Assembly (NCBI GenBank): GCA_022822265.1
Contig: JAJECA010000050.1
Location: 81,075 to 145,074, forward strand
Source: Acidimicrobiia bacterium
GTDB taxonomy: Bacteria > Actinomycetota > Acidimicrobiia > Acidimicrobiales > Bin134
Length of the DNA: 64,000 nt
Direction: 5' to 3'
Positions within the stretch are counted from its first letter, which is position 1. Each line of letters opens with the position of its first letter. The translations under genes were made by a program, and so were the position numbers. This document shows positions 1 to 64,000 of the stretch, piece after piece. A model generated the notes under the pieces. That model worked only from the letters and a program-made list of their open reading frames with translations, was not told where the DNA came from and searched no databases.

Positions 1-65
1 CGTCACCATCTACAAAGCCTCCCGCTCCGCCCGCCGCTAGCTGTATTGCCCACAGGGGGCATCAC

Positions 66-257
66 TCATGAAGAGAGCAGTGCTTTGACGGCCTCGACAC
101 CGACTACGACATCGCCGTTCATGAGATCACGTTCGCCTTCGGCGATCTCCTTCATGGCCTGGGGGTCCCCAAGAATGGCCAGAGTCTCCTCTAGAGCCTC
201 GAGGTCCTCAGGACTCATGAGAACCGGTGCTGGCGAAGCGTTACTAGCGATGAACAC
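66..257 (-). CDS. Phd/YefM-family antitoxin, apparently N-terminally truncated
   Basis: PAPVLMSPEDLEALEETLAILGDP...IAEGERDL resembles the C-terminal half of Phd/YefM antitoxins. The only start is GTG at 257, and the upstream frame is closed by TAG at 276-278. The ATG overlapping its stop (ATGA at 66-69) opens only a 10-codon ORF, so no intact toxin follows within the window. Confidence 0.45.
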   Translation of the reverse strand: MFIASNASPAPVLMSPEDLEALEETLAILGDPQAMKEIAEGERDLMNGDVVVGVEAVKALLSS

Positions 258-275
258 ATACTTCTGAAGGTGGGG

Positions 276-587
276 CTAGACGAGGCTGGTGGTTGATCCG
301 CTGCCGATGGCTACTAGGCCGGCGCTGTTGACGCCGCCGACGGCTACGAGGCCGATGGAGTTGACGCCTCCGATGGCCACGAGGCCGATGGAGTTCACGC
401 CGCGAATGGTGACCAGGCCCATGGAGTTCACCACACCGAAGGTGACGATCCCCATCGCGTTGAGGAAGGCCACCGCCGCAGCCCCGATAGCGTTGATGCC
501 CGCGACCGCCGCGATCCCGATCGAATTGAACCTCGAGATCGCCGTTATCCCAACGCTGATCCCACTGTTTCCATTGCCGTCGTCCAT
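276..587 (-). CDS. Small repeat protein: eight tandem 11-residue units, consensus (I/M)G(L/I)V(A/T)(I/V)xGVNS
   Basis: ATG at 587 is preceded by GGAAAGGGG (SD-like). Codon usage is typical for this genome (GGC/GTC/AAC/AGC/ATC), whereas the opposite-strand ORF 289..663 is rich in rare AGG codons. No family recognised. Confidence 0.55.
   Translation of the reverse strand: MDDGNGNSGISVGITAISRFNSIGIAAVAGINAIGAAAVAFLNAMGIVTFGVVNSMGLVTIRGVNSIGLVAIGGVNSIGLVAVGGVNSAGLVAIGSGSTTSLV
291..554 (-). repeat. 8 x 33-nt tandem coding repeat (11-aa units)
   Basis: Protein units: VGITAISRFNS, IGIAAVAGINA, IGAAAVAFLNA, MGIVTFGVVNS, MGLVTIRGVNS, IGLVAIGGVNS, IGLVAVGGVNS, AGLVAIGSGST. Confidence 0.8.
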
Positions 588-741
588 GGTGCCCCTTTCC
601 CGACTAGACGTAGAACGCCGCCCAGCCGTCTCCGTCTCCCGAAACATACCGGATTGCCGCTAGCGGGATTCTCAGCCCCTCATGACAGCAAAGCGATGCA
701 TTGGATGGCGCGCCAATTTGGTTAGACGGCGACGGATGCCT

Positions 742-1233
742 TCAGCCTCCGAGAATTAGCCGTGGCTCATCCAAGAAGGGCTCAACAACGTTCAATCCGG
801 TCAAACCCTGCCATTGTGCTCGGGTCGATTCACCTTCGTATGTGAAGAAGCGATCGCATCGACTTATGGCCGCGGACGCTAGGTGGATTGCATCGGCGGG
901 TTTCACTGTCCTCCTCGCAGGGCCCCTTGACTTGCGGATGATTGCACGAGCCTCACGGACGACTCTGATTGAGACGTCTGTCATGTTGATCGGCGATGCA
1001 GGAACCCAGAGCTGATCGATTACCTCTTCGCTATCCAGAGGGTCAACACCAGGCTGATCGGTGGAGATATAGGCAACTTCGGCAATCGACAAGACCGAAG
1101 TAAACAATTCGATCTTCTCGTCTCGCGCATCCTCAAGCACGGCCTCTATGACATCCGCTCGGTCCTGTTCATTTGCCACGAATGCGATCAGGACGTTGGC
1201 GTCAAGGTAGACCCGGCTTTGCCTACTGGTCAT
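742..1233 (-). CDS. PIN-domain (VapC-like) ribonuclease
   Basis: N-terminal VYLDANVLIAF, then SIAEVAY, PADAIHLASA and CDRFFTYE give the acidic-residue pattern of PIN domains. Its start overlaps the upstream gene's stop by 11 nt. Confidence 0.7.
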   Translation of the reverse strand: MTSRQSRVYLDANVLIAFVANEQDRADVIEAVLEDARDEKIELFTSVLSIAEVAYISTDQPGVDPLDSEEVIDQLWVPASPINMTDVSIRVVREARAIIRKSRGPARRTVKPADAIHLASAAISRCDRFFTYEGESTRAQWQGLTGLNVVEPFLDEPRLILGG

Positions 1234-1993
1234 CTCTCATTTGCCTGACCAGGACTTCGGCTGGCTCAGAAATCCGGATAACTCCCCTAGCCCTTAGGTA
1301 GCCATCCGGGTCTCCCTCTTCGACAGGATCAATTTTGGTCACTTGTCGGACCCAAAGCGGCCTGTCGGTCTTGGCGTCTCGGCCGACAGTTCCCGTCACA
1401 TCGGCAATGTGCCCCCAAACGTCGCGCATGGTTTCCTCTTGGTCGTGGCTCAAATAACACTTCACAGCTCTGTTTGAAGAGAGTTCATAGAGATTGAAGC
1501 TAAGGCCTTTGCGTCTGGACAGCGATTCGACCCGGCCACGAACGGTCCCAATAGACCTCGGGTCCTCCTCTGGCCATTCGGTCTCAGAAAGGGCTAACGG
1601 ATCCAAGGGGGCTTCAACAACGACTTGCTTCCCATTGGTCTGAACCGTGACAGGGTGAGCCTCGTTTGCGAGAGCCATTAGTTCGTACATCTGTTTGTGT
1701 AAAGGAAATCCCAGATCGGCGTTTCCGCCCTGCACCCGTTGAGCAGCATCTATGAAGTTGTCGCACATGGCTGGGATCAGCCGGTGAGCTTCGTCATCCA
1801 GTGGAACAGCCTGGGCCGACGCGGCGGCACTTCCGTAGTCAAGACCTGCGAGTACCCACCGGACCTCTGCACTGTGGCTCTCTTGCAAGGCCTCGAGTAC
1901 CTGGAAGAACCGAGCGAACGCGTTGGAGAGCGCCTCAATCGTCACCTCACCACCAAGGTGGAACCTCACATGGCTCTCGCTCATCTCAAGCAT
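1223..1993 (-). CDS. Hypothetical 256-aa protein, upstream partner of the PIN gene
   Basis: Long ORF with normal codon usage, translationally coupled to the PIN gene (11-nt overlap). No family motif recognised. Confidence 0.55.
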   Translation of the reverse strand: MLEMSESHVRFHLGGEVTIEALSNAFARFFQVLEALQESHSAEVRWVLAGLDYGSAAASAQAVPLDDEAHRLIPAMCDNFIDAAQRVQGGNADLGFPLHKQMYELMALANEAHPVTVQTNGKQVVVEAPLDPLALSETEWPEEDPRSIGTVRGRVESLSRRKGLSFNLYELSSNRAVKCYLSHDQEETMRDVWGHIADVTGTVGRDAKTDRPLWVRQVTKIDPVEEGDPDGYLRARGVIRISEPAEVLVRQMRDDQ

Positions 1994-2040
1994 GCTAGGC
2001 GGGGTGCAACTAGAGGGTCACTACCCAATTTCGCATGAGC

Positions 2041-2060
2041 CCCCTGCAAACCCGCAGGGG
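2041..2060 (-). terminator. Candidate stem-loop terminator
   Basis: cccctgc-aaaccc-gcagggg forms a perfect 7-bp GC-rich stem 33 nt downstream of the 2093..2311 gene's stop. There is no U-tract. Confidence 0.3.
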
Positions 2061-2092
2061 ACATCATTCATGAGGGGCGCAGCCGCTGCCTC

Positions 2093-2311
2093 TCAAAACA
2101 GCGAGCCGATGCCTTGGATGGCGCGCCAGGCTAGGTAGATGCCGGCGGCGGTGATGGCTACCCAGAAGTGCCAGGGGACTTTTTGGCGGGGCGGGGGTAC
2201 TGGCTCGGGTGGGGTCTCCACCGGGGTGCCGCAGGTGGGGCACTCACCCGCCTCGGTCACTGAGCCGGGGTTCCAGAAGCGGTCGCAGGGCTCGCACCAG
2301 GGCACGGCCAT
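2093..2311 (-). CDS. Small zinc-ribbon protein with C-terminal transmembrane helix
   Basis: CEPC...CPTC (two CxxC pairs), a Pro-rich linker, then the hydrophobic stretch WHFWVAITAAGIYLAW. Confidence 0.5.
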   Translation of the reverse strand: MAVPWCEPCDRFWNPGSVTEAGECPTCGTPVETPPEPVPPPRQKVPWHFWVAITAAGIYLAWRAIQGIGSLF

Positions 2312-2437
2312 AGCTTGCCACCACGAGACGCCGAGACCCCGAAGCAGGAAGCGCCGAAGTGGTCTCCGTCGGCCAGCAACTCCCCGGCGCTTGGTGAAGA
2401 TGCGGGTATTGCCGGTAGCGGTGGTAGCCTGGCATTA

Positions 2438-2486
2438 CTCGGTCGAAGATTTCTGCCGAGCGGGTTGCCTCCGAGTTTCTTTCTCT
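2438..2486 (+). promoter_or_regulatory. Hairpin plus T-rich tract in the long 5' leader of the helicase gene
   Basis: ctcggtcgaa-gat-ttctgccgag (2438-2460) forms a stem of about 9 bp. A second ccgag at 2471-2475 could pair alternatively and is followed by tttctttctct. Confidence 0.25.
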
Positions 2487-2585
2487 GATTCCGGGCAAGC
2501 TGCCCGATGCTGTATTGCGCCACGCTGACGATTTCAGGCGCCAATCATCCCCTAGCCGCCCGCCCCACGCGGGCAAGGAGCCCCA

Positions 2586-3782
2586 ATGCCCCCCACTTTC
2601 GCCCAGCTGGGCGTGCCCGAATCCATCTGCCGCGCGCTCAAGCGCAACGGCATCCACAAGCCCTTCGAGATCCAAGCCGCCGTAATCGCCGACGCCATGG
2701 AAGGCCGAGACATCTGCGGTCGAGCGCCTACCGGGTCGGGCAAGACTCTTGCATTCGGCATCCCGCTGATCGCCAATGTGGGCCAAGCCCGGCCTCGGCG
2801 GCCCCGAGCTCTGATTCTGTCCCCCACCCGCGAGCTCGCCGACCAGATCGCATCGGAGCTGCGCTCGATCTCCGGACCGATCACCGTGGAAGCCGTTTAC
2901 GGCGGTGTCGGCTACGCCAATCAGCGCAAGAAGTTGCAACGGGGGGTGGACATCCTGGTGGCCTGTCCCGGCCGGCTCGAAGACTTGATCGACCAACGGG
3001 CGGTGAGCCTGCACGAGGTCGACCAAGTGGTCATCGACGAGGCCGACCGCATGGCCGACATGGGCTTTCTGCCTGCCGTTCGGCGCATCCTCGGTCAAAC
3101 CGCTTCCCAGCGCCAGACCGTTATGTTCTCGGCCACCCTCGACCGCGACGTGGCCAAGCTCACACGCGACTACCAGCATCGCCCCATCACACATGAGGTA
3201 GGCGATGCCACGCCCGACATCAAGGCAGCCGATCATCGGTTCTGGACGGTGGACAAGACCGAACGGGTCGGTGTCTGCATCGATGCGGTAACCGCCTCAG
3301 GTCCGACAATCGTGTTCTGCCGGACCCGGCACGGATCAGACCGGCTGGCCCGCCAGTTCACCCAGCGGGGCGTCAAAGCGGCCGCCATTCACGGGGGCCA
3401 TGCCCAGAACCGCCGCACTCGGACGCTCAAAGAGTTCATCGACGGCCGGGTCGAGGCTCTGATCGCCACCGACGTCGCCGCTCGGGGGATCCATGTGGAC
3501 TCGGTGGCTTGCGTTATCCATTTCGACCCACCTGAGGATCACAAGGCGTATCTGCACCGCTCGGGCCGCACCGCCCGCGCCGGCCAGACGGGACTGGTGG
3601 TGTCGTTGGTCCAAAACGGCCAACACGCCGACGCCAAGAAAATCCAGCAAAAGCTCGGACTGCATGAACCCATCACCAGTCCTAGGCGTCTCGAACACAG
3701 CGCAGCGCCCGCCCGTCGCCGCAATCCGGCTCAGCATCGGCAGAAATGGCGGAAGCCCCGAAGCCGCGCTTCCTCCCGTTAG
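2586..3782 (+). CDS. DEAD-box ATP-dependent RNA helicase
   Basis: Q-motif FEIQ, Walker A APTGSGKT, VIDEADRM (DEAD), SAT, HRSGRTARAG, and a basic C-terminal tail. Confidence 0.95.
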   Translation: MPPTFAQLGVPESICRALKRNGIHKPFEIQAAVIADAMEGRDICGRAPTGSGKTLAFGIPLIANVGQARPRRPRALILSPTRELADQIASELRSISGPITVEAVYGGVGYANQRKKLQRGVDILVACPGRLEDLIDQRAVSLHEVDQVVIDEADRMADMGFLPAVRRILGQTASQRQTVMFSATLDRDVAKLTRDYQHRPITHEVGDATPDIKAADHRFWTVDKTERVGVCIDAVTASGPTIVFCRTRHGSDRLARQFTQRGVKAAAIHGGHAQNRRTRTLKEFIDGRVEALIATDVAARGIHVDSVACVIHFDPPEDHKAYLHRSGRTARAGQTGLVVSLVQNGQHADAKKIQQKLGLHEPITSPRRLEHSAAPARRRNPAQHRQKWRKPRSRASSR

Positions 3783-3821
3783 TGGTCTGTCTGCCCGCCA
3801 GTGCGGGTGTGCGCAAATGGA

Positions 3822-4931
3822 TCAGGCCCGGCGAACGGCGAGGATGGCTACATCGTCGGTGATGGTGCCGTCGGCAAAATCTCGAGCGGCCTCCAACAGC
3901 GTCTTGCACAGCACGTCGGGGGAGACGGTGGGGTCGCGGCGGAGGTGCTGGGCGATGCGGTCCTCGCCGAACTGGGCGTCGCCATAGCGCACTTCAGCCA
4001 GACCGTCGGTGTACATGAGCACCATGTCGCCTGAGTCCAAGGGGATCTCCCGGCTGAAATAGGTACTGCCGGGATCAAGCATCAACAGGGCCCCGGTGGC
4101 CCGCAGTGGCTGTACTTCGCGCTCATGCCAGAGCCAGGCCGCCGGGTGGCCGGCAGAGGCGTACCGCATGGACTGGGCCTCGGTGTCAAAGACCACGATC
4201 ACCACCGATATGAACTCCTCGGCCCGCTCGATGGACGACATCTGGGCGTTCAACTCCTCCAAGGCCTGGGCCGGGTCGCGGAACTGGCGCAGAAACACCC
4301 GGAGCAGGTACTTGGCCTGGAATGCGGTGATGGACGACTCGATGCCCCGGCCGGCCACATCCCCGATTACCGCGGCCACCCGGGTGGGACCCACCCGGAA
4401 AACGTCGAAGAAGTCCCCGGCCATAACGCCCTCACCCGCTTGGTACACCCGCCCCATCTCGTAGCCGGCGAAGTCGGGCAGGTCGTCGGGGGCTAGCCGC
4501 CCAGCCCATGCCCGTGGGGCGAGGTCCCCCTGGCTCAGCGTCTCCTCGGCCCGGCGCTCCATCTCGAACCGCTCCTGGGTGAGCCGGGCCTCGGCCACAG
4601 ATCGACGTCCCCACCACAACGGAAACAGGGCGGGCACCACCACCAAAGCCAAAACGGCTGCCACGGCCCGAGACTCCAAGACAGCGGTCAATGCCGCCAC
4701 CACGGTCAGGGCCGCATACAGAAGGGCGGAGTGGGCATCCCGACGGAAGCTGGACTGGGCCAGGGTGTGAGCCGCTTCATAGGCGCTCTCGCCCTCCTCG
4801 TCGTATCCCTCCCCCGCATGGGTGTGCTGTACCCGGAGCAGGAACCGATGTCGGTGCCGGGCAGCCCGGGCGAAGATGCCGGCCGCGAACGCGCAGACGC
4901 CCGCGGTAAGCACAAGGAGGAGGGTCTCCAT
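3822..4931 (-). CDS. Membrane-anchored PP2C/SpoIIE-family serine phosphatase
   Basis: N-terminal hydrophobic helices, then GDVAGRGIESS, SAGHPAAWLW and MYTDGLAE, which are typical of the SpoIIE/RsbU phosphatase domain. Confidence 0.8.
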   Translation of the reverse strand: METLLLVLTAGVCAFAAGIFARAARHRHRFLLRVQHTHAGEGYDEEGESAYEAAHTLAQSSFRRDAHSALLYAALTVVAALTAVLESRAVAAVLALVVVPALFPLWWGRRSVAEARLTQERFEMERRAEETLSQGDLAPRAWAGRLAPDDLPDFAGYEMGRVYQAGEGVMAGDFFDVFRVGPTRVAAVIGDVAGRGIESSITAFQAKYLLRVFLRQFRDPAQALEELNAQMSSIERAEEFISVVIVVFDTEAQSMRYASAGHPAAWLWHEREVQPLRATGALLMLDPGSTYFSREIPLDSGDMVLMYTDGLAEVRYGDAQFGEDRIAQHLRRDPTVSPDVLCKTLLEAARDFADGTITDDVAILAVRRA

Positions 4932-4992
4932 TTGGCAAGATTACCCCGCAAAATGGCGAAATTCTTGCCGCTTTCCCGGCAATTTCCGGGGA

Positions 4993-6351
4993 TTACTCGC
5001 CGGAGCGGCGGCGCACCCGCAGCTTGACCGGGACTGATCCCAGGTCGAATGCCTCCCGAAAGCGGCGCTCCAAGTAGCGCAAATAAGTGCGGGGAAGGGT
5101 CCGATTGGCAAACAGCGTGAAGGTGGGAGGGTCGGCCGCCCCTTGGGTGGCGTAGAGCACCCGGGCGCCGTCGGGGGCGGGATGGGCCGCCTGGGCGTCT
5201 CGCAGCACACGGTTCACCGCCTGGGTGGGGATGCGGCGCCGGTACTCGGCGATCACCCCCCGAAGCTCGGGCAGGAGCCGATTCAACCCCCTCCCCGACA
5301 GGGCGCTCACCCGGAGAACGGCCGCTTCGCCCAAGAAGTGCAGACGGTGGTCGATGTCGAGGGCTATTGCCTCCCGGGCCTCGGTGTCGAGCAGGTCCCA
5401 CTTGTTGAGCAGAACCACGATGGGACAGCCGGCGCCGTCGATGCGCTCGGCCAAGCGCTGGTCTTGGTGGGTCACCCCCACCGTGGCGTCGATCACCAAC
5501 AGGGCGATGTCTGAGCGATCAACTGCGGCCAAGGCCCGCAGCAGCGAGTAGTACTCGGTGGCCTGATCGATGCGGGCCCGGCGGCGCATCCCCGCGGTGT
5601 CCACAAACCGGATCGGTCCCAATTCGGTTTCCACCACGGTGTCGATGGCGTCGCGAGTGGTGCCCGGCTGATCGTGGACCACCGACCGGTCGTCGCCAAT
5701 CAGGCGGTTGAACAGAGTGGACTTTCCCGCGTTGGGCCGGCCCACGATGGATACAGAGACCGTGCCGGCATCGGATTCGGGCTCGGCGCCGGCCTCGAGT
5801 TGTTCCGCCGGCTCTTCGGGCAGCAAGGCCATCGCCGCGTCCAACAGGTCGCCCACTCCCCGCCCATGTAGCGCGCTCACTGGGAACGGATCGCCCAATC
5901 CCAGGCGGATGAACTCCCAGATGAGGTTCTCGTGGGCCTCGTCGTCAACCTTGTTCACCGCCACCAACACCGGGCCAGCCCGGCCCCGCAGCCTTCCCGC
6001 CACACCCTCGTCATCGCCGGTTATTCCCGCCTGGGAGTCCACCACCATCACCACCACATCGGCGTCTTCCATGGACTTCTCGCTCTGAGCGGAGACCTTG
6101 GCATCCATCGAGGAGTTGTCGCCGGTGCCCTGGGGCAGCCAACCGCCGGTGTCCACCACCGTGAATTCCCTCCCCTGCCAGCTAGCCGGCATCTCCTTTC
6201 GATCCCTGGTCACGCCGGGCTGCTCGGCCACGATGGCCTCCCGACGGCCCAGGATCCGGTTCATGAGCGTGGACTTGCCCACATTGGGCCTCCCGACGAT
6301 CGCCACCGTGGGCCAGCGAGGAGAGAGCGACGGTGAAGGGGCCTCGGCCAT
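4993..6351 (-). CDS. der: Ribosome-biogenesis GTPase Der (EngA)
   Basis: Two tandem G domains (GRPNVGKSTL and GRPNAGKSTL, each with DTGG/DTAG and NKxD) plus a KH-like C-terminus. Confidence 0.95.
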   Translation of the reverse strand: MAEAPSPSLSPRWPTVAIVGRPNVGKSTLMNRILGRREAIVAEQPGVTRDRKEMPASWQGREFTVVDTGGWLPQGTGDNSSMDAKVSAQSEKSMEDADVVVMVVDSQAGITGDDEGVAGRLRGRAGPVLVAVNKVDDEAHENLIWEFIRLGLGDPFPVSALHGRGVGDLLDAAMALLPEEPAEQLEAGAEPESDAGTVSVSIVGRPNAGKSTLFNRLIGDDRSVVHDQPGTTRDAIDTVVETELGPIRFVDTAGMRRRARIDQATEYYSLLRALAAVDRSDIALLVIDATVGVTHQDQRLAERIDGAGCPIVVLLNKWDLLDTEAREAIALDIDHRLHFLGEAAVLRVSALSGRGLNRLLPELRGVIAEYRRRIPTQAVNRVLRDAQAAHPAPDGARVLYATQGAADPPTFTLFANRTLPRTYLRYLERRFREAFDLGSVPVKLRVRRRSGE

Positions 6352-6355
6352 GGAG

Positions 6356-7717
6356 CTAGCCCCCGATTGCCCTTCGCAGGGCCACCCCGTCGGTGGGAAC
6401 CACCTCTACCGGGCGGGGGAGATCGCTTGGCCGGGTTCCATCCAAGAACATGCCTTGCGACAGGCAAACGTCGGGAAGCAGATAACGATGGCCCTCGGGT
6501 TGGCCAGCCAGCGTGCGGGCTATGTCCTCGCCCACCAGCAGCCCGGCCACCGCGGTGGTACCGCCGAAGAACCGGTTCTCCACCGGTACCACCCGCACAT
6601 CCCCGCGGCCCAGCGAAGCCACCAGCGGCCCCAGCACCGCGGCCCCGTACTCCCCTGTGACCACTCCCACTGGAGCGCCCTTGCGGGGCCGCAGACCGAT
6701 CGGCGTCGAGCCGTCGTTCCTCGGCGCCCGGTAGCCCTCGGCGGGCGCCCCTTCCACCCAAGCGAAGAATCCGGGACGGGTTCCGGTCACTTCTTCGGTC
6801 TGGCCCGAGAACTCTGTCCGAAGCGTGGCCGCCATGCCCACCCCATCCTCGTGCATGGGAAATCCCTCGTAGGCCTCCGGGTCGGGGAATTCGATCCCGG
6901 CCAGCAGGTAGTACTCGTCGGCGGCGAACACCAGGCGGCGGCCCAGCACCTGGCGGTTGATCTCCTGCCACTCGTGTACCGCCTCGACAACCGCAACCGC
7001 CTCGGCGGTCGTGTGGGGCCTCAGCCGGGGTTCTGACGTGTGCCGCGACACCCCCAGGGGCACCACGCACACGCTGGCCAGCTCGGGGTATTCGTCGGCC
7101 ACACCGGCAAGGGTGTCCTCCAGCACATCTCCGTCGTTCACGTCGGGGCACACCACCACCTGGCCGTGTACCTCGATGCCGTGGTCGAGCAACGCCCGCA
7201 GCCAGCGCAGGCTGGTGGCCCCCCGGCGGTTCCGGAGCATGTCGGCCCTCACGTCTGGATCGGTGGCGTGGATGCTCACGTTCAGCGGCGACAACCGCTC
7301 GGTCACCACCCGCTCCATGTCGGCCTCGGTAAAGCGGGTCAGGGTGGTGAAGTTGCCGTAGAGGAATGAGAGCCGGTAGTCGTCGTCCTTCAGATACAGG
7401 CTGGGGCGCAGACCCGGCGGGAGCTGGTAGATGAAGCAGAATTCGCAGTGGTTGTCGCAGGTGCGCACCCGGTCGAACAGCGCCGAGTCCACCTGGGCGC
7501 CCAACGGCTCCCCGGCCCGCTTGAGCACCTCCAGCTCCAGCACCACCCCGTCGCGGCGAATGTCCAGGCTTAGCTCGGGCTCATCCACTAGCTGCTGGTA
7601 CTCGATCACGTCCTTGGGGACGGAGCCATTGACGGCCAGCAGCTCGTCGCCGGCCTTCAAGCCGTATTGCTGAGCCACCGACCCATCGGCGACCGCTGTC
7701 ACCCGGGGAGCGGACAT
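6356..7717 (-). CDS. PDZ domain plus DUF512 radical-SAM-like protein
   Basis: N-terminal PDZ-like GLKAGDELLAVNG, then CDNHCEFCFIYQLP and LKDDDYRLSFLYGNFTTLT, characteristic of DUF512 proteins. It lies next to der, as in many actinobacteria. Confidence 0.8.
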   Translation of the reverse strand: MSAPRVTAVADGSVAQQYGLKAGDELLAVNGSVPKDVIEYQQLVDEPELSLDIRRDGVVLELEVLKRAGEPLGAQVDSALFDRVRTCDNHCEFCFIYQLPPGLRPSLYLKDDDYRLSFLYGNFTTLTRFTEADMERVVTERLSPLNVSIHATDPDVRADMLRNRRGATSLRWLRALLDHGIEVHGQVVVCPDVNDGDVLEDTLAGVADEYPELASVCVVPLGVSRHTSEPRLRPHTTAEAVAVVEAVHEWQEINRQVLGRRLVFAADEYYLLAGIEFPDPEAYEGFPMHEDGVGMAATLRTEFSGQTEEVTGTRPGFFAWVEGAPAEGYRAPRNDGSTPIGLRPRKGAPVGVVTGEYGAAVLGPLVASLGRGDVRVVPVENRFFGGTTAVAGLLVGEDIARTLAGQPEGHRYLLPDVCLSQGMFLDGTRPSDLPRPVEVVPTDGVALRRAIGG

Positions 7718-7770
7718 GGCAAAAATGATACGAGGCCAAGAATGCCCCGGCCGACCACTAAATTGACCTT

Positions 7771-8808
7771 GTGGACGTCGACAAGGTGATCTTGGCCGCT
7801 CCCCGGGGATTCTGCGCCGGTGTGGAGATGGCCATCAAGGCACTGGCCTGGCTGGTCCGCACCTTCGAAGCCCCCGTGTACTGCTACCACGAGATCGTGC
7901 ACAACAAGCTGGTGGTCCGCCGTTTCGAGAAACTCGGCGTGGTGTTTGTGGACGACATTTCCGAGGTTCCTCCGGGGCATCCCATAATGCTGTCGGCCCA
8001 TGGTTCGGCCCCCGAGGTGGTGGAAGCGGCCACCGAGCAGGCCAGCTACATGGTGGACGCGGTGTGCCCGCTGGTCACCAAGGTCCACCACGAGGTGAAG
8101 GTGCGAGCCGGCAAGGGTTACCGCATCGTGTACGTCGGACACGAAGACCACGAGGAGGCGGTGGGCACCATGGCGGTGGCCCCGGAGGCCATCCACCCGG
8201 TGGAGAGCATCGACGATGTGGAGGCGCTCCCGAATTTCGACGACCCGGTGGCCCTGCTGGCCCAGACCACGCTGTCGCATCGCGACTGGGAGGGCGTGAT
8301 GCACGCGGCCCGCGACCGATTCCCCGACATGTGGACCCCGGGACGAAGCGACCTCTGCTTCGCCACCACCAATCGGCAGGCGGCGCTGACCGCCATCGCC
8401 GAACAGTGCGGCACCGTGGTGATCGTGGGTTCGGCCAACTCCTCCAACACCATGGCGCTGGAGAAGCTGGCCCGAGAGCTGGGCTGCGAGCGGGTGTTCC
8501 GGGTGAACCGTGCCTCCGAGCTGCCCGACGACATCTCCGGAGTGGTGGGGCTCACCGCCGGGGCTTCGGCCCCCGAGGAGCTGATCAACGAGGTGCTCGA
8601 CCGGCTCGCCCCAGCCGAGGGCATCGAGGAGGTGTCGTTCACCGATGAGGACGAGTACTTTCCCCCGCCCCGCAACCTCCGCGATCTCATAGAGGCCTCC
8701 GGCTCTCTGGCCTCTTTCAGCCTGGGTGGGCCCCCGTCGCCCACCCCTATCGTGGATCGCAAGGTGGCGGCCAGCGACGTGCTCGACGGCCTCATCGCCA
8801 GCCGCTGA
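7771..8808 (+). CDS. ispH: 4-hydroxy-3-methylbut-2-enyl diphosphate reductase
   Basis: LAAPRGFCAGVEMAI, HEIVHN, SAHGS and SSNT motifs of IspH/LytB. Start is GTG at 7771, with an alternative GTG at 7786. Confidence 0.9.
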   Translation: MDVDKVILAAPRGFCAGVEMAIKALAWLVRTFEAPVYCYHEIVHNKLVVRRFEKLGVVFVDDISEVPPGHPIMLSAHGSAPEVVEAATEQASYMVDAVCPLVTKVHHEVKVRAGKGYRIVYVGHEDHEEAVGTMAVAPEAIHPVESIDDVEALPNFDDPVALLAQTTLSHRDWEGVMHAARDRFPDMWTPGRSDLCFATTNRQAALTAIAEQCGTVVIVGSANSSNTMALEKLARELGCERVFRVNRASELPDDISGVVGLTAGASAPEELINEVLDRLAPAEGIEEVSFTDEDEYFPPPRNLRDLIEASGSLASFSLGGPPSPTPIVDRKVAASDVLDGLIASR

Positions 8809-8823
8809 CCGCGGCCGGCAGCC

Positions 8824-9543
8824 CTAATCTGCGTCTCGGCGATCCCAGACGGGGATTCCCAGTTCCTGTTGAACCCCGTCGAACATGTTCTGGAGGATCT
8901 CCCGCAATTCGTCGGAATACTGGCTTAAGGCCTCCCGGCTCACCCGCCCCCGTTCGTCGACCGCGGGCGGGGCCAACGGTTCGCCCCAAACAAGCCGCAC
9001 TATGCGGGGCCGGGGCATCCGGACGCCGATGCCCATGGCCCGCTCTGTGCCGCCGATTGCCACCGGCACTACGGGCACCTGCGACTTGGCAGCCAGCCAG
9101 GCCACCCCATCCAGCAGCGGGTAGATGCGGGTGCCCGACTTTCGCTCCCCCTCGGGAAACACCACCAGCGGCTGCCCGCCCTCAAGCACCGTAAGCGCAG
9201 CCTTGAGGGCGCTGCGGTCGATGGTGTCGCGCCTCACGGGAAAGGCCCCCATGGTCACCAGGATCCAAGTGGTGATCGGACCGCGGAAGAGTCCGCTCTT
9301 GGCGAAATAGCGGAGCGGCCGGCCCGCCGATGCCCCGATGAGCGGGGTGTCCAAATTGGAGCGATGGGTGGGGGCGACAATCACCCCTCCCCGGCGGGGC
9401 ATATTGCGCCGGCCTCGGGTGTAGCAGCGGAAATAGGCCCCGAATACTGCTCGAGCCAGCCGCTGCACAAAGAAGTGGAAAACCACCCCGACCACCCGCC
9501 CCTTGGCCTCCAATTCCTCGGGGTGGAGCTCGACCTGGTTCAC
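8824..9543 (-). CDS. plsC: 1-acyl-sn-glycerol-3-phosphate acyltransferase
   Basis: HRSNLD (HxxxxD) and FPEGERK acyltransferase blocks. The start is GTG at 9543, in the downstream copy of a tandem duplication. Confidence 0.85.
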   Translation of the reverse strand: MNQVELHPEELEAKGRVVGVVFHFFVQRLARAVFGAYFRCYTRGRRNMPRRGGVIVAPTHRSNLDTPLIGASAGRPLRYFAKSGLFRGPITTWILVTMGAFPVRRDTIDRSALKAALTVLEGGQPLVVFPEGERKSGTRIYPLLDGVAWLAAKSQVPVVPVAIGGTERAMGIGVRMPRPRIVRLVWGEPLAPPAVDERGRVSREALSQYSDELREILQNMFDGVQQELGIPVWDRRDAD

Positions 9544-9584
9544 CTGGCCTCCAATTCCTCGGGGTGGAGCTCGACCTGGTTCAT
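9503..9584 (-). repeat. 2 x 41-nt tandem duplication of the plsC start region
   Basis: 9503-9543 and 9544-9584 differ only at their first and last nucleotides. Confidence 0.95.
9540..9584 (-). other. 14-codon uORF (MNQVELHPEELEAR) created by the duplication
   Basis: Its ATG at 9584 overlaps the cmk stop (ATGA). Its TGA at 9540-9542 overlaps the plsC GTG at 9541-9543 (GTGA). Confidence 0.35.
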
Positions 9585-10255
9585 CCCAATCGGGCGATCA
9601 GCTCGTCTACTACTTGGTCGACTGTGAGGTCGGTGGTGTCGATGTGAACGGCGTCGGGGGCCTGGATGAGCGGATCGTGCTGACGGGAGGAATCGGCTGC
9701 GTCTCTGGCCGCCAGATCGGCAGCCACCGTCTCATAGTCGAGCGCGCTCACCTCTCCGGCCCGTCGCTCGGCCCGGACCATGGCAGACGCGCTCAGATAA
9801 ACCTTCAACTCGGCGTCGGGAAACACCACCGTCCCGATGTCCCGACCCTCCAGAACGCCGCCGCCCCGTTCCATCACCCAAGCTCGCTGGCGCACCCGCA
9901 ACACGTCTCGAACACCGGAAATGGCCGCAACCGTGCTCACCGACCGGGTCACCTCCGGGCCTCTGATCTGGGTGGTGGCGTCCACACCGTCGACTATGAC
10001 CGAGGCGTCGTCAACCTGGATGTCGCTGTTGCGAGCCACCTCCACAATGGCGTCGGCATCGGCCAGGTCGACCTCTCGAGCCATAACGGCAAAGGCCACC
10101 GATCGATACATCGCGCCGGTGTCCAGATATTCCAGTCCCAGTCTCTCGGCCAGCCTCCGGGCCACCGTGGACTTGCCCGATCCGGCCGGGCCGTCGATGG
10201 CGATTACCCTCACACCCTCGCCTATCTGCCCGTCGGCGGCGCTCACGGCGTCCAT
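9581..10255 (-). CDS. cmk: Cytidylate kinase
   Basis: IAIDGPAGSGKSTVAR...LDTGAMYR. An alternative GTG start lies at 10213. Confidence 0.9.
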   Translation of the reverse strand: MDAVSAADGQIGEGVRVIAIDGPAGSGKSTVARRLAERLGLEYLDTGAMYRSVAFAVMAREVDLADADAIVEVARNSDIQVDDASVIVDGVDATTQIRGPEVTRSVSTVAAISGVRDVLRVRQRAWVMERGGGVLEGRDIGTVVFPDAELKVYLSASAMVRAERRAGEVSALDYETVAADLAARDAADSSRQHDPLIQAPDAVHIDTTDLTVDQVVDELIARLG

Positions 10256-11517
10256 CCTGTGCTGTGCTCCAGGTGGCGGGCAAAGCTCGGATAGCTCGTG
10301 TTCGTGGCCTCAAAACCCTCGACTGTCATCGAGCCGCGGCCCACTGCTCCGGCGATGGCCGCGGCCATGGCCATCCGGTGGTCTCCACGGGAGTCCACAG
10401 TACCGCTGCCCAGGGCTTCGGCGCGACCGACTCCGGTGATCGCCAGCATGTCGCCGTCGATCCGGCACTCCGCCCCGAGGCCGTCAAGCAGTTGGGCGAT
10501 GGCCACCACCCGATCGGACTCTTTGACCCGCAGTTCGCCGACCCCCTCAAAAGCGGTGTCCCCCTCAGCGGCCGCGGCGGCCACGGCCAGAATGGGCACC
10601 TCGTCAATGCAGCCCGGCAGCTCTTCAGCAGTCACCCGGGTTCCTTTGAGCTCACTGGATCGGGCCCTGACGTCACCCGAGGCCGAATCCACGGTTATGT
10701 CGGCGCCCATGCGCCGCAAGACCTCGATGAACCCTCCCCGAGCCTGTCCGAGATAGACGTTTTCCACCACAAGGTCGCTGTCGGGGGCTACGCAGGCGCC
10801 CACCACCCAGAATGCGGCCTGCGACGGGTCGCCGGGTACTTCGACATCGGGGGGTTCCACCTCTCCCGGCCACACGGTCACCGAAGAAGACCCACGCTCC
10901 AGCCTCACTCCGGCGGCGGCAAGCATCTCTTCGGTGTGCGCTCGGGTGGGAACCGCCTCGTGCACCGTGGTCGGCCCCTCGGCTCTTAGGGCGGCGAACA
11001 GCACCGCGCTCTTAACCTGGGCCGAGGCCACCGGCAAGGTGTATTCGATGCCCCGCAGCGGGCGGCCCTCGATGGTCAGAGGCGCCAGCGAGCCGTTCGC
11101 GCCGCTGCCGCTGATCGATGCTCCCATCGCGGTCAAAGGGTTGATGATCCGGTCCATGGGCCGCTGGCGTATTGATGCGTCTCCATCCAGTGTGGTGGTG
11201 AAGTCGAAGCCAGCCACCAACCCGGCCAGAAGCCGGATGCCGGTTCCGGAGTTCCCCAAGTCGATGGGGCTGCGGGCACCGCACACTCCCCCGGTGACAG
11301 TCACGTCGCCCGATTCCGCCATCGCCACTTGAGCACCCAGCGCCTCAACGGCATGGCGAGTGCGGACGACGTCGTCACCGTTGGACAAGCCTCTTATGGT
11401 GCACGGCCGCTGGCCCAGCGCAGCGATCATCAGCGCCCGGTGGGAGATCGACTTGTCGCCCGGCACTTGGAGCCGTCCGGTGAACTGGCGCTTCCCTTCC
11501 ACCGTGATGGCGGTCAC
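10243..11517 (-). CDS. aroA: 3-phosphoshikimate 1-carboxyvinyltransferase (EPSP synthase)
   Basis: VPGDKSISHRALM, LGNSGTGIRLL and RVKESDR motifs. GTG start. Confidence 0.92.
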   Translation of the reverse strand: MTAITVEGKRQFTGRLQVPGDKSISHRALMIAALGQRPCTIRGLSNGDDVVRTRHAVEALGAQVAMAESGDVTVTGGVCGARSPIDLGNSGTGIRLLAGLVAGFDFTTTLDGDASIRQRPMDRIINPLTAMGASISGSGANGSLAPLTIEGRPLRGIEYTLPVASAQVKSAVLFAALRAEGPTTVHEAVPTRAHTEEMLAAAGVRLERGSSSVTVWPGEVEPPDVEVPGDPSQAAFWVVGACVAPDSDLVVENVYLGQARGGFIEVLRRMGADITVDSASGDVRARSSELKGTRVTAEELPGCIDEVPILAVAAAAAEGDTAFEGVGELRVKESDRVVAIAQLLDGLGAECRIDGDMLAITGVGRAEALGSGTVDSRGDHRMAMAAAIAGAVGRGSMTVEGFEATNTSYPSFARHLEHSTGWTP

Positions 11518-11554
11518 GTCCGGACCCCCGCGCCCGGACGCTCCCCCAGAACGC

Positions 11555-12658
11555 TCACGACAGCACTCTCGAAGACGGGGCGTATCCCTGCTTCCGGAGG
11601 GCCTCCAACAGGCCGTCGGACGCCTCCGCGTTTACCACCAGGATGGCCACGCCTTGGCCGCCCTCCACCGAGTGGGCGATCTCCAGGTCGAAGATGTTCA
11701 CCCCGATATCGGTGGTGAGGCTGGTGATGCGGGCCAGCTCGCCGGGACGGTCGAACACCGGCACCCTCACCTCAGACAGCGAGACGTCCCGGTCCAGCCC
11801 GTAAGGCAGATGGGCTCGGGCACTTCTCGCCTGTTCTAGGAGCTCCAACAGCCCGCCCCGGTTGCCGTCTGACACCAGTGAGCGCACCTCGGCCAAGGCG
11901 GCGATAAAACGGTCGAGCACCGAGCAAATGGCCTCGGAGTTCTCATCGCAGATGTCAGGCCAGATTCCAGGGTGTCCAGAGGCGATGCGAGTCATGTCCC
12001 GGAATCCGCCCGCGGCCAGCCGCAACATCACCTGGTGTTCCTCAGAGCGCTCATCGGCCAAGGCCATGAGCGTGGCTGCGGTTAGATGGGGCACATGCGA
12101 GACCACCGCGACCAAGGCATCGTGGCGCTCCGGGGCCAGTGACACCACGTCAGCTCCCAAGGAGGCCACCACTGAACGGATTTGAACCAGGGAATCATCG
12201 TCGGTGTCGTCGGTGGGAGTGAGGACCCACACCGCGTTCTTGAACAAATCGGCCCGGGCCCCGGCCACCCCCTCCTGCTCGCTGCCGGCCATGGGGTGGC
12301 CGCCCACAAAGCGGGGGCTGGCCACCGAGGACACAATCGGGGCCTTCACGCTGCCCACATCGGTCACTGACCCGTTGCCCATTGCCAATGCCTTACGGGC
12401 CTCGGGGGCGGCCGCTCCCACCGGGGTGGCCACAAACGTGATGTCAGCATCGGTCGGCGGTCCAACCGCATCGAGAGCGCCTCGATTGAGCGCTTCCGCG
12501 GCCACCGCCTCGTCCTGGTCAGTGCCGGTCACCCACCAGCCCCGCTCCCGCAAGGCCAACCCGATGGAGCCTCCGATAAGCCCGGTGCCGACGATTGCGG
12601 CTCTGCCTGAACCTCCCGGCAGCCCGGTGCCGACGATTGCGGCCCGCTGAGTGGCCAT
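11555..12658 (-). CDS. tyrA: Prephenate dehydrogenase with C-terminal ACT domain
   Basis: Rossmann motif IVGTGLIGGSIG, GGHPMAGSE, and an ACT-like C-terminus. ATG at 12658 shares one nucleotide with the aroH stop (TGATG). The longer ORF reaching 12763 is an Arg-rich extension that overlaps aroH. Confidence 0.85.
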   Translation of the reverse strand: MATQRAAIVGTGLPGGSGRAAIVGTGLIGGSIGLALRERGWWVTGTDQDEAVAAEALNRGALDAVGPPTDADITFVATPVGAAAPEARKALAMGNGSVTDVGSVKAPIVSSVASPRFVGGHPMAGSEQEGVAGARADLFKNAVWVLTPTDDTDDDSLVQIRSVVASLGADVVSLAPERHDALVAVVSHVPHLTAATLMALADERSEEHQVMLRLAAGGFRDMTRIASGHPGIWPDICDENSEAICSVLDRFIAALAEVRSLVSDGNRGGLLELLEQARSARAHLPYGLDRDVSLSEVRVPVFDRPGELARITSLTTDIGVNIFDLEIAHSVEGGQGVAILVVNAEASDGLLEALRKQGYAPSSRVLS

Positions 12659-12662
12659 CACT
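12579..12662 (-). repeat. 42-nt in-frame tandem duplication at the tyrA N-terminus
   Basis: An exact 23-nt core (agcccggtgccgacgattgcggc) occurs at 12579-12601 and 12621-12643. The protein reads RAAIVGTGLPGGSG-RAAIVGTGLIGGSIG. Confidence 0.9.
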
Positions 12663-13032
12663 CGGGAAGGTCGTCGCGCAGGCCTCGTGCGCCTTCCAGG
12701 TAAATGTGGTGCAATTCGTCGCGCCCCCGCTCGGTGGTCAGATGGATCAGCACGCGCAGGCACAGCGGCGTTCCCTCTACGATGTCCAGCTCCTGGGCGC
12801 AGAGCAGAGGCACGTCGCCGAGGCCGAATTTTCGGGCCGCGGCCGCGGGAAAGGCCGAGTTGATGTCGGAGGTGGCGGTGAAGACAATGCTGATCAGGTC
12901 GTCGTGATGGATGTCGTTGCGGTCGAACAGCTCGGTCAACAGCGCGATGATCCGCTCCCCCATATGCTCGGGAGTATCGACATCAATGGTGGTGGCGCCC
13001 CGCAGGGCGCGGACGGCGCTGCTCACGGCCAA
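12658..13032 (-). CDS. aroH: AroH-type chorismate mutase
   Basis: RALRGATT..., FTATSDINSAFPA, and a size of about 124 aa are typical of monofunctional AroH. Confidence 0.85.
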   Translation of the reverse strand: MAVSSAVRALRGATTIDVDTPEHMGERIIALLTELFDRNDIHHDDLISIVFTATSDINSAFPAAAARKFGLGDVPLLCAQELDIVEGTPLCLRVLIHLTTERGRDELHHIYLEGARGLRDDLPE

Positions 13033-13064
13033 AATTGTACCGACCCCTGGATGCGGCCCTTAAC

Positions 13065-13787
13065 TCAGTTGCCGGTGAGCTCCGCCCCCTGGCGCTCCAG
13101 CTTCCGGACTTCGCTCTGACTCAGCTCTCGCCACTCGCCCGGCGGGAGCCTTCGATCGGCCAGCGGGCCGATGCGGGTGCGAACCAGGCGGATCACAGGA
13201 TGGCCTATCGCCTCGCACATCCGCCGAACCAGTCGGTTGCGGCCCTCGTGGACCACGATGCGGATGACCGATGGCTCGGGCAACGACACCGCAACTACCC
13301 GAGCCATGCCGTCATCCAACTCCACTCCCTCGCGCAGCCTCCTCAGCGACCCGCGGCCAGGACGGCCCTCGACGTGGGCCAGGTACTCCTTGTCGACCCC
13401 GAAAGACGGATGGGTCAGTCGGTGGGTCAGCCCCCCGTCGTTGGTGAGCAGCAATAGCCCCTCGCTGTCGGCGTCTAGGCGGCCCACCGGGAAGACCCGG
13501 GGCTCGCTCGGCACCATTGCCACCACGGTGGGGCGCCCCTGGGGATCGGAAGCGGTAGTGACCACTCCGGGGGGCTTGTTCAGCAGGTAGTACACCAGAT
13601 CGGTCCGCAGCCCCACCGGGACGCCGTCTACCTCAACCGCGTCGTGCTCTGGATCGATCCGCTGGCCGAGCCGGGCGGGCTGCCCGTTCACTGAAATGCG
13701 GCCCTCGGCCACCATCTCCTCGACTGCCCGGCGACTGGCCACTCCGGCAGCGGCCAGGACCTTCTGAATCCGCTCAGGCTCGCTCAC
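13065..13787 (-). CDS. rluB: rRNA pseudouridine synthase (RluB/RsuA family)
   Basis: S4 domain RIQKVLAAAGVASRR and catalytic GRLDADSEGLLLLTNDG. The GTG start overlaps the scpB stop. Confidence 0.88.
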   Translation of the reverse strand: MSEPERIQKVLAAAGVASRRAVEEMVAEGRISVNGQPARLGQRIDPEHDAVEVDGVPVGLRTDLVYYLLNKPPGVVTTASDPQGRPTVVAMVPSEPRVFPVGRLDADSEGLLLLTNDGGLTHRLTHPSFGVDKEYLAHVEGRPGRGSLRRLREGVELDDGMARVVAVSLPEPSVIRIVVHEGRNRLVRRMCEAIGHPVIRLVRTRIGPLADRRLPPGEWRELSQSEVRKLERQGAELTGN

Positions 13788-14404
13788 ACTGTCGGGACAT
13801 CGCTGTTGCCGCTTTCAGGCTCTCGCATAGGGCGGCTGTCGGCCATCAGACTTGTCTCCAAGGCCTCGATCACCTCGGCGCCGGGCACAAAATCGACCAG
13901 CGGGGGTAGTTCGTCGATGGAGTCGAGCCCCAGCCGCTCCAAGAAGGCCGGCGTGGTGGCAAATAGGCGGGCATTGCCCGGGCCAGGATCTCGGCCCACT
14001 TCCTGCACCAGTCCCCGATGCTGGAGCGTGCGCATGGCGCCCTCGGCGTTCACCCCCCGGATGGCGGACACCTGGGCCCTGGACAGCGGTTGCTTGTAGG
14101 CCACAATGGCCAAGGTCTCCAGCGCGGCCGAGGAGAGACGGGAGCTTTGGCCGCTGACCACAAACCGCTTCACGTACGGCTCGGCATCGGGATGGCTGCG
14201 GAACCGGTAGCCACCGGCCACCCGGACCAGTTCGAATCCCCGGCCCTCGGCTCGGTATTCCTCGGCCAACTGGTCGCAGATGGCATCCACCTGACCGGTG
14301 GGAATCTCAAAGAGCTGGGCCATGAGCCCCGGCGGGACCGGCTCCTCGGCGACCATCACAATGGCCTCCACCGCCTGGCGGGCCTCAATGCTCTCATCCG
14401 TCAT
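13784..14404 (-). CDS. scpB: Segregation and condensation protein B
   Basis: IEAIVMVAEEPV..., LSRAQVSAIRGVN, and position directly downstream of scpA. Confidence 0.88.
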   Translation of the reverse strand: MTDESIEARQAVEAIVMVAEEPVPPGLMAQLFEIPTGQVDAICDQLAEEYRAEGRGFELVRVAGGYRFRSHPDAEPYVKRFVVSGQSSRLSSAALETLAIVAYKQPLSRAQVSAIRGVNAEGAMRTLQHRGLVQEVGRDPGPGNARLFATTPAFLERLGLDSIDELPPLVDFVPGAEVIEALETSLMADSRPMREPESGNSDVPTV

Positions 14405-14473
14405 AGGAGTCCACCCCTGCCAGCGTCTCGAATCTCATCCGTCATAGGAGTCCACTCCTGCCAATGCCTCGTC
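14392..14473 (-). repeat. 2 x 41-nt tandem duplication of the scpA-end/scpB-start junction
   Basis: The 31-nt cores at 14392-14422 and 14433-14463 differ at 1 nt. The remaining 10 nt of each unit have diverged. Confidence 0.9.
14401..14445 (-). other. 14-codon uORF (MTDEIRDAGRGGLL) created by the duplication
   Basis: The ATG at 14445 lies inside the scpA 3' end. The TGA at 14401-14403 overlaps the scpB ATG at 14402-14404 (ATGA). Confidence 0.35.
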
Positions 14474-15244
14474 GAAGTCGGCCTCGGCGCTCCAGGTGAT
14501 GGCGATGCGGCCAAAGGTCGCGGCCTGCAACACATCCACCAAGCCCCGCTTGTAGAGCTCCAGAACGGCCAGGAAGTACACCACCACCTCAATACCGGTC
14601 TCCAGATCCTCGGTCAGCTCCCGGAACCCCACCGTCCCTATCTCGGGCAGGCGGTGCATAAGGTCGGCGGCCACCTCGTCCACGCTGATGGGGATGTCGG
14701 TGATGTGCTGTACGTTCACCCGCGGCGTGGGCCGAGAAGCAGTGGCCCGCAGAAATGCGGCTCTGAGATCTTCGGGACCGATCCCCTCCAAGAAGTCGGG
14801 CACGAGGTCTACATAGCGCTCGTCGGGACCGGCCGTGCGGGGCAGGCCGCGCCCGGCCACTTCAGCCAACTGCTCGAGGACCTGGGCAACCCCTTTGAAG
14901 GTCTGGCACTCCAGCAGCCGAGCCAGTAGCAGGTCGCGCTCCGACCACAGGGCCAATTCCTCGTCCAGATCCAGTGACTCGCTGTCGGGCAGCAGGCGGC
15001 TGCTTTTGAGCTGTACCAGCGTGGCCGCGATCAACAAGAACTCGGTGGCCACGCCCAAGTTGAGCTGCTCCATCTTGTTGAGCTCGGCCAGGTAGGCGTC
15101 CACAATGTCGCCCACCCTCACTTCATAGAGATCGACCTCGTCCTTCAATATGAGGTGCAAAAGCAGGTCGAAGGGGCCCTCGAAGACCTCGGTTCGCACT
15201 TCGAACGGACCTTCGGACACCTCCGTTCTCACCTCTGCGACCAC
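14435..15244 (-). CDS. scpA: Segregation and condensation protein A
   Basis: GPFDLLLHLILKDEVDLYEV is the ScpA N-terminal signature. GTG start at 15244. Confidence 0.88.
   Translation of the reverse strand: MVAEVRTEVSEGPFEVRTEVFEGPFDLLLHLILKDEVDLYEVRVGDIVDAYLAELNKMEQLNLGVATEFLLIAATLVQLKSSRLLPDSESLDLDEELALWSERDLLLARLLECQTFKGVAQVLEQLAEVAGRGLPRTAGPDERYVDLVPDFLEGIGPEDLRAAFLRATASRPTPRVNVQHITDIPISVDEVAADLMHRLPEIGTVGFRELTEDLETGIEVVVYFLAVLELYKRGLVDVLQAATFGRIAITWSAEADFDEALAGVDSYDG
15170..15235 (-). repeat. Diverged 2 x 33-nt tandem duplication at the scpA N-terminus
   Basis: The protein reads EVRTEVSEGPF-EVRTEVFEGPF. The DNA units 15170-15202 and 15203-15235 differ at 9 of 33 positions. Confidence 0.7.
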
Positions 15245-15340
15245 CCGCCAAGTGTAGAACTCGCCATCTGCCGGTTCGGGGTTTTGGGTTCAGGGCTGGC
15301 ACCTAGGGATTTCGCGATCCAGGCGGGTAGTTTGACCGGC

Positions 15341-16327
15341 GTGGCGCGAGTGTTCTCTGGTATCCAGCCGTCCGGCGGCATGCACCTGGGCAACTTGTTG
15401 GGTGCGCTGCGCAACTGGGTGGCATACCAGCACGAGCACGACGCGGTGTACTGCGTGGTAGATCTCCACGCCCTCACCACCGCGCCCGATCCGGGCGAGC
15501 TGCGGGACAACACCCTGGCCGCGGCGGCAATGCTCCTCTCGGTGGGCATCGATCCCGATAAGTCCACCTTGTTCGTGCAGAGCTCGGTGAGCGAGCACGC
15601 CGAGCTGGCCTGGATGATGGAGTGCACGGTGGGCTTCGGCGAACTGCGCCGGATGACCCAGTTCAAGGACAAGTCCGACCGTTCTGAATTCGTGTCCGCC
15701 GGCCTGTTCACCTATCCCGCCCTTCAGGCGTCGGACATCTTGCTGTACGACACCGACTTGGTGCCGGTGGGCGACGACCAGCGCCAGCACATCGAGCTCT
15801 GCCGGGATATCGCCGAGCGCTTCAACCGCCGCTACGGCGACACCTTCACCGTGCCCGCCCACGTAATCCCCGCCGCGGGGGCCCGGGTCATGGACCTCCA
15901 GAATCCGGCCGACAAGATGTCCAAGTCGTTGGAGTCGGCCGGCACCGTCGGCGTGCTGGAGGAATCCGAGAGCGTGACCCGCAAGTTCAAGCGGGCAGTA
16001 ACCGACAGCGAAAACGAAGTGCGCTACGACCCCGAGACCAAACCGGGGGTGTCCAACTTGCTGGGCATCCTGGCATCGGCCACCGGGCGAACTCCGGAGT
16101 CGGTTGCCGCCGACTATGCCCAATACGGGCCGCTCAAAGCCGACACCGCCGACGCGGTGAACGAGCTGCTCTTCCCCATCAGGGAGCGATACGCCGAACT
16201 GTCGTCCGACCCGGGAGAGATCGCCCGGGTACTGGCCACCGGGGCCGACAAGGCCCGCACGGTGGCAGCAGCCACCTTGGAGCGGGCCAGAACCAACGCA
16301 GGGCTGATCCCCCGCTCCCCCGCCTGA
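15341..16327 (+). CDS. trpS: Tryptophan--tRNA ligase
   Basis: SGIQPSGGMHLGNLLGA (HIGH region) and KMSKS. The ORF reaches back to 15155 but overlaps scpA. GTG at 15341 is chosen; TTG at 15332 or GTG at 15350 are possible. Confidence 0.88.
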   Translation: MARVFSGIQPSGGMHLGNLLGALRNWVAYQHEHDAVYCVVDLHALTTAPDPGELRDNTLAAAAMLLSVGIDPDKSTLFVQSSVSEHAELAWMMECTVGFGELRRMTQFKDKSDRSEFVSAGLFTYPALQASDILLYDTDLVPVGDDQRQHIELCRDIAERFNRRYGDTFTVPAHVIPAAGARVMDLQNPADKMSKSLESAGTVGVLEESESVTRKFKRAVTDSENEVRYDPETKPGVSNLLGILASATGRTPESVAADYAQYGPLKADTADAVNELLFPIRERYAELSSDPGEIARVLATGADKARTVAAATLERARTNAGLIPRSPA

Positions 16328-16354
16328 TTGCCTAGCACCGACCTGAGGAGCCCC

Positions 16355-17485
16355 ATGTCAGAGATCACCCCGTTCACCGTCGAAATATCCGACGCTGCGC
16401 TGGACGACCTTCAACGCCGCTTGAGGGATGCCCGCTGGCCCGATCAGCTCCCCGACGCCGGCTGGGACTACGGCGCAGAGATGGGCTACATCCAGGAACT
16501 GGCCAGTTACTGGGCCGACGAGTACGACTGGCGGGCCGCGGAGGCGGAGCTGAACGAACTCGACCACTTCACCACCACCATCGACGGCCAGAACATCCAC
16601 TTCATCCACCAGCGCTCCTCCCACCCCGACGCCTATCCGCTGATCATCAGCCACGGTTGGCCGGGCACGGTGGTGGAGTTCCTCGACATCATCGGGCTAC
16701 TGACCGAGCCTGATGACCCCGCCGATGCCTTCCATGTGATCGCCCCGTCGCTCCCGGGCTACGGCTTCTCGGGGCCGACCGCCGACCGGGGATGGGACAC
16801 CGTCCGCACTGCCAAGGCATTTTCCGAGCTGATGGGGCGCCTGGGATACGACCGCTACGGAGCCCAGGGGGGTGATTGGGGCTCGATGATCTCCCAGAAC
16901 ATCGGCCGCTGTGACCCCGATCACTGCGAGGCTGTCCATGTGAACTTCTTGTTCGCCACGGCTCCTGAGGAAGGGCCCGGCGAACTCACCGATACCGAGC
17001 AGGCCGGGTTGGGCCGGGCCAACCTCTATTTCACCGAGGGCGCGGGCTACATGCAGATCCAGAGCACCAAGCCCCAGACCCTGGCCTATGGCTTGACCGA
17101 CTCCGCCGTCGGACAGCTGGCCTGGATCGCCGAGAAATTCCTGGCCTGGACCGACAACGACGGCACCATCGAATCGGCGGTGAGCCGGGATCGACTTCTC
17201 ACCAACATCTCCCTTTACTGGTTCACAGCCACCGGGGGATCGTCGGCCCGCATGTACTACGAGACGTTGCGCCCTGGTGCAGCCGGATTGCGCGGCCCTC
17301 TCAGCACCCCTCTGGGGATGGCCAGCTTTCCCATGGAGATAATGCAGGCCCCCCGGCGCTGGTTGGAGGACAACTACAACATCGTCCACTGGTCCGACAT
17401 GGATGAGGGGGGCCACTTCGCGGCCATGGAGGAGCCCGAGGCCCTGGCCCAGGACATCCGCGAGTTCTTCCGCCGCTTTCGGTAG
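16355..17485 (+). CDS. Epoxide hydrolase (alpha/beta hydrolase with EH N-terminal domain)
   Basis: ITPFTVEISDAALDDLQRRL..ARWP, HGWPGTVVEF and GGDWGS. ATG at 16355 is preceded by GAGGAG. Confidence 0.85.
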   Translation: MSEITPFTVEISDAALDDLQRRLRDARWPDQLPDAGWDYGAEMGYIQELASYWADEYDWRAAEAELNELDHFTTTIDGQNIHFIHQRSSHPDAYPLIISHGWPGTVVEFLDIIGLLTEPDDPADAFHVIAPSLPGYGFSGPTADRGWDTVRTAKAFSELMGRLGYDRYGAQGGDWGSMISQNIGRCDPDHCEAVHVNFLFATAPEEGPGELTDTEQAGLGRANLYFTEGAGYMQIQSTKPQTLAYGLTDSAVGQLAWIAEKFLAWTDNDGTIESAVSRDRLLTNISLYWFTATGGSSARMYYETLRPGAAGLRGPLSTPLGMASFPMEIMQAPRRWLEDNYNIVHWSDMDEGGHFAAMEEPEALAQDIREFFRRFR

Positions 17486-17497
17486 TAATACATCACT

Positions 17498-18883
17498 ATG
17501 AGGATGCCGTCGCTGCCTCAGGGATTGGCCGCCAGAGCGGCCCGGGGAGCAGGCCGGCTATCCCAGAAGCTCGGACGGGGCGGCGGCACCACCATTCCTG
17601 GCCTGCTGCTCAGCCGCTTGCGACCAGAGGCCACCGCAGAGATGGCCCGTTCAGTTTCCGGCGGCGTGATCCTCATTTCGGGAACCAACGGCAAAACCAC
17701 CACCGCCCGGCTAGTTCGGGCCGCACTAGACACCAACGGCGCCCGCGTGGTGGCCAACACTGCCGGCTCCAATCTGGAGCGGGGGGTGGCCACTGCCCTG
17801 CTCGACGCAGATGGGGCCGAAATTGCCCTGTTCGAAGTCGACGAGGCCGCCCTGCCGGGACTGATGGCCCAAACCGAGCCGCGGGTAGTCACCCTGATGA
17901 ACCTGTTCCGGGACCAGCTTGACCGCTATGGCGAGCTCGAACACCTGGTCGACCGCTGGCGGGGCGCGGTGGCCGAACTCGACCCAGCCGCAACCGTGAT
18001 CTACAACGCCGACGATCCTGCGGTGGCCGAAATTGCCGCCCGGCATCCCAACACGGTGTCATACGGCATTGAAGACCCCCGGGTGGGCCGCGACCGCTTG
18101 CCCCACGCGGCCGACACCACCGAGTGCCGCCACTGTGGCGCTTCACTGCACTACGAAATGGTCACCATCGCCCACCTCGGCCGTTGGTCCTGTTCGGAGT
18201 GCGGTTTGGCCCGGTCCCAGCCCGATGTCCAAGCCACCCGGGTGGAGTTGCACGGTTTGGACGGCCAGCGACTCTCCATCGCCACTCCCCGGGGACCGAT
18301 TGAGCTGTCGCTGAGGCTGCCGGGCATGCACAACTCCTACAACGCCTTGGCCGCCACCGCCACCTCCATCGCTCTCGACCTTGCCCCCGAGGCCTTCGGC
18401 CCCGCGCTGGCCAAGCGGGAAGCGGCATTCGGACGGGCCGAGCGCACCCAGATCGGCAACGTCAGAGTGACCACGCTGCTGGCCAAGAACCCGGCCGGGG
18501 CCAATGAGAACATCCGCACCATGCTGCTGGAAGACCATCCACTCCACCTGCTGGTGCTGCTCAACGACCGCACCGCAGACGGGCAGGACGTGTCGTGGAT
18601 CTGGGATGTGGACTACGAGCTGCTGCTGGACAGCGGCCGGCTGGCGTCGCTCACGGTGGGCGGCGATCGGGGCTACGACATGGCGCTGCGCTTCCGCTAC
18701 GCCGGATTCGACCCCCAGCGACTCTCGGTCGTTCCCTCGGTGTCCGCCGGGCTGAATACCGCCCTGGGGGCCAGCGAAACCGACGGCCACCTCTACGTTC
18801 TGCCCACCTACACCGCCCTGCTCGAGTTCCAGGCGGTGCTGGCCGAACGGGGGCTCGTCCCCGCCTTCTGGGAGGACGAATGA
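17498..18883 (+). CDS. murT: Lipid II isoglutaminyl synthase subunit MurT (Mur ligase family)
   Basis: SGTNGKTTT, the Cys4 ribbon CRHCG...CSECG, a DUF1727-like C-terminus, and coupling to gatD by an ATGA overlap. Confidence 0.88.
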   Translation: MRMPSLPQGLAARAARGAGRLSQKLGRGGGTTIPGLLLSRLRPEATAEMARSVSGGVILISGTNGKTTTARLVRAALDTNGARVVANTAGSNLERGVATALLDADGAEIALFEVDEAALPGLMAQTEPRVVTLMNLFRDQLDRYGELEHLVDRWRGAVAELDPAATVIYNADDPAVAEIAARHPNTVSYGIEDPRVGRDRLPHAADTTECRHCGASLHYEMVTIAHLGRWSCSECGLARSQPDVQATRVELHGLDGQRLSIATPRGPIELSLRLPGMHNSYNALAATATSIALDLAPEAFGPALAKREAAFGRAERTQIGNVRVTTLLAKNPAGANENIRTMLLEDHPLHLLVLLNDRTADGQDVSWIWDVDYELLLDSGRLASLTVGGDRGYDMALRFRYAGFDPQRLSVVPSVSAGLNTALGASETDGHLYVLPTYTALLEFQAVLAERGLVPAFWEDE

Positions 18884-19626
18884 GCATCGGTGACTCCCAA
18901 GTCAGGCTGTGTCATCTGTACCCGGATCACCTGAACATCTACGCCGACCGGGGAAACATCGCAGTGCTCGCTCGTCGCCTCGAGTGGCGGGGATTGACAC
19001 TGGAAATCACCGAAGCGGGGCTCGGCGATCCCATCGCCGACGACTGCCACTTCTACTACCTGGGCGGGGGCCAAGACCGCGACCAGATGCTGGTGGCCGA
19101 AGACCTAGCCCACAAGGCCGACCCTCTGCGCCATGCCGCCGAAGACGGAGCAGTGGTGCTGGGGGTGTGCGGCGGCTACCAGCTCTTGGGTCACGGCTAC
19201 ACGGCGGCCGACGGCCAGCGCATGCACGGAATAGGGCTGCTGGACTTGGAGACCACCGCCGGAAGCAGCCGCCTCATCGGCGATGTGGTGCTCGACGTCA
19301 CCCTCAACGGCCAGTCCCGCACGGTGGTCGGCTATGAGAACCACGCCGGGCGCACTTATCTGGGCGGGGGGTGCACGCCGCTCGGCCACTTGCGCCGAGG
19401 GCACGGCAACAACGGAGACGACGGCTGTGAGGGAGCGGTGGCCGGCCGTCGAGTGGGCACGTACCTGCACGGACCGCTGCTGCCCAAGAATCCCTGGCTG
19501 GCCGATACCCTGCTGGGCTGGGCCCTGGACCACGCCGAGTGCCCCGTTGAATTGGAACCATTGGACGACGACCTCGAACGGTCGGCCCATGCCGTTGCCG
19601 CCACCAGAGCAGGACGAAAGCGATAA
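18880..19626 (+). CDS. gatD: Lipid II isoglutaminyl synthase glutaminase subunit GatD (CobQ-type GATase)
   Basis: LCHLYPDHLNIYADRGN, catalytic VCGGYQLLG, and YENHAGRT. The ORF-track extension back to 18595 is out-of-frame overlap with murT. Confidence 0.88.
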   Translation: MSIGDSQVRLCHLYPDHLNIYADRGNIAVLARRLEWRGLTLEITEAGLGDPIADDCHFYYLGGGQDRDQMLVAEDLAHKADPLRHAAEDGAVVLGVCGGYQLLGHGYTAADGQRMHGIGLLDLETTAGSSRLIGDVVLDVTLNGQSRTVVGYENHAGRTYLGGGCTPLGHLRRGHGNNGDDGCEGAVAGRRVGTYLHGPLLPKNPWLADTLLGWALDHAECPVELEPLDDDLERSAHAVAATRAGRKR

Positions 19627-19631
19627 GCCCA

Positions 19632-20582
19632 ATGCCAGACAGCGCCCCCCGACCGATCATCATCGACACCGACCCCGGCCAGGACGACGCCATCGCCATC
19701 TTGGCCGCATTGGCTTCCCCTGAGCTGGAGGTTTTGGGCATCACCGCGGTGGCCGGCAACGTGCCCCTGGAACTGACCGCCCGCAACGCCCTCATCCTGG
19801 TGGAGCTGGCCGGGCGCCCCGAGGTGCCGGTGTTCGCGGGCTGCGACCGCCCGCTGCGCCGGGACCTGGTCACCGCCGAGCACGTCCACGGCAAAACCGG
19901 CATCGACGGCGCCGACCTGCCCGATCCCTCCGCTGCCCTGCAATCCCAGCACGCGGTGGAATGGATGATCGAGACGCTCTTGGCCGCCGGGGAGCGGGAG
20001 ATCACCGTCTGCCCGGTGGGACCCATGACCAACGTGGCCACCGTGCTGGAGAGCGCCCCCGAAGCGGCCAGGAACATCCGGGAGATCGTATGCATGGGCG
20101 GCGGATTCTTCGGCGGGGGCAACACCACGCCCACCGCGGAGTTCAACGTGTTCGTCGATCCCGACGCCGCCCAGATCGTGCTTCACTGCGGTGCCCCGGT
20201 CACCATGCTCCCCCTCGACGTGACCCACAAGGCGCTGATGACCGACGCCTGGATCAACCAGGTGCGGGGGTTGGGCACCCGTACCGGAGCGGCCGCCGCG
20301 GGGATGCTGGACTTCTACGAGCGCTACGACGTGGACAAGTACGGCACCACCGGCGGCCCCCTCCACGATCCCAACGTGATCGCCTACCTGCTGCGCCCCG
20401 ACCTCTACGACGGCCGCCACTGCAACGTGGAGGTGGAGACCGACTCCCCCCTCACCTTGGGCATGACCGTGGTGGACTGGTGGGACGTCACCGACCGGCC
20501 GCCCAACTGCCAGTTCATCACCGAAGTGGACTCCGAGGGCTTCTACGCCCTGCTTTTGGACCTCCTCGCCCGCCTGCCCTAG
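19632..20582 (+). CDS. Nucleoside hydrolase (IUNH family)
   Basis: N-terminal IIIDTDPGQDDAIAIL signature and EFNVFVDPDAA. Confidence 0.9.
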   Translation: MPDSAPRPIIIDTDPGQDDAIAILAALASPELEVLGITAVAGNVPLELTARNALILVELAGRPEVPVFAGCDRPLRRDLVTAEHVHGKTGIDGADLPDPSAALQSQHAVEWMIETLLAAGEREITVCPVGPMTNVATVLESAPEAARNIREIVCMGGGFFGGGNTTPTAEFNVFVDPDAAQIVLHCGAPVTMLPLDVTHKALMTDAWINQVRGLGTRTGAAAAGMLDFYERYDVDKYGTTGGPLHDPNVIAYLLRPDLYDGRHCNVEVETDSPLTLGMTVVDWWDVTDRPPNCQFITEVDSEGFYALLLDLLARLP

Positions 20583-20594
20583 CCGCGGTCCGGG

Positions 20595-21767
20595 TCAGTC
20601 GGTGCTGGCCACCAACGCTTCGATCTCCGCATCGTCGTAGCCCAGCTCGGCGAGGATCTCCTGCGTGTGGTGGCCGGGGTGGACGGGGCCGGTGCCCACT
20701 GCGGCCGGGGTGGCGGAAAATGTGAGGGGGAGCCGCAGCACCGCCAGCTCGCCGCCGTCAGGGTCGGGAACCATCGAAAAGATGTTCAGGTGCTCCACCT
20801 GGGGATCAGAGAATGTCTCGTCCACCGCCAGGACCGGCCCGCAAGGGCACCCGGCGGCGTTGAGCCGCTCCACCCATTCGGCGGTGGTGGCAGTAGCCAA
20901 GCGCCGTTCGATGATCAGGTCCAGTTCCCGCCGATGGGCCGTCCGGGTTTCGCGATCGGAGAATCGGGGATCGGTGGCCAGCTCGGGAGCGCCCAGCGCT
21001 TCAGCGAAGGTCTCCCACCGGGACATGGGGGCCACATTGACGTGCCCGTCGGCGGTGGCGAACATGCCCATCGGCACCACGGTTGGATGGTTGTTGCCCT
21101 CTTGAGGAGGCACCTCGCCGTCGATCAGCCAGCGAACCGCCTGAAAGTCCATGAAGTTGATGGCCGCCTCGAGTAACGACGTGTGGATCCACTGACCCCG
21201 CCCGGTGCGCTCCCGCGCCAACAGCGCGGCCAACACCCCCTGGGTGAGGAACGTTCCCGCCGCCGTGTCGGAGATGGCGATCCCCACCCTCCAAGGCCCG
21301 CTACCCGGTGGCCCGGTCACGCTCATGAGCCCGCTCAGCCCTTGGGCGATCTGGTCCACCCCCGGTCGGTCGGCATACGGGCCCTCTTGTCCAAATCCCG
21401 ACAGGCTGGCGTACACCAACCGGGGGTTGCGGGCCGAGAGCACCTCATAGCCGATGCCCAGGCGGTCTTTCACCGCCGGCCGATAGTTCTCCACCACAAC
21501 GTCGGCACGATCAGTCAGCCGGAAGAACGCCTCCCTGGCCTGATCGTCGGTCAAGTCGAGCACCATCGACCGCTTGTTGCGCTGGAGGTTGTAGGTGTCT
21601 GACCCGCCCAAAGAGTAGGGGCTGGGTTCCACGACGCGGATCACCGCGGCCCCCATATCGGCCAACTGCCGGGTGCAGGTCGGACCAGCCCGGGCCCTGG
21701 TGAGGTCGATAACCCGTAGGCCGTCGAGCGGCCCGCTTCCGGCCTCGGCTCGGTCGTACATGGCCAT
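20595..21767 (-). CDS. CaiB/BaiF family III CoA-transferase
   Basis: GPLDGLRVIDLTRARAGPTCTRQLADMGA, and about 390 aa. Confidence 0.85.
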   Translation of the reverse strand: MAMYDRAEAGSGPLDGLRVIDLTRARAGPTCTRQLADMGAAVIRVVEPSPYSLGGSDTYNLQRNKRSMVLDLTDDQAREAFFRLTDRADVVVENYRPAVKDRLGIGYEVLSARNPRLVYASLSGFGQEGPYADRPGVDQIAQGLSGLMSVTGPPGSGPWRVGIAISDTAAGTFLTQGVLAALLARERTGRGQWIHTSLLEAAINFMDFQAVRWLIDGEVPPQEGNNHPTVVPMGMFATADGHVNVAPMSRWETFAEALGAPELATDPRFSDRETRTAHRRELDLIIERRLATATTAEWVERLNAAGCPCGPVLAVDETFSDPQVEHLNIFSMVPDPDGGELAVLRLPLTFSATPAAVGTGPVHPGHHTQEILAELGYDDAEIEALVASTD

Positions 21768-21784
21768 CGTGCTACTACTACCCC

Positions 21785-22582
21785 ATGGCCCAGAGCGTGG
21801 ATACCGGAACCGACAAGCTGATCGCCGAGTTCGAGGGCGCGGTCGGCCGCATCGTGTTCAACAATCCCGAGCGGCACAACGCCATCACCACCGACATGTT
21901 CGCGGCGCTGGCCGTCGTTGTCGACGCCTACGAGCAAGACGCGGAGATCCGGGTGGTGGTCATCGCCGGTGCCGGGGGTCGGGCGTTCGCCTCCGGCGCC
22001 GACATCGGAAACTTGGACTCCGCTCGGGGCCCGAGCCGCAACCCCTCCCCCGACGATGCCCGAACCGGTCGAGGACCAGCCGCTCTCGGCCGCCTCAACA
22101 AGCCGCTGATCGCCGCGGTGGACGGCTACTGCCTTGGCGGTGGGCTCCTGGTGGCCCTTCACGCCGACTTTCTGGTGGCCACCGACCGATCGCAGTTCGG
22201 CATCCCCGCCGCCCGCCTGGGGGTCGGCTATCCCATCGAGGGCGTCGAGCAGCTGGTGTGCCGGGTGGGTGACGCCAATGCCGCGCGCGTCTTGATGACC
22301 GGGGACCGCTTCAGCGCCGATGAGGCCGCGGCCATGGGCTTGGCCTACAAGGTGGTGCCCGCCGATGAGCTCGACCGGGAGGTCGACAACCTCTGCACCC
22401 GCCTGGTGGCCAATGCTCCCCTTACTCTGCGGGCCGTGAAACTGTCGATCGGCGCGGCTGCGGGCCGGGGGGATCGACAGGCAGCCCTGGACGCCATCGC
22501 CGACTGCTGGGCCAGCGAGGACTTCGCCGAGGGCCGCGCTGCTTTCTCCGAACACCGCGAACCCCGTTTTCAGGGGCGTTGA
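21785..22582 (+). CDS. Enoyl-CoA hydratase/isomerase family
   Basis: FNNPERHNAI, GAGGRAFASGADI and AAVDGYCLGGG. Confidence 0.88.
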   Translation: MAQSVDTGTDKLIAEFEGAVGRIVFNNPERHNAITTDMFAALAVVVDAYEQDAEIRVVVIAGAGGRAFASGADIGNLDSARGPSRNPSPDDARTGRGPAALGRLNKPLIAAVDGYCLGGGLLVALHADFLVATDRSQFGIPAARLGVGYPIEGVEQLVCRVGDANAARVLMTGDRFSADEAAAMGLAYKVVPADELDREVDNLCTRLVANAPLTLRAVKLSIGAAAGRGDRQAALDAIADCWASEDFAEGRAAFSEHREPRFQGR

Positions 22583-22606
22583 GCATAAAATCCAACCACT
22601 AGAGCT

Positions 22607-23242
22607 ATGTCCTCAGCCGCCGTCTTCTTCGTCTTTCTGCTGATCATGCTGGCGCTGGCCACCCTGGCCATCATCTTGGACTGGATGGGCAAGCCGATCC
22701 GACGCACCTTTCGGCCCCGCACCACGGGTACACCGGGGTGGCTGATAGTTGACGCTCCAGTGCCACCCGAGGTTCCCGACACCGCGTCAGCGCCGGGCAT
22801 CATCAGCGAACCTCTGGCGCTCCCGCCTGAACCTGCCAACAGCCAACAGCCAGAGGATTCCCCCGCCCCTCCTACAGAGCCTCCCGCCGAATACCCCGCC
22901 CTCAACCCCGCCCCCCAGCCAGAGCAGCCAACGTCGCCGGGGCCGTGGCAGGCGGGCGAATCCATCTTCAAGCTCACCCCCCGGGGAACCCCGCCGTCGA
23001 TTACCGCCGTGCGCCGCCGCTACTGGAAGAACCTGTCCGAGCGCTCCTCCTCAGCGGTGTTCGGCGAGAACAACCGGACGCTGATGGCCGTCGGACAAGC
23101 TCCTCAGCGCTTCAACCCCCGGACCGGGGCCATCGAGGAGCTGAGCCTGCCCGAGTCCATGCTGCGCTATTGCTGGGCCACCAAGCGCAGGCCCACCCCC
23201 AGATGGGATGACCAGGGCCTCGACCCCTTTGCCCGGCCATGA
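22607..23242 (+). CDS. Hypothetical membrane-anchored, Pro-rich protein
   Basis: N-terminal TM helix (AAVFFVFLLIMLALATLAIIL), a Pro-rich linker of about 80 aa, and an unrecognised C-terminal domain of about 90 aa. Confidence 0.5.
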   Translation: MSSAAVFFVFLLIMLALATLAIILDWMGKPIRRTFRPRTTGTPGWLIVDAPVPPEVPDTASAPGIISEPLALPPEPANSQQPEDSPAPPTEPPAEYPALNPAPQPEQPTSPGPWQAGESIFKLTPRGTPPSITAVRRRYWKNLSERSSSAVFGENNRTLMAVGQAPQRFNPRTGAIEELSLPESMLRYCWATKRRPTPRWDDQGLDPFARP

Positions 23243-23697
23243 CGGCCAACTCCACACTCAGCGATCTGTTTGCCGACGGAGCCGAGACCGTTGAGCATCG
23301 CGGGAGCGACGTTCGGCCGCTTCTGCGCTTGGCGGCCTCGGAGGGCACCAAGGTGCGGGTAGAGCGGATCGCCGCCCGACCCGATCGGCGCCAAGCCCTC
23401 AAGCTGGCCGCGGTGAACGGGCTCCTCGAAGTGAACGGGGCCACTTCGGAGATCATCTCCCTTTGGTCCGACACCAGCCCGATCGAAGTGGAGCTGACAG
23501 TGATCGGCGCCAAGGCCCGGCGTTTGGAGGTGTGGAATGCCTGGGATCTGGGGGGCTTGGAGACGGCCTGGCTGGGCAACGCCGGCATGATTGTCGAAAA
23601 GGCCGAGCGCCACTTGTCCCTGCATTGCAGCGACGGCCTCGGTCCACCCAACTTCACCGACCTCCAAGTGCGCCTTTCAGTGGCTCAACCGGGCTGA
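23239..23697 (+). CDS. Hypothetical protein coupled to the 22607 gene
   Basis: ATGA overlap with the upstream gene; normal codon usage; no motif recognised. Confidence 0.5.
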   Translation: MTANSTLSDLFADGAETVEHRGSDVRPLLRLAASEGTKVRVERIAARPDRRQALKLAAVNGLLEVNGATSEIISLWSDTSPIEVELTVIGAKARRLEVWNAWDLGGLETAWLGNAGMIVEKAERHLSLHCSDGLGPPNFTDLQVRLSVAQPG

Positions 23698-23715
23698 TTC
23701 GCGGCAAGCTTAGAC

Positions 23716-24972
23716 ATGGCCATCTCGCTCGACGACCTCACTGCTGACACCTCTTTCACCCAGCACGTCAAGGGCCAGGTCACCTTTCTGCCCGAGCCTG
23801 AGCGGGCCGATCGGTGGACGCCGATGATCTCGGTGGACGACCACATTGTGGAGCCCCCTGGGGCGTTCGCCGATCGATTCCCGGCCAAATATGCCGACGA
23901 CGCTCCTCGGGTGGCCACCCTTGACGACGGATCGGAGACCTGGCTGTATGCCGGCCACTCGCTGCCCAACGTTGGGTTCAACGCAGTGGTGGGCCGCCCC
24001 GTCAGCGAGTACAGCTTCGAACCCACCCGCTTCGAGGACATGCGCCGGGGCTCATGGGACATCGACGCCCGAATCGCCGATATGGACCTCAACGGGGTCT
24101 ACGCCTCGCTGTGCTTCCCGTCGTTTCTGCCCGGCTTCTGCGGACAGCGGTTCCAGCAGCTCACCGACGACCCCGATCTGGCTCTAGCCGCGGTGCGGGC
24201 CTGGAACGACTGGAACATCGAGGAGTGGTCCGGGGCCTATCCCGACCGCATGATCCCGTGTCAGCTCACCTACTTCCTCGACCCCGAGGTGGGCGCAGCC
24301 GAGGTGTACCGCAATGCCGAGCGGGGCTACAAGGCCATCAGCTTCTCCGAGGCCCCCCACTCATTGGGCTTCCCCTCGCTGCACTCGGGCCACTGGGACC
24401 CGATCATGGCCGCCTGTGAGGAGACCGAGACCGTGGTGTGCCTGCACGTCGGCTCCTCGGGCACCTCGCCGGCCACCTCCCCCGACGCTCCGTCCGACAC
24501 CGTGGGGGTGCTGTTCTTCGGCTACGCCATGTTCGCCGCGGTCGATTGGCTGTACTCCAAGATCCCGGTGCGCTTCCCCAATATCAAGATCGCCCTCAGC
24601 GAGGGGGGTCTGGGCTGGGTGGCCGGGCTGTTGGACCGCCTGGAGCACGTCCGCAAGTACGACTCCATGTACGGCACCTGGAACGACGTGGAGCTCTCCC
24701 CCGCCGACACCCTGCGCCGCAACTTCTGGTTCTGCGCCATAGACGACCCCTCGGCATTCGACCACCGCCACTACATGGGCCTGGAGAACCTGATGGTGGA
24801 GTCCGACTACCCCCACGCCGACTCCACCTGGCCCAACACCCAGGAGTTGCTCCGCAAGCAGCTCGCCGGCATCCCCGACGACGAGGTGGCCCGCATCTGC
24901 TGGGCCAACGCCAGCGACCTCTTCCGCCACCCCATCTCCGACTCGGTGATCGCCGACCCCAACAGCTTCTAG
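23716..24972 (+). CDS. Amidohydrolase_2 family metal-dependent hydrolase
   Basis: ISVDDHIVEPP..., SDYPHADSTWPNT. Clear paralogue of the 53103 gene. Confidence 0.85.
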   Translation: MAISLDDLTADTSFTQHVKGQVTFLPEPERADRWTPMISVDDHIVEPPGAFADRFPAKYADDAPRVATLDDGSETWLYAGHSLPNVGFNAVVGRPVSEYSFEPTRFEDMRRGSWDIDARIADMDLNGVYASLCFPSFLPGFCGQRFQQLTDDPDLALAAVRAWNDWNIEEWSGAYPDRMIPCQLTYFLDPEVGAAEVYRNAERGYKAISFSEAPHSLGFPSLHSGHWDPIMAACEETETVVCLHVGSSGTSPATSPDAPSDTVGVLFFGYAMFAAVDWLYSKIPVRFPNIKIALSEGGLGWVAGLLDRLEHVRKYDSMYGTWNDVELSPADTLRRNFWFCAIDDPSAFDHRHYMGLENLMVESDYPHADSTWPNTQELLRKQLAGIPDDEVARICWANASDLFRHPISDSVIADPNSF

Positions 24973-25139
24973 GACCGTCCAGACCCGGCAATTGCCTGCC
25001 TTCTCAGGTGCAGCTCATGGGCCGATTTGGATCGTTGCTTCTTGCATCCCCTGCTGACTTCATCAATGCATAGATCACATAGTTTCCGCATGCCTTTGAT
25101 ACATTCCGGCTGGAGTCAAACGAGGTTGGGGGTCCGCTC

Positions 25140-26318
25140 GTGCGATCGACACAGCAACGGAAGGAGAACGGTCGGCGGTTGCAATGGCAATGTCGCCTCC
25201 TAAGAGGCACACAAGCAGTCTCCATGCTGTGCGCGACGGCCCTCGTAATGATCGCGGCCTGCGGGGGAGGCTCGTCACCGACCGACACCGAATTCGACAT
25301 CAATCAAGGGACCACCTATCAGGAGGTATTCGATACGCTCACAACCGCCGAACAGGAGTGCATCCGCGGCGAACTCGATGATGAGCATTTCGATTCACCT
25401 TCGGAATGGACAGTCCTGGGAGAAGTTGCCCTTTCGGATTTGGGGATGGCCGCAACGGAAGAGGAGTGGGAGACAGCGCAGGCTACCAAAGCGGAATGGG
25501 ATGCTTCGTTGTACGGCTGTCTTCCCCCCGAGACTGCCCGCGGCCTGATTCTCGCGACAATGATCGGGTTGTTTGAATCGGAGATGGTCCAAGAAGATCT
25601 GGGCCCGGGGTTTGATGTGGAATTTGGCAACGACGAGAAGGAATGCCTGCAAGATTGGGTCCGCAGCATCGACCCTGCTGCCCTCTATACCGGTGAAGAC
25701 GGACTCGCAGCCGTCGGCGCCACTTTTGGCGTGATCTCCTGCGTACCCGACTTCCTGATCGCCGTCGCGGCCCAGGAACTGGGCGTGGAGCCCGAAGATC
25801 TGAGCGACGACGAAAGGGCATGCGTCCACCAATGGGCCCGCGACATCGACACCGCCGCGCTGACTGCTGATGAGTACGACCCCGCCGCCTTCGAAGCAGG
25901 CCTCGGTATGCTCGCCTGCTTCCCCGACCTATTCGCCTCGGAGACGACCCAGGAACGGGAAGCCCCGGGCGAAGAGTTCGCAGATGTCGGCCCTGACGAT
26001 CATGCTGACTGGTATGAGGACGCTACGGTCGCTGCGGTCGATGAACCCATCGAGGGGGCAATCGAAGTTCTTTATGACATCGATTACTTTGTCTTCCAAG
26101 CCGAAGCAGGCGTGGTCTACCAAATCGACGTAGCTCCGATAACGATGTCGGATCCATATGTGGCGCTGTATGACACCTTCGAAGAACTGGCCTACAGCGA
26201 CGACTACATTGATCTTGCCCCCCGCATTCAATGGGAGGCGCCAAGTTCGGGCACCTACTATGTCGCAGTCGAAGGATACGACTTGGGCACTTACACGCTC
26301 ACCATTGCTACCCCCTAG
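25140..26318 (+). CDS. Secreted acidic lipoprotein with Cys-pair modules and a C-terminal PPC (pre-peptidase C-terminal) domain
   Basis: Lipobox VMIAAC-GGGSS. There are three modules of the form ExC...(I/L)xC(x)PD. The C-terminus reads YDIDYFVFQAEAGVVYQIDV...GTYYVAVEGYDLGTYTLTI. An alternative ATG start lies at 25224. The region is lower in GC. Confidence 0.65.
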   Translation: MRSTQQRKENGRRLQWQCRLLRGTQAVSMLCATALVMIAACGGGSSPTDTEFDINQGTTYQEVFDTLTTAEQECIRGELDDEHFDSPSEWTVLGEVALSDLGMAATEEEWETAQATKAEWDASLYGCLPPETARGLILATMIGLFESEMVQEDLGPGFDVEFGNDEKECLQDWVRSIDPAALYTGEDGLAAVGATFGVISCVPDFLIAVAAQELGVEPEDLSDDERACVHQWARDIDTAALTADEYDPAAFEAGLGMLACFPDLFASETTQEREAPGEEFADVGPDDHADWYEDATVAAVDEPIEGAIEVLYDIDYFVFQAEAGVVYQIDVAPITMSDPYVALYDTFEELAYSDDYIDLAPRIQWEAPSSGTYYVAVEGYDLGTYTLTIATP

Positions 26319-26357
26319 GGAGGACTCTCCCTGAAGAACACCGCTGCTGATCCTGAG

Positions 26358-28022
26358 GTGGCTGCTGCCTATGTGGCGGCGGGTTGGTGGGGGGATGAGA
26401 CTCCTACCGATCTGATCCGCCGCAACGCTGCCCAGCGACCTGACGATGTCGCCTACATCACGTGGAGCCGCTCGCTCGAGGAAGGCTCTTCGGGGAGCAT
26501 CGACCGCACCACTTGGGCGGGCTATGACCGGCTGTCGGATCGGGTAGCCACTGCGCTGTTGGCGGCGGGGCTGGATCGGGGCGACCGGGCGGCGGTGATC
26601 TTGCCGGATGGGGCAGCTGTCCATGCTGCGTTCACGGGGGCCGACAAGGCGGGGGTTGTGGTAATGGGGATCGGCCATCGGGCTGGGCCGGCGGAGATCG
26701 CCCATTTGGTAGAGAAATCCGGGGCTCGGGCTGTTGTCACCGGTGCGGAGCTTCGAGGGCAACTGGCGGCCGACGCAGTGGCTGAATTGCGGCAAAACCT
26801 GCCCGACCTCAGCCACCACATCTCCATCGAAGGCCCCGGCCAGGACGCGGCCATCGCTCTCGACGGCGAGGATGCCCCCAAACCGGAGTCGGTGGCCGGA
26901 TTCGCCGATGCCATCGAGCAGCGCCGTCTTGGGGCCTCGGAGCTGTGCTTGCTGAACTCCACCTCGGGCACCACCGGGCTGCCCAAGTGCGTGATGCAGA
27001 CGCACAATCGGTGGTTCTACTTCCACCAGAAGGCTGTGGAGTACAGCGGCCTGGGGTCCGACGAGGTGTTTTGCGTGCCGGTGCCTGCCCCGTTCGGCTT
27101 CGGATTGTGGACCGCCCACTACACCCCCACCATCTTGGGGGTTCCCACCGTGCTGATGGCCGACTTCGACGCCGCCGCGCTGATCCGCCTCATCGAGGCC
27201 GAGCGGGTGACCGTGCTGTGCGCGGTGACCACCCAGTTCATCATGATGCTCAACTCGCCGGTGTTCGACGACCACGATCTGTCTTCGCTGCGGCTGATGT
27301 TCACTGGCGGCGAGGCCATCCCCTATCAGCGGGCATCCGAGTTCGAGGATCGCACCGGCTGCACGGTGTTGAACTTCTACGGCTCCAACGAGACCGGGAT
27401 GCTGAGCGGCACCCGCCTGAGCGACCCCCGGTCGGCCCGGCTGCGCTCCGGGGGCAAGTGCGAGCCCGAGATGGACTGTGCCCTTTACGACCCCGACGAC
27501 GGCTCCCTCCTTCCCGAGCTGCGAGGCCGGGGGCAGCCCGCCTGCCGGGGTCCGGCCACCGCCTTGGGCTACTACGACGATGCCAAGGCCAACACCGAGC
27601 TGATGACCGACGACGGCCGGATGCTGATGGGCGACATCGTGGAGATCGACGACGACGGCTACCTGCGGGTGGTGGGACGCACGTCGGACTTCATCATCCG
27701 CGGGGGCAAGAACATCAGCGCCCCCGCGGTGGAAGACGAGGTGATGGCCCACCCGGCGGTGGCCATGGTGGCCGCGGTGGCCGCCCCCGACCCGGTGTTC
27801 GGCGAACGAGTGGCCGTCTACGTGGAGCTGGTGCCCGGAACCAGTCTGGACCTCGATGGGCTCCGGGAGCACCTCGTCGCCCGAGGGGTGTCGCGGGAGT
27901 GGTGGCCCGAGCACCTGTTCGTGGTCGACGCGCTGCCCCGGTCCTCGGGAGGCAAAGTGGCCAAGGGCCAGCTCAAAAGCGACGCCGCCGGCCGGCTCAG
28001 TGCCGAAGAGGGTCAGACTTAG
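26358..28022 (+). CDS. AMP-dependent acyl-CoA synthetase/ligase
   Basis: LNSTSGTTGLPKCV, YGSNETG, GDIVEIDDDGYLRVVGR and GGKNIS. Confidence 0.9.
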   Translation: MAAAYVAAGWWGDETPTDLIRRNAAQRPDDVAYITWSRSLEEGSSGSIDRTTWAGYDRLSDRVATALLAAGLDRGDRAAVILPDGAAVHAAFTGADKAGVVVMGIGHRAGPAEIAHLVEKSGARAVVTGAELRGQLAADAVAELRQNLPDLSHHISIEGPGQDAAIALDGEDAPKPESVAGFADAIEQRRLGASELCLLNSTSGTTGLPKCVMQTHNRWFYFHQKAVEYSGLGSDEVFCVPVPAPFGFGLWTAHYTPTILGVPTVLMADFDAAALIRLIEAERVTVLCAVTTQFIMMLNSPVFDDHDLSSLRLMFTGGEAIPYQRASEFEDRTGCTVLNFYGSNETGMLSGTRLSDPRSARLRSGGKCEPEMDCALYDPDDGSLLPELRGRGQPACRGPATALGYYDDAKANTELMTDDGRMLMGDIVEIDDDGYLRVVGRTSDFIIRGGKNISAPAVEDEVMAHPAVAMVAAVAAPDPVFGERVAVYVELVPGTSLDLDGLREHLVARGVSREWWPEHLFVVDALPRSSGGKVAKGQLKSDAAGRLSAEEGQT

Positions 28023-28501
28023 CGCTGGGTCAGAACCATTGCCTGCCAGCGCCCGCTGAGCGGGAATTCCACAAGCTGGGCCATGGCGTCTACCAGGAAC
28101 TCCAGCGCCACCCGCGGGTCTTGGCCTTCGGGCAGCTCGTATACCAAGCCCCGCTTGATGTGGTCTTGACGGCGGTTCCAACCGTCGGGCTCGGTCACCC
28201 CTCGCTCCTCCAGGAGCTTGGCGGCGTACCGTCCCCCGGCGTGCTGCAGGCCCACTGAGGCGGGCTGCCACTTGTCCCGGTGATGGTGGCCCGGCACCCA
28301 GGTGCCCAGCGGGACGGCAGGTCCCTTTGCCGTGAACAACTTGAATATCGGCGACTCGGGAGGCCGATCCTCGTCAGCCACCAGCGGCTGCACGTTTATC
28401 CAGCCTGAGCCGTCGCCCCGGGCGGCCAGGGTCAGCATCTCGTGGACCACTTCCTCCAGGGCCAACCGCTCAAACCGGATAGGCCGCTTATCCAGCGCCA
28501 T
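28019..28501 (-). CDS. Hypothetical protein
   Basis: 160-aa ORF with normal codon usage, convergent with the acyl-CoA synthetase. No motif recognised. Confidence 0.45.
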   Translation of the reverse strand: MALDKRPIRFERLALEEVVHEMLTLAARGDGSGWINVQPLVADEDRPPESPIFKLFTAKGPAVPLGTWVPGHHHRDKWQPASVGLQHAGGRYAAKLLEERGVTEPDGWNRRQDHIKRGLVYELPEGQDPRVALEFLVDAMAQLVEFPLSGRWQAMVLTQR

Positions 28502-28543
28502 TTCCGCTCCGAGATTGCGAAGTGGTGTCAGCCCAGACGGATA

Positions 28544-29083
28544 TCACTCTCGAGGCTCCCCCATTAGCCCTCGGCGGGTGTATGTGATGTCGGAGCGGTC
28601 CCGGTAGCCGATGGTGAAGTCGTCGTCGTAGGGGAACGAGTAATTCAGCACCAGGGTGTAGCGCCACTCGAATGCGCATATCCGGGTGGCGATCAGCCAG
28701 GGACCGCCGTCGCGCCGCTCGAAGCGGTCCACGTAGCGCAGTCCCATGCGCATATCGGAGCCCGGTCCTTCCTCGGTGGGGTGCACCACGTGGTGGGCGT
28801 TGCAGTACGTCTCCACGAAGGCCACATCGCCCTCAAGCTGGATGCGGGACTGGCCCAACAGGTGCTGGGTGTAGTCGAAGTGCACCAGCACCTCCAGCAC
28901 CCAGTCGGCAAACTCTGTCGGACTGCCCCGGAAGTTGTTGTGGTCGTCGAAGCCGTCTGGGTGATAACCGGAGACGATCAGCTCCTTGTCGAGCCGGTCG
29001 GTGCCCCGGGCCACCCGGTGGATGGTGTCGGTGATCTCGTCCTTGTCCAGCAGCGCTTGGAGCCGGAGATCTACGTCAGCCAT
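28544..29083 (-). CDS. SnoaL-like / NTF2-fold protein
   Basis: LLDKDEITDTIHRVARGTDRLD..., and a size and pattern typical of SnoaL_4 proteins. Confidence 0.65.
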   Translation of the reverse strand: MADVDLRLQALLDKDEITDTIHRVARGTDRLDKELIVSGYHPDGFDDHNNFRGSPTEFADWVLEVLVHFDYTQHLLGQSRIQLEGDVAFVETYCNAHHVVHPTEEGPGSDMRMGLRYVDRFERRDGGPWLIATRICAFEWRYTLVLNYSFPYDDDFTIGYRDRSDITYTRRGLMGEPRE

Positions 29084-30044
29084 CCCCTACCCCGATCATC
29101 ACCGCGGATAGGGTGAACGGGCCGTCGCCGGTATTCCGCCAGGCGTGCTCGGTTCCCCGTTGGATCACACAGTCGCCTGCGGTGAGATGCGTCGGCGGCT
29201 GGCCGGGCAACTCCAGGTCCACCGTGCCCTGGGCGATCCGCACGAAGTCGATGGTGGGCGTTTGGTGCATCAACGCGGCCTGGTCGGCCATCGACGCCGG
29301 GATGGTGACCTGCTTCCAGGTGACCCCTCCGCCGGGCGGGTTCAGCTGCATCTCCGACTGGGGAGCGTCGCCGCCCTGGAACTCGCTGACCACGGGGGCG
29401 AACGTGTGCCACAGCTCAGCGGTCAGCAGACCGCCGTCGGACTGTGACGCGGTGGCCGGGGGGCCGTCGGCGCACACGCCGTCGCCGTCGGTCACGATCC
29501 TGCGAGGACCGACGGTACCAACGGATGCCCCGGCGAAACCGGGATCCGCACCGTCGCCCACTCCCAGCATGCCTACTCCCAACATTGTCGCGCTGAACGT
29601 GCAGGGCTCGTCGCCGATCACGATCCACCGATGCCACGTGCCCCGCTGAATGACACAGTCACCGGCGGCCAACTCCACCCAATGCTCGTTCAATTCCAAT
29701 CGGATCTGCCCCGAGATGATCTCGATGAAGTCGATGGTGGGGGTGGCATGAAAGCCGACCCGGTCTTGGTCGAATCGGGGGTCATCGAGCGGGCCGATCG
29801 CCTTGCCGCCCGAAGGCTTCAACGTGAAAAACCGCCACGAAATACCACCGGGCGGGGGAACAAAATCGGTCATGCCGTCCGGCTCCTCCCCGCCGTCATC
29901 CACCGTGGCGGGACGCTGTCCGACGTACCACATGCTGGCCGTGCTCCGCCCCAAGAAGCTTGACGGTGCCTGCCCGTCCGAGATGATGACCGGTGCCCCG
30001 CTGTCGTCGTGCCCGGTTACGACTTGCCGCCATGTAAATGCCAT
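29076..30044 (-). CDS. Bicupin protein
   Basis: Internal duplication: TPTIDFIEIISGQIRLEL...AGDCVIQRGTWHRW against TPTIDFVRIAQGTVDLEL...AGDCVIQRGTEHAW. Start is ATG at 30044; the ORF extension to 30266 overlaps the divergent ETF gene. Confidence 0.7.
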   Translation of the reverse strand: MAFTWRQVVTGHDDSGAPVIISDGQAPSSFLGRSTASMWYVGQRPATVDDGGEEPDGMTDFVPPPGGISWRFFTLKPSGGKAIGPLDDPRFDQDRVGFHATPTIDFIEIISGQIRLELNEHWVELAAGDCVIQRGTWHRWIVIGDEPCTFSATMLGVGMLGVGDGADPGFAGASVGTVGPRRIVTDGDGVCADGPPATASQSDGGLLTAELWHTFAPVVSEFQGGDAPQSEMQLNPPGGGVTWKQVTIPASMADQAALMHQTPTIDFVRIAQGTVDLELPGQPPTHLTAGDCVIQRGTEHAWRNTGDGPFTLSAVMIGVGDG

Positions 30045-30126
30045 CCGGCAACCGTAGCCACCTGTTGCCGCGCCGAACATCGCCCAACCCGAAATAGACA
30101 CTTCGCGCTCGGTAGCCTCGGAGCAG

Positions 30127-31965
30127 ATGTTTGACCCGCCCGATGACGTGATTGCACCGGATCGTCCCCTGCGAGTGGCTGTATTGGTCAAACAGATCCC
30201 GGTGTTCGAGGACATGGTTCTCGGGCCCGACGGCCGCATGGTGCGAGACGGCATCGATATGCACATGAACGACTACTGCCGCCGCGCCGTGGCCAAGGGC
30301 ACCGAGGTGGCCCGAGCCAGCGGGGGCACGGTGACCGTGTTGACGCTGGGACCGCCGTCGGCCGAGAACGTGTGTCGGGAGGCCCTCCTATTCGGGGTGG
30401 ACGCCGGGGTCCATATCTGCGATCCGGAGTTCGCCGGATCTGACACTTGGGCAACTGCCAAGGCGCTGGCCGCCGCCTTGGAGCGGTTTGGACCGTTCGA
30501 TCTGGTGATGATGGGACGCAACTCGGTGGACTCCGACACCGGCCAGGTACCACCGCAGCTGGCCGAGCTGATGGGCTTGCCGTTCGCCACCGGGGTTAGG
30601 CACTTCTCCCTTCACGGCGACCGCTTGGAGCTGCGATTGGAACACGACGACGAGTGGGTGGATGTAGAAGTGCAATTGCCCGCGGTGGTGTCGTGCGCCG
30701 AGCGATTGTGCGACCCCTGCAAGATCAAGGACCCTGATGCTTGGGCCACGGTGGACAGCTCCCACATCCAGACGGTGAGTGCCGCCGACTTGGGTCCCGG
30801 TCCGTGGGGTCAGGAGGCCAGCCCCACTACGGTCGGGCCAGTTCAGATGATCGACGTGGAGCGCGGCCGCCAGATGATGACCGGCACGTTGGAGGAGCAG
30901 ATCGATCAGGCAGTGGCCATCCTGGCCGAAAAGGGGGCGCTGGCCTCTGGCTCGAGTGTCGAGCCTCCTCTGGTTCCCGGGCGGGTTTTGGCTGGTGACG
31001 ATGGTCCCGCCATTGCCGTGCTGGTGGAGCCCGGACGCGAGCGGGTGAACCGGGAGCTCTTGGGAGCCGCCGCCGATCTGGCCGCAGAGATCGGCGGTTG
31101 GGTGGCCGCCCTCGGTCCCGGCCTGGACGACCTCGACGAGGATCTGGGCCCATGGGGAGCCGATGAGCGGATCGACATCTCAGATGGCGATAGCAGCGAT
31201 TCGCTGGTCGAGGAAGACCTGGCCGCGGCCATGACCGGCTGGGCGGCCGAGACCCAGCCATGGGCCGTTCTGGCACCGGGCACTGCTTGGGGTCGTGAAG
31301 TGGCATCTCGGATGGCGGCCACGCTGAGCGCGGGACTCACCGGCGACGCCGTCGGGCTGAAGGTGGACGACGCTGGAAAGCTGATCGCCATGAAGCCGGC
31401 CTTTGGCGGATGGCTGGTGGCCGAGATCCTCTGCGCTTCTCCCATCCAGATGGCCACGGTGCGCCCTGGGGTGCTGCCCTTCCCCCGGCCCAATCCCGAC
31501 CGCCCACCGGCCCGCCGATTGTCGCTGAAGTCTCCCGGCCAGAGCCGCCTGGAGATCATCCGGCGCTACCGGGACGACGACAGCGACGAGCTGGCCAACG
31601 CCTCGGTGGTGATCGGCGTGGGCCAAGGGGTCGACCCGGCCGACTATCCCAATCTGGAGAAGCACCAGGCCGCCATCGGGGCCGCCCTGTGCGCTACGCG
31701 CAAGGTCACCGACTACGGCTGGATGCCCCGAGCCCGTCAAGTGGGCATCACCGGCCACAGCATCAGCCCGCGGCTCTATTTCGCTATCGGCATGAGCGGG
31801 AAGTTCAACCACACCGTGGGCGTCCGCAACGCCGGCACGGTGGTGGGGATCAACCCCGACCCTGACGCTCCCCTATGGGAGATCGTGGATATCGGCTTCG
31901 TGGGCGACTGGGCCGAAGTGTTCGACGCGCTCATTCCCCGTCTCGCCGAAGCCCAGGCCGGCTGA
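30127..31965 (+). CDS. Fused electron-transfer flavoprotein, beta (EtfB/FixA) then alpha (EtfA/FixB), in one polypeptide
   Basis: The N-terminal half reads VLVKQIP...LTLGP...DLVMMGRNSVDSDTGQVPPQLAE (beta). The C-terminal half reads PRLYFAIGMSGKFNHTVG...VGINPDPDAP (alpha FAD-binding region). Confidence 0.8.
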   Translation: MFDPPDDVIAPDRPLRVAVLVKQIPVFEDMVLGPDGRMVRDGIDMHMNDYCRRAVAKGTEVARASGGTVTVLTLGPPSAENVCREALLFGVDAGVHICDPEFAGSDTWATAKALAAALERFGPFDLVMMGRNSVDSDTGQVPPQLAELMGLPFATGVRHFSLHGDRLELRLEHDDEWVDVEVQLPAVVSCAERLCDPCKIKDPDAWATVDSSHIQTVSAADLGPGPWGQEASPTTVGPVQMIDVERGRQMMTGTLEEQIDQAVAILAEKGALASGSSVEPPLVPGRVLAGDDGPAIAVLVEPGRERVNRELLGAAADLAAEIGGWVAALGPGLDDLDEDLGPWGADERIDISDGDSSDSLVEEDLAAAMTGWAAETQPWAVLAPGTAWGREVASRMAATLSAGLTGDAVGLKVDDAGKLIAMKPAFGGWLVAEILCASPIQMATVRPGVLPFPRPNPDRPPARRLSLKSPGQSRLEIIRRYRDDDSDELANASVVIGVGQGVDPADYPNLEKHQAAIGAALCATRKVTDYGWMPRARQVGITGHSISPRLYFAIGMSGKFNHTVGVRNAGTVVGINPDPDAPLWEIVDIGFVGDWAEVFDALIPRLAEAQAG

Positions 31966-31976
31966 CCCGCTCGCTG

Positions 31977-32786
31977 ATGGGCGCTGACGAGGCTCCGTCG
32001 GCTGCTGCTGAGAGTTGGTTCAAGAGGGCCGTTTCTCTGGCCAAGCAGTCCTCGTCGTGCTGGCGGGAGGGCGAAGGCGGCACCGGAGCGGCCGAGATCG
32101 CCTTCTGGTCGGCGGTATCGCTGTTTCCGGCCGCAGTGGCCGCCGCAGCCATCGCCTCCACAGTTCGGACAGTGTCTGATCGAATCGCCGACCGGTTCAA
32201 CGAGTGGCTGGCCGACGCAGGCCAGACCGCGCTGAGCGACGTTGACAGCACCATTGGCGAGGAGTTCGCTGATGTGGTCTCCGCTCCCCCGGCAGCCACG
32301 TCCATCGCCGCGGTGGTCGCAGTGTGGGGCACCATGCGGGCCGCGGCTGCTGCCTGTCGAGCCGTCCGCCGAGTGCGGGGCGCCCCCCGCCGGTCGTGGT
32401 GGCTGGAACGGTTCACCGGATTTTGGCTGCTGGTGGGCGCGCTTCCCCTGATCGCCGGACCCACCGCCATTGCGGTGTGGGTCGACCCCCGGCTGGCCCC
32501 AGTGGTCGGCTTCGTCTCGGCATTAGCAGTGTTCTCCCTGGTGCAGAAGATGGCCTGCCCCCACCAGCCATTGCGCCATCACCTAATCGGCGGCTTGGTG
32601 TCGGCCCTCTGGTTCTCAGTGGTATCGGCCATCGCCGCAGTAGCCGTGAACTGGACCGTAGGAGGCACCGCCATCACCGTGGCCACCGCCGGTACCCTGG
32701 CTGCCCTCAGCTGGCTATGGGCCGCCGCCTGCGGCGTCACCGCCGGCGCCGCAGTCGCCGGCGCCCTCGACCAGCGCAACACCTAG
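31977..32786 (+). CDS. YihY/BrkB-family membrane protein
   Basis: AAEIAFWSAVSLFPA motif and multiple TM helices. ATG at 31977 lies just after the ETF stop. Confidence 0.6.
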   Translation: MGADEAPSAAAESWFKRAVSLAKQSSSCWREGEGGTGAAEIAFWSAVSLFPAAVAAAAIASTVRTVSDRIADRFNEWLADAGQTALSDVDSTIGEEFADVVSAPPAATSIAAVVAVWGTMRAAAAACRAVRRVRGAPRRSWWLERFTGFWLLVGALPLIAGPTAIAVWVDPRLAPVVGFVSALAVFSLVQKMACPHQPLRHHLIGGLVSALWFSVVSAIAAVAVNWTVGGTAITVATAGTLAALSWLWAAACGVTAGAAVAGALDQRNT

Positions 32787-32814
32787 TCGCCGCCCAGAAA
32801 GAAGACCTCTCGAT

Positions 32815-33075
32815 CTATTTCAGGGGATCGATCTTGCCCAAGGGCTCCAAGCGCCTTGCCCGCTCCCAAGCCTCCTGAAGCTCTCCGCGATGTTGAGCTC
32901 CCCACTCGACAACTAGGCCTTGCGCACGCGGTGGAAGACGGCCTTCAAGCACTGCCAGGGTGTCGATATCGATCAGTGCCTCATCGCCTCCGTAGAGGGC
33001 ATGGAAGTGAGGCGGCCCATGGTCATCGAAGTACATGCGGATGATGATCCCGAAGAACCGGCAGAGCTCAGGCAT
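32815..33075 (-). CDS. DUF4160 domain protein
   Basis: FFGIIIRMYFDDHGPPHFHA is the hallmark DUF4160 N-terminus. Confidence 0.8.
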   Translation of the reverse strand: MPELCRFFGIIIRMYFDDHGPPHFHALYGGDEALIDIDTLAVLEGRLPPRAQGLVVEWGAQHRGELQEAWERARRLEPLGKIDPLK

Positions 33076-33370
33076 CCACAGAAGCGTCCATCACGCCCGG
33101 GAAGACCTCCTCAACCGACTTGCCGGTAAGCCTCATGTAGAGAGCATCCGGACAAAGCTCGATCTCTTCTCCCCAGGCGACCCCTCCATCTGCAGCAATT
33201 CGCACCGCCTCAAAGCAAGCTCGACTTTCCCACGCCTGAAACACGCCTCGGCCAGCCAGATCCGACAGATCAACCTCGCCAGCTACCCCATTGGGGTATC
33301 GAAGCCAGACTCGATATCCCTCTCGGGGTGCCACTTCTATCGGGCGGTTCAAATTACTTGTGCTTTCCAT
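33068..33370 (-). CDS. DUF2442 domain protein
   Basis: VAPREGYRVWLRYPNGVAGEVDLS...WGEEIELCPDALY is typical of DUF2442. It overlaps the DUF4160 gene by 8 nt. Confidence 0.7.
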   Translation of the reverse strand: MESTSNLNRPIEVAPREGYRVWLRYPNGVAGEVDLSDLAGRGVFQAWESRACFEAVRIAADGGVAWGEEIELCPDALYMRLTGKSVEEVFPGVMDASVDA

Positions 33371-33516
33371 ACGCTCAGAGCCTCAGCACTCGCGATCGGC
33401 CTTACCTGCTTGTCCAAACTACCGGACTCCACGCCCAACACCCCACCACATTCGGCCAACATGCAACTTCGCGCACCGCGTGCGACCAGTTGCCATGGGT
33501 GAAGTACGGTCGGGTC

Positions 33517-33858
33517 ATGTCTGAACCTCGCCAGCCCGATGTGCTCAGCCGACTGCCTATTCCTCAGGAAGTCCGAGATGACGTGATGGAGATGTTGAGG
33601 GTGGGCCCGTCGGCGGTGTGGGGTCGGCCGGTGCTGAGCCGCCGAGAGCGCAGTTTGGCCACAATCGCCATGATGACCGCTTTGGGCAACGAGTTCGCCA
33701 TCCGCGAGCACATCATCATGGGCTTGGACTCCTTCGGCCTGAGCCGTGAGGAGATCTGCGAGGTCATGATCCAAGCCGCCATTTACGCCGGCTTCCCCGC
33801 CGCAATGAAGGCTTTCGACATCGCCACCGACATCTTCGCCGAGCGCGACGCCACCTAA
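33517..33858 (+). CDS. Carboxymuconolactone decarboxylase (CMD/AhpD-like fold) family protein
   Basis: VWGRPVLSRRERSLATIAMMTALG...EICEVMIQAAIYAGFPAA. Confidence 0.75.
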   Translation: MSEPRQPDVLSRLPIPQEVRDDVMEMLRVGPSAVWGRPVLSRRERSLATIAMMTALGNEFAIREHIIMGLDSFGLSREEICEVMIQAAIYAGFPAAMKAFDIATDIFAERDAT

Positions 33859-33879
33859 TGAGCCGCCGCTTCTGTCGGG

Positions 33880-34200
33880 TCAGCTGAGGCCGATGGCCAG
33901 GATTGAGCCCCAGATAGTCACGGCGAATCCGATCAAGGTAAACACCATTGTGCGAGTTTGCTGGGCGAACATCTGCTTCATCTCGCCCCGCAGATTCGTG
34001 AACTCGGCCTGGGCCCATTCCTTGAGGGCCCTGATGTCGTCTTTAGTGGCTCTGATGTCGTCTTTAGTGGCTAGGTTGTACCAATAGGTGGGGGGAAGGC
34101 TCTCCATGAGTGTTCTCGCCTCCTCCTCTCCTAGGACTTCGGTTAGACGCTGCATCAGCGCTAGGCGCCGATCCTCGCCAATGGGCTCACTCACAGGCAT
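33880..34200 (-). CDS. Small coiled-coil protein with C-terminal TM helix (DUF1640/CCDC90-like)
   Basis: LATKDDIRATKDDIRALKEWAQAEFTNLRGEM, then TMVFTLIGFAVTIWGSILAIGL. Confidence 0.55.
   Translation of the reverse strand: MPVSEPIGEDRRLALMQRLTEVLGEEEARTLMESLPPTYWYNLATKDDIRATKDDIRALKEWAQAEFTNLRGEMKQMFAQQTRTMVFTLIGFAVTIWGSILAIGLS
34030..34071 (-). repeat. 2 x 21-nt perfect tandem repeat (one heptad, ATKDDIR, duplicated)
   Basis: ctgatgtcgtctttagtggc occurs at 34031-34050 and 34052-34071. Confidence 0.95.
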
Positions 34201-34317
34201 ATCCTGCCCCCTCAGATTCTGTGTCTCTTTGGAGGGGGACCGCTTCCACTGTCCCCGAGTGATGACTCGACCCTACCGAGCATCAGATTGTTTTACAACC
34301 ACCTACTTTGGTGCTTG

Positions 34318-35175
34318 CTACGACTTGACGGTGAATACCCAGCGGCCGTCGGCGTTAGATAGGTGGCCGCAGCTGGGGCCGGCGAAGTGGGTGCCGAATA
34401 TGAGGATGCCGGAGTCGGCATAGCGGTCGCGGAAGGTTCTGCGGGTCTCGGAGGCTCTGGGCGGGTCGTCGTCGGCAGTCATCACCCAATCGGGGGCGGA
34501 GAACTGGACGGGGTGGTGGACTAGGTCGCCGGTGATCACGGCCTCTTGGCCCGCCGATGAGATGCGCACGCTTACGTGGCCGGGGCTGTGGCCCGGTGAG
34601 GGCTCCAGGCTGATCTCGCCGGTGACTTGGTGGTCGCTATCCACCAGGTCGGCCAAGCCGGCGTCTAGCACAGGGCGCACAGCATCGCCGAAGGTGATCG
34701 CCGCTCCTTCGGCGCCGGAGTCCCAGTATTCGTACTCGGTGCGACCGAACAGGTAGCGGGCGTTGGGGAAGGTGGGCACCCACTCCCCGTCCACCAAGAT
34801 CGTGTTCCATCCCACGTGGTCGAAATGCAAGTGGGTACACAACACGATGTCGATGTCGTCGGGCTCGTAGCCTGCGGCGGCCAGCTCATCGAGAAATCCT
34901 TCGCCCAAATGGCTCATCTCGGGGACCATCTCGATGGGGCGGTTGCCGATGCAGGTGTCCACCATGATGGTCTGGCCCTCCGACTCCAGCACCAGGGCAT
35001 GGATAGACAGCGGCATGTTCCCCTCGTCGTCCAGGAAATAGGGCCGCAGCCAGTCGGCGTTGGCCTCGAACACCGCCATGTCGGGTTCCACATACATTCC
35101 CTCGGCCGGTACCGGTTGCAGGGTCTCCCGCACCAGCATGACCTTCACGTTGCCGACCTGTGTGACTAGCGCCAT
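34318..35175 (-). CDS. MBL-fold metallo-hydrolase
   Basis: The LCTHLHFDHVGWN motif (HxHxDH) and downstream His/Asp ligands. Confidence 0.85.
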   Translation of the reverse strand: MALVTQVGNVKVMLVRETLQPVPAEGMYVEPDMAVFEANADWLRPYFLDDEGNMPLSIHALVLESEGQTIMVDTCIGNRPIEMVPEMSHLGEGFLDELAAAGYEPDDIDIVLCTHLHFDHVGWNTILVDGEWVPTFPNARYLFGRTEYEYWDSGAEGAAITFGDAVRPVLDAGLADLVDSDHQVTGEISLEPSPGHSPGHVSVRISSAGQEAVITGDLVHHPVQFSAPDWVMTADDDPPRASETRRTFRDRYADSGILIFGTHFAGPSCGHLSNADGRWVFTVKS

Positions 35176-35177
35176 GG

Positions 35178-36080
35178 CTATCCTCCGATCTTGTCCAAAA
35201 CTTCTGTGTGATAACGGCCGACGAAGCGCCGGATGTCGTCTATGTCGGTGCTACCCGATTCGGCAGCCGAGACGATGAGCCGGTCGAGGCCCGACTCGGC
35301 GTACTTCTCGATGAGGCCCAAGTCGAACGACCCGCCCCGCTGATAGCTGCCCGGCCACACCGTCATCTCGATGGCGTCGGGGTCCCGGCCGTGCTCGATG
35401 GCCGTGGCCCGGATGGTGGCCACCCGGTCGGCATAATCCTCCGGCGAGATCACATAAGGGTAGAACCCGTCGCCCAGCTTTCCGGCTCGCCGGGCCGCCC
35501 GGCCGGTGCTGCCCCCGATGACGATGGGCGGGCCGCCGGGCTGGGTCGGGTTGGGCAGGCTCTCGCACTCAGTGAAACTCACGGCATTGCTTTCGTACGT
35601 GCGGTAGCCGGGCGCCCATAGCTCCCGCAGGGCGCCGATGCACTCGTCGAGCCGCTCGCCCCGGCCCTCATAGGGCACCCCGCAGGCGGCGTACTCCTCG
35701 ATCTGCCAGCCGCTGCCCACTCCGAGGATCACCCGCCCACCGCTGAGGGCATCAAGAGTGGCCACCCGCTTGGCCATCACCGCCGGCGGGTGCAAGGGAA
35801 GCACCACCACCCCGGTGCCCAACCTCACTCGCTCGGTGACCGAGGCCATGAACGCCAGCATCTCCAGCGGGTCGGGCATCACCACGCCGGGGGCGCCTGG
35901 CATGCGTCCCGACTCCGAGTACGAATAGCGGGGCTCGTAGTTGTTGGCCACCACAACGTGCTCCACCGTCCAGATCGACTCCACTCCCTCTTCGTCCATC
36001 GCCTGGGCGAACTGGGTGATCCAGCGGGCGTCGGTGACTACCGACTCGTGCATGTGGGGAAGGACTCCAAGGCTGACCAT
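35178..36080 (-). CDS. LLM-class (luciferase-like) F420-dependent oxidoreductase
   Basis: ESIWTVEHVV..., LDALSGGRVILGVGSGW. Start is ATG at 36080; the ORF extends to 36122. Confidence 0.8.
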   Translation of the reverse strand: MVSLGVLPHMHESVVTDARWITQFAQAMDEEGVESIWTVEHVVVANNYEPRYSYSESGRMPGAPGVVMPDPLEMLAFMASVTERVRLGTGVVVLPLHPPAVMAKRVATLDALSGGRVILGVGSGWQIEEYAACGVPYEGRGERLDECIGALRELWAPGYRTYESNAVSFTECESLPNPTQPGGPPIVIGGSTGRAARRAGKLGDGFYPYVISPEDYADRVATIRATAIEHGRDPDAIEMTVWPGSYQRGGSFDLGLIEKYAESGLDRLIVSAAESGSTDIDDIRRFVGRYHTEVLDKIGG

Positions 36081-36147
36081 GAACAGAACATTACGCACTG
36101 CCCGCCCGGCGCGGGCCACCACCCGCCCGAGGGGTTAGCTTCATGGC

Positions 36148-37224
36148 ATGCCGGAGCATCTGGTGATCGACGTGGACGGCCACGTGTTCGAGCCCGACGA
36201 GCTGTGGGAGCAGTACCTACCGGCCCGGTTCCACGAGCGCCGGCCCCGGATGATCACCGACGAGCAGGGCACCACCCGCTATGTGATCGAAGGCAGGGTG
36301 ATCCCCCCGGGGACTGGGGTGGGCGCCTGGGCTCCTGAGGGCATCCGGGAGTCCACCACCCTCCGGGAGGGCGGGGTCGACTCGGGGCTCCGGCTGGCCG
36401 ACATGTACACCGAGGGCATCGACATCGCCGTGCTGTACGGGGCCATGTCCCTCGGTCTTTACGCCGGAGCAGACCAAGAGCTGACTGTGGCCTGCTGTCG
36501 GGCCTACAACAACTGGCTGGCCGACTGGTGCTCGGCCGACCCCAAGCGCTTGCGGGGCACCCCGGCACTACCGCTGAAGTGGATGGACGAGGCGGTGGCC
36601 GAGGCCGAGCGATGTGTGACCGAGCTGGGATTCGTGTCGCTGACCGTTCCCTGCGCGGTGGGCGACCGCAACCCAGACCACCCCGACAACGACCCGCTCT
36701 ACGACCTAGCCGAGCAGCTCAACGTGCCATTGGGCTTCCACGCCGGCGGCTGCCGGTTCGCCAACGACCGGTTCACCGACGCCTACGCCCAGCTCCACGT
36801 GATCGAGTTCCCGTTCAACCTGATGTTCGCGGCCACCACCCTGATCTGCGGCGGGGTGTTTGAGCGGTTCAAGCGGCTCCGGGTGGCTTTGCTGGAAGGC
36901 GGCGTGGGCTGGGTGCCCCACACCTTGGAGCGACTCAACGAGCACTACGAATATCGAAGCCACGAGTTCGGCGCCATCACCAAGCCGCCCGGCGAGTACC
37001 TGGCGGAGGGGCGGCTGTTCGTTTCCACTGAGGGGGAACACGGCTTGCCCCAGGTGATCGAGCAGATCGGCTGCGACATCATCGTGTGGGCATCGGACTA
37101 CCCCCACTGGGACAGCGACTTCCCCACCAGCGTGACCGGCGTGACTGATCGCCCCGACCTGGCCGATACCCACAAGCAGGCCATTTTCGAGACCAACCCC
37201 AAGCGGCTCTTCGGATGGGATTGA
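36148..37224 (+). CDS. Amidohydrolase_2 family protein
   Basis: VIDVDGHVFEP..., ASDYPHWDS. Confidence 0.85.
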   Translation: MPEHLVIDVDGHVFEPDELWEQYLPARFHERRPRMITDEQGTTRYVIEGRVIPPGTGVGAWAPEGIRESTTLREGGVDSGLRLADMYTEGIDIAVLYGAMSLGLYAGADQELTVACCRAYNNWLADWCSADPKRLRGTPALPLKWMDEAVAEAERCVTELGFVSLTVPCAVGDRNPDHPDNDPLYDLAEQLNVPLGFHAGGCRFANDRFTDAYAQLHVIEFPFNLMFAATTLICGGVFERFKRLRVALLEGGVGWVPHTLERLNEHYEYRSHEFGAITKPPGEYLAEGRLFVSTEGEHGLPQVIEQIGCDIIVWASDYPHWDSDFPTSVTGVTDRPDLADTHKQAIFETNPKRLFGWD

Positions 37225-37228
37225 GCAC

Positions 37229-38269
37229 ATGAGCCTGATCACAACTGCCGACACCATCGAAGAGTGGGTGGAGTTGGCCCATGCCGAAGGGCTGACCGAC
37301 GGGTTGCCGGTGTATCCCCCTACCCGAGCGGCAGTAAACGCTCTGGTGGAGGCCTCAGGCCGCGATCCCGGCCAGCTTCTGGGGGCCATCCCCCCGAGGG
37401 GCGGGGCGGCCACCGTGGAAGTGGTGGCGGCCAACGCGGCCATGGCCGGCTGTCGGCCCGAGCACTTCGAGGTGGTGCTTGCCGCCGTAGAGGCCATGCT
37501 GGAGGACCGCTTCAACCTGCGGGGGGTGGTCACCACCACCCATCCGTGCTGGCCGTTGGTCATTGTGTCGGGACCAATCGTGGAGCAGCTCGGTATGGCC
37601 CACACCGAATCGGTGTTCAGCGGTGGCGGGGCCCATGCCAATGCGGCCATCGGACGGGCCGTGAAGCTGCTGTTGTGGAACGCCGGCGGCGCCACCCCCG
37701 GCGAGCCGGTCAAAGAGGTGTTCGGCCATCCCGGCCGCTATGCCTTCTGCGTGGCCGAGTCGCCGGCCAGCCCGTGGCCACCGCTGCACCAAGCCCGAGG
37801 CATCGACGCAGTCAGCGGGATCACGGTGTTCGCCTGCGAGTCCCCCACCAGCGTGGCCATGTGGGGCGCAGACGACACGCCCGTCAACCGCCTGGCGCAA
37901 CTGGCCGATGCCATGGCCATCAAGGGGTGCAACAACACCCACACCATGGGCGAGACCTTGGTGGTGCTCACTCCAAATGAGGCCCGTCACATGGCCGAGA
38001 ACGGCTACGACCGCAGCGCGGTGCAAGAGCAACTCTGGCAGCAGGCCCGGCGGCGCATCGGCGACCTCCTCTCCCCCGGCGTTCCGCCCTATGCGTGGTG
38101 GCCCGACTGGGTGGACACCGGCGATCCCGACACGCTGGTGCCGGTCACCGAGCGGCCCGAAGACATCCACGTAATGGTCACCGGCGCCGAATCCATCCCC
38201 TGGATGGCGGTTTGCGCCGGCTGGGGCAACCTGGGCGGCTACGCGGTGAGCCGGGCGCTGGATGGGTAA
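37229..38269 (+). CDS. Hypothetical protein (TDGLPVYPPT motif)
   Basis: 346-aa ORF beginning 4 nt after the amidohydrolase and ending 18 nt before the UGSC gene. Family not recognised. Confidence 0.6.
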   Translation: MSLITTADTIEEWVELAHAEGLTDGLPVYPPTRAAVNALVEASGRDPGQLLGAIPPRGGAATVEVVAANAAMAGCRPEHFEVVLAAVEAMLEDRFNLRGVVTTTHPCWPLVIVSGPIVEQLGMAHTESVFSGGGAHANAAIGRAVKLLLWNAGGATPGEPVKEVFGHPGRYAFCVAESPASPWPPLHQARGIDAVSGITVFACESPTSVAMWGADDTPVNRLAQLADAMAIKGCNNTHTMGETLVVLTPNEARHMAENGYDRSAVQEQLWQQARRRIGDLLSPGVPPYAWWPDWVDTGDPDTLVPVTERPEDIHVMVTGAESIPWMAVCAGWGNLGGYAVSRALDG

Positions 38270-38287
38270 AGCTGGCAGGATTGGAGT

Positions 38288-38836
38288 GTGAAGTTGACCA
38301 GTGAGCTGGTGGATCCCCGGGGCCAAGTAGTGGTCAACGACGACGCGCTGGCCTCCCGTCAGGGCCACACCCTGGGGCCACTGACCATCGGTTTCCTGGT
38401 CAACGAGTACAACCCCTCGTCCGGCCCCGACTTCACCCGCTACACCGAGGTGCTGGAACAGGAGTTCCGCCACCGCCTAGACGTGGACGCGGTGGTCCGC
38501 CAGCACAAGCCGGTGCTCAGCCGCCCCGCGGGTGACGAAATGCTGGCCTCGTTCCGGGCCTGCGCGGGGGTGGTCAACGGCCTGGCCAAATGAGGCTCAT
38601 GCACGTCGGGCAGTGTGCTCGACGCCGTGAACCTGGAGAGGCTGGGCATCCCCACCGTCACCGTGGTGACTGAGCCCTTCACCGTGGCCGCCGACACCGT
38701 GGCCCGCTCCTTGGGCATGCCCGACGTCCCCCGGGTGGTGATCCCCCACGACTACCTAAGCGAGGACACCGACGCCATCGCCAAGAAGCTCGAGCCTCTG
38801 CTCGACGAGATTCTCGACCGGTTGCTGGTTCGCTGA
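38288..38836 (+). CDS. UGSC-motif selenoprotein (in-frame TGA at 38591-38593 read as Sec)
   Basis: ORFs 38288..38593 and 38615..38836 are in one frame, separated only by this TGA. The read-through sequence is ...VNGLAK-U-GSC-TSGSVLDAVNLERLGIPTV. A hairpin starts 10 nt after the TGA. The start may instead be TTG at 38294. Confidence 0.75.
38604..38624 (+). promoter_or_regulatory. Candidate bacterial SECIS hairpin
   Basis: cgtcgggc-agtgt-gctcgacg: 8 bp including one G-U pair, with GU in the apical loop, beginning 10 nt after the UGA. Confidence 0.5.
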
Positions 38837-38855
38837 GCGGCCGCTAGTTCGCCGA

Positions 38856-40064
38856 CTACGAACTCTGCTCTTGGAATTCCTCGGGACTGAGGATGCGGCC
38901 GCCGTCCTTGAACAAGATGTCGTTGTAGCCCTGGCCAGGGGGGATGAACTCGGCCCAAATGGGCTTGTGGTAGCCAACATAGATGGTGCGGCGTCCGCCG
39001 GAGGCGGGGGCGGCAGTGGGAGGCGGGGCGCCGTGCATGGTATGCCCGTAATGCACGGTGACATCGCCGGGCGAGGCGCTTATGGCCACCGTGGGCCAGT
39101 CATCGCGCACATGACGAGACCGACTGGACGAGTCGCTTGAGCCAGCCAGGTAGTGGAGCTGGCCGTTGGCCTCAGAACACTCGTCGAGCTGGATGCCGAT
39201 GCTCACCGTGGGACAGGTGATGGAGTGCCCGCCGGTGCCGCAGTCCCGGTGCCAGGGCAAGTCGGCCATTCCCTCCACGATGCTGGGCAGCTTGATCACC
39301 ACCGATACGCCGTCGCCCCTCTCGGGATAGGCGGCAAAGTCGTCTCCGCCCAGCGCGCCGATGGAGTCCAAACGGCGGTCGCCGATCAGGCTGAGCATCA
39401 GCTCGCTGCGGTCGTCCATGTGGGTAACCCGGCAGCACACCTCCTCGCCATCGGCGTTGGTGGCCCACCAGGAGCGGTGGTCGTCGGGGGTGGCCGCGCT
39501 TCGCTGGCGCTCCACATCGGCCCGCAGGGCGTCGATCTCCTCGGCGCTAAACACGCCTCGGATGTGGAGGAACCCGGCCTCGTTGAGGTACCGGCTCATT
39601 TCCTTGTGGTCGTCGTCGAGGGTGAAGCTGCGGGACAGGTCCACCGTGGGCTCCCATCCCTCGTACAGGGGACGGCCGTGGTACATGGCCAACAGCACCG
39701 GCTCGAAGTCCTCGAACAGCCCGAAATCCCCCCGAATCATCTCGGCGGCCTCGGCATACAGCAGGCCGACCCAGGTCCACAGCTCGGCCACGTAGTTCGA
39801 CCAGTTCTGCTCGCTGACCTCCACCACCAGCTCGGCGTCGTCGCCGGGCCGGATCTCAACCTCACCGTCGCCCACCACATAGGTCACCGACCGGCCGTCG
39901 GTCAGCCGCCAAGCAAAGCTCTTGACCAGGGCCCCGGCTGCGATATCAGCAGCCAGCGCCCCGTTGCCCTCGGCCAAGCGCCGGGGCAGCTCCTCTGAAT
40001 GGAATTGTTCGAAATCCAGGGTGTCGAACAGGGGAAGACGGGGAGCATGGTCCACTACAGCCAT
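38856..40064 (-). CDS. Phytanoyl-CoA dioxygenase (PhyH) family Fe(II)/2OG oxygenase with N-terminal extension
   Basis: GFLHIRGVFSAEEI, LPWHRDCG, and VHYGHTMHGAPP. Confidence 0.65.
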   Translation of the reverse strand: MAVVDHAPRLPLFDTLDFEQFHSEELPRRLAEGNGALAADIAAGALVKSFAWRLTDGRSVTYVVGDGEVEIRPGDDAELVVEVSEQNWSNYVAELWTWVGLLYAEAAEMIRGDFGLFEDFEPVLLAMYHGRPLYEGWEPTVDLSRSFTLDDDHKEMSRYLNEAGFLHIRGVFSAEEIDALRADVERQRSAATPDDHRSWWATNADGEEVCCRVTHMDDRSELMLSLIGDRRLDSIGALGGDDFAAYPERGDGVSVVIKLPSIVEGMADLPWHRDCGTGGHSITCPTVSIGIQLDECSEANGQLHYLAGSSDSSSRSRHVRDDWPTVAISASPGDVTVHYGHTMHGAPPPTAAPASGGRRTIYVGYHKPIWAEFIPPGQGYNDILFKDGGRILSPEEFQEQSS

Positions 40065-40109
40065 GACGAGAATTTAGTCCACCGCTACCCAAGGACCCCG
40101 AAGCGCCCG

Positions 40110-40943
40110 CTAGAACTCCATTCCCGCATAGGGATCGGTGGGATTGCGGCGGGCTTCGATGTCGGTGAAGCGAATTGCCGCCGCCTCGGGAGTGATGTCA
40201 TGGGTGAACACCCAAAACCGGTCCTCCACAATGGCGCTCACCACGTTGGCGGCAACCTGAGAAGGAGCAATTCCCCGCGCGCTGAGCATCTCCCGCATCG
40301 GGGTCATGATGGCGTTCTGGGTGGCGGTCAGCTCGGCGTCGTAAGGTCGGTTCCGCTCCGACTGGAAGATCTGGGTGTTCACCAAGTTGGGGCACAGGCA
40401 CGACACCCCCACACCCAGGGGATGCAACTCTCGCCACAGCGCCTCGCTCAACCCCACCACGGCGTGCTTGGTAGCGCAGTACATGCCCAGCGCGCTGTTG
40501 GTGACCAAGCCGGCCTCCGACGCAGTGTTCACGATGTGACCTTCCCCAGCCTCGGCCAGGATCGGCCCGAACGTGATCACTCCATGGGCCACGCCAATCA
40601 CGTTCACGCCCACGATCCACTCCCACTCCTCGGCGGTGGTCTCCAGCATCAAGCCGCCAGGCCCCACTCCAGCGTTGTTGCACACCACATGCACCCCGCC
40701 GTAGGACGACAGGGCTTGCTCAGCTAGGTCTTTCACCGAGGCCGCGTCGCTCACATCGCACAGCACGCCCAGCACATCGGCACCCTCGGCCTGAAGTTGG
40801 GAAGCCGATGCAGCCAGGGCTTCTTCCTCCACATCGGCCATCACCACCGGCATGCCCTCAGATACGAACTGCTTGGTCATGGCCAAGCCGATACCGCTAG
40901 CCGCCCCCGTGACCACCGCGACTTTGCCCTTGAGCTCCTTCAT
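40110..40943 (-). CDS. SDR-family oxidoreductase
   Basis: VAVVTGAASGIGLA, NNAG, and YCATKHAV (YxxxK). Confidence 0.9.
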   Translation of the reverse strand: MKELKGKVAVVTGAASGIGLAMTKQFVSEGMPVVMADVEEEALAASASQLQAEGADVLGVLCDVSDAASVKDLAEQALSSYGGVHVVCNNAGVGPGGLMLETTAEEWEWIVGVNVIGVAHGVITFGPILAEAGEGHIVNTASEAGLVTNSALGMYCATKHAVVGLSEALWRELHPLGVGVSCLCPNLVNTQIFQSERNRPYDAELTATQNAIMTPMREMLSARGIAPSQVAANVVSAIVEDRFWVFTHDITPEAAAIRFTDIEARRNPTDPYAGMEF

Positions 40944-41057
40944 AACCGCAACTCCTCTCTCCGGCTTCCCGACGCCTCATATTGCCAGGGTTGATAACCG
41001 GCCAATGACTTGTAGCCAGATCACCATGACAAGGCTGCCGGAGCGACAGGCCGTAGT

Positions 41058-41906
41058 GTGAGAGGAATGGCTGTCCCTGTTGCCGACCTCACCGGAGCCA
41101 CCGTGATCGTGGCCGGTGCCGGAGGAGGGGGAATCGGCACTTTTTCTTGTGAGGCGGCCCAGGCAGCCGGAGCCGAGGTGGTGGCGGTGGAGCAGTCTCC
41201 AGAGGAGATGGACAAGCTCGACCTGCTCCCCCGCCCGGTGGTCAAGGTCCAGGCCGATCTCACCGATCCCGATGCTCCGGCGGCCGTCGTGGAGGCCGCA
41301 CTCAACGCCCATGGCCGCATCGATGGGTTGATCAACGTGGCCGGCGGCACCGGCATCGACGACTTCGGCCCCCTGGTGGACATCGACCGCCAGGGCTGGG
41401 ACCGGGTCATGGCCAACAACCTCCGCTATGTGGCCTTCCTCAACCGCGAGGTGGCCCGGGCCATGATCGACGCCGGAACCGGCGGGGCCATGGTCAACGT
41501 CTCCTCGGTGAGCAGCCTGGCCTCCCAGCCATTCCTGGCCGCCTACGGAGCGGCCAAGGCCGGTCTCAACTCGCTCACCCGCACCATGGCTGTGGAGTGG
41601 GGGGCCCACGGCATCCGGGTCAACGCCGTCGCCCCCGGAACCATCACCACGCCCCGGGCCGGTGATCATGAGTCGCTCGAAGCGGCTAAGCGCGCCATTC
41701 CCCTGGGTCGCCGGGGCCATCCCGCCGAGATTGCTGCCGCCGCGGTGTTCCTGCTCAGCCCCCAGGCCAGCTACATCACCGGGCAGGTGCTGTCGGTAGA
41801 CGGCGGCATGTCGGTGAAGCTGGCCATGCTGGGCGACGACAACGCCCCGGTGTTCGTCACCGATCCCGAGGTGAAAGCCCGAATGTTCGGGACGGAGGCG
41901 CCATGA
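41058..41906 (+). CDS. SDR-family oxidoreductase
   Basis: VIVAGAGGGGIG, YGAAKAG. The start is GTG at 41058 or ATG at 41067. Confidence 0.85.
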   Translation: MRGMAVPVADLTGATVIVAGAGGGGIGTFSCEAAQAAGAEVVAVEQSPEEMDKLDLLPRPVVKVQADLTDPDAPAAVVEAALNAHGRIDGLINVAGGTGIDDFGPLVDIDRQGWDRVMANNLRYVAFLNREVARAMIDAGTGGAMVNVSSVSSLASQPFLAAYGAAKAGLNSLTRTMAVEWGAHGIRVNAVAPGTITTPRAGDHESLEAAKRAIPLGRRGHPAEIAAAAVFLLSPQASYITGQVLSVDGGMSVKLAMLGDDNAPVFVTDPEVKARMFGTEAP

Positions 41907-42640
41907 GCAAACCTCCGAGCGGCGACAAGCGCCATCGCTTCACCGATTGGGCTGGCCAAGACGACGACGCCCCCGAGCTGGTGGCCGCGGCCACCGTGGT
42001 GCTGTTGCGCGATGCGCCCGGAGGACTGGAAACCCTGATGATGCGGCGCAGCTCCAAGCTCAGCTTCGTCGGCGGGATGTGGGTGTTCCCCGGCGGTCGG
42101 GTGGACGATGACGACTACCCCGCCGGGCAGCCCGACGACATATACGCCGCCAGTCGGGTCGCTGCGGTGCGGGAGGCCGCGGAGGAGGCCGACCTGGCTA
42201 TCGCAATTGATGATTTGGTGCCCTATTCCCACTGGGTTCCCCCCACCACCATCAACAAGCGCTTCGCCACCTGGTTCTTCCTCGCCCCCGCTCCGGCAGG
42301 CACGGTCACCGTGGACGGCGGCGAGATCAAAGAGCACGCCTGGTGGCGCCCGGGCGAAACCCTGGCCCGCCATGCCGCCAGCGAGATAGAGATGGTCCCG
42401 CCCACATTCATCACTTTGATGGAGTTGACCCAACACTCCACCGTCGACCACGCCATGGCCGCGGCCCGCGACCGGGCCGACGATATTCCCCACTACGAGA
42501 CCCATATCGCCCTGGACGGCAAAGTCCCGGTGTCTTTATGGCACGGCGATGCCGGCTACGACACCCATGACGCCAGCGCGCCCGGCCCCCGGCACCGTCT
42601 CACCCTGCACGAGGGCGGCTGGCGGTTTGAGCGAACATGA
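41903..42640 (+). CDS. NUDIX hydrolase
   Basis: GGMWVFPGGRVDDDD...AAVREAAEEADL (Nudix box). ATGA coupling at both ends. Confidence 0.8.
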   Translation: MSKPPSGDKRHRFTDWAGQDDDAPELVAAATVVLLRDAPGGLETLMMRRSSKLSFVGGMWVFPGGRVDDDDYPAGQPDDIYAASRVAAVREAAEEADLAIAIDDLVPYSHWVPPTTINKRFATWFFLAPAPAGTVTVDGGEIKEHAWWRPGETLARHAASEIEMVPPTFITLMELTQHSTVDHAMAAARDRADDIPHYETHIALDGKVPVSLWHGDAGYDTHDASAPGPRHRLTLHEGGWRFERT

Positions 42641-44004
42641 CGCGGGGGCTTAGCCGTAGAACCGCAGCCGCCCCACCGATGTTGGTGATGGTGGCCGTGT
42701 TCATCACCGTTGCCGCCGGTGCCTGCGGATCGGGGTCATCCACCGAGTCGGCCCCCTCGCCCACCCCGGCCGTCGTCGAACCTCCAGCCACGGCCACCCC
42801 GGCTCCTGATCTCGGGCCGGTGACCTTTGTCGACCCCGTCTTCCAGCCCGATGGCAACCGGCTAGCCACCGGCTCCGGTCTGGGCACCGGCTTCATCCAG
42901 CAAATTACAACCAAGGACATCAACTTGGGCGATGTCCCGACCTGGGTCACCGGCACCAGCACGCCCGACGGGGACGTCTGGGTGGTTGCCCTGGCCGATG
43001 GAACGGTGTACGGCTATCAGATCCCCATTGGAGGCCAGCCCTCCCCCTTTGACATCCCCGGCGACCGGCTAGCCCCCGGCCAGCCGCCGGTTTTGGCCGT
43101 GCAGGGCAATTCGGTGCGACTGGCCACCACACCGGCCAACGCCTCTCCCAACAGCGTGCCTGTGTACTTGACAGGCAATCGAGCCGCCTACGTTGACAAC
43201 CTCCAGCGACTCACCGTGCTGGAGCCCGACGGCACACTGTGGCGTCCCGAGCTCGAAGTGCTTCCCGATACCCGGGTGGTCCAAATCAGCCCGGAAAAGG
43301 TGCTGGTGCTGGCTCAGCCCACCGATCGCTACCCCCAGTCCGCATTGGGCGACAATCTGGAGGCCACAACAGTGGTGGTGGTCACCGTTGGAGTGAACGA
43401 GGTCGAGGTGGTGTACGAGTCGGGCGACGATGTGATCGAGTCCATCGCTCCCCTGCTAGCCGATGTGGACGGCGACGGAATCGACGATGTGGTGCTCACC
43501 GTCAGCAATGACAGCGAAATCTGGTTCGAGGTGGCATCGAGCACCGGCGGCGGTGTGATGGCGATCAGCGATCCGGTGGACCGATTGTTGGGCTGGCGCC
43601 ACTTGGTAGCGGTAGGGCCGCTCAGCCCCACGGGGCAAACTGAGATCGTCGAAGTCCTCTACCCCGACACCCAGGGGTCGGTGAGGTTCTTGAGCTTGAA
43701 CGGAAGCAAATTGGGGATTACTGCGACACGAACGGGATACCGGTCCCACGAGTTCGGCGCCCGGAACCTCGAGCAGGCCGTGGCCGCCGACGTCGACCGG
43801 GACAGCTATGTCGAAGTGATCCTCCCCACGCTCGACCGGCAGCACATCGCCGGCGTGCGCCACGGCCCCGACGGAGCCGTGGATATGTGGAGCCGCCCGC
43901 TCGGGGGCACGCTGGCCAGCAACATCGCGGTGCTCACCCGCCCCGACGGCACGATGTCAGTAGCCGCCGCCACCGTCGAGGGCTCTTTGCGCATCTGGCA
44001 GTGA
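42637..44004 (+). CDS. Secreted lipoprotein with FG-GAP/VCBS-like beta-propeller repeats
   Basis: Lipobox AAGAC-GSGSS, and the Ca-binding-like loops DVDGDGIDDVV and AADVDRDSYVEV. Confidence 0.6.
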   Translation: MTRGLSRRTAAAPPMLVMVAVFITVAAGACGSGSSTESAPSPTPAVVEPPATATPAPDLGPVTFVDPVFQPDGNRLATGSGLGTGFIQQITTKDINLGDVPTWVTGTSTPDGDVWVVALADGTVYGYQIPIGGQPSPFDIPGDRLAPGQPPVLAVQGNSVRLATTPANASPNSVPVYLTGNRAAYVDNLQRLTVLEPDGTLWRPELEVLPDTRVVQISPEKVLVLAQPTDRYPQSALGDNLEATTVVVVTVGVNEVEVVYESGDDVIESIAPLLADVDGDGIDDVVLTVSNDSEIWFEVASSTGGGVMAISDPVDRLLGWRHLVAVGPLSPTGQTEIVEVLYPDTQGSVRFLSLNGSKLGITATRTGYRSHEFGARNLEQAVAADVDRDSYVEVILPTLDRQHIAGVRHGPDGAVDMWSRPLGGTLASNIAVLTRPDGTMSVAAATVEGSLRIWQ

Positions 44005-44076
44005 CCGATTCGGTGGCCATCCTGGACGATGGCGAATCGTCCCATTTCGATTCCCAGCCGGTAACTTCGGAGCCTG

Positions 44077-46452
44077 ATGGCTACTGAGACCGCGGCAAGC
44101 GCAGCCACCGAGGTAGACCCAGCGCGGGGGCTCACTGCCGAGCAGGTGGCCGAGCGGGTGGCCGCCGGGCGCACCAACCAGGTGCCGGACGCCCCCGTGC
44201 GTACGCTGCCCCAGATTCTGCGGGCCAACGTGTTCTCCCCGGTCAACGGGATCATGCTGGCGCTGTTCGCCGCCATCCTGGTGGCTGGGTTCCCCCGCGA
44301 CGGCTTGTTCGTGGGGGTGGTGGTGTCCAACGCAGTGATCGGCGTGGCCCAGGAGATCCGGGCCAAGCGCGAGCTCGACAAGCTGGCGGTGCTCAGCGCA
44401 CCCAAGGCCCGGGTGGTGCGCGACGTAGAGGTGTCCGAAGTCGGGGTAAGTGAGGTGGTGGCCGACGAGGTGCTGGAGCTGGCCCCTGGCGACCAGGTGG
44501 TGGTGGACGGGGTGGTGCTTGCCTCCTCCGGGCTGGAGGCCGATGAGTCGCTGCTCACCGGCGAGGCCGATCCCATTGAGAAGGAACCGGGCGACGAGCT
44601 TCTGTCGGGCAGCTTCGTAGCAGCGGGCAGCGGGCGGTACCAGGCCACCCGCATCGGTGCTGAGTCGTACGCCAGCTCGCTGTCGGAAGAGGCCAAGCGC
44701 TTCACCCTGGTCAACAGCGAACTGCGCCGGGGCATCGACACCGTGCTGCGCTGGCTGATCATCATCATCCCCCCGGCCTCGGCTCTGCTGATATTGGTGC
44801 TGCTCGACACCGAGGACCGCTGGCAGAACGCCTTGCAGGGCACAGTGGCCGCCGCGGTGGCCATGGTCCCCGACGGGCTGGTACTGCTCACCAGCCTGTC
44901 CTTTGTGGCCGGCGTCATTGCATTGGCCCGACGACGGGCGTTGGCCAAAGAACTGGCTACCGTGGAGTTGCTGGCCCGTACCGACGTGCTGTGCCTGGAC
45001 AAGACCGGCACCATCACCACCGGACACATCAGCTTCGGCGAGGTGGAGAGCCTGCCCGGAGTCGATCCCAATTTGGTGGCCACCGCCCTCGGGGCCATGG
45101 CCCACGCTGATGAGGCCCCCAACGCCACCATGCTGGCGGTGCGCGACGCCTACCCTGCTCCCGAAGACGGCGACACCGGCGGCTGGGCGCCGGTGGGTTC
45201 CACTCCGTTCTCCAGCGCCCGCAAGTGGTCCGCCATGGAGTTCCGCAGTCACGGCGCCTTCTACTTCGGCGCCCCCGACGTGATCGCCGGCGATCTGCCC
45301 GATGTGATGAACCGAGTGGCGACCCACGCAGAAGCGGGCCGGCGCACCCTTCTGCTGGCCCGCAGCCCCGAGCCCCTGGCCGATGAGACCCTGCCCGAAA
45401 GCCGGACCCCACTGGCCCTCATCCTGCTAGAAGACACGATCCGCCCCGATGCCCCCGAGATCCTGGCCTTCTTCCGGGAGCAGGGGGTGAACCTCAAGGT
45501 GATCTCCGGCGACCACACCGCGACGGTGGCCGCGGTGGCCCAGCGGGCCGGCATCCCCAATGCCCACAACCACATCGACGCCCGGGAGCTGCCCGAGGAC
45601 ACCGACGAGATGGCCGCGGCCCTGGCCGACAACGCCGTGTTCGGCCGAGTCACCCCCCAGCAGAAGCAGGCCATGGTGGGCGCGCTCCAGTCGAGGGGCC
45701 ACACCGTGGCCATGACCGGCGACGGCGTAAACGACGTGTTGGCCCTGAAGAACGCCGACATGGGCATCGCCATGGGCAGCGGCTCGGCCTCCACCCGGGC
45801 GGTGGCCCAACTGGTGCTGCTCGACAACTCGTTCGCCACTCTGCCCGAGGTGCTGGCCCAGGGGCGCAAGGTGATCAACAACGTGGAGCGGGTGGCCAAC
45901 CTGTTCGTGACCAAGGCGGCCTACGCCGTGCTGCTAACCGTGCTGGTGGGCATCTTCACCGTGGAATATCCGTTCCTCCCCCGCCACCTCACCCTGGTGG
46001 GCACATTCTCCATCGGCGTGCCCGGCCTATTCCTCGCCTTGGCTCCCAGCACGGAGCTGATCCGGCCCGGCTTTCTGACCAGGGTGCTGCGGTTCTCCGT
46101 TCCCGCTGGAGTGCTGGCCGCGGTGGCGTCCTTCTTCGTCTACGAGATCGCCCGCCGCCATGACGAGGTCACCCTGCCCGAGGCCCGCACCGTGGCCACA
46201 TTCACCTTGCTGGGGGTCGGGCTGGTGATCTTGGTGGTGATCAGCCGCCCGCTGCGACCGTGGAAGATCGGCCTGGCCGTGGCCATGGGTGGGTCGTATC
46301 TGATCGTGATGGTGTGGCCATGGGCCCGGAGTTTCTTCGAGCTGGACGTGCCTCCGGCATGGATGTGGATCCCCACCATCGCGGCAGTGGTGATCGCCGG
46401 TTGCGGGGTGGTCACCATCCCCCGGGCCTTGAGGAGATACCAGGACCAGTGA
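44077..46452 (+). CDS. Cation-transporting P-type ATPase (HAD-IC, CtpE-like)
   Basis: LTGEADP, CLDKTGTITTG, MTGDGVNDVLALKNADMGIAMG, and about 10 TM segments. Confidence 0.92.
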   Translation: MATETAASAATEVDPARGLTAEQVAERVAAGRTNQVPDAPVRTLPQILRANVFSPVNGIMLALFAAILVAGFPRDGLFVGVVVSNAVIGVAQEIRAKRELDKLAVLSAPKARVVRDVEVSEVGVSEVVADEVLELAPGDQVVVDGVVLASSGLEADESLLTGEADPIEKEPGDELLSGSFVAAGSGRYQATRIGAESYASSLSEEAKRFTLVNSELRRGIDTVLRWLIIIIPPASALLILVLLDTEDRWQNALQGTVAAAVAMVPDGLVLLTSLSFVAGVIALARRRALAKELATVELLARTDVLCLDKTGTITTGHISFGEVESLPGVDPNLVATALGAMAHADEAPNATMLAVRDAYPAPEDGDTGGWAPVGSTPFSSARKWSAMEFRSHGAFYFGAPDVIAGDLPDVMNRVATHAEAGRRTLLLARSPEPLADETLPESRTPLALILLEDTIRPDAPEILAFFREQGVNLKVISGDHTATVAAVAQRAGIPNAHNHIDARELPEDTDEMAAALADNAVFGRVTPQQKQAMVGALQSRGHTVAMTGDGVNDVLALKNADMGIAMGSGSASTRAVAQLVLLDNSFATLPEVLAQGRKVINNVERVANLFVTKAAYAVLLTVLVGIFTVEYPFLPRHLTLVGTFSIGVPGLFLALAPSTELIRPGFLTRVLRFSVPAGVLAAVASFFVYEIARRHDEVTLPEARTVATFTLLGVGLVILVVISRPLRPWKIGLAVAMGGSYLIVMVWPWARSFFELDVPPAWMWIPTIAAVVIAGCGVVTIPRALRRYQDQ

Positions 46453-47282
46453 CTGACGACTACCAGGACATCGCCTATTCGGTAGACGACCGGGTGGCGG
46501 TGATCACGCTGAACCGGCCCGAGAAGCTGAACGCATTCAGCACGCTGATGGGCACCGAGCTAGCCGACGCCCTGCGCCGCAGCGACGCCGACGAAGAGGT
46601 TCGGGCAGTGGTGATCACCGGTGCGGGACGGGCGTTTTGCGCCGGGGCCGACTTTTCCGGCGGACCGGGCGTTTTCGGCGCCCCCAACCCCGACAGCTTC
46701 CGCTCTGACGCTCTTGAGTTCCACCCCTGGGACGTGCGCAAGCCGGTCATCGCCGCCATCAACGGCCATGCGGTGGGCCTGGGCATGACCATGGCCCTTC
46801 AATGCGACATCCGCTACATCGCCGCCGACGCCCGATGGGGCATCGTGCAGAACCGCCGGGGAGTGCTGCCCGACTTCCGGTCCCACTGGACCCTGCCCCG
46901 CACCGTGGGCCACGCCAAGGCATTGGAGATCCTGCTCACCGGGCAGATGTATACCGGCGAAGAGGCCGCCCAGATGGGCTTGGCCACCGCCGCCCTGCCT
47001 GCCGATGAGGTATTGCCCACCGCCTTGGAGACCGCCCGCGACATTGCTGTCAACGTGGCCCCGGTGTCGGTGGCCCTCAGCAAGCGCCTCTTGTGGACCA
47101 CCTCACCCGGCGACCAAGGGGTGATCAACGAGTTGGAGCGCCGCATTCACCTCCACGTCATGGGCCAGCCCGACGCCACCGAGGGGGTTATGGCCTTTAT
47201 GGAGAAGCGCCCCCCGGAATGGTCGCTCACCCTGGCCGACCACTGGCCCGACTGGATGCCCTCTGCCACTGAGGACGAGTAG
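46449..47282 (+). CDS. Enoyl-CoA hydratase/isomerase family
   Basis: ITLNRPEKLNAF, GAGRAFCAGADF, AAINGHAVGLG. The GTG start overlaps the ATPase stop (GTGA). Confidence 0.85.
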   Translation: MTDDYQDIAYSVDDRVAVITLNRPEKLNAFSTLMGTELADALRRSDADEEVRAVVITGAGRAFCAGADFSGGPGVFGAPNPDSFRSDALEFHPWDVRKPVIAAINGHAVGLGMTMALQCDIRYIAADARWGIVQNRRGVLPDFRSHWTLPRTVGHAKALEILLTGQMYTGEEAAQMGLATAALPADEVLPTALETARDIAVNVAPVSVALSKRLLWTTSPGDQGVINELERRIHLHVMGQPDATEGVMAFMEKRPPEWSLTLADHWPDWMPSATEDE

Positions 47283-47329
47283 AGCCACCCAAGACGAGTA
47301 GAGCCGCTGAAGGTCTGTAGGGTCGGGCC

Positions 47330-48301
47330 ATGCGCATCGGCATCTACATGGACCTGCGGAACCCTCCGGAATGGCGAAAGCCCTGGCCCGACTTCTATCG
47401 GCAGTCACTGGATCTGGCCGTGCAGGCCGAGGAGTGGGGGGCCGACTCGGTGTGGCTCAGCGAGCACCACTTCTTCGAGGACGGCTATCTGCCCCAGCCC
47501 CTCACCTTCGCCGCCGCGGTGGCGGCCCGAACCGAGCGCATCCGCATCGGCACCGCGGTGCTGTTGGCCCCGCTGCGCCTGGCCCCCCAGATCGCCGAGG
47601 AGGCCGCGGTGACCGACCAGATCAGCAACGGCCGGATCGACCTGGGGCTGGGCGCGGGCTACGTGTACGACGAATTCGAGGCCTACGGAGCCGATCTGTC
47701 CAGGCGCTACACGATCACCGACCAGCGGGTGCGGGAGGTGCGAGAACTGCTCGACGGGGGTGTCGTCACCCCGCCGGCGGTACAGAACCCCTTCCCCATC
47801 TGGCTGGGCTACCAAGGCCCCCAGGGCGCCCGCCGGGCTGGTCGGCTGGGTTGTGGCCTGCTGTCCATCAACCAGTCGTCTCTGGAGCCCTACGTCGAGG
47901 GGCTGGCCGAGGGCGGTCACGACCCGGGCGTCGCCAAGATGGCCGGGATAGTGAGCCTGGTGGTGGCTGACGATCCCGAGGAGGCATATGAGCGCATCCT
48001 CCCCCACTTGGCCTGGCAGCTCAACACTTACCGGGCCGCGGGGGCGTCGGGCACCGGCAAGACCCCCAGCCCCCTGACGGTGGAGAAGCTGCGGGAGCGG
48101 CGCAGCACCATGGGGGTCATCTCCCCGCTGGAGGTACTCACCCCCGACGACGCCATTGCGCACTTGCGGGGTTTGTCCGAGGGCATCCCCATGGTGGAGG
48201 CCTACTGCTGGACCAGCATCGCCGGCATGCCCGACGACCTGGCCTATCGCCATGCCGAACTGCTGTGTACTGCGGTGAGGGAAGGAGCGGCTGAACTATG
48301 A
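47330..48301 (+). CDS. LLM-class flavin/F420-dependent oxidoreductase
   Basis: WGADSVWLSEHHF, GRIDLGLGAGY. Confidence 0.85.
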   Translation: MRIGIYMDLRNPPEWRKPWPDFYRQSLDLAVQAEEWGADSVWLSEHHFFEDGYLPQPLTFAAAVAARTERIRIGTAVLLAPLRLAPQIAEEAAVTDQISNGRIDLGLGAGYVYDEFEAYGADLSRRYTITDQRVREVRELLDGGVVTPPAVQNPFPIWLGYQGPQGARRAGRLGCGLLSINQSSLEPYVEGLAEGGHDPGVAKMAGIVSLVVADDPEEAYERILPHLAWQLNTYRAAGASGTGKTPSPLTVEKLRERRSTMGVISPLEVLTPDDAIAHLRGLSEGIPMVEAYCWTSIAGMPDDLAYRHAELLCTAVREGAAEL

Positions 48302-49125
48302 GCAACTCGTCTGAGAACCTGCCGCTGGCCGATATGGCCGCCCTGGTCACCGGGGGCGCCGGTGGCATCGGCCGGTCCACGGCCCGGCTGCTAGTGGCCG
48401 ACGGCGCCCATGTGGTGATCGCCAGCCGCAGCGAGGGCCACCTGCAAGAGGTGGCCGACGAGTTGGCCCCGCTAGCCGCCGAGGCCGGTGGGTCGATCCG
48501 CTGGACCGCCTGCGATGCCACCGACAGCGATCAGGTCCAGGCCGCGGTGGCGCTGGCCGCCGAGCCCACCGGCCGGCTCGACATGGCGGTTTCGGTCCCC
48601 GGCGGCGGCGCCATGGCCGCGGTGCTCGACTACGAGCCCGAGCAAGTGGCGGAAACAGTCAGCTTCAACGTGGTGGTGCCGTTCATCATGATCAAGTACG
48701 CCGGAAGACACATGGCCGAGGCCGGGGGCGGCTCAATCGTGGCGGTGTCGTCCACCTCGGCCATCCAGTCGTGCCGCTTCTTGGCCCCTTACTGCGCAGG
48801 CAAAGCCGGAGTGGACGCCCTGGTGCGGGTGGCCGCCGACGAGCTGGGGGCCCTCAATGTTCGGGTCAACGCCGTGCGCCCGGGGCTGACCGCAACCGAC
48901 ACCACCCAGGGTCTGGTGAACAACGACTCCGTAGTAGCCCAGTACCTCGACCAGCAGCCCCTCCAGCGCATCGGCCGCCCCGACGATGTCGCCGGAGCCA
49001 TCCGCTACCTGGCCGGACCGGAGTCGAGCTTCACCACCGGCCAGTTCATCACCGTTGACGGGGGCCACACCCTGCGCTCGTTCGTGGACTTCACCGACGT
49101 GGTGGCCGCCCGCGCCTCAAGTTGA
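48298..49125 (+). CDS. SDR-family oxidoreductase
   Basis: ALVTGGAGGIGR, YCAGKAG. ATGA coupling to the LLM gene. Confidence 0.88.
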   Translation: MSNSSENLPLADMAALVTGGAGGIGRSTARLLVADGAHVVIASRSEGHLQEVADELAPLAAEAGGSIRWTACDATDSDQVQAAVALAAEPTGRLDMAVSVPGGGAMAAVLDYEPEQVAETVSFNVVVPFIMIKYAGRHMAEAGGGSIVAVSSTSAIQSCRFLAPYCAGKAGVDALVRVAADELGALNVRVNAVRPGLTATDTTQGLVNNDSVVAQYLDQQPLQRIGRPDDVAGAIRYLAGPESSFTTGQFITVDGGHTLRSFVDFTDVVAARASS

Positions 49126-49165
49126 GCAGAGGCAGCGTATCGGGACACGGGTAGGCTCTCGGCCC

Positions 49166-50107
49166 ATGCGAGCAGTTGGAGTCATAGAGTACGGCGGGCC
49201 TGAGGCACTGGAGGTAGTGGAGTTGCCCACCCCCGAGGCTGGCCCCGGTCAGGTGAGGGTCCGGGTGCGGGCCACCGCGGTCAGCCCCACCGATACCCAT
49301 GTGAGGGCCGGCACACGGGCCGAGCAGCAGGCCAAGACCGGTCCGCCGCCCTATATACCGGGCATGGACGTGGCCGGAGTGCTGGACCAGATCGGAGAGG
49401 GCGCCCAAACCGACCTAAAAGTGGGCGATCATGTGATGGCCATGGTGGTGCCCATGGGATCGCACGGGGCCTACTCGGAATATGTGGTGCTGTCGGCGGA
49501 ATCAGTGGCCGGGATGCCGGCGGGCTCGTCGTTCGCCGAGGCCAGCACTCTGCCCATGAACGGCCTCACCGCCCGATTGAGCCTGGACCAACTCGCCCTC
49601 CAACCCGGCCAGACGCTGGCGGTCACCGGGGCGGCCGGGTGCTACGGCGGCTACATGGTGGAGCTGGCCAAGGCCGACGGCTTGCGGGTGATAGCTGATT
49701 CCTCCGAGGCCGACGAGGAGCTGGTGGCCTCGTTCGGGGCCGACGTGATTGTGCGCCGGGGAGATGACGTGGCCGACCGGATCAGAGAACATGCCCCAGA
49801 CGGCGTGGATGGCCTGGCCGACGGGTCGGTGCAGATGGAGCCGTTGGTGGCCGCGGTGCGCGACGGCGGAGGCTTCGCCTCGGTGCGGGGTTGGCCGGGC
49901 AACGGCGAGCGGGGCATCCAATTCCACATCACCTGGGTGTTCGCATACGACAAGGACTACGCCCGCCTCGACCGCCTTCGCCAACAGGCCGAAGACGGCC
50001 AGGTGTCCCTGCGGGTGGCCGGCACCGTCCCCATGGAGAACGCCTCAGAAGCTCACGCCCGATTGGAAGCTGGCGGCACTCGCGGCCGCTGGGTCATCGA
50101 GTTCTGA
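49166..50107 (+). CDS. Zinc-type/MDR NADPH:quinone oxidoreductase family
   Basis: MRAVGVIEYGGPEALEVVELPTPEAGPGQVRVRV, VTGAAGCYGG. Confidence 0.85.
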   Translation: MRAVGVIEYGGPEALEVVELPTPEAGPGQVRVRVRATAVSPTDTHVRAGTRAEQQAKTGPPPYIPGMDVAGVLDQIGEGAQTDLKVGDHVMAMVVPMGSHGAYSEYVVLSAESVAGMPAGSSFAEASTLPMNGLTARLSLDQLALQPGQTLAVTGAAGCYGGYMVELAKADGLRVIADSSEADEELVASFGADVIVRRGDDVADRIREHAPDGVDGLADGSVQMEPLVAAVRDGGGFASVRGWPGNGERGIQFHITWVFAYDKDYARLDRLRQQAEDGQVSLRVAGTVPMENASEAHARLEAGGTRGRWVIEF

Positions 50108-50134
50108 GCAGCTCTCCAAGAGCTGCCTAAGGGG

Positions 50135-50605
50135 CTAGCTCAGCGCCTTGATGTCGGCGATGATCACGGCGGCGTGCTCAGCCAAATCCTGACCTTCAAG
50201 GTCATAGGTCTTGGCCACCATGCCGTCGGGTGAGATCAGATAGCTGATCCGCCGGGGCAAGCCATATTCGAAGTAGGGCTCGCCCTCGGCCCGCTCGGCG
50301 TCGTAGGCCCGCCCCACGGCCCGGTCGGGGTCGGAGATCAGCGCGAACGGGAAGCTCTCGCCATCCACGAAGCCCTTCTGGTCCTCCACGGAGTCGAACG
50401 ACGCCCCCACCACTACGGCGTTCAGGGCCTCGAATTCGGAGATTCGATCACGGAATCCCTGTCCCTGAATCGTTCAACCCTTGGTGGACGCCTTTGGGTA
50501 CCACCAAAACGCCACCCAATTCCCCCGCAGATCAGCCAGCGACAGATCGTTCCCGTCTTGGTCGGGCGCGGTGAACTCCGGCGCCTTCGTTCCTTCGCTC
50601 AACAT
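50135..50605 (-). CDS. bcp: Bcp-type peroxiredoxin with selenocysteine (TGA at 50474-50476) at the peroxidatic position
   Basis: ORFs 50474..50659 and 50135..50413 are in one frame, separated only by this TGA. The read-through sequence is WWYPKASTKG-U-TIQGQGFRDRISEFEALNAVVVGASFDS, and it fits the PxxxTxxC motif of Bcp (E. coli YFYPKAMTPGCTVQACGLRD). ATG at 50605. Confidence 0.8.
50439..50459 (-). promoter_or_regulatory. Candidate SECIS hairpin
   Basis: On the minus-sense RNA, GGGAUUC-CGUGAUC-GAAUCUC forms 7 bp including one G-U pair, with GU in the loop, starting 14 nt after the UGA. Confidence 0.4.
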
Positions 50606-50697
50606 GAGTGGCGACCCTAGTACCGGCGGCCAGAGACAGAGCAGTTGGAAGCGCCACACTGCGAGTTGTGAAGGCCTGTGATCTTAGGATGCTCGCC

Positions 50698-51534
50698 ATG
50701 AAGCGATTTGAGGGCAAGAACGCCATCGTGACCGGAGCCAGCCGGGGCATCGGTAAAGGCATCGCCAAGCGGCTGGCCGCTGAAGGGGCCAATGTGGCCA
50801 TCACGGCCCGAACACTGGATTCCCATCCCACCCTGCCCGGCTCGCTCAACGAGACCCTGGCCGAGCTCAACGCCCATCCCGGCACCCACATCGCCATCCA
50901 AGCCGACCTGGCCGACGCCGACAGCCGAGCGACCATCGTGCCCCAGACCCGAGAAGCCCTAGGGCCCATCGACATTTTGGTCAACAACGCCGCCGCGGCC
51001 ATCTACCAGCCCATGGTTGGCTACCCGCTGAAGCGGCGCCGCCTGATGCTGGAGATCAACCTGCTGGCCCCCCACGATCTCATCGACGCGGTGCTGCCCG
51101 ACATGGAAACCGCCGGAGAAGGCTGGATCGTCAACCTTTCCAGCGCCACCGCCAACCTGGCCGTCGGCCCGCCGTTCCCGGCCGACGGAGTAAAGGGCAC
51201 TTTCGGCTTTTACGGCACCACCAAGGCAGCCCTGAACCGCATGACCAGCGCACTGGCCGTGGAACTGCACCCCCGCAATATCCGCATCAACACCATCGAA
51301 CCGCAGGCCGCGGTGTTGTCGGAAGGGGCAGACGAGCTGGTGGGCAACATCCTGCGCCCCGACCAAATCGAGTCGATGGAGGCCATGGTGGAGGCAGCCG
51401 TGGCCCTCTGCGACTGCCCCATAGACCGCTGCGGCGAAATCCTGTCCAGCCTCTCCCTGCTCGACGAACTAGACCTCACCGTAATGACCCTCGACGCCAG
51501 AGCCCCCTACCCCGGCGGCCACCGCCCCGTCTAG
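50698..51534 (+). CDS. SDR-family oxidoreductase
   Basis: AIVTGASRGIGKGIA, NNAA, YGTTKAA. ATG at 50698; the ORF-track extension to 50608 overlaps the divergent peroxiredoxin. Confidence 0.88.
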   Translation: MKRFEGKNAIVTGASRGIGKGIAKRLAAEGANVAITARTLDSHPTLPGSLNETLAELNAHPGTHIAIQADLADADSRATIVPQTREALGPIDILVNNAAAAIYQPMVGYPLKRRRLMLEINLLAPHDLIDAVLPDMETAGEGWIVNLSSATANLAVGPPFPADGVKGTFGFYGTTKAALNRMTSALAVELHPRNIRINTIEPQAAVLSEGADELVGNILRPDQIESMEAMVEAAVALCDCPIDRCGEILSSLSLLDELDLTVMTLDARAPYPGGHRPV

Positions 51535-51570
51535 GACAACTCAAGCGCTGATCTGTCAAACCGCTGTGAG

Positions 51571-53058
51571 CTAAGAAGATACCCAGCTGAGGGCTTGGAG
51601 TTCGCTGTAGGCGTGGAGGCCGAAGACGCCTCGGTCGCGGCCCACGCCGCTCATCTTGAAGCCGCCGAAGGGGGCGTGGACGTGGGGGGCCAGTGAGTTG
51701 ATGCCAACGTTGCCCGATTCGATTCGCTGGCCGATCTCGAAGGCCCGGGCGGGGCTATCGGCGAACACGTAGCTGAACAGGCCGTAGTGACTGTTGTTGG
51801 CCAACTCCACCGCGTGGTCGTCGCCGTCGTGGGGCATCACAGCCACCACCGGCCCGAAGATCTCCTCGGTCACCACCCGCATGTCTGGTTCGCAATCGGC
51901 CAGCAAGGTGGGGGCGACGAAGTAGCCGGGAAGGTCCGGGCGCTCCCCGCCGCACAGCATGGTGGCCCCATCGGCCACGCCGCTGGCTATGAAGTGCTCC
52001 ACCCGGTTGCGGTGCAGTTCGGTGATGACCGGGCCGACGATCGTCTCCCGGTCGAGCGCGTCGCCCACTTTGAGCATCCCCGCTACCGCGGTCAGCTTGT
52101 CCACCAGCTCGTCGTAGCGGGAGCGGTGGACGATTACCCGGGTGGGCGCGGTGCAAATCTGCCCGCTGTGGAGCCCCCATACCGAGGCGATGGCCCCCAC
52201 CGCGGCGTCCACGTTGCAGTCGTCGGTGAGAACGCAGGCCCCCTTGCCGCCCAGCTCCATGAGCAGGCGCTTCATGGTGGCTGCCCCGGCCCTCATGATC
52301 TTTACCCCCACCGAGGACGAACCGGTGAAGCTCACCATGTTCACGTCGGGCGATCCCACGAGTCCGGCCCCCGCCGCCGCCCCAGAACCGGTGATGATGT
52401 TGACCACGCCGGGGGGAAATCCGGCCTCCTCGATGATCTCCACCACCTTGATCATGGCCAGTGGATCCTGAGGCGCTGGCTTGATCACCACGGTGTTGCC
52501 CATGGCCAGCGCAGGAGCGACCTTGCCCGACACGTTGACCAGCGGGAAATTGTACGAGGTAATGCAGGCCACTACCCCCACCGGCTGGCGGATGACATGG
52601 GCTCCGGCCAAGCCACCCGGACCCAGCGGATTGGCCTCCACCGGGTAGGGCGCCATTGACTCGTCCAGGTCCACCGGAATCTCGTACTGGCGGAACCGGT
52701 CACCGCACGCGGGTAGCTGCACCGCCTCGGTGATGTTGATGGTGGCCCCGGTCTCCCCCTGAAGCAGCCCAGTCAGGCCGCCGATCCGCTCGTCGATCAG
52801 GTCAGCGGCCCGGCCCAAGAGGGCACACCGCTCGGCCATCGGCGTGTCCCGCCAGCCCGGCAGGGCCGCCTTGGCCGCGGCGGCAGCGTCGTTCACCTGG
52901 GAGACGGACGCCTCGGGGGCGTGGCCGATCACCTGGGTGGTGTTGGGATCGACGATCTCGTAGGTGCCCGCATCCGGGGTCACCCAGTCGCCTCCGATGA
53001 GCAGGCGATACTCCTCGTCGACGTTCAGCGGTTCCATTTCGGCCAGTGCCATGGCCAT
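51571..53058 (-). CDS. Aldehyde dehydrogenase family
   Basis: FTGSSSVG, ELGGKGA, and VWGLHSGQICTAPTR (catalytic Cys). Confidence 0.92.
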   Translation of the reverse strand: MAMALAEMEPLNVDEEYRLLIGGDWVTPDAGTYEIVDPNTTQVIGHAPEASVSQVNDAAAAAKAALPGWRDTPMAERCALLGRAADLIDERIGGLTGLLQGETGATINITEAVQLPACGDRFRQYEIPVDLDESMAPYPVEANPLGPGGLAGAHVIRQPVGVVACITSYNFPLVNVSGKVAPALAMGNTVVIKPAPQDPLAMIKVVEIIEEAGFPPGVVNIITGSGAAAGAGLVGSPDVNMVSFTGSSSVGVKIMRAGAATMKRLLMELGGKGACVLTDDCNVDAAVGAIASVWGLHSGQICTAPTRVIVHRSRYDELVDKLTAVAGMLKVGDALDRETIVGPVITELHRNRVEHFIASGVADGATMLCGGERPDLPGYFVAPTLLADCEPDMRVVTEEIFGPVVAVMPHDGDDHAVELANNSHYGLFSYVFADSPARAFEIGQRIESGNVGINSLAPHVHAPFGGFKMSGVGRDRGVFGLHAYSELQALSWVSS

Positions 53059-53102
53059 CTCCCCCTTGCCGGAATTCTCGCAACCCCAAACGGCTGGCTT
53101 GG

Positions 53103-54323
53103 CTACGCGGCGATTCCGTACTTCTCCAGGCTGTACAGCTCGATGGCGTTGCCCCGCAGCAGCTTGTAGGCCTCCTCATCGTCGAGCCCCGCCTGGGTCA
53201 CGATCCTGGTGGCGATTTCCTTGGTGTGCGGGAACGTGGAGTCGGCATGGGGGTAATCCACCTCGAAGGTGATCTGGTCCATGCCGATCAGGTCGCGGTT
53301 CCGCAGTCCCACCTCGTCGTCGAACATGCAGCCCCACACGTGGCCAGCGATATAAGACGACGGCGGGTTGGGCAGGTTCACCCCGAAATCGCCGTCGTCG
53401 TCATTGATCCGCTCTTCCCACAGCTTGTCCATGCGCTCGATCACATAGGGCATCCACCCCACCTGGCCCTCGCTGTAGGCCACCCGCAGGCCGGGATACC
53501 GCTCGAACACCCCGGAGAGGATGTAGTCGCACATCGAGCCCATGGCGTTGCTGAAGGTGATGGTGGAGCTGACCGCGAACGGCGCGTCGGGCGATGTGGT
53601 CGGCATCTTCGAGGAGGAGCCGATGTGCATGTTCACCACCGTCCCGGTCTCCTCGCAGGCAGCAAAGAACGGCTCCCAGAACCCGCTGGGGTCGTGGATC
53701 GACGGCAAGCCCAAGTGGTAGGGGTTCTCGGAGAAAGCCACCGCGAAGCTGCCCTTGTCGGCGCAGCGGTGGATCTCCTGGGCGGCCAGTTGGGCGTCCC
53801 AAAGCGGGATGATGGTCAGCGGGATCAGCCTCCCCTTGCCGTCCCCAGCACACCACTCGTCGATCATCCAGTCGTTGTAGGCCTTGACGCACAAAAGGGC
53901 CAGCTCCTTGTCCTCCCGCTCGTGGAAGGTCTGGCCGCAGAACCGGGGCAGCACGTTGGGAAAGCAGATTGACGCATCCACATGGTTGGCCTCCATGTCT
54001 TCGAGGCGCTCCTTCTGCTTCCAGCACCCTGGCAGGATCTCATCGAACGTCACCGGGGTATTGGTGAGCGGCTCGAATCCGATGGCCGCCGAGAGCTTGG
54101 GGAACGGGTAGATCAGGTCGTCGTAGAGCCACCAGTCTCCCCATGTGCCGTCGGGCGACCCCTTCTCGTAGCTGAATACCCCGCCCTCGAAGTGGAAGGT
54201 GGCCTTGTCCCGCTCCACCCGGGGACAGCGGTCGTGGTACTTGCGGGGCAAACGCTCAGTCCACAGGTCGGGCGGCTCGACCACGTGGTCGTCCACGGAG
54301 ATGATGCGGGGGATCTCAGCCAT
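53103..54323 (-). CDS. Amidohydrolase_2 family metal-dependent hydrolase
   Basis: ISVDDHVVEPP..., VDYPHADSTFPHT. Paralogue of the 23716 gene. An alternative upstream ATG lies at 54359. Confidence 0.85.
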   Translation of the reverse strand: MAEIPRIISVDDHVVEPPDLWTERLPRKYHDRCPRVERDKATFHFEGGVFSYEKGSPDGTWGDWWLYDDLIYPFPKLSAAIGFEPLTNTPVTFDEILPGCWKQKERLEDMEANHVDASICFPNVLPRFCGQTFHEREDKELALLCVKAYNDWMIDEWCAGDGKGRLIPLTIIPLWDAQLAAQEIHRCADKGSFAVAFSENPYHLGLPSIHDPSGFWEPFFAACEETGTVVNMHIGSSSKMPTTSPDAPFAVSSTITFSNAMGSMCDYILSGVFERYPGLRVAYSEGQVGWMPYVIERMDKLWEERINDDDGDFGVNLPNPPSSYIAGHVWGCMFDDEVGLRNRDLIGMDQITFEVDYPHADSTFPHTKEIATRIVTQAGLDDEEAYKLLRGNAIELYSLEKYGIAA

Positions 54324-54449
54324 GGGCAGGAAGCTTACCGATGCTTCAGCCCAAGCCATTCACCCAACACCCGGTTCTTCGCCAACGAACCCAGGCATCG
54401 CCTAGATTATTGGCCGAGCGTGCGAACCAGCGCGCACAAGGGGCGAACC

Positions 54450-56168
54450 ATGTTTGACACCATCATCAAGGGCGGAGACATCGTCGACGGCACCGGCGGC
54501 CCTCGCTACCGGGGCGACCTGGGCCTGCAAGGCGGCCGAATTTCCGCCATCGGCGATCTGAGCGCGGCCGAGGCGGCCAATACGGTGGACGCGGCCGGCA
54601 AGGCCGTGTGCCCCGGCTTCATCGACGTGCACACCCACCTCGACGCCCAGGTGTTCTGGGACACCACGCTGAGCCCATCACCCCTGCACGGGGTGACCAG
54701 CGTGATCGGGGGCAACTGCGGGTTCACCATCGCACCGCTCACCGATGATCCCGCCGACGGTGAGTACCTGATGCAGATGCTGGCCCGGGTGGAGGGCATG
54801 CCCCTGGAGTCGCTCCAGGTGGGGGTTCCGTGGAACTGGCGCTCCACCGCCGAGTATTTCGACGCCTTCGACGGCACCCTTTCGATCAACACCGCCTTCA
54901 AGGTGGGCCACTCGGCACTGCGCCGGGTGGTCATGGGGCCGGAATGCGTCAAGCGCGAGGCCACCCCCGAGGAGCTGGCCCAGATGCAGGACCTGCTCCG
55001 GGCCGGCTTGGAGGCCGGTGCGCTGGGGTTCTCCTCCTCCTACGCCCGCACCCACAACGACCCGTTCGGCAACATGGTGCCCAGCCGCTACGCCAGCCGG
55101 GAGGAGCTGGTGGAGCTGGCCCGGGTGTGCTCGGAGTACCCGGGCACCTCGTTGGAGCTGATTCCCTGTGTCGGTCCGTTCGACGATGCCGCCATCAACC
55201 TGATGACCGACATGTCGGTGGCGGCCCAGACCCAACTCAACTGGAACGTGATGACCGTGGCCGAGGGCAACCTGGACGAGTGCTACGCCAAGCTGGAGGC
55301 CAGCGACCACGCCAAGGCCAACGGTGGCAAGGTGGTGGCCCTCACCGTGCCCATGGCCTTCTCGGTTCGCCTCAGCATGGCCGGCGGCTTCGTGCTCGAC
55401 GCCCTGCCCGACTGGGAGGGCGCCATGCTGGCCCCGCCCCCCGAGAAGATGGCGCTGTTGGCCAATCAGGCCGAGCGCGATCGCCTCGACGAGCTGGCCC
55501 AGCAGCCCGGGCCCCTAAAGGGACTGGCCGACTGGTCCACGAAGATCATCTTCGACACGTTCGCCCCAGAGAACGAGCAGTACCGGGGCCGCACCGTGGG
55601 CCAGATTGCCGAGGACGAGGGCAAGAAGCCCTTCGACGCCCTGTGCGACATCGTGGTGGCCGACGAGCTGAAGACCTCCTTCGGTACTCCGCCGCCGGTG
55701 TCGTCCACCGAGGACTGGAAGGCCCGCATGGAGATCTGGCGGGACGGCCGAGCGGTGATCGGCGCCTCCGACGCCGGAGCCCACCTCGACTTGTTCATGA
55801 CCGCCAACTACGCCACGTCCATGCTCGGCCAGTGCATGCGGGAGCGGGAGCTCATCTCGACCGAGGAGGCCGTCCATCTGATGACCGACGTGCAGGCCCA
55901 GCTGTACGGCCTCAAAGAGCGGGGCCAGCTCCAAGAGGGCTGGCACGGCGACGTGGTGGTGATCGACGAGTCTCAGGTGGGGGCCAAGCCCCTCACGGTG
56001 GTGGCCGACCTGCCCGCCGGCGCTCCCCGCCTGTACGGTGAGGCCGACGGCATCGACCACGTGTTTTGCAACGGCGAGGAGATCGTTCGGGACGGGCAGT
56101 TCACCGACGCTCGACCGGGCAAGCACCTTCGCAGCGGAAGCGACACCGAGCGAGTAGACCTCTCCTAG
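54450..56168 (+). CDS. N-acyl-D-amino-acid deacylase (D-aminoacylase) family amidohydrolase
   Basis: MFDTIIKGGDIVDGTG..., GFIDVHTHLD, and about 570 aa. Confidence 0.85.
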   Translation: MFDTIIKGGDIVDGTGGPRYRGDLGLQGGRISAIGDLSAAEAANTVDAAGKAVCPGFIDVHTHLDAQVFWDTTLSPSPLHGVTSVIGGNCGFTIAPLTDDPADGEYLMQMLARVEGMPLESLQVGVPWNWRSTAEYFDAFDGTLSINTAFKVGHSALRRVVMGPECVKREATPEELAQMQDLLRAGLEAGALGFSSSYARTHNDPFGNMVPSRYASREELVELARVCSEYPGTSLELIPCVGPFDDAAINLMTDMSVAAQTQLNWNVMTVAEGNLDECYAKLEASDHAKANGGKVVALTVPMAFSVRLSMAGGFVLDALPDWEGAMLAPPPEKMALLANQAERDRLDELAQQPGPLKGLADWSTKIIFDTFAPENEQYRGRTVGQIAEDEGKKPFDALCDIVVADELKTSFGTPPPVSSTEDWKARMEIWRDGRAVIGASDAGAHLDLFMTANYATSMLGQCMRERELISTEEAVHLMTDVQAQLYGLKERGQLQEGWHGDVVVIDESQVGAKPLTVVADLPAGAPRLYGEADGIDHVFCNGEEIVRDGQFTDARPGKHLRSGSDTERVDLS

Positions 56169-56242
56169 ACTCCAGACTTCCCATCCCAATCGGCCCCAGG
56201 GGCCCCAATCCCAACCGATCACAAGCAATAACAGGAGCCACC

Positions 56243-57445
56243 ATGCCCGAAGCAGTCATCGTCGCCACCTCCCGCACGCCCATCGGGCGAGCCGTCAAGG
56301 GCTCGCTGGCCGACGTACGTCCCGACGACATGTCGGCATTCGTCATCGAAGACGTGCTCGGCAAAGTTCCCCAGATCGACGGGGCCGATGTCGAGGACGT
56401 GATGTGGGGCTGCGCCCAGCCCGCGGGCGAGGCCGGCTACAACATCGCCCGACTGTCGGGGCTGCTGGCCGGGCTCGACGTGCCCGGCGTAACCGTCAAC
56501 CGCTACTGCTCCTCGTCGCTTCAAACCATCCGCATGGCGGCCCACGCGGTGCGGGCCGGCGAGGGCGACGTGTTCGTGTCCGGCGGGGTGGAGTGTGTGA
56601 GCCGTTTCGCGGCCGGGGCGGCCGACCGGGGCGGCAAGAACGACAAATTCGCCGAAGCCGAGGCCCGCTCAGCCGACCGCAGTGGCGAGGGCACCCCGGT
56701 GTGGGAGCCCCCCGAGGGCCTGCCCGACATCTACATCGCCATGGGCCAGACCGCCGAGAACGTGGCCCAAGCCTGGAACGTGAGCCGCGAGCGCCAAGAC
56801 GAGTTCGGGGTCAGGTCGCAGAACCGGGCCGAGGCCGCCCAAGAGCGGGGCTTCTTCGAGAGGGAGATCACCCCGTATCCGCTGGCCGACGGCACGCTGG
56901 TGAGCAAAGACGACGGCATCCGGGCCGGCACCGTTATCGAGAAGGTCTCGCAGCTAAATCCGGTTTTTCGGCCCGACGGGACAGTTACCGCGGGCAATGC
57001 CTGCCCGCTCAACGACGGGGCCGCCGCGGTGGTGGTGATGAGCGACACCAAGGCCGCGGAACTGGGCGTGCGGCCGCTGGCCCGGATCGTGGCCTCTGGA
57101 GTGGCTGCGGTGAACCCCGAGATCATGGGCCTTGGCCCCATCCCGGCCATCACCCAGGTACTGGACCGAGCCGGCATGACCATCGACGATGTCGACCTGG
57201 TGGAGATCAACGAGGCCTTCGCGGCCCAGGTGATCCCCTCAGCCGATGAGCTGGGCATCGACTACGACAAGCTCAACGTGAACGGCGGAGCCATTGCTTT
57301 GGGCCACCCCTTTGGCATGACCGGTGCCCGCATCATGGGAACCCTGCTCAATGGTCTGGAAGATGCCGACAAGACCATCGGCGTTGAGAGCATGTGCGTG
57401 GGCGGCGGCCAGGGCATGGCCATGATCGTCGAGCGGCTCAGCTGA
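56243..57445 (+). CDS. Acetyl-CoA C-acyltransferase (thiolase)
   Basis: VIVATSRTPIGRA, NRYCSSSLQ (active-site Cys), NGGAIALGHPFGMTGAR, CVGGGQG. AGGAG lies 6 nt upstream of the ATG. Confidence 0.92.
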   Translation: MPEAVIVATSRTPIGRAVKGSLADVRPDDMSAFVIEDVLGKVPQIDGADVEDVMWGCAQPAGEAGYNIARLSGLLAGLDVPGVTVNRYCSSSLQTIRMAAHAVRAGEGDVFVSGGVECVSRFAAGAADRGGKNDKFAEAEARSADRSGEGTPVWEPPEGLPDIYIAMGQTAENVAQAWNVSRERQDEFGVRSQNRAEAAQERGFFEREITPYPLADGTLVSKDDGIRAGTVIEKVSQLNPVFRPDGTVTAGNACPLNDGAAAVVVMSDTKAAELGVRPLARIVASGVAAVNPEIMGLGPIPAITQVLDRAGMTIDDVDLVEINEAFAAQVIPSADELGIDYDKLNVNGGAIALGHPFGMTGARIMGTLLNGLEDADKTIGVESMCVGGGQGMAMIVERLS

Positions 57446-58703
57446 CGAAGGGGTTGGCTGCGCCCGAACGGGTCCCGGGCGTAAACGTGACCGGCATCGA
57501 CACCACGCCGGTCATCAGCAGGTTGCCGGGATAGGGCTTAAATACGTCGAGGTCGATCTCGTAGTCGCCGATGCGGGCGAGAACGTCTCGCAGCATGAGC
57601 TCCGACTCGATGCGGGCAATCGACGACCCTATGCAGCGGTGGCCGCCCAACCCAAACGCCAAGTGCTTGTTCGCCTCTCGGTCGATGCGCACCTCGTCGG
57701 GGGCGTCGAACATCGCCGGATCGTGGTTGGCCGTCACCCAGCTGATGAACACGATGTCGCCCCGGCGGATCTGGCGGCCACCCAATTCCACATCGCGGGT
57801 GGCGGTGCGGGTGAGGGTCTCGCTGGGGCTGTAGTGGCGCAAGAACTCCTCCACCGCAGCCGGGATCAGGCTCGGATTCTCGATGAGCCGGGTGCGGTCC
57901 TCGGGATGGGTGCCTAGGTGGTGCAGACCCCACGACACCAGCGATGTGGTGGTGTCAAGGCCGCCCGCCACTAGGTTCCACATGATGGCGGTGATCTCGT
58001 CGTCGTCCAGCATCCGGCCATCCAGCGGGGAAGAAACCAACGCAGTGGTGACATCGTCGGCCGGGTTGTCCCGGCGGAACGCGGCAAAGTCGCGAAGCTC
58101 CCCCCACATGTCTGGTTGATGGGCGATTGCGCTCTTATACCGCTCGTCGGTGGGCTCGTACGACGAGGTGGCGTGGAAGAAGTCGGCGTAGTGCTGCCAG
58201 TTGGACGAGACCATGCCCATCATTTCCAGCGTCAGCACGGCGGGCACCGGCGTGGTGTAGTCGAGCACTAAGTCGGCTTCGCCCGACTCGATGATCTCGT
58301 CGATGAACCACGCCGACACCGCCTCCATCCGGGGGCGGTTGCTCTCCACTGCGTTGATGGTCATGAGGGGGTTCAGCACCCGCCGCAAATCGGCGTGCTC
58401 GGGACCGTCGATCTCCGACACTCCCTGGCGGGGGATGTAGCCCGGTCGGGGCACCCCGCAGATGCCCATGTAGGAGATGCCATCGGGGGAATCGGGCTCG
58501 TATTTGTGGGCGAACGTCTCGTTGTCTCGGGCTACCTGGGCCACCGACTCGTAGTCGGTGACCATCCAGAAGCCGCCATAGTGCTCGTTGAACACCACCG
58601 GACAGCGCGCCCGCAGCTGTTGGTAGCGGCTATGGCGATCGGCGATGAACTCCGGCGTCTGATGATCGACGTCGATCGTGGCATCTGCTGTCTCGGCGTC
58701 CAC
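57438..58703 (-). CDS. Cytochrome P450
   Basis: Heme loop FGLGGHRCIGSSIA, ExxR (EEFLRHYSP), and the I-helix AGGLDTT. Confidence 0.92.
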   Translation of the reverse strand: MDAETADATIDVDHQTPEFIADRHSRYQQLRARCPVVFNEHYGGFWMVTDYESVAQVARDNETFAHKYEPDSPDGISYMGICGVPRPGYIPRQGVSEIDGPEHADLRRVLNPLMTINAVESNRPRMEAVSAWFIDEIIESGEADLVLDYTTPVPAVLTLEMMGMVSSNWQHYADFFHATSSYEPTDERYKSAIAHQPDMWGELRDFAAFRRDNPADDVTTALVSSPLDGRMLDDDEITAIMWNLVAGGLDTTTSLVSWGLHHLGTHPEDRTRLIENPSLIPAAVEEFLRHYSPSETLTRTATRDVELGGRQIRRGDIVFISWVTANHDPAMFDAPDEVRIDREANKHLAFGLGGHRCIGSSIARIESELMLRDVLARIGDYEIDLDVFKPYPGNLLMTGVVSMPVTFTPGTRSGAANPFVS

Positions 58704-58741
58704 GCCCGCAGCGTAGTGGCCCGCCCGGATGGTCTCAGCGG

Positions 58742-59014
58742 CTATGAGCCGTAGACCAGCACCCCTTCGGCATATTGCTCGGCGAAGAGTTTCAGCACCT
58801 CGCCGACATCGGCATGTCGCATGCAGTCGTCTTTGGAAAAGAGCATCTCACCGTCGACTTCGACGTCGAAGATGCCCGATGCGCCGGTCACCAGAGACAG
58901 CTCTTCGATGATGTGCTGATAGTTCTGAAGCAGATCCTTGGCAGCGCTCACGGCGTGCTCGGAAAAGTCTCAAGGAACTCAATAGGTGATGGTGATCCGG
59001 TGCTTTTGCGCCAT
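58742..59014 (-). CDS. SelW/Rdx-family redox protein with two in-frame TGA codons (putative UxxU in place of CxxC/CxxU)
   Basis: From ATG at 59014 the frame reads MAQKHRITITY-TGA-VP-TGA-DFSEHAVSAAKDLL...SLVTGASGIFDVEVDGEMLFSK... The TGA codons are at 58979-58981 and 58970-58972. The frame runs continuously into the 69-aa ORF 58742..58951, and upstream it is closed by TAG at 59024-59026. The pattern matches the Rdx fold: a beta-strand, then the redox motif, then G.G.F.V.VDG.L.FSK. Confidence 0.65.
58941..58958 (-). promoter_or_regulatory. Candidate SECIS hairpin
   Basis: On the minus-sense RNA, GCACGC-CGUGA-GCG(C)UGC forms 6 bp with one bulged C and GU in the loop. It starts 11 nt after the second UGA and 20 nt after the first. 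Confidence 0.3.
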
Positions 59015-59079
59015 GGCCGCAGGCTACCGCCGGGCAGAGCGCATCCCGCACATTTCTTCGACCGCTACTCTCGGAGCCC

Positions 59080-59697
59080 ATGAACCAACCAGCCGCCGAG
59101 GTCGGCGTGTTCGAGGCCATGCACACCCAGAGGGCGGTGCGGCGCTATTTGCCCGACCCGGTGCCCGAAGAGCTGATCACCCAAGTGCTGGACGCCGCCA
59201 TCCGAGCACCCAGCGCCATCAACGGGCAGTTCGCCCGATTCGTGGTGGTCACCGACCCCGAGAAACGCCGCCAATTGGCCGATCTCTATCTCGACGCCCA
59301 GCAGGAGTCGTACAACAACCCGTCGGCGGCGGGCACCGAGTGGCTGCGGGGCCAGGAGGCCGGGATCGTCGAAAAGGCCGCCAAGTTCGCCCGTGAAGTG
59401 GGCAATGTGCCGGTGTTCATCATCGTGTGCTCCACCCAGCGGGGAGTGAGCCACTCGGTTTACCCTGCGGTGCAGAACCTATTGGTGGCGGCCCGCAGCC
59501 TGGGGTTGGGCACGGTGCTGACCACGCTGCACGCCTTCCGGGCCAACGAGGTTCGGGCCGTGTTGGGCATCCCCGACGACGTCCACATCGTGTGCGGCAT
59601 CCCGATGGGATGGCCGGCGGTGCCCTTTGGGCCTGTCCGGCGCCGGCCGTTGTCTGAAGTGGCGTATTGGAACCAGTGGGAGGACCACAATGAGTGA
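59080..59697 (+). CDS. Nitroreductase family protein
   Basis: MHTQRAVRRYLPDPVPEELI..VLDAAIRAPSA, VQNLLVAARSLGLGT. Confidence 0.85.
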   Translation: MNQPAAEVGVFEAMHTQRAVRRYLPDPVPEELITQVLDAAIRAPSAINGQFARFVVVTDPEKRRQLADLYLDAQQESYNNPSAAGTEWLRGQEAGIVEKAAKFAREVGNVPVFIIVCSTQRGVSHSVYPAVQNLLVAARSLGLGTVLTTLHAFRANEVRAVLGIPDDVHIVCGIPMGWPAVPFGPVRRRPLSEVAYWNQWEDHNE

Positions 59698-60529
59698 ACA
59701 GAGTTTTGGGCCGTTCTCTTTGAGCGTTGTCGATGGCGTGGGCTGGGTGGTGATCGACCATCCCCCCAAACAGCTGGTTGACGGCCCCCTGATCGGCGGG
59801 CTCATGGGGCTGCTTGACTCGGTTGAGGCTGATGAGCAAGTGCATGTCTTGGTGTTCGAGAGCGCCGACCCAGATTTCTTCTTGATGCATGGCGACGTGG
59901 AGCAGATCCTGGCCATGGAGGCATCTCCGGAGGTGCCGACCGAGCCCAACTTTGCCGCGGCTACGTTCGACCGCTGCCGCACCATGGGGGTGGCCACCAT
60001 CGGAATGATCGACGGCATCGCCCGGGGCGGCGGCTCGGAGTTCCTTCTGTCGCTCGACATGCGCTTTGCCGGGCCTCGCACCGTGTTGGGCCAGCCCGAG
60101 GTGGCCATGGGCATCATCCCCGGGGCCAGCGGCACCCAGCGGCTGGCCCGATTGGTGGGCCGCAGCCGGGCGCTGGAGATCGTCTTGTCGGGCAACGACG
60201 TAACTGCCGAGGAGGCTGCGGCCATCGGTTACGTCAACCGGGTGCTGCCCTCCGATCAGCTCCGAGCCCACACTGCCCAAGTGGCCCGCCGAATTGCCGC
60301 CTCGCCGAAGTTGTCCATCGCCAAGGCCAAGCAAGCCGTGGACGCCGCGTTGGACCCAGTGGCGCCGGGACTCTTGACCGAGACCCAGGCCATGATGGCC
60401 TGCTCAGCCACCGGCCAGCATGTGCCCCTCATGCAGCGCTTCCTAGACGCCGGCGGCCAAACCCGCGAGGTCGAACGTGACCCCGCAGCAATGGCTGCGG
60501 TGATCGACGAGATGCTGGAAATCGACTAG
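59690..60529 (+). CDS. Enoyl-CoA hydratase/isomerase family
   Basis: VVIDHPPKQ..., IGMIDGIARGGGSEF. The ATG overlaps the nitroreductase 3' end by 8 nt. Confidence 0.8.
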   Translation: MSEQSFGPFSLSVVDGVGWVVIDHPPKQLVDGPLIGGLMGLLDSVEADEQVHVLVFESADPDFFLMHGDVEQILAMEASPEVPTEPNFAAATFDRCRTMGVATIGMIDGIARGGGSEFLLSLDMRFAGPRTVLGQPEVAMGIIPGASGTQRLARLVGRSRALEIVLSGNDVTAEEAAAIGYVNRVLPSDQLRAHTAQVARRIAASPKLSIAKAKQAVDAALDPVAPGLLTETQAMMACSATGQHVPLMQRFLDAGGQTREVERDPAAMAAVIDEMLEID

Positions 60530-61332
60530 CCCAGCTCCGGCCACAGGGCCAGAGCGGTGCCCCCCAAGAACTGGGCCTGTTCACTCTGAGTCATCCCCGC
60601 GCAGGCCGCTCGGGCCTGGTCGGCTAGCTCCTGGTAGGGCCGGTCGTGGGTCTGGGAGTAGTCCGATCCCCACATGAGCCGGTTGAGGCCGAATTGCTCG
60701 GCCAGCCGCTCCAGCATGACTGCCGGGTCGTCCGCATCCAGCACATGGGGGGTCACTTTGAGATAGAGATTGGCCAGATGGGCATAATCCCCGATTGACT
60801 CCGGCGCGAACCCGCAGTGATCGAGCGACAAGATCACATCAGGATGGGCGGCCAGCGCTTCCCCCAGCGCCGGCAGGTACTCGGGCAGCGTGGCCGCGCT
60901 CACCCGCATCCTCAGCCTGCGCACCGCATCCCAAGTGCCCTCATCGTGCAGTGGCCCTCCTCCGCCGATGGCATAGAACCGCACCCCGCCCACCCCGGCG
61001 GCGGCCAGCGCATCGAGTTCAGAAGCATCATCCACGATGGCCACCGCGCTGAAAGATTCCGGGTAGGCCGACCGAGCGTCCACAACATAAGAGTTATCAG
61101 TGCCGTATCCCCCCAGGGCCTGCACCAGCACCGCCCGGTCCACTCCGGCAGCGGCCATTTCGGCCAATAGCTCCTCGGCGGTCACCGGCGCCTCATACAC
61201 CCACTCCACCCCCGGATAGTCGGCTACCTGAAGCGGATACTTCTCTAAGTCGTCCGAGATCACGTGAGTATGGGTGTCCACTACCAGCACCCGGCTAGTT
61301 TGCTCGGCAACGCCCCCGAACGCCGATCCCAC
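60526..61332 (-). CDS. Amidohydrolase_2 family protein
   Basis: VVDTHTHVISDD..., MWGSDYSQTHD. Confidence 0.8.
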   Translation of the reverse strand: MGSAFGGVAEQTSRVLVVDTHTHVISDDLEKYPLQVADYPGVEWVYEAPVTAEELLAEMAAAGVDRAVLVQALGGYGTDNSYVVDARSAYPESFSAVAIVDDASELDALAAAGVGGVRFYAIGGGGPLHDEGTWDAVRRLRMRVSAATLPEYLPALGEALAAHPDVILSLDHCGFAPESIGDYAHLANLYLKVTPHVLDADDPAVMLERLAEQFGLNRLMWGSDYSQTHDRPYQELADQARAACAGMTQSEQAQFLGGTALALWPELG

Positions 61333-61374
61333 GGGACTCCCTATAGGGCAGATCGGCCAGGAAAGGAAGTCAAT

Positions 61375-62244
61375 ATGGCTAGCTCAAACCAGAACTACAC
61401 CTGCTTCGAGATCACCCTCGAAGGTGGCGTCGCCCATCTCCAGCTCTCGCGGCCCGAAGCCAGGAATTCAATGATTCCGGAGTTCTGGTCCGAGCTGCCC
61501 GCCGCGGTGAACGAGCTTTCCGACTCCGGGGAGGCCCGGGCTCTGGTGGTCTCCTCCACCGGACGCCATTTCACCGCGGGCATGGACCTGTCGGTATTCA
61601 CGCAACCGGACTCTCTGTTCACGTCCAGCTCAGGAAATGAGCAGGCCGAGTTCGGCCGGGTCCGGGCCGAGGTCCGCAGTGCAGCTTTGGCGCTCCAAGA
61701 GTCCCTTAGCTGCCTGGAAAGTGCCCGAATGCCAGTGCTGGCCGCGGTCCAGGGCGGCTGCGTCGGCGGAGGGGTAGACATGGTCAGCGCCGCCGACATG
61801 CGGTACTGCACTGCCGACGCCTTCTTCTGCATCCAAGAGATCAACATCGGCCTGACTGCTGATTTAGGCACATTGCAACGGCTCCCTCGGATCATCCCTG
61901 ATGGCCTGGCCCGTGAGATGGCCTACACCGGCCGCCGGCTGAGCGCAGAAGAGGCAGCGGCTTCCGGGCTGGTCAACCAGGTTTATCCCGACCATGACGC
62001 CATGGTGGAAGGGGTGTTCGGGATTGCCCAAGAAATCGCCCAGCGCTCGCCACTGGCCATTTGGGGCTCGAAAGAGATGCTCAACTACACCCGCGACCAC
62101 AGCGTGACCGACGGCCTCAACTACATCGCTACTTGGCAAGCCGGCATGTTCCATCCCGACGACATGGCCGAGGTGTTCGCGGCGAGAGCCGAGGGCCGCG
62201 ACCCCGTCTTCCAGAACCTCCTCCCCGTCAGACGAGCGCTCTAA
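61375..62244 (+). CDS. Enoyl-CoA hydratase/isomerase family
   Basis: LSRPEARNSM, STGRHFTAGMDL, AAVQGGCVGGG. ATG at 61375 follows GGAAAGGAAG. Confidence 0.85.
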   Translation: MASSNQNYTCFEITLEGGVAHLQLSRPEARNSMIPEFWSELPAAVNELSDSGEARALVVSSTGRHFTAGMDLSVFTQPDSLFTSSSGNEQAEFGRVRAEVRSAALALQESLSCLESARMPVLAAVQGGCVGGGVDMVSAADMRYCTADAFFCIQEINIGLTADLGTLQRLPRIIPDGLAREMAYTGRRLSAEEAAASGLVNQVYPDHDAMVEGVFGIAQEIAQRSPLAIWGSKEMLNYTRDHSVTDGLNYIATWQAGMFHPDDMAEVFAARAEGRDPVFQNLLPVRRAL

Positions 62245-62313
62245 TTCCTGAGCACTTGAGTCTTGGAGCTCTGGAGTTCTAGCAATCAGACAACAGCCCG
62301 GTAGGTTCACCCC

Positions 62314-62781
62314 ATGGCTTCGATTGCTACCGACCGCTACGTCGACCGGGCCGAGATGGAGAAGTTCGTCCGCCCCCGCCACCGGGGCGTGCTGCTCACC
62401 ACCCGACGGGACGGGCGGCCTCAAAGCTCGCTGGTGACACTAGGCCTCGACACCAGCGGCCGGGTGGTGGTGTCCAGCTACCCCGAACGGGCCAAGTCGA
62501 TCAACGCCAAGCGGAACCCCGCGGCCTCCATGGTGGTGATGTCAGACGAGTTCGGCGGCGAGTGGATCCAGCTCGACGGCACCGCCGAGGTCCTCGACAT
62601 GCCCGAGGCCCTCGACGGCCTGGTTGAGTACTTCCGAGTCATCTCCGGCGAACACCCCGACTGGGACGAATACCGCCAAGCCATGGCCCACCAGGGCAAA
62701 TGCCTCATCCGCCTAACCATCGACCAATGGGGCCCCATCTCCAAAGGCGGCTTCCCCGCCCGCCTAGTTCAAGACGACTGA
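62314..62781 (+). CDS. PPOX-class F420-dependent oxidoreductase
   Basis: GVLLTTRRDGRPQSSLV..., a pyridoxamine-5'-phosphate-oxidase-like split barrel of about 155 aa. Confidence 0.75.
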   Translation: MASIATDRYVDRAEMEKFVRPRHRGVLLTTRRDGRPQSSLVTLGLDTSGRVVVSSYPERAKSINAKRNPAASMVVMSDEFGGEWIQLDGTAEVLDMPEALDGLVEYFRVISGEHPDWDEYRQAMAHQGKCLIRLTIDQWGPISKGGFPARLVQDD

Positions 62782-62817
62782 GTTTGGGATTGCCAAACCC
62801 TAAGTTCAGCTACCTAT

Positions 62818-64000
62818 TCACCGTCTGAGCACAAGGTTTCGTTGGGCCGACCGCATCGAATCAACTCCATCATCCGGGAACGGATCATGCGGTGGTTTGG
62901 TCTTCCAGCGGCCAGAACCAGCATCGCGAGCAACCTGCCAGCCGTCGTCATGAATCCCGTGGTGGCAGTCGTTACACACCAGTACCAGATTCCCAAAATC
63001 GGTGGGCCCGCCGTTTGACCAGAACTGAACATGATGGGCAAAACACCAATGGGCGCTGGCCCCACAGCCGATGCACTCTTTGTCCCGATAGATCAATGCC
63101 GCCCGCTGGATATCTGAGGCGGTGCGCCGCTTGCGGCCTAAGTTCATCTCCTGGGTGGCCGGCCGGAACACGCCCGGCAAGATCTCCGCATCGCAAGCCA
63201 ACCGGACCAACTCGTCCATTGGGATCCGGGTGCCGTCGGCCAGGCGGGCGTTGACCAATTCCTGATTGATAACGTCGTAGTCGGCCACCACCATCAACGC
63301 GATCCCCTTGGCCTTGCCCTTTTCGGGTTCCAAGATCAGCTCAGCCAGCGCATCAGCCATCCGCTGCTGCGGAGTCCTCCGAGCCTTGGGATCTTCAGCG
63401 TTCCAGAGCTCCTTCACCTTCGCCGCCAACACTGTGTCGATGTGAGCCCCGGTAGTCGGATCGAACTCCCCGGATAACACGAACATCCCTGTCTCGCGGC
63501 TCAGGAACGCCCGGGCTGTCCGCCGACTCCTCTGCTTCTCCAGAATGCCCATCCCGTCGTCATCGGACATCTCCTGTTGGTGGCTGCGCATCGTCTTCGA
63601 GAACTGATCAAAGTCCTCCCGCTTGGCCGCCTCCACCACCACAGACTCATCGATCGGCCCCTCCGAGGCCGCCCGAGCAATCAACCTCGCATGCCCCACC
63701 GGAATTGCTCCATCACCCAACGCCTGCGACGTCTCTGCCAGTTGGGTGAGCCGATCCGCCGTCTCCACCTCATTGCGAGCCTCCCGCTTGGACGACTGCA
63801 ACTCCTCCCGAGCCACCCGCTCCGCCGTCACCGCATTGTGGCGTCGACTCAGTTCAGCCAACACCTGCGACTTCATCGCCCCCAACCGAGACTCCGCCCG
63901 CCCAATCTCCTTCAACCGCCCCCGCAACCCCTCCTCCGACAGCCCGGCCACATCCACACCAGCAACACACACCCCACCAGAGCGACAGCCATCGGCAGCA
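62818..64000 (-). CDS. DUF222 plus HNH endonuclease (13E12-repeat-type), probably 5'-truncated by the window edge
   Basis: C-terminal DKECIGCG...AHHVQFWSNGGPTDFGNLVLVCNDCHHGIH (HNH). The frame stays open upstream of GTG at 63972 to the end of the window. Confidence 0.8.
   Translation of the reverse strand, partial: AADGCRSGGVCVAGVDVAGLSEEGLRGRLKEIGRAESRLGAMKSQVLAELSRRHNAVTAERVAREELQSSKREARNEVETADRLTQLAETSQALGDGAIPVGHARLIARAASEGPIDESVVVEAAKREDFDQFSKTMRSHQQEMSDDDGMGILEKQRSRRTARAFLSRETGMFVLSGEFDPTTGAHIDTVLAAKVKELWNAEDPKARRTPQQRMADALAELILEPEKGKAKGIALMVVADYDVINQELVNARLADGTRIPMDELVRLACDAEILPGVFRPATQEMNLGRKRRTASDIQRAALIYRDKECIGCGASAHWCFAHHVQFWSNGGPTDFGNLVLVCNDCHHGIHDDGWQVARDAGSGRWKTKPPHDPFPDDGVDSMRSAQRNLVLRR

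Follow-up and report, generated by a model that had tools for sequence, protein, structure and literature searches.

Inherited short tandem duplications around cistron starts in a housekeeping operon of an Acidimicrobiia bacterium, with predicted relay ORFs at overlapping gene junctions

The window analysed here is a 64,000-nt stretch from an uncultured, sponge-associated Acidimicrobiia bacterium (GCA_022822265.1, contig JAJECA010000050.1, positions 81,075–145,074, forward strand). Within it lies a housekeeping operon whose genes are all encoded on the minus strand and whose gene names were confirmed by NCBIfam and Pfam:

8824–9543, minus strand: plsC-like acyltransferase, with the downstream repeat copy supplying its true start codon (GTG) and a GGAGG 4 nt upstream of that codon
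9581–10255, minus strand: cmk, (d)CMP kinase (TIGR00017, above cut-off)
10243–11517, minus strand: aroA, 3-phosphoshikimate 1-carboxyvinyltransferase (profile match)
11555–12658, minus strand: tyrA, prephenate dehydrogenase; 14 residues are repeated at the N-terminus, and the profile matches set in at residue 19–20, at the second copy
12658–13032, minus strand: aroH-type chorismate mutase, whose stop overlaps the tyrA ATG by 1 nt (TGATG)
13065–13787, minus strand: rluB-like pseudouridine synthase, whose GTG start overlaps the scpB stop (GTGA)
13784–14404, minus strand: scpB (TIGR00281, above cut-off)
14435–15244, minus strand: scpA (profile match)

With a conserved TACACT 7 nt before its GTG, scpA is probably leaderless, its promoter being predicted from sequence conservation only.

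Four tandem duplications are found at gene starts of this operon, two across gene junctions and two in frame within N-termini. The two that cross junctions each contain predicted short ORFs, which we refer to as relay ORFs:

9585–9545 and 9544–9504, minus strand: two head-to-tail 41-nt copies at cmk/plsC, 40/41 identical (binomial p ~2e-22)
9540–9584, minus strand: predicted relay ORF MNQVELHPEELEAR at cmk/plsC, joined to the cmk stop through its ATG (ATGA) and to the plsC GTG at 9543 through its TGA (GTGA)
14473–14433 and 14432–14392, minus strand: two 41-nt copies at scpA/scpB, 35/41 identical (p ~5e-15)
14401–14445, minus strand: predicted relay ORF MTDEIRDAGRGGLL at scpA/scpB, beginning 8 nt before the scpA stop and ending in a TGA that overlaps the scpB ATG (14404; ATGA)
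14394–14438, minus strand: alternative predicted relay at scpA/scpB, starting at the ATGA on the scpA stop
12643–12602 and 12601–12560, minus strand: in-frame 42-nt tandem duplication of the tyrA N-terminus with 32/42 identities (p ~2e-9), the first 23 nt matching throughout
15232–15200 and 15199–15167, minus strand: in-frame 33-nt tandem duplication of the scpA N-terminus (VRTEVSEGPFE / VRTEVFEGPFD), 25/33 identical (p ~2e-7)

We scanned all 65 predicted gene starts of the window by gapped self-alignment, with 200 intragenic positions as controls. The four duplications scored 78, 58, 46 and 30 and occupied ranks 1–4 of the 65 starts; no control scored above their maximum of 26, and the 99th percentile of the controls was 23. 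All four are genuine and far beyond chance. The initial annotation had listed five start-proximal tandem duplications, of which these four were recovered, while the fifth, at scpB/rluB, is indistinguishable from chance (score 16). Its observation that the duplications sit at starts and cluster in the operon is borne out by the counts (4 of 8 operon starts vs. 1 of the 57 other starts in the window), and about 1 of 52 starts in the flanking DNA of related genomes carries a duplication. The right half of the window, described there as free of such duplications, is also free of them in the 65-start scan, where the sole other junction repeat is 19 nt long (47265–47302).

The repeats persist in independent assemblies, a check that the initial annotation had itself named. 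In run X1, one 5,491-nt contig covers positions 9554–15044 with zero differences, and the boundary of copy 1 with copy 2 is bridged by a 62-nt unitig at full depth. Another study supplied a contig (X5) that runs gap-free across the plsC repeat. The same duplications recur in the five related genomes L001–L005, including the assemblies L003 and L005, one being a 3.4-Mb contig and the other a whole-chromosome deposit, which makes both of them probable long-read assemblies.

At cmk/plsC, each copy comprises the start codon and the first 13 plsC codons, and the copies differ solely by ATG (upstream copy) vs. GTG (downstream copy). The duplication is carried by L001, L002 and L005; single-copy orthologues are present in L003, L004 and L082. 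The relay ORF in L002 and L005 stops early, at a TAG 5 nt before the GTG, and thus the exact overlap is not strictly kept. Given the GGAGG 4 nt upstream of its GTG, plsC may be able to initiate on its own, which could make the relay ORF a by-product.

The scpA/scpB unit covers the last ~10 scpA codons and the first 4 scpB codons. It is single in L082 and L006, where the two genes overlap by 11 nt (ATGAxGGxTGA), double in L002, and present as 4 x 41 nt in L005. The predicted relay is exactly 14 codons long with an xTGA overlap in the window, L001, L002, L003 and L004, where it encodes five different peptides; the copies in L003 and L004 are merely ~50% alike. This conservation of frame and length despite sequence drift argues for a constraint on frame.

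The tyrA repeat copies AAIVGTGL plus six residues, corresponding to the Rossmann GxGxxG strand-loop. It is carried by the window, L001 and L004 and is missing from L002, L003, L005, L082 and L006. The scpA N-terminal repeat is borderline when taken alone, yet it is conserved in five relatives (L001–L005) and missing from two outgroup lineages (L082 and L006).

Two further sites have a related geometry:

11514–11558, minus strand: predicted relay ORF VSVLGERPGAGVRT in the 41-nt tyrA/aroA spacer (11518–11558), bounded by GTGA overlaps on both sides, of its GTG with the tyrA stop and of its TGA with the GTG start of aroA
13788–13828, minus strand: site of a candidate 41-nt duplication that would be old and by now part of the scpB C-terminus (MREPESGNSDVPTV; scan score 16)

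The tyrA/aroA spacer did not figure in the list of the initial annotation. It is exactly 41 nt long in the window, L001, L002 and L005, and in L005 this length is kept even though the 3′ half of the spacer and the aroA allele differ. The spacer is absent from L003, L004 and L082, where tyrA and aroA directly overlap by GTGA. Repeat similarity was not found in it (p = 0.46 in the window, 0.95 in L001, 0.11 in L002), and an origin by duplication is thus assumed here. At scpB/rluB, local alignment gave p = 0.02 in the window only, and no repeat was detected in L002 or L003. However, exactly at this site scpB in the clade of the window is a net 36 nt longer than in the sister lineage L082, and the rluB GTG (13787) is preceded by an in-frame ATG (13828) at a distance of exactly 41 nt.

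The sister lineage (L081–L083) and L006 have a single copy at all four confirmed sites, and the duplicated units are orthologous to the corresponding gene ends in these single-copy relatives. Judged by these orthologues, every unit was copied from the local gene junction. The units had zero matches elsewhere in 1.47 Mb (64 kb of the window genome and 1.4 Mb of relatives), and they do not resemble one another. Head-to-tail copies without a spacer, of a unit that is single in relatives, are as found in local slippage or template-switching duplication. With the ancestral sequence inferred from relatives, breakpoint microhomology amounts to 0–1 nt at plsC, 3–4 nt (CGG) at tyrA and 2–6 nt (ACCGAG or AC) at scpA/scpB.

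The copies evolve in concert, sharing derived substitutions within each genome, and their number changes between related species-level genomes (L002 vs. L005, L003 vs. L004). For example, tyrA is duplicated in L004 and single-copy in its sister L003, and the 3′ end of rluB contains three 36-nt copies in L005 vs. two in L002. L005 also has a perfect 39-nt x 3.4 array in der. No copy-number variant was detected in the contigs of four sponge runs, where contigs drop rare variants.

We then surveyed 1.4 Mb of Acidimicrobiia loci and recovered 38 tandem duplications outside the clade of the window. Fifteen lie close to a gene start (4.1 expected) and 13 close to a gene stop (4.0 expected); 14 are deep inside genes (29.3 expected), and the period of 13 of these last 14 is divisible by 3. 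An excess at gene boundaries, together with an in-frame interior, is the signature of a survivorship filter and not of targeting, and the class-wide pattern fits purifying selection acting as such a filter. Proximity to starts is therefore not peculiar to this locus, because the same bias holds for these 38 duplications. Nor is the proposed preference for ~41–42 nt general: periods in other lineages range from 18 to 118 nt, and their relay ORFs from 1 to 44 codons. Independent cases occur in other lineages. In L033, nine 59-nt units are arrayed between aroH and tyrA and contain a chain of six consecutive GTGA-linked ORFs that begins on the aroH stop; one of these ORFs is 40 codons long, four are 20 and one is 21. 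At aroA of L066, a relay of 20 nt is present. Each of the four clear junction-spanning events has a length of 2 mod 3. No duplication was found in 61 of the 88 related loci, and loci outside the clade carry at most two.

We consider it reasonably likely (probability roughly 0.65) that these are inherited short tandem duplications around cistron starts whose survival was set by position and length, and whose junction copies act as predicted relay ORFs. Replication slippage or microhomology-mediated template switching is their most likely source, and they would have persisted because of where they fell and how long they were. At an xTGA overlap junction, a 2 mod 3 duplication that contains the start codon would be self-correcting: its upstream copy turns into a short ORF starting at or beside the stop of the upstream gene, and the TGA that ends this ORF overlaps the true start in the downstream copy. 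Since 41 nt is 2 mod 3, each such event makes a 14-codon ORF ending in xTGA on the true start, and 14 codons with an overlapping TGA are indeed what is found at cmk/plsC, scpA/scpB and tyrA/aroA. Termination–reinitiation, which is established at −4 overlaps (PMC6728339, PMC12548453), would then hand the ribosome on from the upstream gene to the 14-codon relay ORF and from there to the downstream gene. This agrees with the earlier suggestion of short relay uORFs, inasmuch as both 41-nt events create predicted ORFs with ATGA/GTGA links. The logic would be valid at any copy number, so that units could expand and contract like a minisatellite while the operon stays intact. Duplications of 0 mod 3 (42 nt in tyrA, 33 nt in scpA) would merely add a tolerated N-terminal repeat, and the duplications as a whole are probably near-neutral.

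The survivorship filter does not account for two features of the clade, namely the four to five events in eight consecutive genes and the 33–42-nt range, with three or four relays of exactly 41 nt. Adaptive re-tuning, in which a relay ORF or N-terminal repeat was selected for a changed translation ratio of neighbouring genes, is a possible but rather unlikely explanation; it may also let overlapping coding ends, such as the 11 nt of scpA/scpB, evolve independently. It would be in keeping with the clustering of events in one operon and with the scpA/scpB and tyrA/aroA relays, whose length and frame are held across genomes despite heavy divergence. Moreover, the scpA/scpB duplication converts the 11-nt overlap to a clean −4 overlap, and the plsC duplication puts GGAGG just upstream of the new GTG. 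However, copies have been lost without obvious harm (tyrA in L003; plsC and tyrA/aroA in L003/L004), the plsC relay has been shortened in L002 and L005, and a passive filter already predicts the class-wide pattern.

More doubtful is a mutational process peculiar to this lineage that acts at cistron junctions and favours lengths of ~33–42 nt (modal 41), by which size and place would be set by mutation and not by selection. Such a process might involve, for example, template switching coupled to a ribosome at termination and the RNA polymerase in front of it, or single-stranded flaps as long as one SSB tetramer. The sizes in the clade of the window are indeed narrow (33, 36, 39, 39, 41, 41, 41 and 42 nt), and just 3 of the 38 events of other lineages fall within 33–42 nt, although this range was picked post hoc from a small sample and detection thresholds vary by period. 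In-frame events share the range though they are free of the relay arithmetic, and each junction event has one breakpoint 1–3 nt from the upstream stop codon. Against this, events of 61 and 69 nt are present nearby, and the other 50 kb of the window has no 33–42-nt duplication, so that the process is not genome-wide in the visible DNA. We also know of no enzyme or complex that sets such a ruler on DNA. We give still less credence to the specific proposal that the sponge-symbiont clade has a ~33–42-nt ruler (modal 41) at cistron junctions with one breakpoint at the upstream stop codon. A length-biased process of this kind is compatible with the relay mechanism.

Improbable, in our judgment, are scars of allelic replacement, left where recombination with diverged relatives stops close to a gene boundary and an illegitimate join keeps both the donor and the recipient copy of it. 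Such scars could explain why the diverged aroA allele of L005 (75% identity to the window; 88% for L002) adjoins an in-frame 39-nt duplication of the cmk start with unlike copies, why identities along the locus form a mosaic, and why the plsC and tyrA/aroA features have one common phylogenetic distribution. In the window and L001, on the other hand, copies are near-identical and have genome-specific substitutions in common, which fits in-place duplication plus conversion and not two alleles, and the repeats are exactly head-to-tail and of equal length in all carriers.

Insertion of a mobile repeat family at start codons, like the MIRU of Mycobacterium, would yield the same architecture, with a unit ORF coupled to the gene at −4 (PMC12548453), and in the same host phylum, Actinomycetota. 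It is very improbable here, being contradicted by the local origin seen in single-copy orthologues and by the lack of further copies of these mutually dissimilar units in 1.47 Mb. Misassembly or polishing can create short exact tandem repeats, and periods of 33 and 41 are near common k-mer sizes, but an artefact is rejected for practical purposes by the full-depth unitig across the joint, by copies that diverged in frame-preserving ways, and by recurrence in assemblies with different assembler naming (k141_, NODE_, contig_) and in the contigs of another study. We also rejected a regulatory leader peptide or attenuator, because the peptides copy the N-termini of neighbouring genes and no terminator-like site was found at any junction.

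Under the preferred reading of duplications filtered by position and length, the locus would be a natural example of an overlapping junction lengthened, even to a multi-copy array, without breaking translational coupling, as any 2 mod 3 duplication with a start codon would rebuild the stop/start overlap in every copy. This suggests a simple origin for MIRU-like intercistronic minisatellites and could explain their tolerance in essential operons. It is also a warning for annotation, with starts called in the wrong copy, spurious 14-codon ORFs, and N-terminal repeats in TyrA and ScpA. If the clustering and narrow size range turned out to be genome-wide, they would point to an undescribed length-biased duplication process. 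If a ruler existed, the translation–transcription machinery or a fixed-length single-strand intermediate would shape duplication site and length, and locally born relay units could seed interspersed families such as MIRUs.

Among known systems, slipped-strand or microhomology-mediated duplication and contingency repeats resemble these units in their head-to-tail arrangement, occasional short microhomology, expansion, contraction and concerted evolution. In contrast to contingency loci, the units here are much longer than simple-sequence repeats, and the gene is not switched off because each unit restores the frame, making them frame-neutral and not phase-variable. Termination–reinitiation coupling at ATGA/GTGA/TGATG overlaps, including a short ORF that delivers the ribosome to the next gene, has been reviewed (PMC6728339, PMC10666635, PMC12548453), and here, too, each link joins a stop and a start on the same strand by a −4 or −1 overlap; what differs is that the predicted relay repeats the first codons of the downstream gene itself, with three of equal length in one operon. 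The closest parallel is the MIRU and MIRU-VNTR of Mycobacterium (Supply et al., 1997, as far as summarised in PMC12548453), with units of ~40–100 bp (PMC3635867) whose ORFs are coupled to the flanking gene at −4 spacing (PMC12548453). The initial annotation knew of no described mechanism; for the architecture MIRU provide a precedent (PMC12548453), while for the length none is described. As in MIRU, head-to-tail units of 40–100 bp lie at intercistronic operon junctions of an actinobacterial genome (41 nt x 2 in the window, 41 nt x 4 in L005, 59 nt x 9 in L033), the ends of the unit ORF overlap the flanking stop and start at −4 so that coupling is predicted to be kept, and copy number varies among related genomes (2 vs. 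4, 2 vs. 3, and 9 in L033). Within-species copy-number polymorphism, typical of MIRU-VNTR, was not seen in the sponge-run contigs described above. MIRU, however, form an interspersed homologous family thought to be mobile, whereas the units described here, in Acidimicrobiia and not in Mycobacterium, are unrelated to one another and each derives from its own junction.

The duplications lie in a minus-strand operon comprising scpA, scpB, an rluB-like pseudouridine synthase gene, an aroH-type chorismate mutase gene, tyrA, aroA, cmk and a plsC-like acyltransferase gene (NCBIfam and Pfam). The host is a sponge-associated member of the Acidimicrobiia; its nearest public genomes are MAGs, 'Candidatus Poriferisocius' among them, and the window sequence is present in sponge metagenome runs. 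The initial annotation had listed five start-proximal tandem duplications within about 6 kb (9503-15235), and Tandem Repeats Finder, a repeat finder and our own period scan concur that the strongest short-range direct repeats of the whole 64 kb are those on its list. Gapped self-alignment at 65 predicted gene starts ranked four of them 1-4 (scores of 78, 58, 46 and 30), with none of 200 intragenic control positions scoring above 26. The fifth, at the scpB-rluB junction, was not confirmed: its score of 16 is indistinguishable from chance, and similarity tests were not significant. A site absent from that list, the tyrA-aroA spacer, was added.

Duplicated sites and the additional spacer in the window
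9504-9585, minus strand: cmk-plsC junction, 41-nt duplication, copies 40/41 identical
12560-12643, minus strand: tyrA N-terminus, 42-nt duplication, copies 32/42 identical
14392-14473, minus strand: scpA-scpB junction, 41-nt duplication, copies 35/41 identical
15167-15232, minus strand: scpA N-terminus, 33-nt duplication, copies 25/33 identical
11518-11558, minus strand: tyrA-aroA spacer, exactly 41 nt, similarity test for a repeat not significant

Two facts leave room for a duplication at the scpB-rluB spot: scpB of the window's clade exceeds that of the sister lineage there by a net 36 nt, and the rluB GTG is preceded, at a distance of exactly 41 nt, by an in-frame ATG. The length of the scpB C-terminal tail varies among close strains: contigs from two sponge metagenome runs (X2 and X5) carry indels relative to the window (13813-13833), and the related genome L001 has a longer tail.

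The initial annotation had allowed that the repeats might disappear in independent assemblies, but they persist. In a further sponge metagenome run (X1), the exact 41-nt repeat interrupts the contigs built at k=31, as it should, yet a 62-nt unitig at full depth spans the joint between the repeat copies. A single 5.5-kb contig spans 9554-15044 with zero differences from the window, and an X5 contig, from a different study, crosses the plsC repeat without gaps. Five related genomes, assembled with different programs to judge by their contig names, also carry the duplications; two of these assemblies, one a 3.4-Mb contig and one submitted as a whole chromosome, probably come from long reads. The duplications are not assembly artefacts.

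The junction duplications share an architecture in which a short relay ORF starts at or near the upstream stop and ends with a stop overlapping the downstream start (xTGA). At cmk-plsC, the upstream copy retains the ATG of the ATGA overlap with the cmk stop, and because 41 = 3 x 13 + 2, the frame from this ATG runs for 14 codons to a TGA overlapping the GTG of the downstream copy, which is the real plsC start. Breakpoint analysis places the origin of this GTG either in mutation or at the joint, each costing one substitution. At scpA-scpB, the ancestral state is an 11-nt overlap, ATGAxGGxTGA (as in L082 of the sister lineage and the outgroup L006), and after duplication the upstream-copy ATG opens 14 codons to a TGA overlapping the scpB ATG. 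The 41-nt tyrA-aroA spacer is built alike, its GTG overlapping the tyrA stop and its TGA, 14 codons on, the aroA GTG. The tyrA and scpA duplications are in-frame N-terminal repeats, and the family profiles of TyrA and ScpA start matching at the second copy.

An approximate tree from per-gene identities is (((W, L001), (L003, L004)), (L002, L005)), where W is the window, followed by the sister lineage (L081-83) and then L006; the identities show signs of recombination, e.g., in aroA. None of the duplications occurs in L081-83 or L006.

Distribution of the duplications among the compared genomes
scpA, 33 nt: present in W and L001-L005; absent from L082 and L006
scpA-scpB, 41 nt: present in W and L001-L005; absent from L082 and L006
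tyrA, 42 nt: present in W, L001 and L004; absent from L003, L002, L005, L082 and L006
cmk-plsC, 41 nt, and tyrA-aroA spacer: present in W, L001, L002 and L005; absent from L003, L004 and L082
36-nt repeat at the rluB 3' end: L002 (two copies) and L005 (three copies); absent from the others

Phylogenetic placement gives a single copy in L082 and L006 and gains on several branches of the clade. Together with the extra events in L005, which has four 41-nt copies at scpA-scpB, this distribution implies that copies have also been lost and that arrays expand; such arrays behave like minisatellites. Copies within one genome have substitutions in common that other genomes lack, for example AACCAG in both copies of W vs. 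AGCCAA in both of L001, and an Ile vs. Val change in both tyrA copies of L004. This indicates that the copies evolve in concert, via conversion or rounds of expansion and contraction.

Further repeats were noted in these genomes. L005 carries a perfect in-frame 39-nt array (3.4 copies) within der (15786-15917). The start of its cmk is also duplicated, in frame and over 39 nt, next to a diverged aroA allele (75% identity to W, vs. 88% for L002), which suggests a recombination scar at the aroA/cmk junction. L003 (17712-17900) and L004 (13721-13852) share a 69-nt repeat of 1.9-2.7 copies. The corresponding site in the window (near 3800), where genes for a SpoIIE-type phosphatase and a DEAD-box helicase converge at their 3' ends, is without it.

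Relay geometry is largely retained while sequence changes. The scpA-scpB relay has exactly 14 codons and the stop/start overlap in W, L001, L002, L003 and L004, with five differing peptides, and the spacing stays at 41 nt even in L003 and L004, whose copies are down to about half identity. Similarly, the L005 tyrA-aroA spacer retains 41 nt despite a different 3' half and aroA allele. Against strict constraint, however, the plsC relay of L002 and L005 stops 8 nt too early. Translation of the relays in the clade operon is something we infer; the sole RNA run held 8% of the words of a 501-nt query stretch, too few for use.

To place these events in a wider setting, 80 loci around the operon from other Acidimicrobiia were scanned with the window (1.39 Mb in total). 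This revealed 54 strong tandem duplications (18-120 nt); a predicted start lay no more than 60 nt from 22 of them, where 5.8 would be expected. With the clade left out, the start-proximal excess proposed by the initial annotation stands (15 vs. 4.1 expected), but it is not peculiar to starts, as stops are likewise enriched (13 vs. 4.0). Duplications deep in genes numbered 14 (29.3 expected), and in 13 of these the period is divisible by 3. This is what purifying selection would be predicted to leave of random duplications. The four clear duplications at junctions, 41, 41, 59 and 20 nt long, each leave a remainder of 2 on division by 3.

The relay design arose independently outside the clade as well. 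In L033, an unrelated Acidimicrobiales genome, nine 59-nt units lie between aroH and tyrA (8254-8786) and hold six successive GTGA-chained ORFs of 40, 20, 20, 21, 20 and 20 codons, starting from the aroH stop; this is a full-blown junction minisatellite. A further locus, L066, carries a relay of 20 nt at aroA. These loci have many short ORFs that overlap both neighbours (1-44 codons), with no general preference for 14 codons among the other lineages, a length conspicuous in this clade only. The window itself has mini-ORFs of 3 and 9 codons overlapping both neighbours' stop/start (37224-37229 and 59697-59720), neither with a repeat.

In the class as a whole the operon is no hotspot, and outside the clade it shows no enrichment: it contains 22 of the 54 duplications on 34.5% of the sequence, or about 34% when shared events are discounted. 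Strong self-similarity was found at none of the operon gene starts in 61 loci, at one in 19 and at two in 4. The clade is nevertheless an outlier, with three such starts each in L001 and L002 and four each in W and L005, while its flanking genes have such a repeat at about 1 in 52 starts. A genome-wide excess was not seen in the remaining 50 kb of the window, whose other 57 gene starts have one repeat only, a 19-nt case. The clade's operon events all measure 33-42 nt, a range into which just 3 of the 38 events in other lineages fall; exactly 41 nt is the length of three relays and perhaps of a fourth. Since the frame rule permits relays of 35, 38, 41 or 44 nt, the recurrence of 41 is suggestive, with the 33-42 range picked post hoc and the counts small. 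A local mutator effect of head-on replication-transcription conflict is ruled out: GC skew of the plus strand is consistently negative over 1-24 kb of the window, so the minus-strand operon is co-directional with replication.

Several other features of the window were observed. Its only other junction repeat is a 19-nt tandem repeat (47265-47302) covering the stop (TAG) of the gene at 46449-47282, with a degenerate third copy 5' of the ATG (47330) that opens the next gene. Within a small predicted minus-strand gene (33880-34200) there is an in-frame, near-perfect tandem duplication of 21 nt (34027-34072, 2.2 copies). On the minus strand, a 33-nt-period array (299-521) underlies roughly 11-residue repeats, with a consensus near GVNSIGLVAIG, at the C terminus of a called ORF (276-587) that lacks a Pfam match; the array is kept in the closest relative (L001, 21087-21218). 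By eye, we noticed in alignments the minus-strand motifs TACACT, 7 nt 5' of the scpA GTG (15245-15262), and TACAAT, about 8 nt 5' of the aroH GTG (13033-13064), both conserved across the clade and the compared single-copy relatives. Their conservation points to leaderless transcripts as well as an internal promoter; a sigma-70 promoter scan returned nothing relevant and called neither motif.

Overall, we propose as the best explanation that ordinary short tandem duplication would generate the units, that a frame-and-position filter would decide which of them survive, and that relay ORFs may preserve translational coupling at junctions; termination-reinitiation at stop/start overlaps is well established (PMC6728339). 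The clustering and size regularity of the clade events are not accounted for by filter and relay. The initial annotation knew of no described mechanism with a preferred length of about 41-42 nt, and our literature search on start-proximal tandem duplications and junction minisatellites returned only an analogy with mycobacterial MIRUs and no paper on locally born junction duplications; duplications go unmentioned in a preprint on short gene overlaps. According to a recent review (PMC12548453), MIRUs are found at start codons and carry an internal ORF with -4 coupling to the gene; their units measure 40-100 bp and are located in operons (PMC3635867). The junction units described here match this architecture in their unit-borne ORF and -4 coupling. 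Unlike MIRUs, however, each copies its own junction and the units are mutually unrelated, with no dispersed repeat family and no further copies in the sequence at hand; local origin, mutual dissimilarity and the absence of other copies rule out membership in the MIRU family. The operon offers a clear natural example of such junction duplications and, plausibly, a path by which MIRU-like repeats could arise.

Follow-up and report, generated by a model that had tools for sequence, protein, structure and literature searches.

A SelW-like gene of Acidimicrobiia with TGA codons at both positions of its redox motif: a putative UxxU selenoprotein

The minus strand of the window, by which we mean the whole 64-kb stretch of DNA analyzed here, carries a gene of the Rdx/SelW-like family in which both cysteine positions of the CxxC-type redox motif are encoded by TGA. 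In the reading that we favor, and that we regard as probable without being assured, the gene is functional, both UGA codons are read as selenocysteine (Sec) via one SECIS, and the product is capable of forming a diselenide. The integrity and conservation of the gene, its homology, the alignment of its motif, a constraint at the RNA level, and a derived, single origin of the double-TGA form all emerge directly from the sequence comparisons described below.

Gene, reading frame, and family

The features of the SelW-like gene are as follows:

58742..59014, minus strand: putative Rdx/SelW-like selenoprotein CDS, 90 codons plus the TAG stop at 58742-58744; start codon ATG at 59012-59014
58979..58981, minus strand: first in-frame TGA (codon 12), aligned with the first Cys of CxxC/CxxU and derived from TGC
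58970..58972, minus strand: second in-frame TGA (codon 15), the ancestral Sec codon of the CxxU motif

Read on the minus strand, the 5' part of the gene is ATG GCG CAA AAG CAC CGG ATC ACC ATC ACC TAT TGA GTT CCT TGA GAC TTT, with codons 2-11 translating to AQKHRITITY and the codons GTT and CCT standing between the two TGAs, which are 9 nt apart. After the TGA of codon 15, the frame is open as far as the TAG at 58744-58742. An earlier note on this DNA had placed the start at the ATG at 59014 and carried the frame through two TGAs; both its coordinates and its sequence proved right on the minus strand. It had also remarked that the ORF track is limited to a 69-aa fragment, and the mechanical ORF list indeed holds, for the SelW-like gene, solely a GTG-started fragment of that length at 58742-58951.

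With U read as C, the translation matches the Pfam family Rdx (PF10262; E=9e-15, 55.1 bits against a cutoff of 22.6, residues 6-76) and the NCBIfam model TIGR02174 CXXU_selWTH (40.0 against a cutoff of 34.2). Its score against the narrower equivalog NF041051 SelTWH_Campy is 63, below the cutoff of 88, so the SelW-like protein is no member of that group. In a search of PDB sequences, the two TGAs share their alignment columns with the CxxC cysteines of 2fa8, 3dex, 2ljk, and 2ojl: for instance, ITITYCVPCDF aligns to IAIRYCTQCNW in 2fa8, VQIEYCTQCRW in 3dex, and IVVEYCEPCGF in human MIEN1 (2ljk). The preceding KHRITITY is the strand β1 sequence of CxxU and CxxC relatives. The PF10262 match and the alignment to solved Rdx structures agree with the earlier proposal that the TGAs occupy the CxxC/CxxU site of Rdx/SelW proteins, and a comparison with PF10262 homologues puts the two TGAs exactly on the CxxC cysteines. 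Judged from its sequence, the gene product is a member of the Rdx/SelW-like family, with the UxxU composition of the motif as a variant feature.

The fold was checked on a stand-in, the closest full-length Cys homologue (P0016), which has a CVPC motif and is 49% identical. Its AlphaFold2 model (pLDDT 82) places a strand at residues 13-19, the CVPC motif at 20-23, and a helix at 26-43. The top Foldseek matches of this model are 2obk, 2fa8, 2oka, 3dex, and 2p0g, all bacterial and Rdx/SelW-related, with TM values of up to 0.78/0.90, followed by MIEN1 and mouse SelW. The model predicts for the SelW-like protein a thioredoxin-like fold in which the redox motif follows strand β1 and precedes helix α1.

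Distribution and origin of the double-TGA motif

A protein search returned 24 homologues, 20 of which are annotated as exactly 69 aa, indicating that gene callers cut all of these at the same stop. At the DNA level, the comparison set comprised 43 species-representative genome loci. The second motif position is TGA in 43/43 genome loci and in 79/80 metagenome loci. The first position is TGC, giving the classical CxxU, in 17 of the 43 genome loci, which belong to Ilumatobacteraceae, other Acidimicrobiia, Chloroflexota, two distant MAGs, and four deeper Poriferisocius genomes; it is TGA in 26 of the 43, all from the Poriferisocius clade, as well as in the window. The string TAT-TGA-GTT-CCT-TGA is identical in the 26 species-representative genomes, which include complete long-read chromosomes, and in one contig from the JGI metagenomes. 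Sponge-associated Acidimicrobiia MAGs, under the names Candidatus Poriferisocius or Sva0996, are the source of the near-identical loci.

When the first motif codon was left out and a neighbour-joining tree computed, all 27 UxxU sequences, window included, fell into one clade nested in the CxxU forms, and the four CxxU Poriferisocius genomes are its sister. A UxxU clade that is monophyletic inside CxxU forms points to a TGC>TGA change that arose once and never reverted. Of the best 80 JGI metagenome relatives, 78 are CxxU, one is CxxC, and one is UxxU, the last falling in the same clade, and no second, independent origin of UxxU in the SelW-like subfamily was found among these best 80 loci. One complete chromosome (locus L013) has TAT>TAA at codon 11 with the remainder of the gene intact, which may be a recent inactivation. 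Orthologues, to which the earlier note had looked for a check on the gene, carry TGC/TGA in the outgroups and TGA/TGA in one clade, with the 11 codons upstream of the first TGA conserved. The UxxU form is thus real, derived, retained, and rare, and restricted to one lineage.

Decoding of the two UGA codons

Two further genes of the window have an in-frame TGA:

50135-50605, minus strand: Bcp/PrxQ-type peroxiredoxin (Prx) gene, TGA at 50474-50476 in YPKASTKG-U-T
38288-38836, plus strand: UGSC-family gene, TGA at 38591-38593 in AK-U-GSC

The earlier note had counted two other genes of the window with TGA at a catalytic Cys position, and this proved right. Their TGAs are known Sec positions of established bacterial selenoprotein families; the UGSC hairpin has the apical loop GUG, and the Prx gene has a local 7-bp hairpin with the loop CGUGAUC. 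Counting the SelW-like gene, three genes in the 64 kb (GC ~66%) have in-frame TGAs, and all four of these codons lie at the redox motif of known selenoprotein families. The in-window Prx and UGSC selenoprotein genes suggest that the organism is a Sec decoder, and for Actinomarinales, a sister order within the class, Sec machinery is documented (bioRxiv 10.64898/2026.04.03.716425). No tRNA turned up in a scan of the 64-kb window, and tblastn with E. coli SelA and SelB gave zero matches in the window and the 43 loci (~330 kb, with ~6 kb around the locus covered per related genome).

Downstream of the two UGAs, three nested RNA features were delineated:

58941..58958, minus strand: SECIS-like upper stem-loop, 3+3 bp stem with a bulged C and the apical loop CGUGA at 58948-58952
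58935..58963, minus strand: two-helix SECIS-like hairpin, lower helix UCC/GGA plus the upper stem-loop; MFE -9.5 kcal/mol
58921..58979, minus strand: extended imperfect lower stem of the UxxU sequences, for which the pairing evidence is suggestive only

Folding reproduced the bulged hairpin at 58941-58958 as it had been described beforehand: it is composed of GCACGC, the loop CGUGA, and GCG-C-UGC, and starts 11 nt after the second UGA and 20 nt after the first. In the minimal SECIS of E. coli, the upper stem likewise begins 11 nt downstream of the UGA, and the UGA-SECIS spacing is stringent in that organism. The second UGA is separated from the loop by 17 nt, the first by 26 nt. Published bSECIS rules call for a loop of 3-9 nt, a stem of 4-16 bp, a UGA-loop distance of 16-37 nt, an MFE of -7.5 kcal/mol or lower, and a G within the first two loop positions, usually as G[G/U] (PMC13188914). 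The 58935-58963 hairpin passes these rules for both UGAs, with a 5-nt loop that has G at position 2 and then U. Offsets from the U of UGA to the loop GUG are 22 nt in the UGSC gene, 25 nt in the Prx gene, 21 nt for the second UGA, and 30 nt for the first, and no second hairpin in register for the first UGA was found. The second UGA thus has the canonical geometry, and the first lies 9 nt beyond it.

Constraint on this hairpin can be seen at several levels. All six upper-stem pairs are invariant across the UxxU clade, and synonymous variation is suppressed in codons 12-27 (3/16 against 41/58; Fisher p=3e-4). In 17 diverse Acidimicrobiia sequences, the two-helix model has 84.6% of cells paired, compared to at most 58.8% in slid registers, and pair 21-45 of the lower helix occurs as CG, GC, AU, and GU across Acidimicrobiia, a modest covariation. 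This test on Acidimicrobiia only replaced an RNAalifold analysis of 22 diverse sequences, which recovered only 3 pairs because the register of the hairpin is shifted in Chloroflexota and other outgroups. The stability of the hairpin equals that of shuffled sequence (z=-0.06), and thermodynamic significance was dropped as evidence for a SECIS (z=-0.06 and 0.32). An Rfam gathering scan of the whole window gave zero matches, bacterial SECIS elements being poorly represented in Rfam. For the candidate SECIS, the evolutionary evidence is stronger than the thermodynamic evidence.

Between the UGAs stand GTT and CCT, each accounting for only 7% of its codon family in this genome; neither varies within the UxxU clade. 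In the extended lower stem, the downstream CAGAAC-U is the partner of GTT and of the A of the first TGA, which places the second UGA inside the helix. There, 97.7% of cells are paired, the changes are one-sided only (GC>GU, UA>UG), and no compensatory changes were found within the UxxU clade.

A route to the present gene, and its expression, can be proposed as follows. The SelW-like protein would ancestrally have had the redox motif C-V-P-U, which a single TGC>TGA transversion in the ancestor of the subclade would have turned into U-V-P-U, retained since. Ribosomes would begin at the ATG at 59014 and read through two UGAs, with one hairpin (58935-58963, loop CGUGA) recruiting SelB-GTP-Sec-tRNASec for both codons. 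The second UGA would be decoded with classical geometry, the upper stem lying 11 nt downstream, and the first would be served by the same hairpin from 9 nt further off. At the N-terminus of helix 1, the product would carry a pair of selenocysteines spaced by three residues; on the model of SelL, these could cycle between the diselenol and an intramolecular diselenide. For this protein, we infer that the first UGA gives Sec and not Cys, that a single SECIS is used, and that the diselenide chemistry takes place. Single-SECIS use has been proposed for bacterial UxxU genes and for UXXU hydrogenases (PMC13582414), and an intramolecular diselenide is described for SelL (PMC2397514). Sec recoding in E. 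coli is ~30-40% efficient per event (PMC4513850), which makes two Sec insertions costly.

Some observations count against the two-Sec reading: the first UGA is 30 nt from the loop GUG, outside the 21-25 nt of the three canonical UGAs, and has no hairpin of its own in register; E. coli tolerates little change in UGA-SECIS spacing; two recoding events would be costly; L013 has TAA at codon 11; and the stability of the hairpin is at the level of shuffled sequence.

The alternative that survives best, unlikely as we judge it to be, is that the gene is read through with the first UGA, or both, decoded as Cys, which would give an effective CxxU protein or a Sec/Cys mixture. Possible routes to Cys are the SECIS- and SelB-dependent tRNA-ReC (selC*), Cys-tRNASec under selenium scarcity, and near-cognate tRNACys. 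tRNA-ReC is found in ~56% of genomes with UXXU hydrogenases, compared to 2.3% of other Sec-type genomes, and it may have one or both UGAs read as Cys (PMC13582414). The non-canonical distance of the first UGA from the SECIS also speaks for Cys insertion, and a TGC>TGA change would be near neutral, and hence easily fixed, if Cys were still inserted. However, such a neutral state predicts interconversion of TGA, TGC, and TGT, and all 27 UxxU sequences, spread over three sub-lineages, keep TGA, a retention that argues against a Cys-synonymous codon. Moreover, with every in-frame TGA of the 64 kb at a selenoprotein redox motif, wider recoding to Cys is not seen.

Clearly less probable than Cys insertion is that the first UGA mostly terminates translation, the gene being silenced, attenuated, or decaying, or yielding only the 69-aa fragment from the GTG at 58951. 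The annotation of 20/24 database homologues as this fragment, the true TAA at codon 11 of L013, and the inefficiency of sequential double recoding (PMC4513850) are in its favor. The pattern of variation within the UxxU clade (27 sequences) speaks against it. Variable sites number 49/60 in the 60 nt upstream of the ATG, 12/30 in codons 2-11, 0/12 in the motif (codons 12-15), 69/162 in codons 37-90, and 58/60 in the 60 nt after the stop, and the frame is conserved, with zero indels or frameshifts in the 27 sequences. By the Nei-Gojobori method, dN/dS comes to some 0.22 on either side of the TGAs (0.22 for codons 2-11 against 0.21 for codons 28-90), and wobble variation affects 6/10 of codons 2-11 against 41/58 of codons 33-90 (p=0.49). 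Equal dN/dS and free wobble variation imply that the codons before the first UGA experience the same purifying selection at the protein level as the rest of the gene, which in turn argues against both a pseudogene and a product started at the internal GTG. That GTG, the annotated start of the 69-aa form, also belongs to the conserved SECIS loop of every CxxU relative and hence is no clade-specific start, and a fragment without strand β1 and the redox motif would be without the core of the fold. Protein divergence (82-97% identity) is comparable to that of neighboring genes. The earlier argument that the gene is no pseudogene holds, given the intact frame, the conserved upstream codons, and the two other in-window selenoprotein genes, which are real.

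Sequencing or assembly error is ruled out by the same codons recurring in 26 assemblies made independently by several projects and with several technologies, as is genome-wide UGA reassignment (code 4 or 25) by UGA being the commonest stop of the window, ending 22/39 confident long genes, so that we assign these two explanations a negligible probability.

Known UxxU proteins, gene neighborhood, and significance

With bacterial SelW-like/Rdx proteins of the CxxU type (PF10262, TIGR02174), the window gene shares the domain, fold, size, motif position, second-position Sec codon, and a SECIS just downstream; it differs in that the first motif Cys of those proteins is not UGA-encoded. Catalogues from 2022 and 2026 give SelW-like proteins (PF10262) as CxxU, with one Sec only (PMC9312934, PMC13188914), and in GOS data they rank first in abundance among marine selenoprotein families, likewise as CxxU (PMC2398784). 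UxxU motifs have been recorded in Prx-like/SelL, MerA-like metal-binding, and FmdB-family proteins, as well as in Group 4 hydrogenases (PMC7539508, PMC13188914, PMC13582414). The earlier note had called Sec at both positions unusual. This stands for bacterial SelW-like proteins, for which UxxU is not listed, but not in general, the motif being known in other families and in eukaryotic SELENOW. Our literature search turned up no bacterial SelW-like protein with UxxU.

SelL, whose UxxU diselenide motif was reportedly detailed by Shchedrina et al. in 2007, invites comparison at the level of the motif. Its i/i+3 arrangement of Sec codons is present in the window gene, where a diselenide is only predicted. 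SelL/Prx-like proteins share with the SelW-like gene two Sec codons with two residues between them in a redox motif of the thioredoxin fold; they are described from marine or aquatic organisms, including marine bacteria, with one SECIS presumably serving the close UGAs (PMC2397514, PMC2398784). SelL nevertheless belongs to a different family (Prx-like), whereas the sole Pfam match of the window protein is Rdx. The SelW-like UxxU protein would resemble SelL at the motif level but is no homologue of it.

Eukaryotic UxxU SELENOW, found in amphioxus and Ostreococcus lucimarinus, shares with the window gene both the family and the conversion of the first residue from Cys to Sec (PMC7539508). In eukaryotes, the SECIS is in the 3'-UTR and free of positional constraint, whereas the bacterial SECIS is within the CDS and distance-dependent. 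The bacterial UxxU form has an origin independent of eukaryotic SELENOW, because its clade is nested in bacterial CxxU forms. Like the SelW-like gene, the UXXU Group 4 [NiFeSe] hydrogenases reported in 2026 have a bacterial UxxU that goes back to CxxC/CxxU and a single conserved SECIS following the two UGAs, and they leave the same doubt between Sec and Cys (tRNA-ReC). In these hydrogenases, however, the motif is a metal ligand in a large enzyme, and no clear stepwise path from CxxU to UxxU is seen, unlike in the SelW-like clade (PMC13582414).

The SelW-like gene is flanked by two genes:

57438..58703, minus strand: cytochrome P450 gene, 38 nt downstream of the SelW-like gene; Pfam p450 E=9e-31
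59080..59697, plus strand: nitroreductase-family gene, divergent, 65 nt upstream of the SelW-like gene; Pfam Nitroreductase E=9e-27

These P450 and nitroreductase neighbors are present at 26/26 UxxU loci and at 0/4 CxxU Poriferisocius loci, the latter having a thiolase gene directly after the SelW-like gene. On the minus strand, no terminator-like site was found between the SelW-like gene and the P450 gene, which is possibly co-transcribed with it. The flanking genes of the UxxU clade may form a functional redox module with it or may simply reflect shared ancestry. A fuller scheme, in which a single coding-region SECIS directs two SelB-dependent Sec insertions 9 nt apart into a diselenide Rdx protein, and a low-potential UxxU has been co-selected with the P450 and the nitroreductase as a clade-specific redox module, is offered tentatively, as a possibility that we consider rather doubtful.

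The finding exposes a systematic annotation error: public databases list the SelW-like protein almost exclusively as a 69-aa fragment without its active site. Beyond this, the 27 UxxU sequences and their CxxU sister, one motif nucleotide apart and with the same SECIS, amount to a clean natural experiment. The UxxU clade offers a test of the reach of SelB from a bacterial SECIS, of whether Sec is placed at both UGAs 9 nt apart, and of the role of tRNA-ReC (Cys) in reading them. Comparing the UxxU and CxxU forms would make the effect of a diselenide on the redox properties of the Rdx fold measurable.

Flanking genes and leader of the SelW-like gene

The SelW-like gene, with TGA at both motif positions (UxxU), lies directly upstream of a cytochrome P450 gene and is divergent from a nitroreductase gene:

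57438–58703, minus strand: cytochrome P450 gene, directly downstream of the SelW-like gene
59080–59697, plus strand: nitroreductase gene, divergent from the SelW-like gene
59019–59031, minus strand: 13-nt leader motif, 5–17 nt upstream of the SelW-like ATG

Among the orthologous loci compared (L001–L030), both genes flank the SelW-like gene in all UxxU loci (26/26), and they are absent in all four Poriferisocius loci of the sister group, in which the motif reads TGC then TGA (CxxU; L026, L028, L029, and L030). Therefore, the changes in gene order and in the motif fall in the same clade. The leader motif, GGCG[G/A]TAGCCTGC, is kept in all 27 UxxU sequences, including that of the window, L021 alone differing, by one base; farther upstream, by contrast, the DNA is highly variable in the same set. 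This motif might serve in ribosome binding or in regulation, or might belong to a shared divergent promoter region.

Codon usage at the motif and the extra-cysteine loop

The codons surrounding the two TGAs, and a loop more distal in the protein, were compared among relatives:

58970–58984, minus strand: motif context TAT-TGA-GTT-CCT-TGA, with three minor codons
58820–58828, minus strand: extra-Cys loop, residues 63–65, with an equivalent loop in L001–L030

The minor codons (GTT, 7% of Val; CCT, 7% of Pro; and TAT, 25% of Tyr codons) do not vary in the 27 UxxU sequences. The predominant context among CxxU relatives is TAC-TGC-GTC, so the GTC-to-GTT change went along with that from TGC to TGA.

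In one orthologue, L013 (NZ_OZ244791.1), codon 11, immediately 5' of the first TGA, has changed from TAT to TAA. The gene is otherwise intact, and its source is a complete chromosome; the TAA may mean that the gene was inactivated recently or that its product is truncated at the N-terminus.

Every Poriferisocius version, UxxU and CxxU alike, carries one or two additional cysteines in an ‘SK..C..H’ loop (variants DDCM, DDCC, ATDC, and ATCC), where Ilumatobacteraceae, Chloroflexota, and other outgroup loci have G-R or Q-K-R instead. The extra cysteine could be a resolving thiol.

SECIS loops and public annotation

The window holds two other selenoprotein genes:

50135–50605, minus strand: Bcp/PrxQ peroxiredoxin selenoprotein gene, TGA at 50474–50476
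38288–38836, plus strand: UGSC-family selenoprotein gene, TGA at 38591–38593

Hairpins 3' of both TGAs resemble that of the SelW-like gene in having GUG in the apical loop; this shared feature suggests a signature of the SECIS loop that is specific to the lineage. An internal GTG within the SelW-like SECIS loop is also the start of the 69-aa fragment stored for 20 of 24 homologues in public protein databases (P0001–P0024); therefore, public annotation systematically lacks the half of this selenoprotein that holds the active site.
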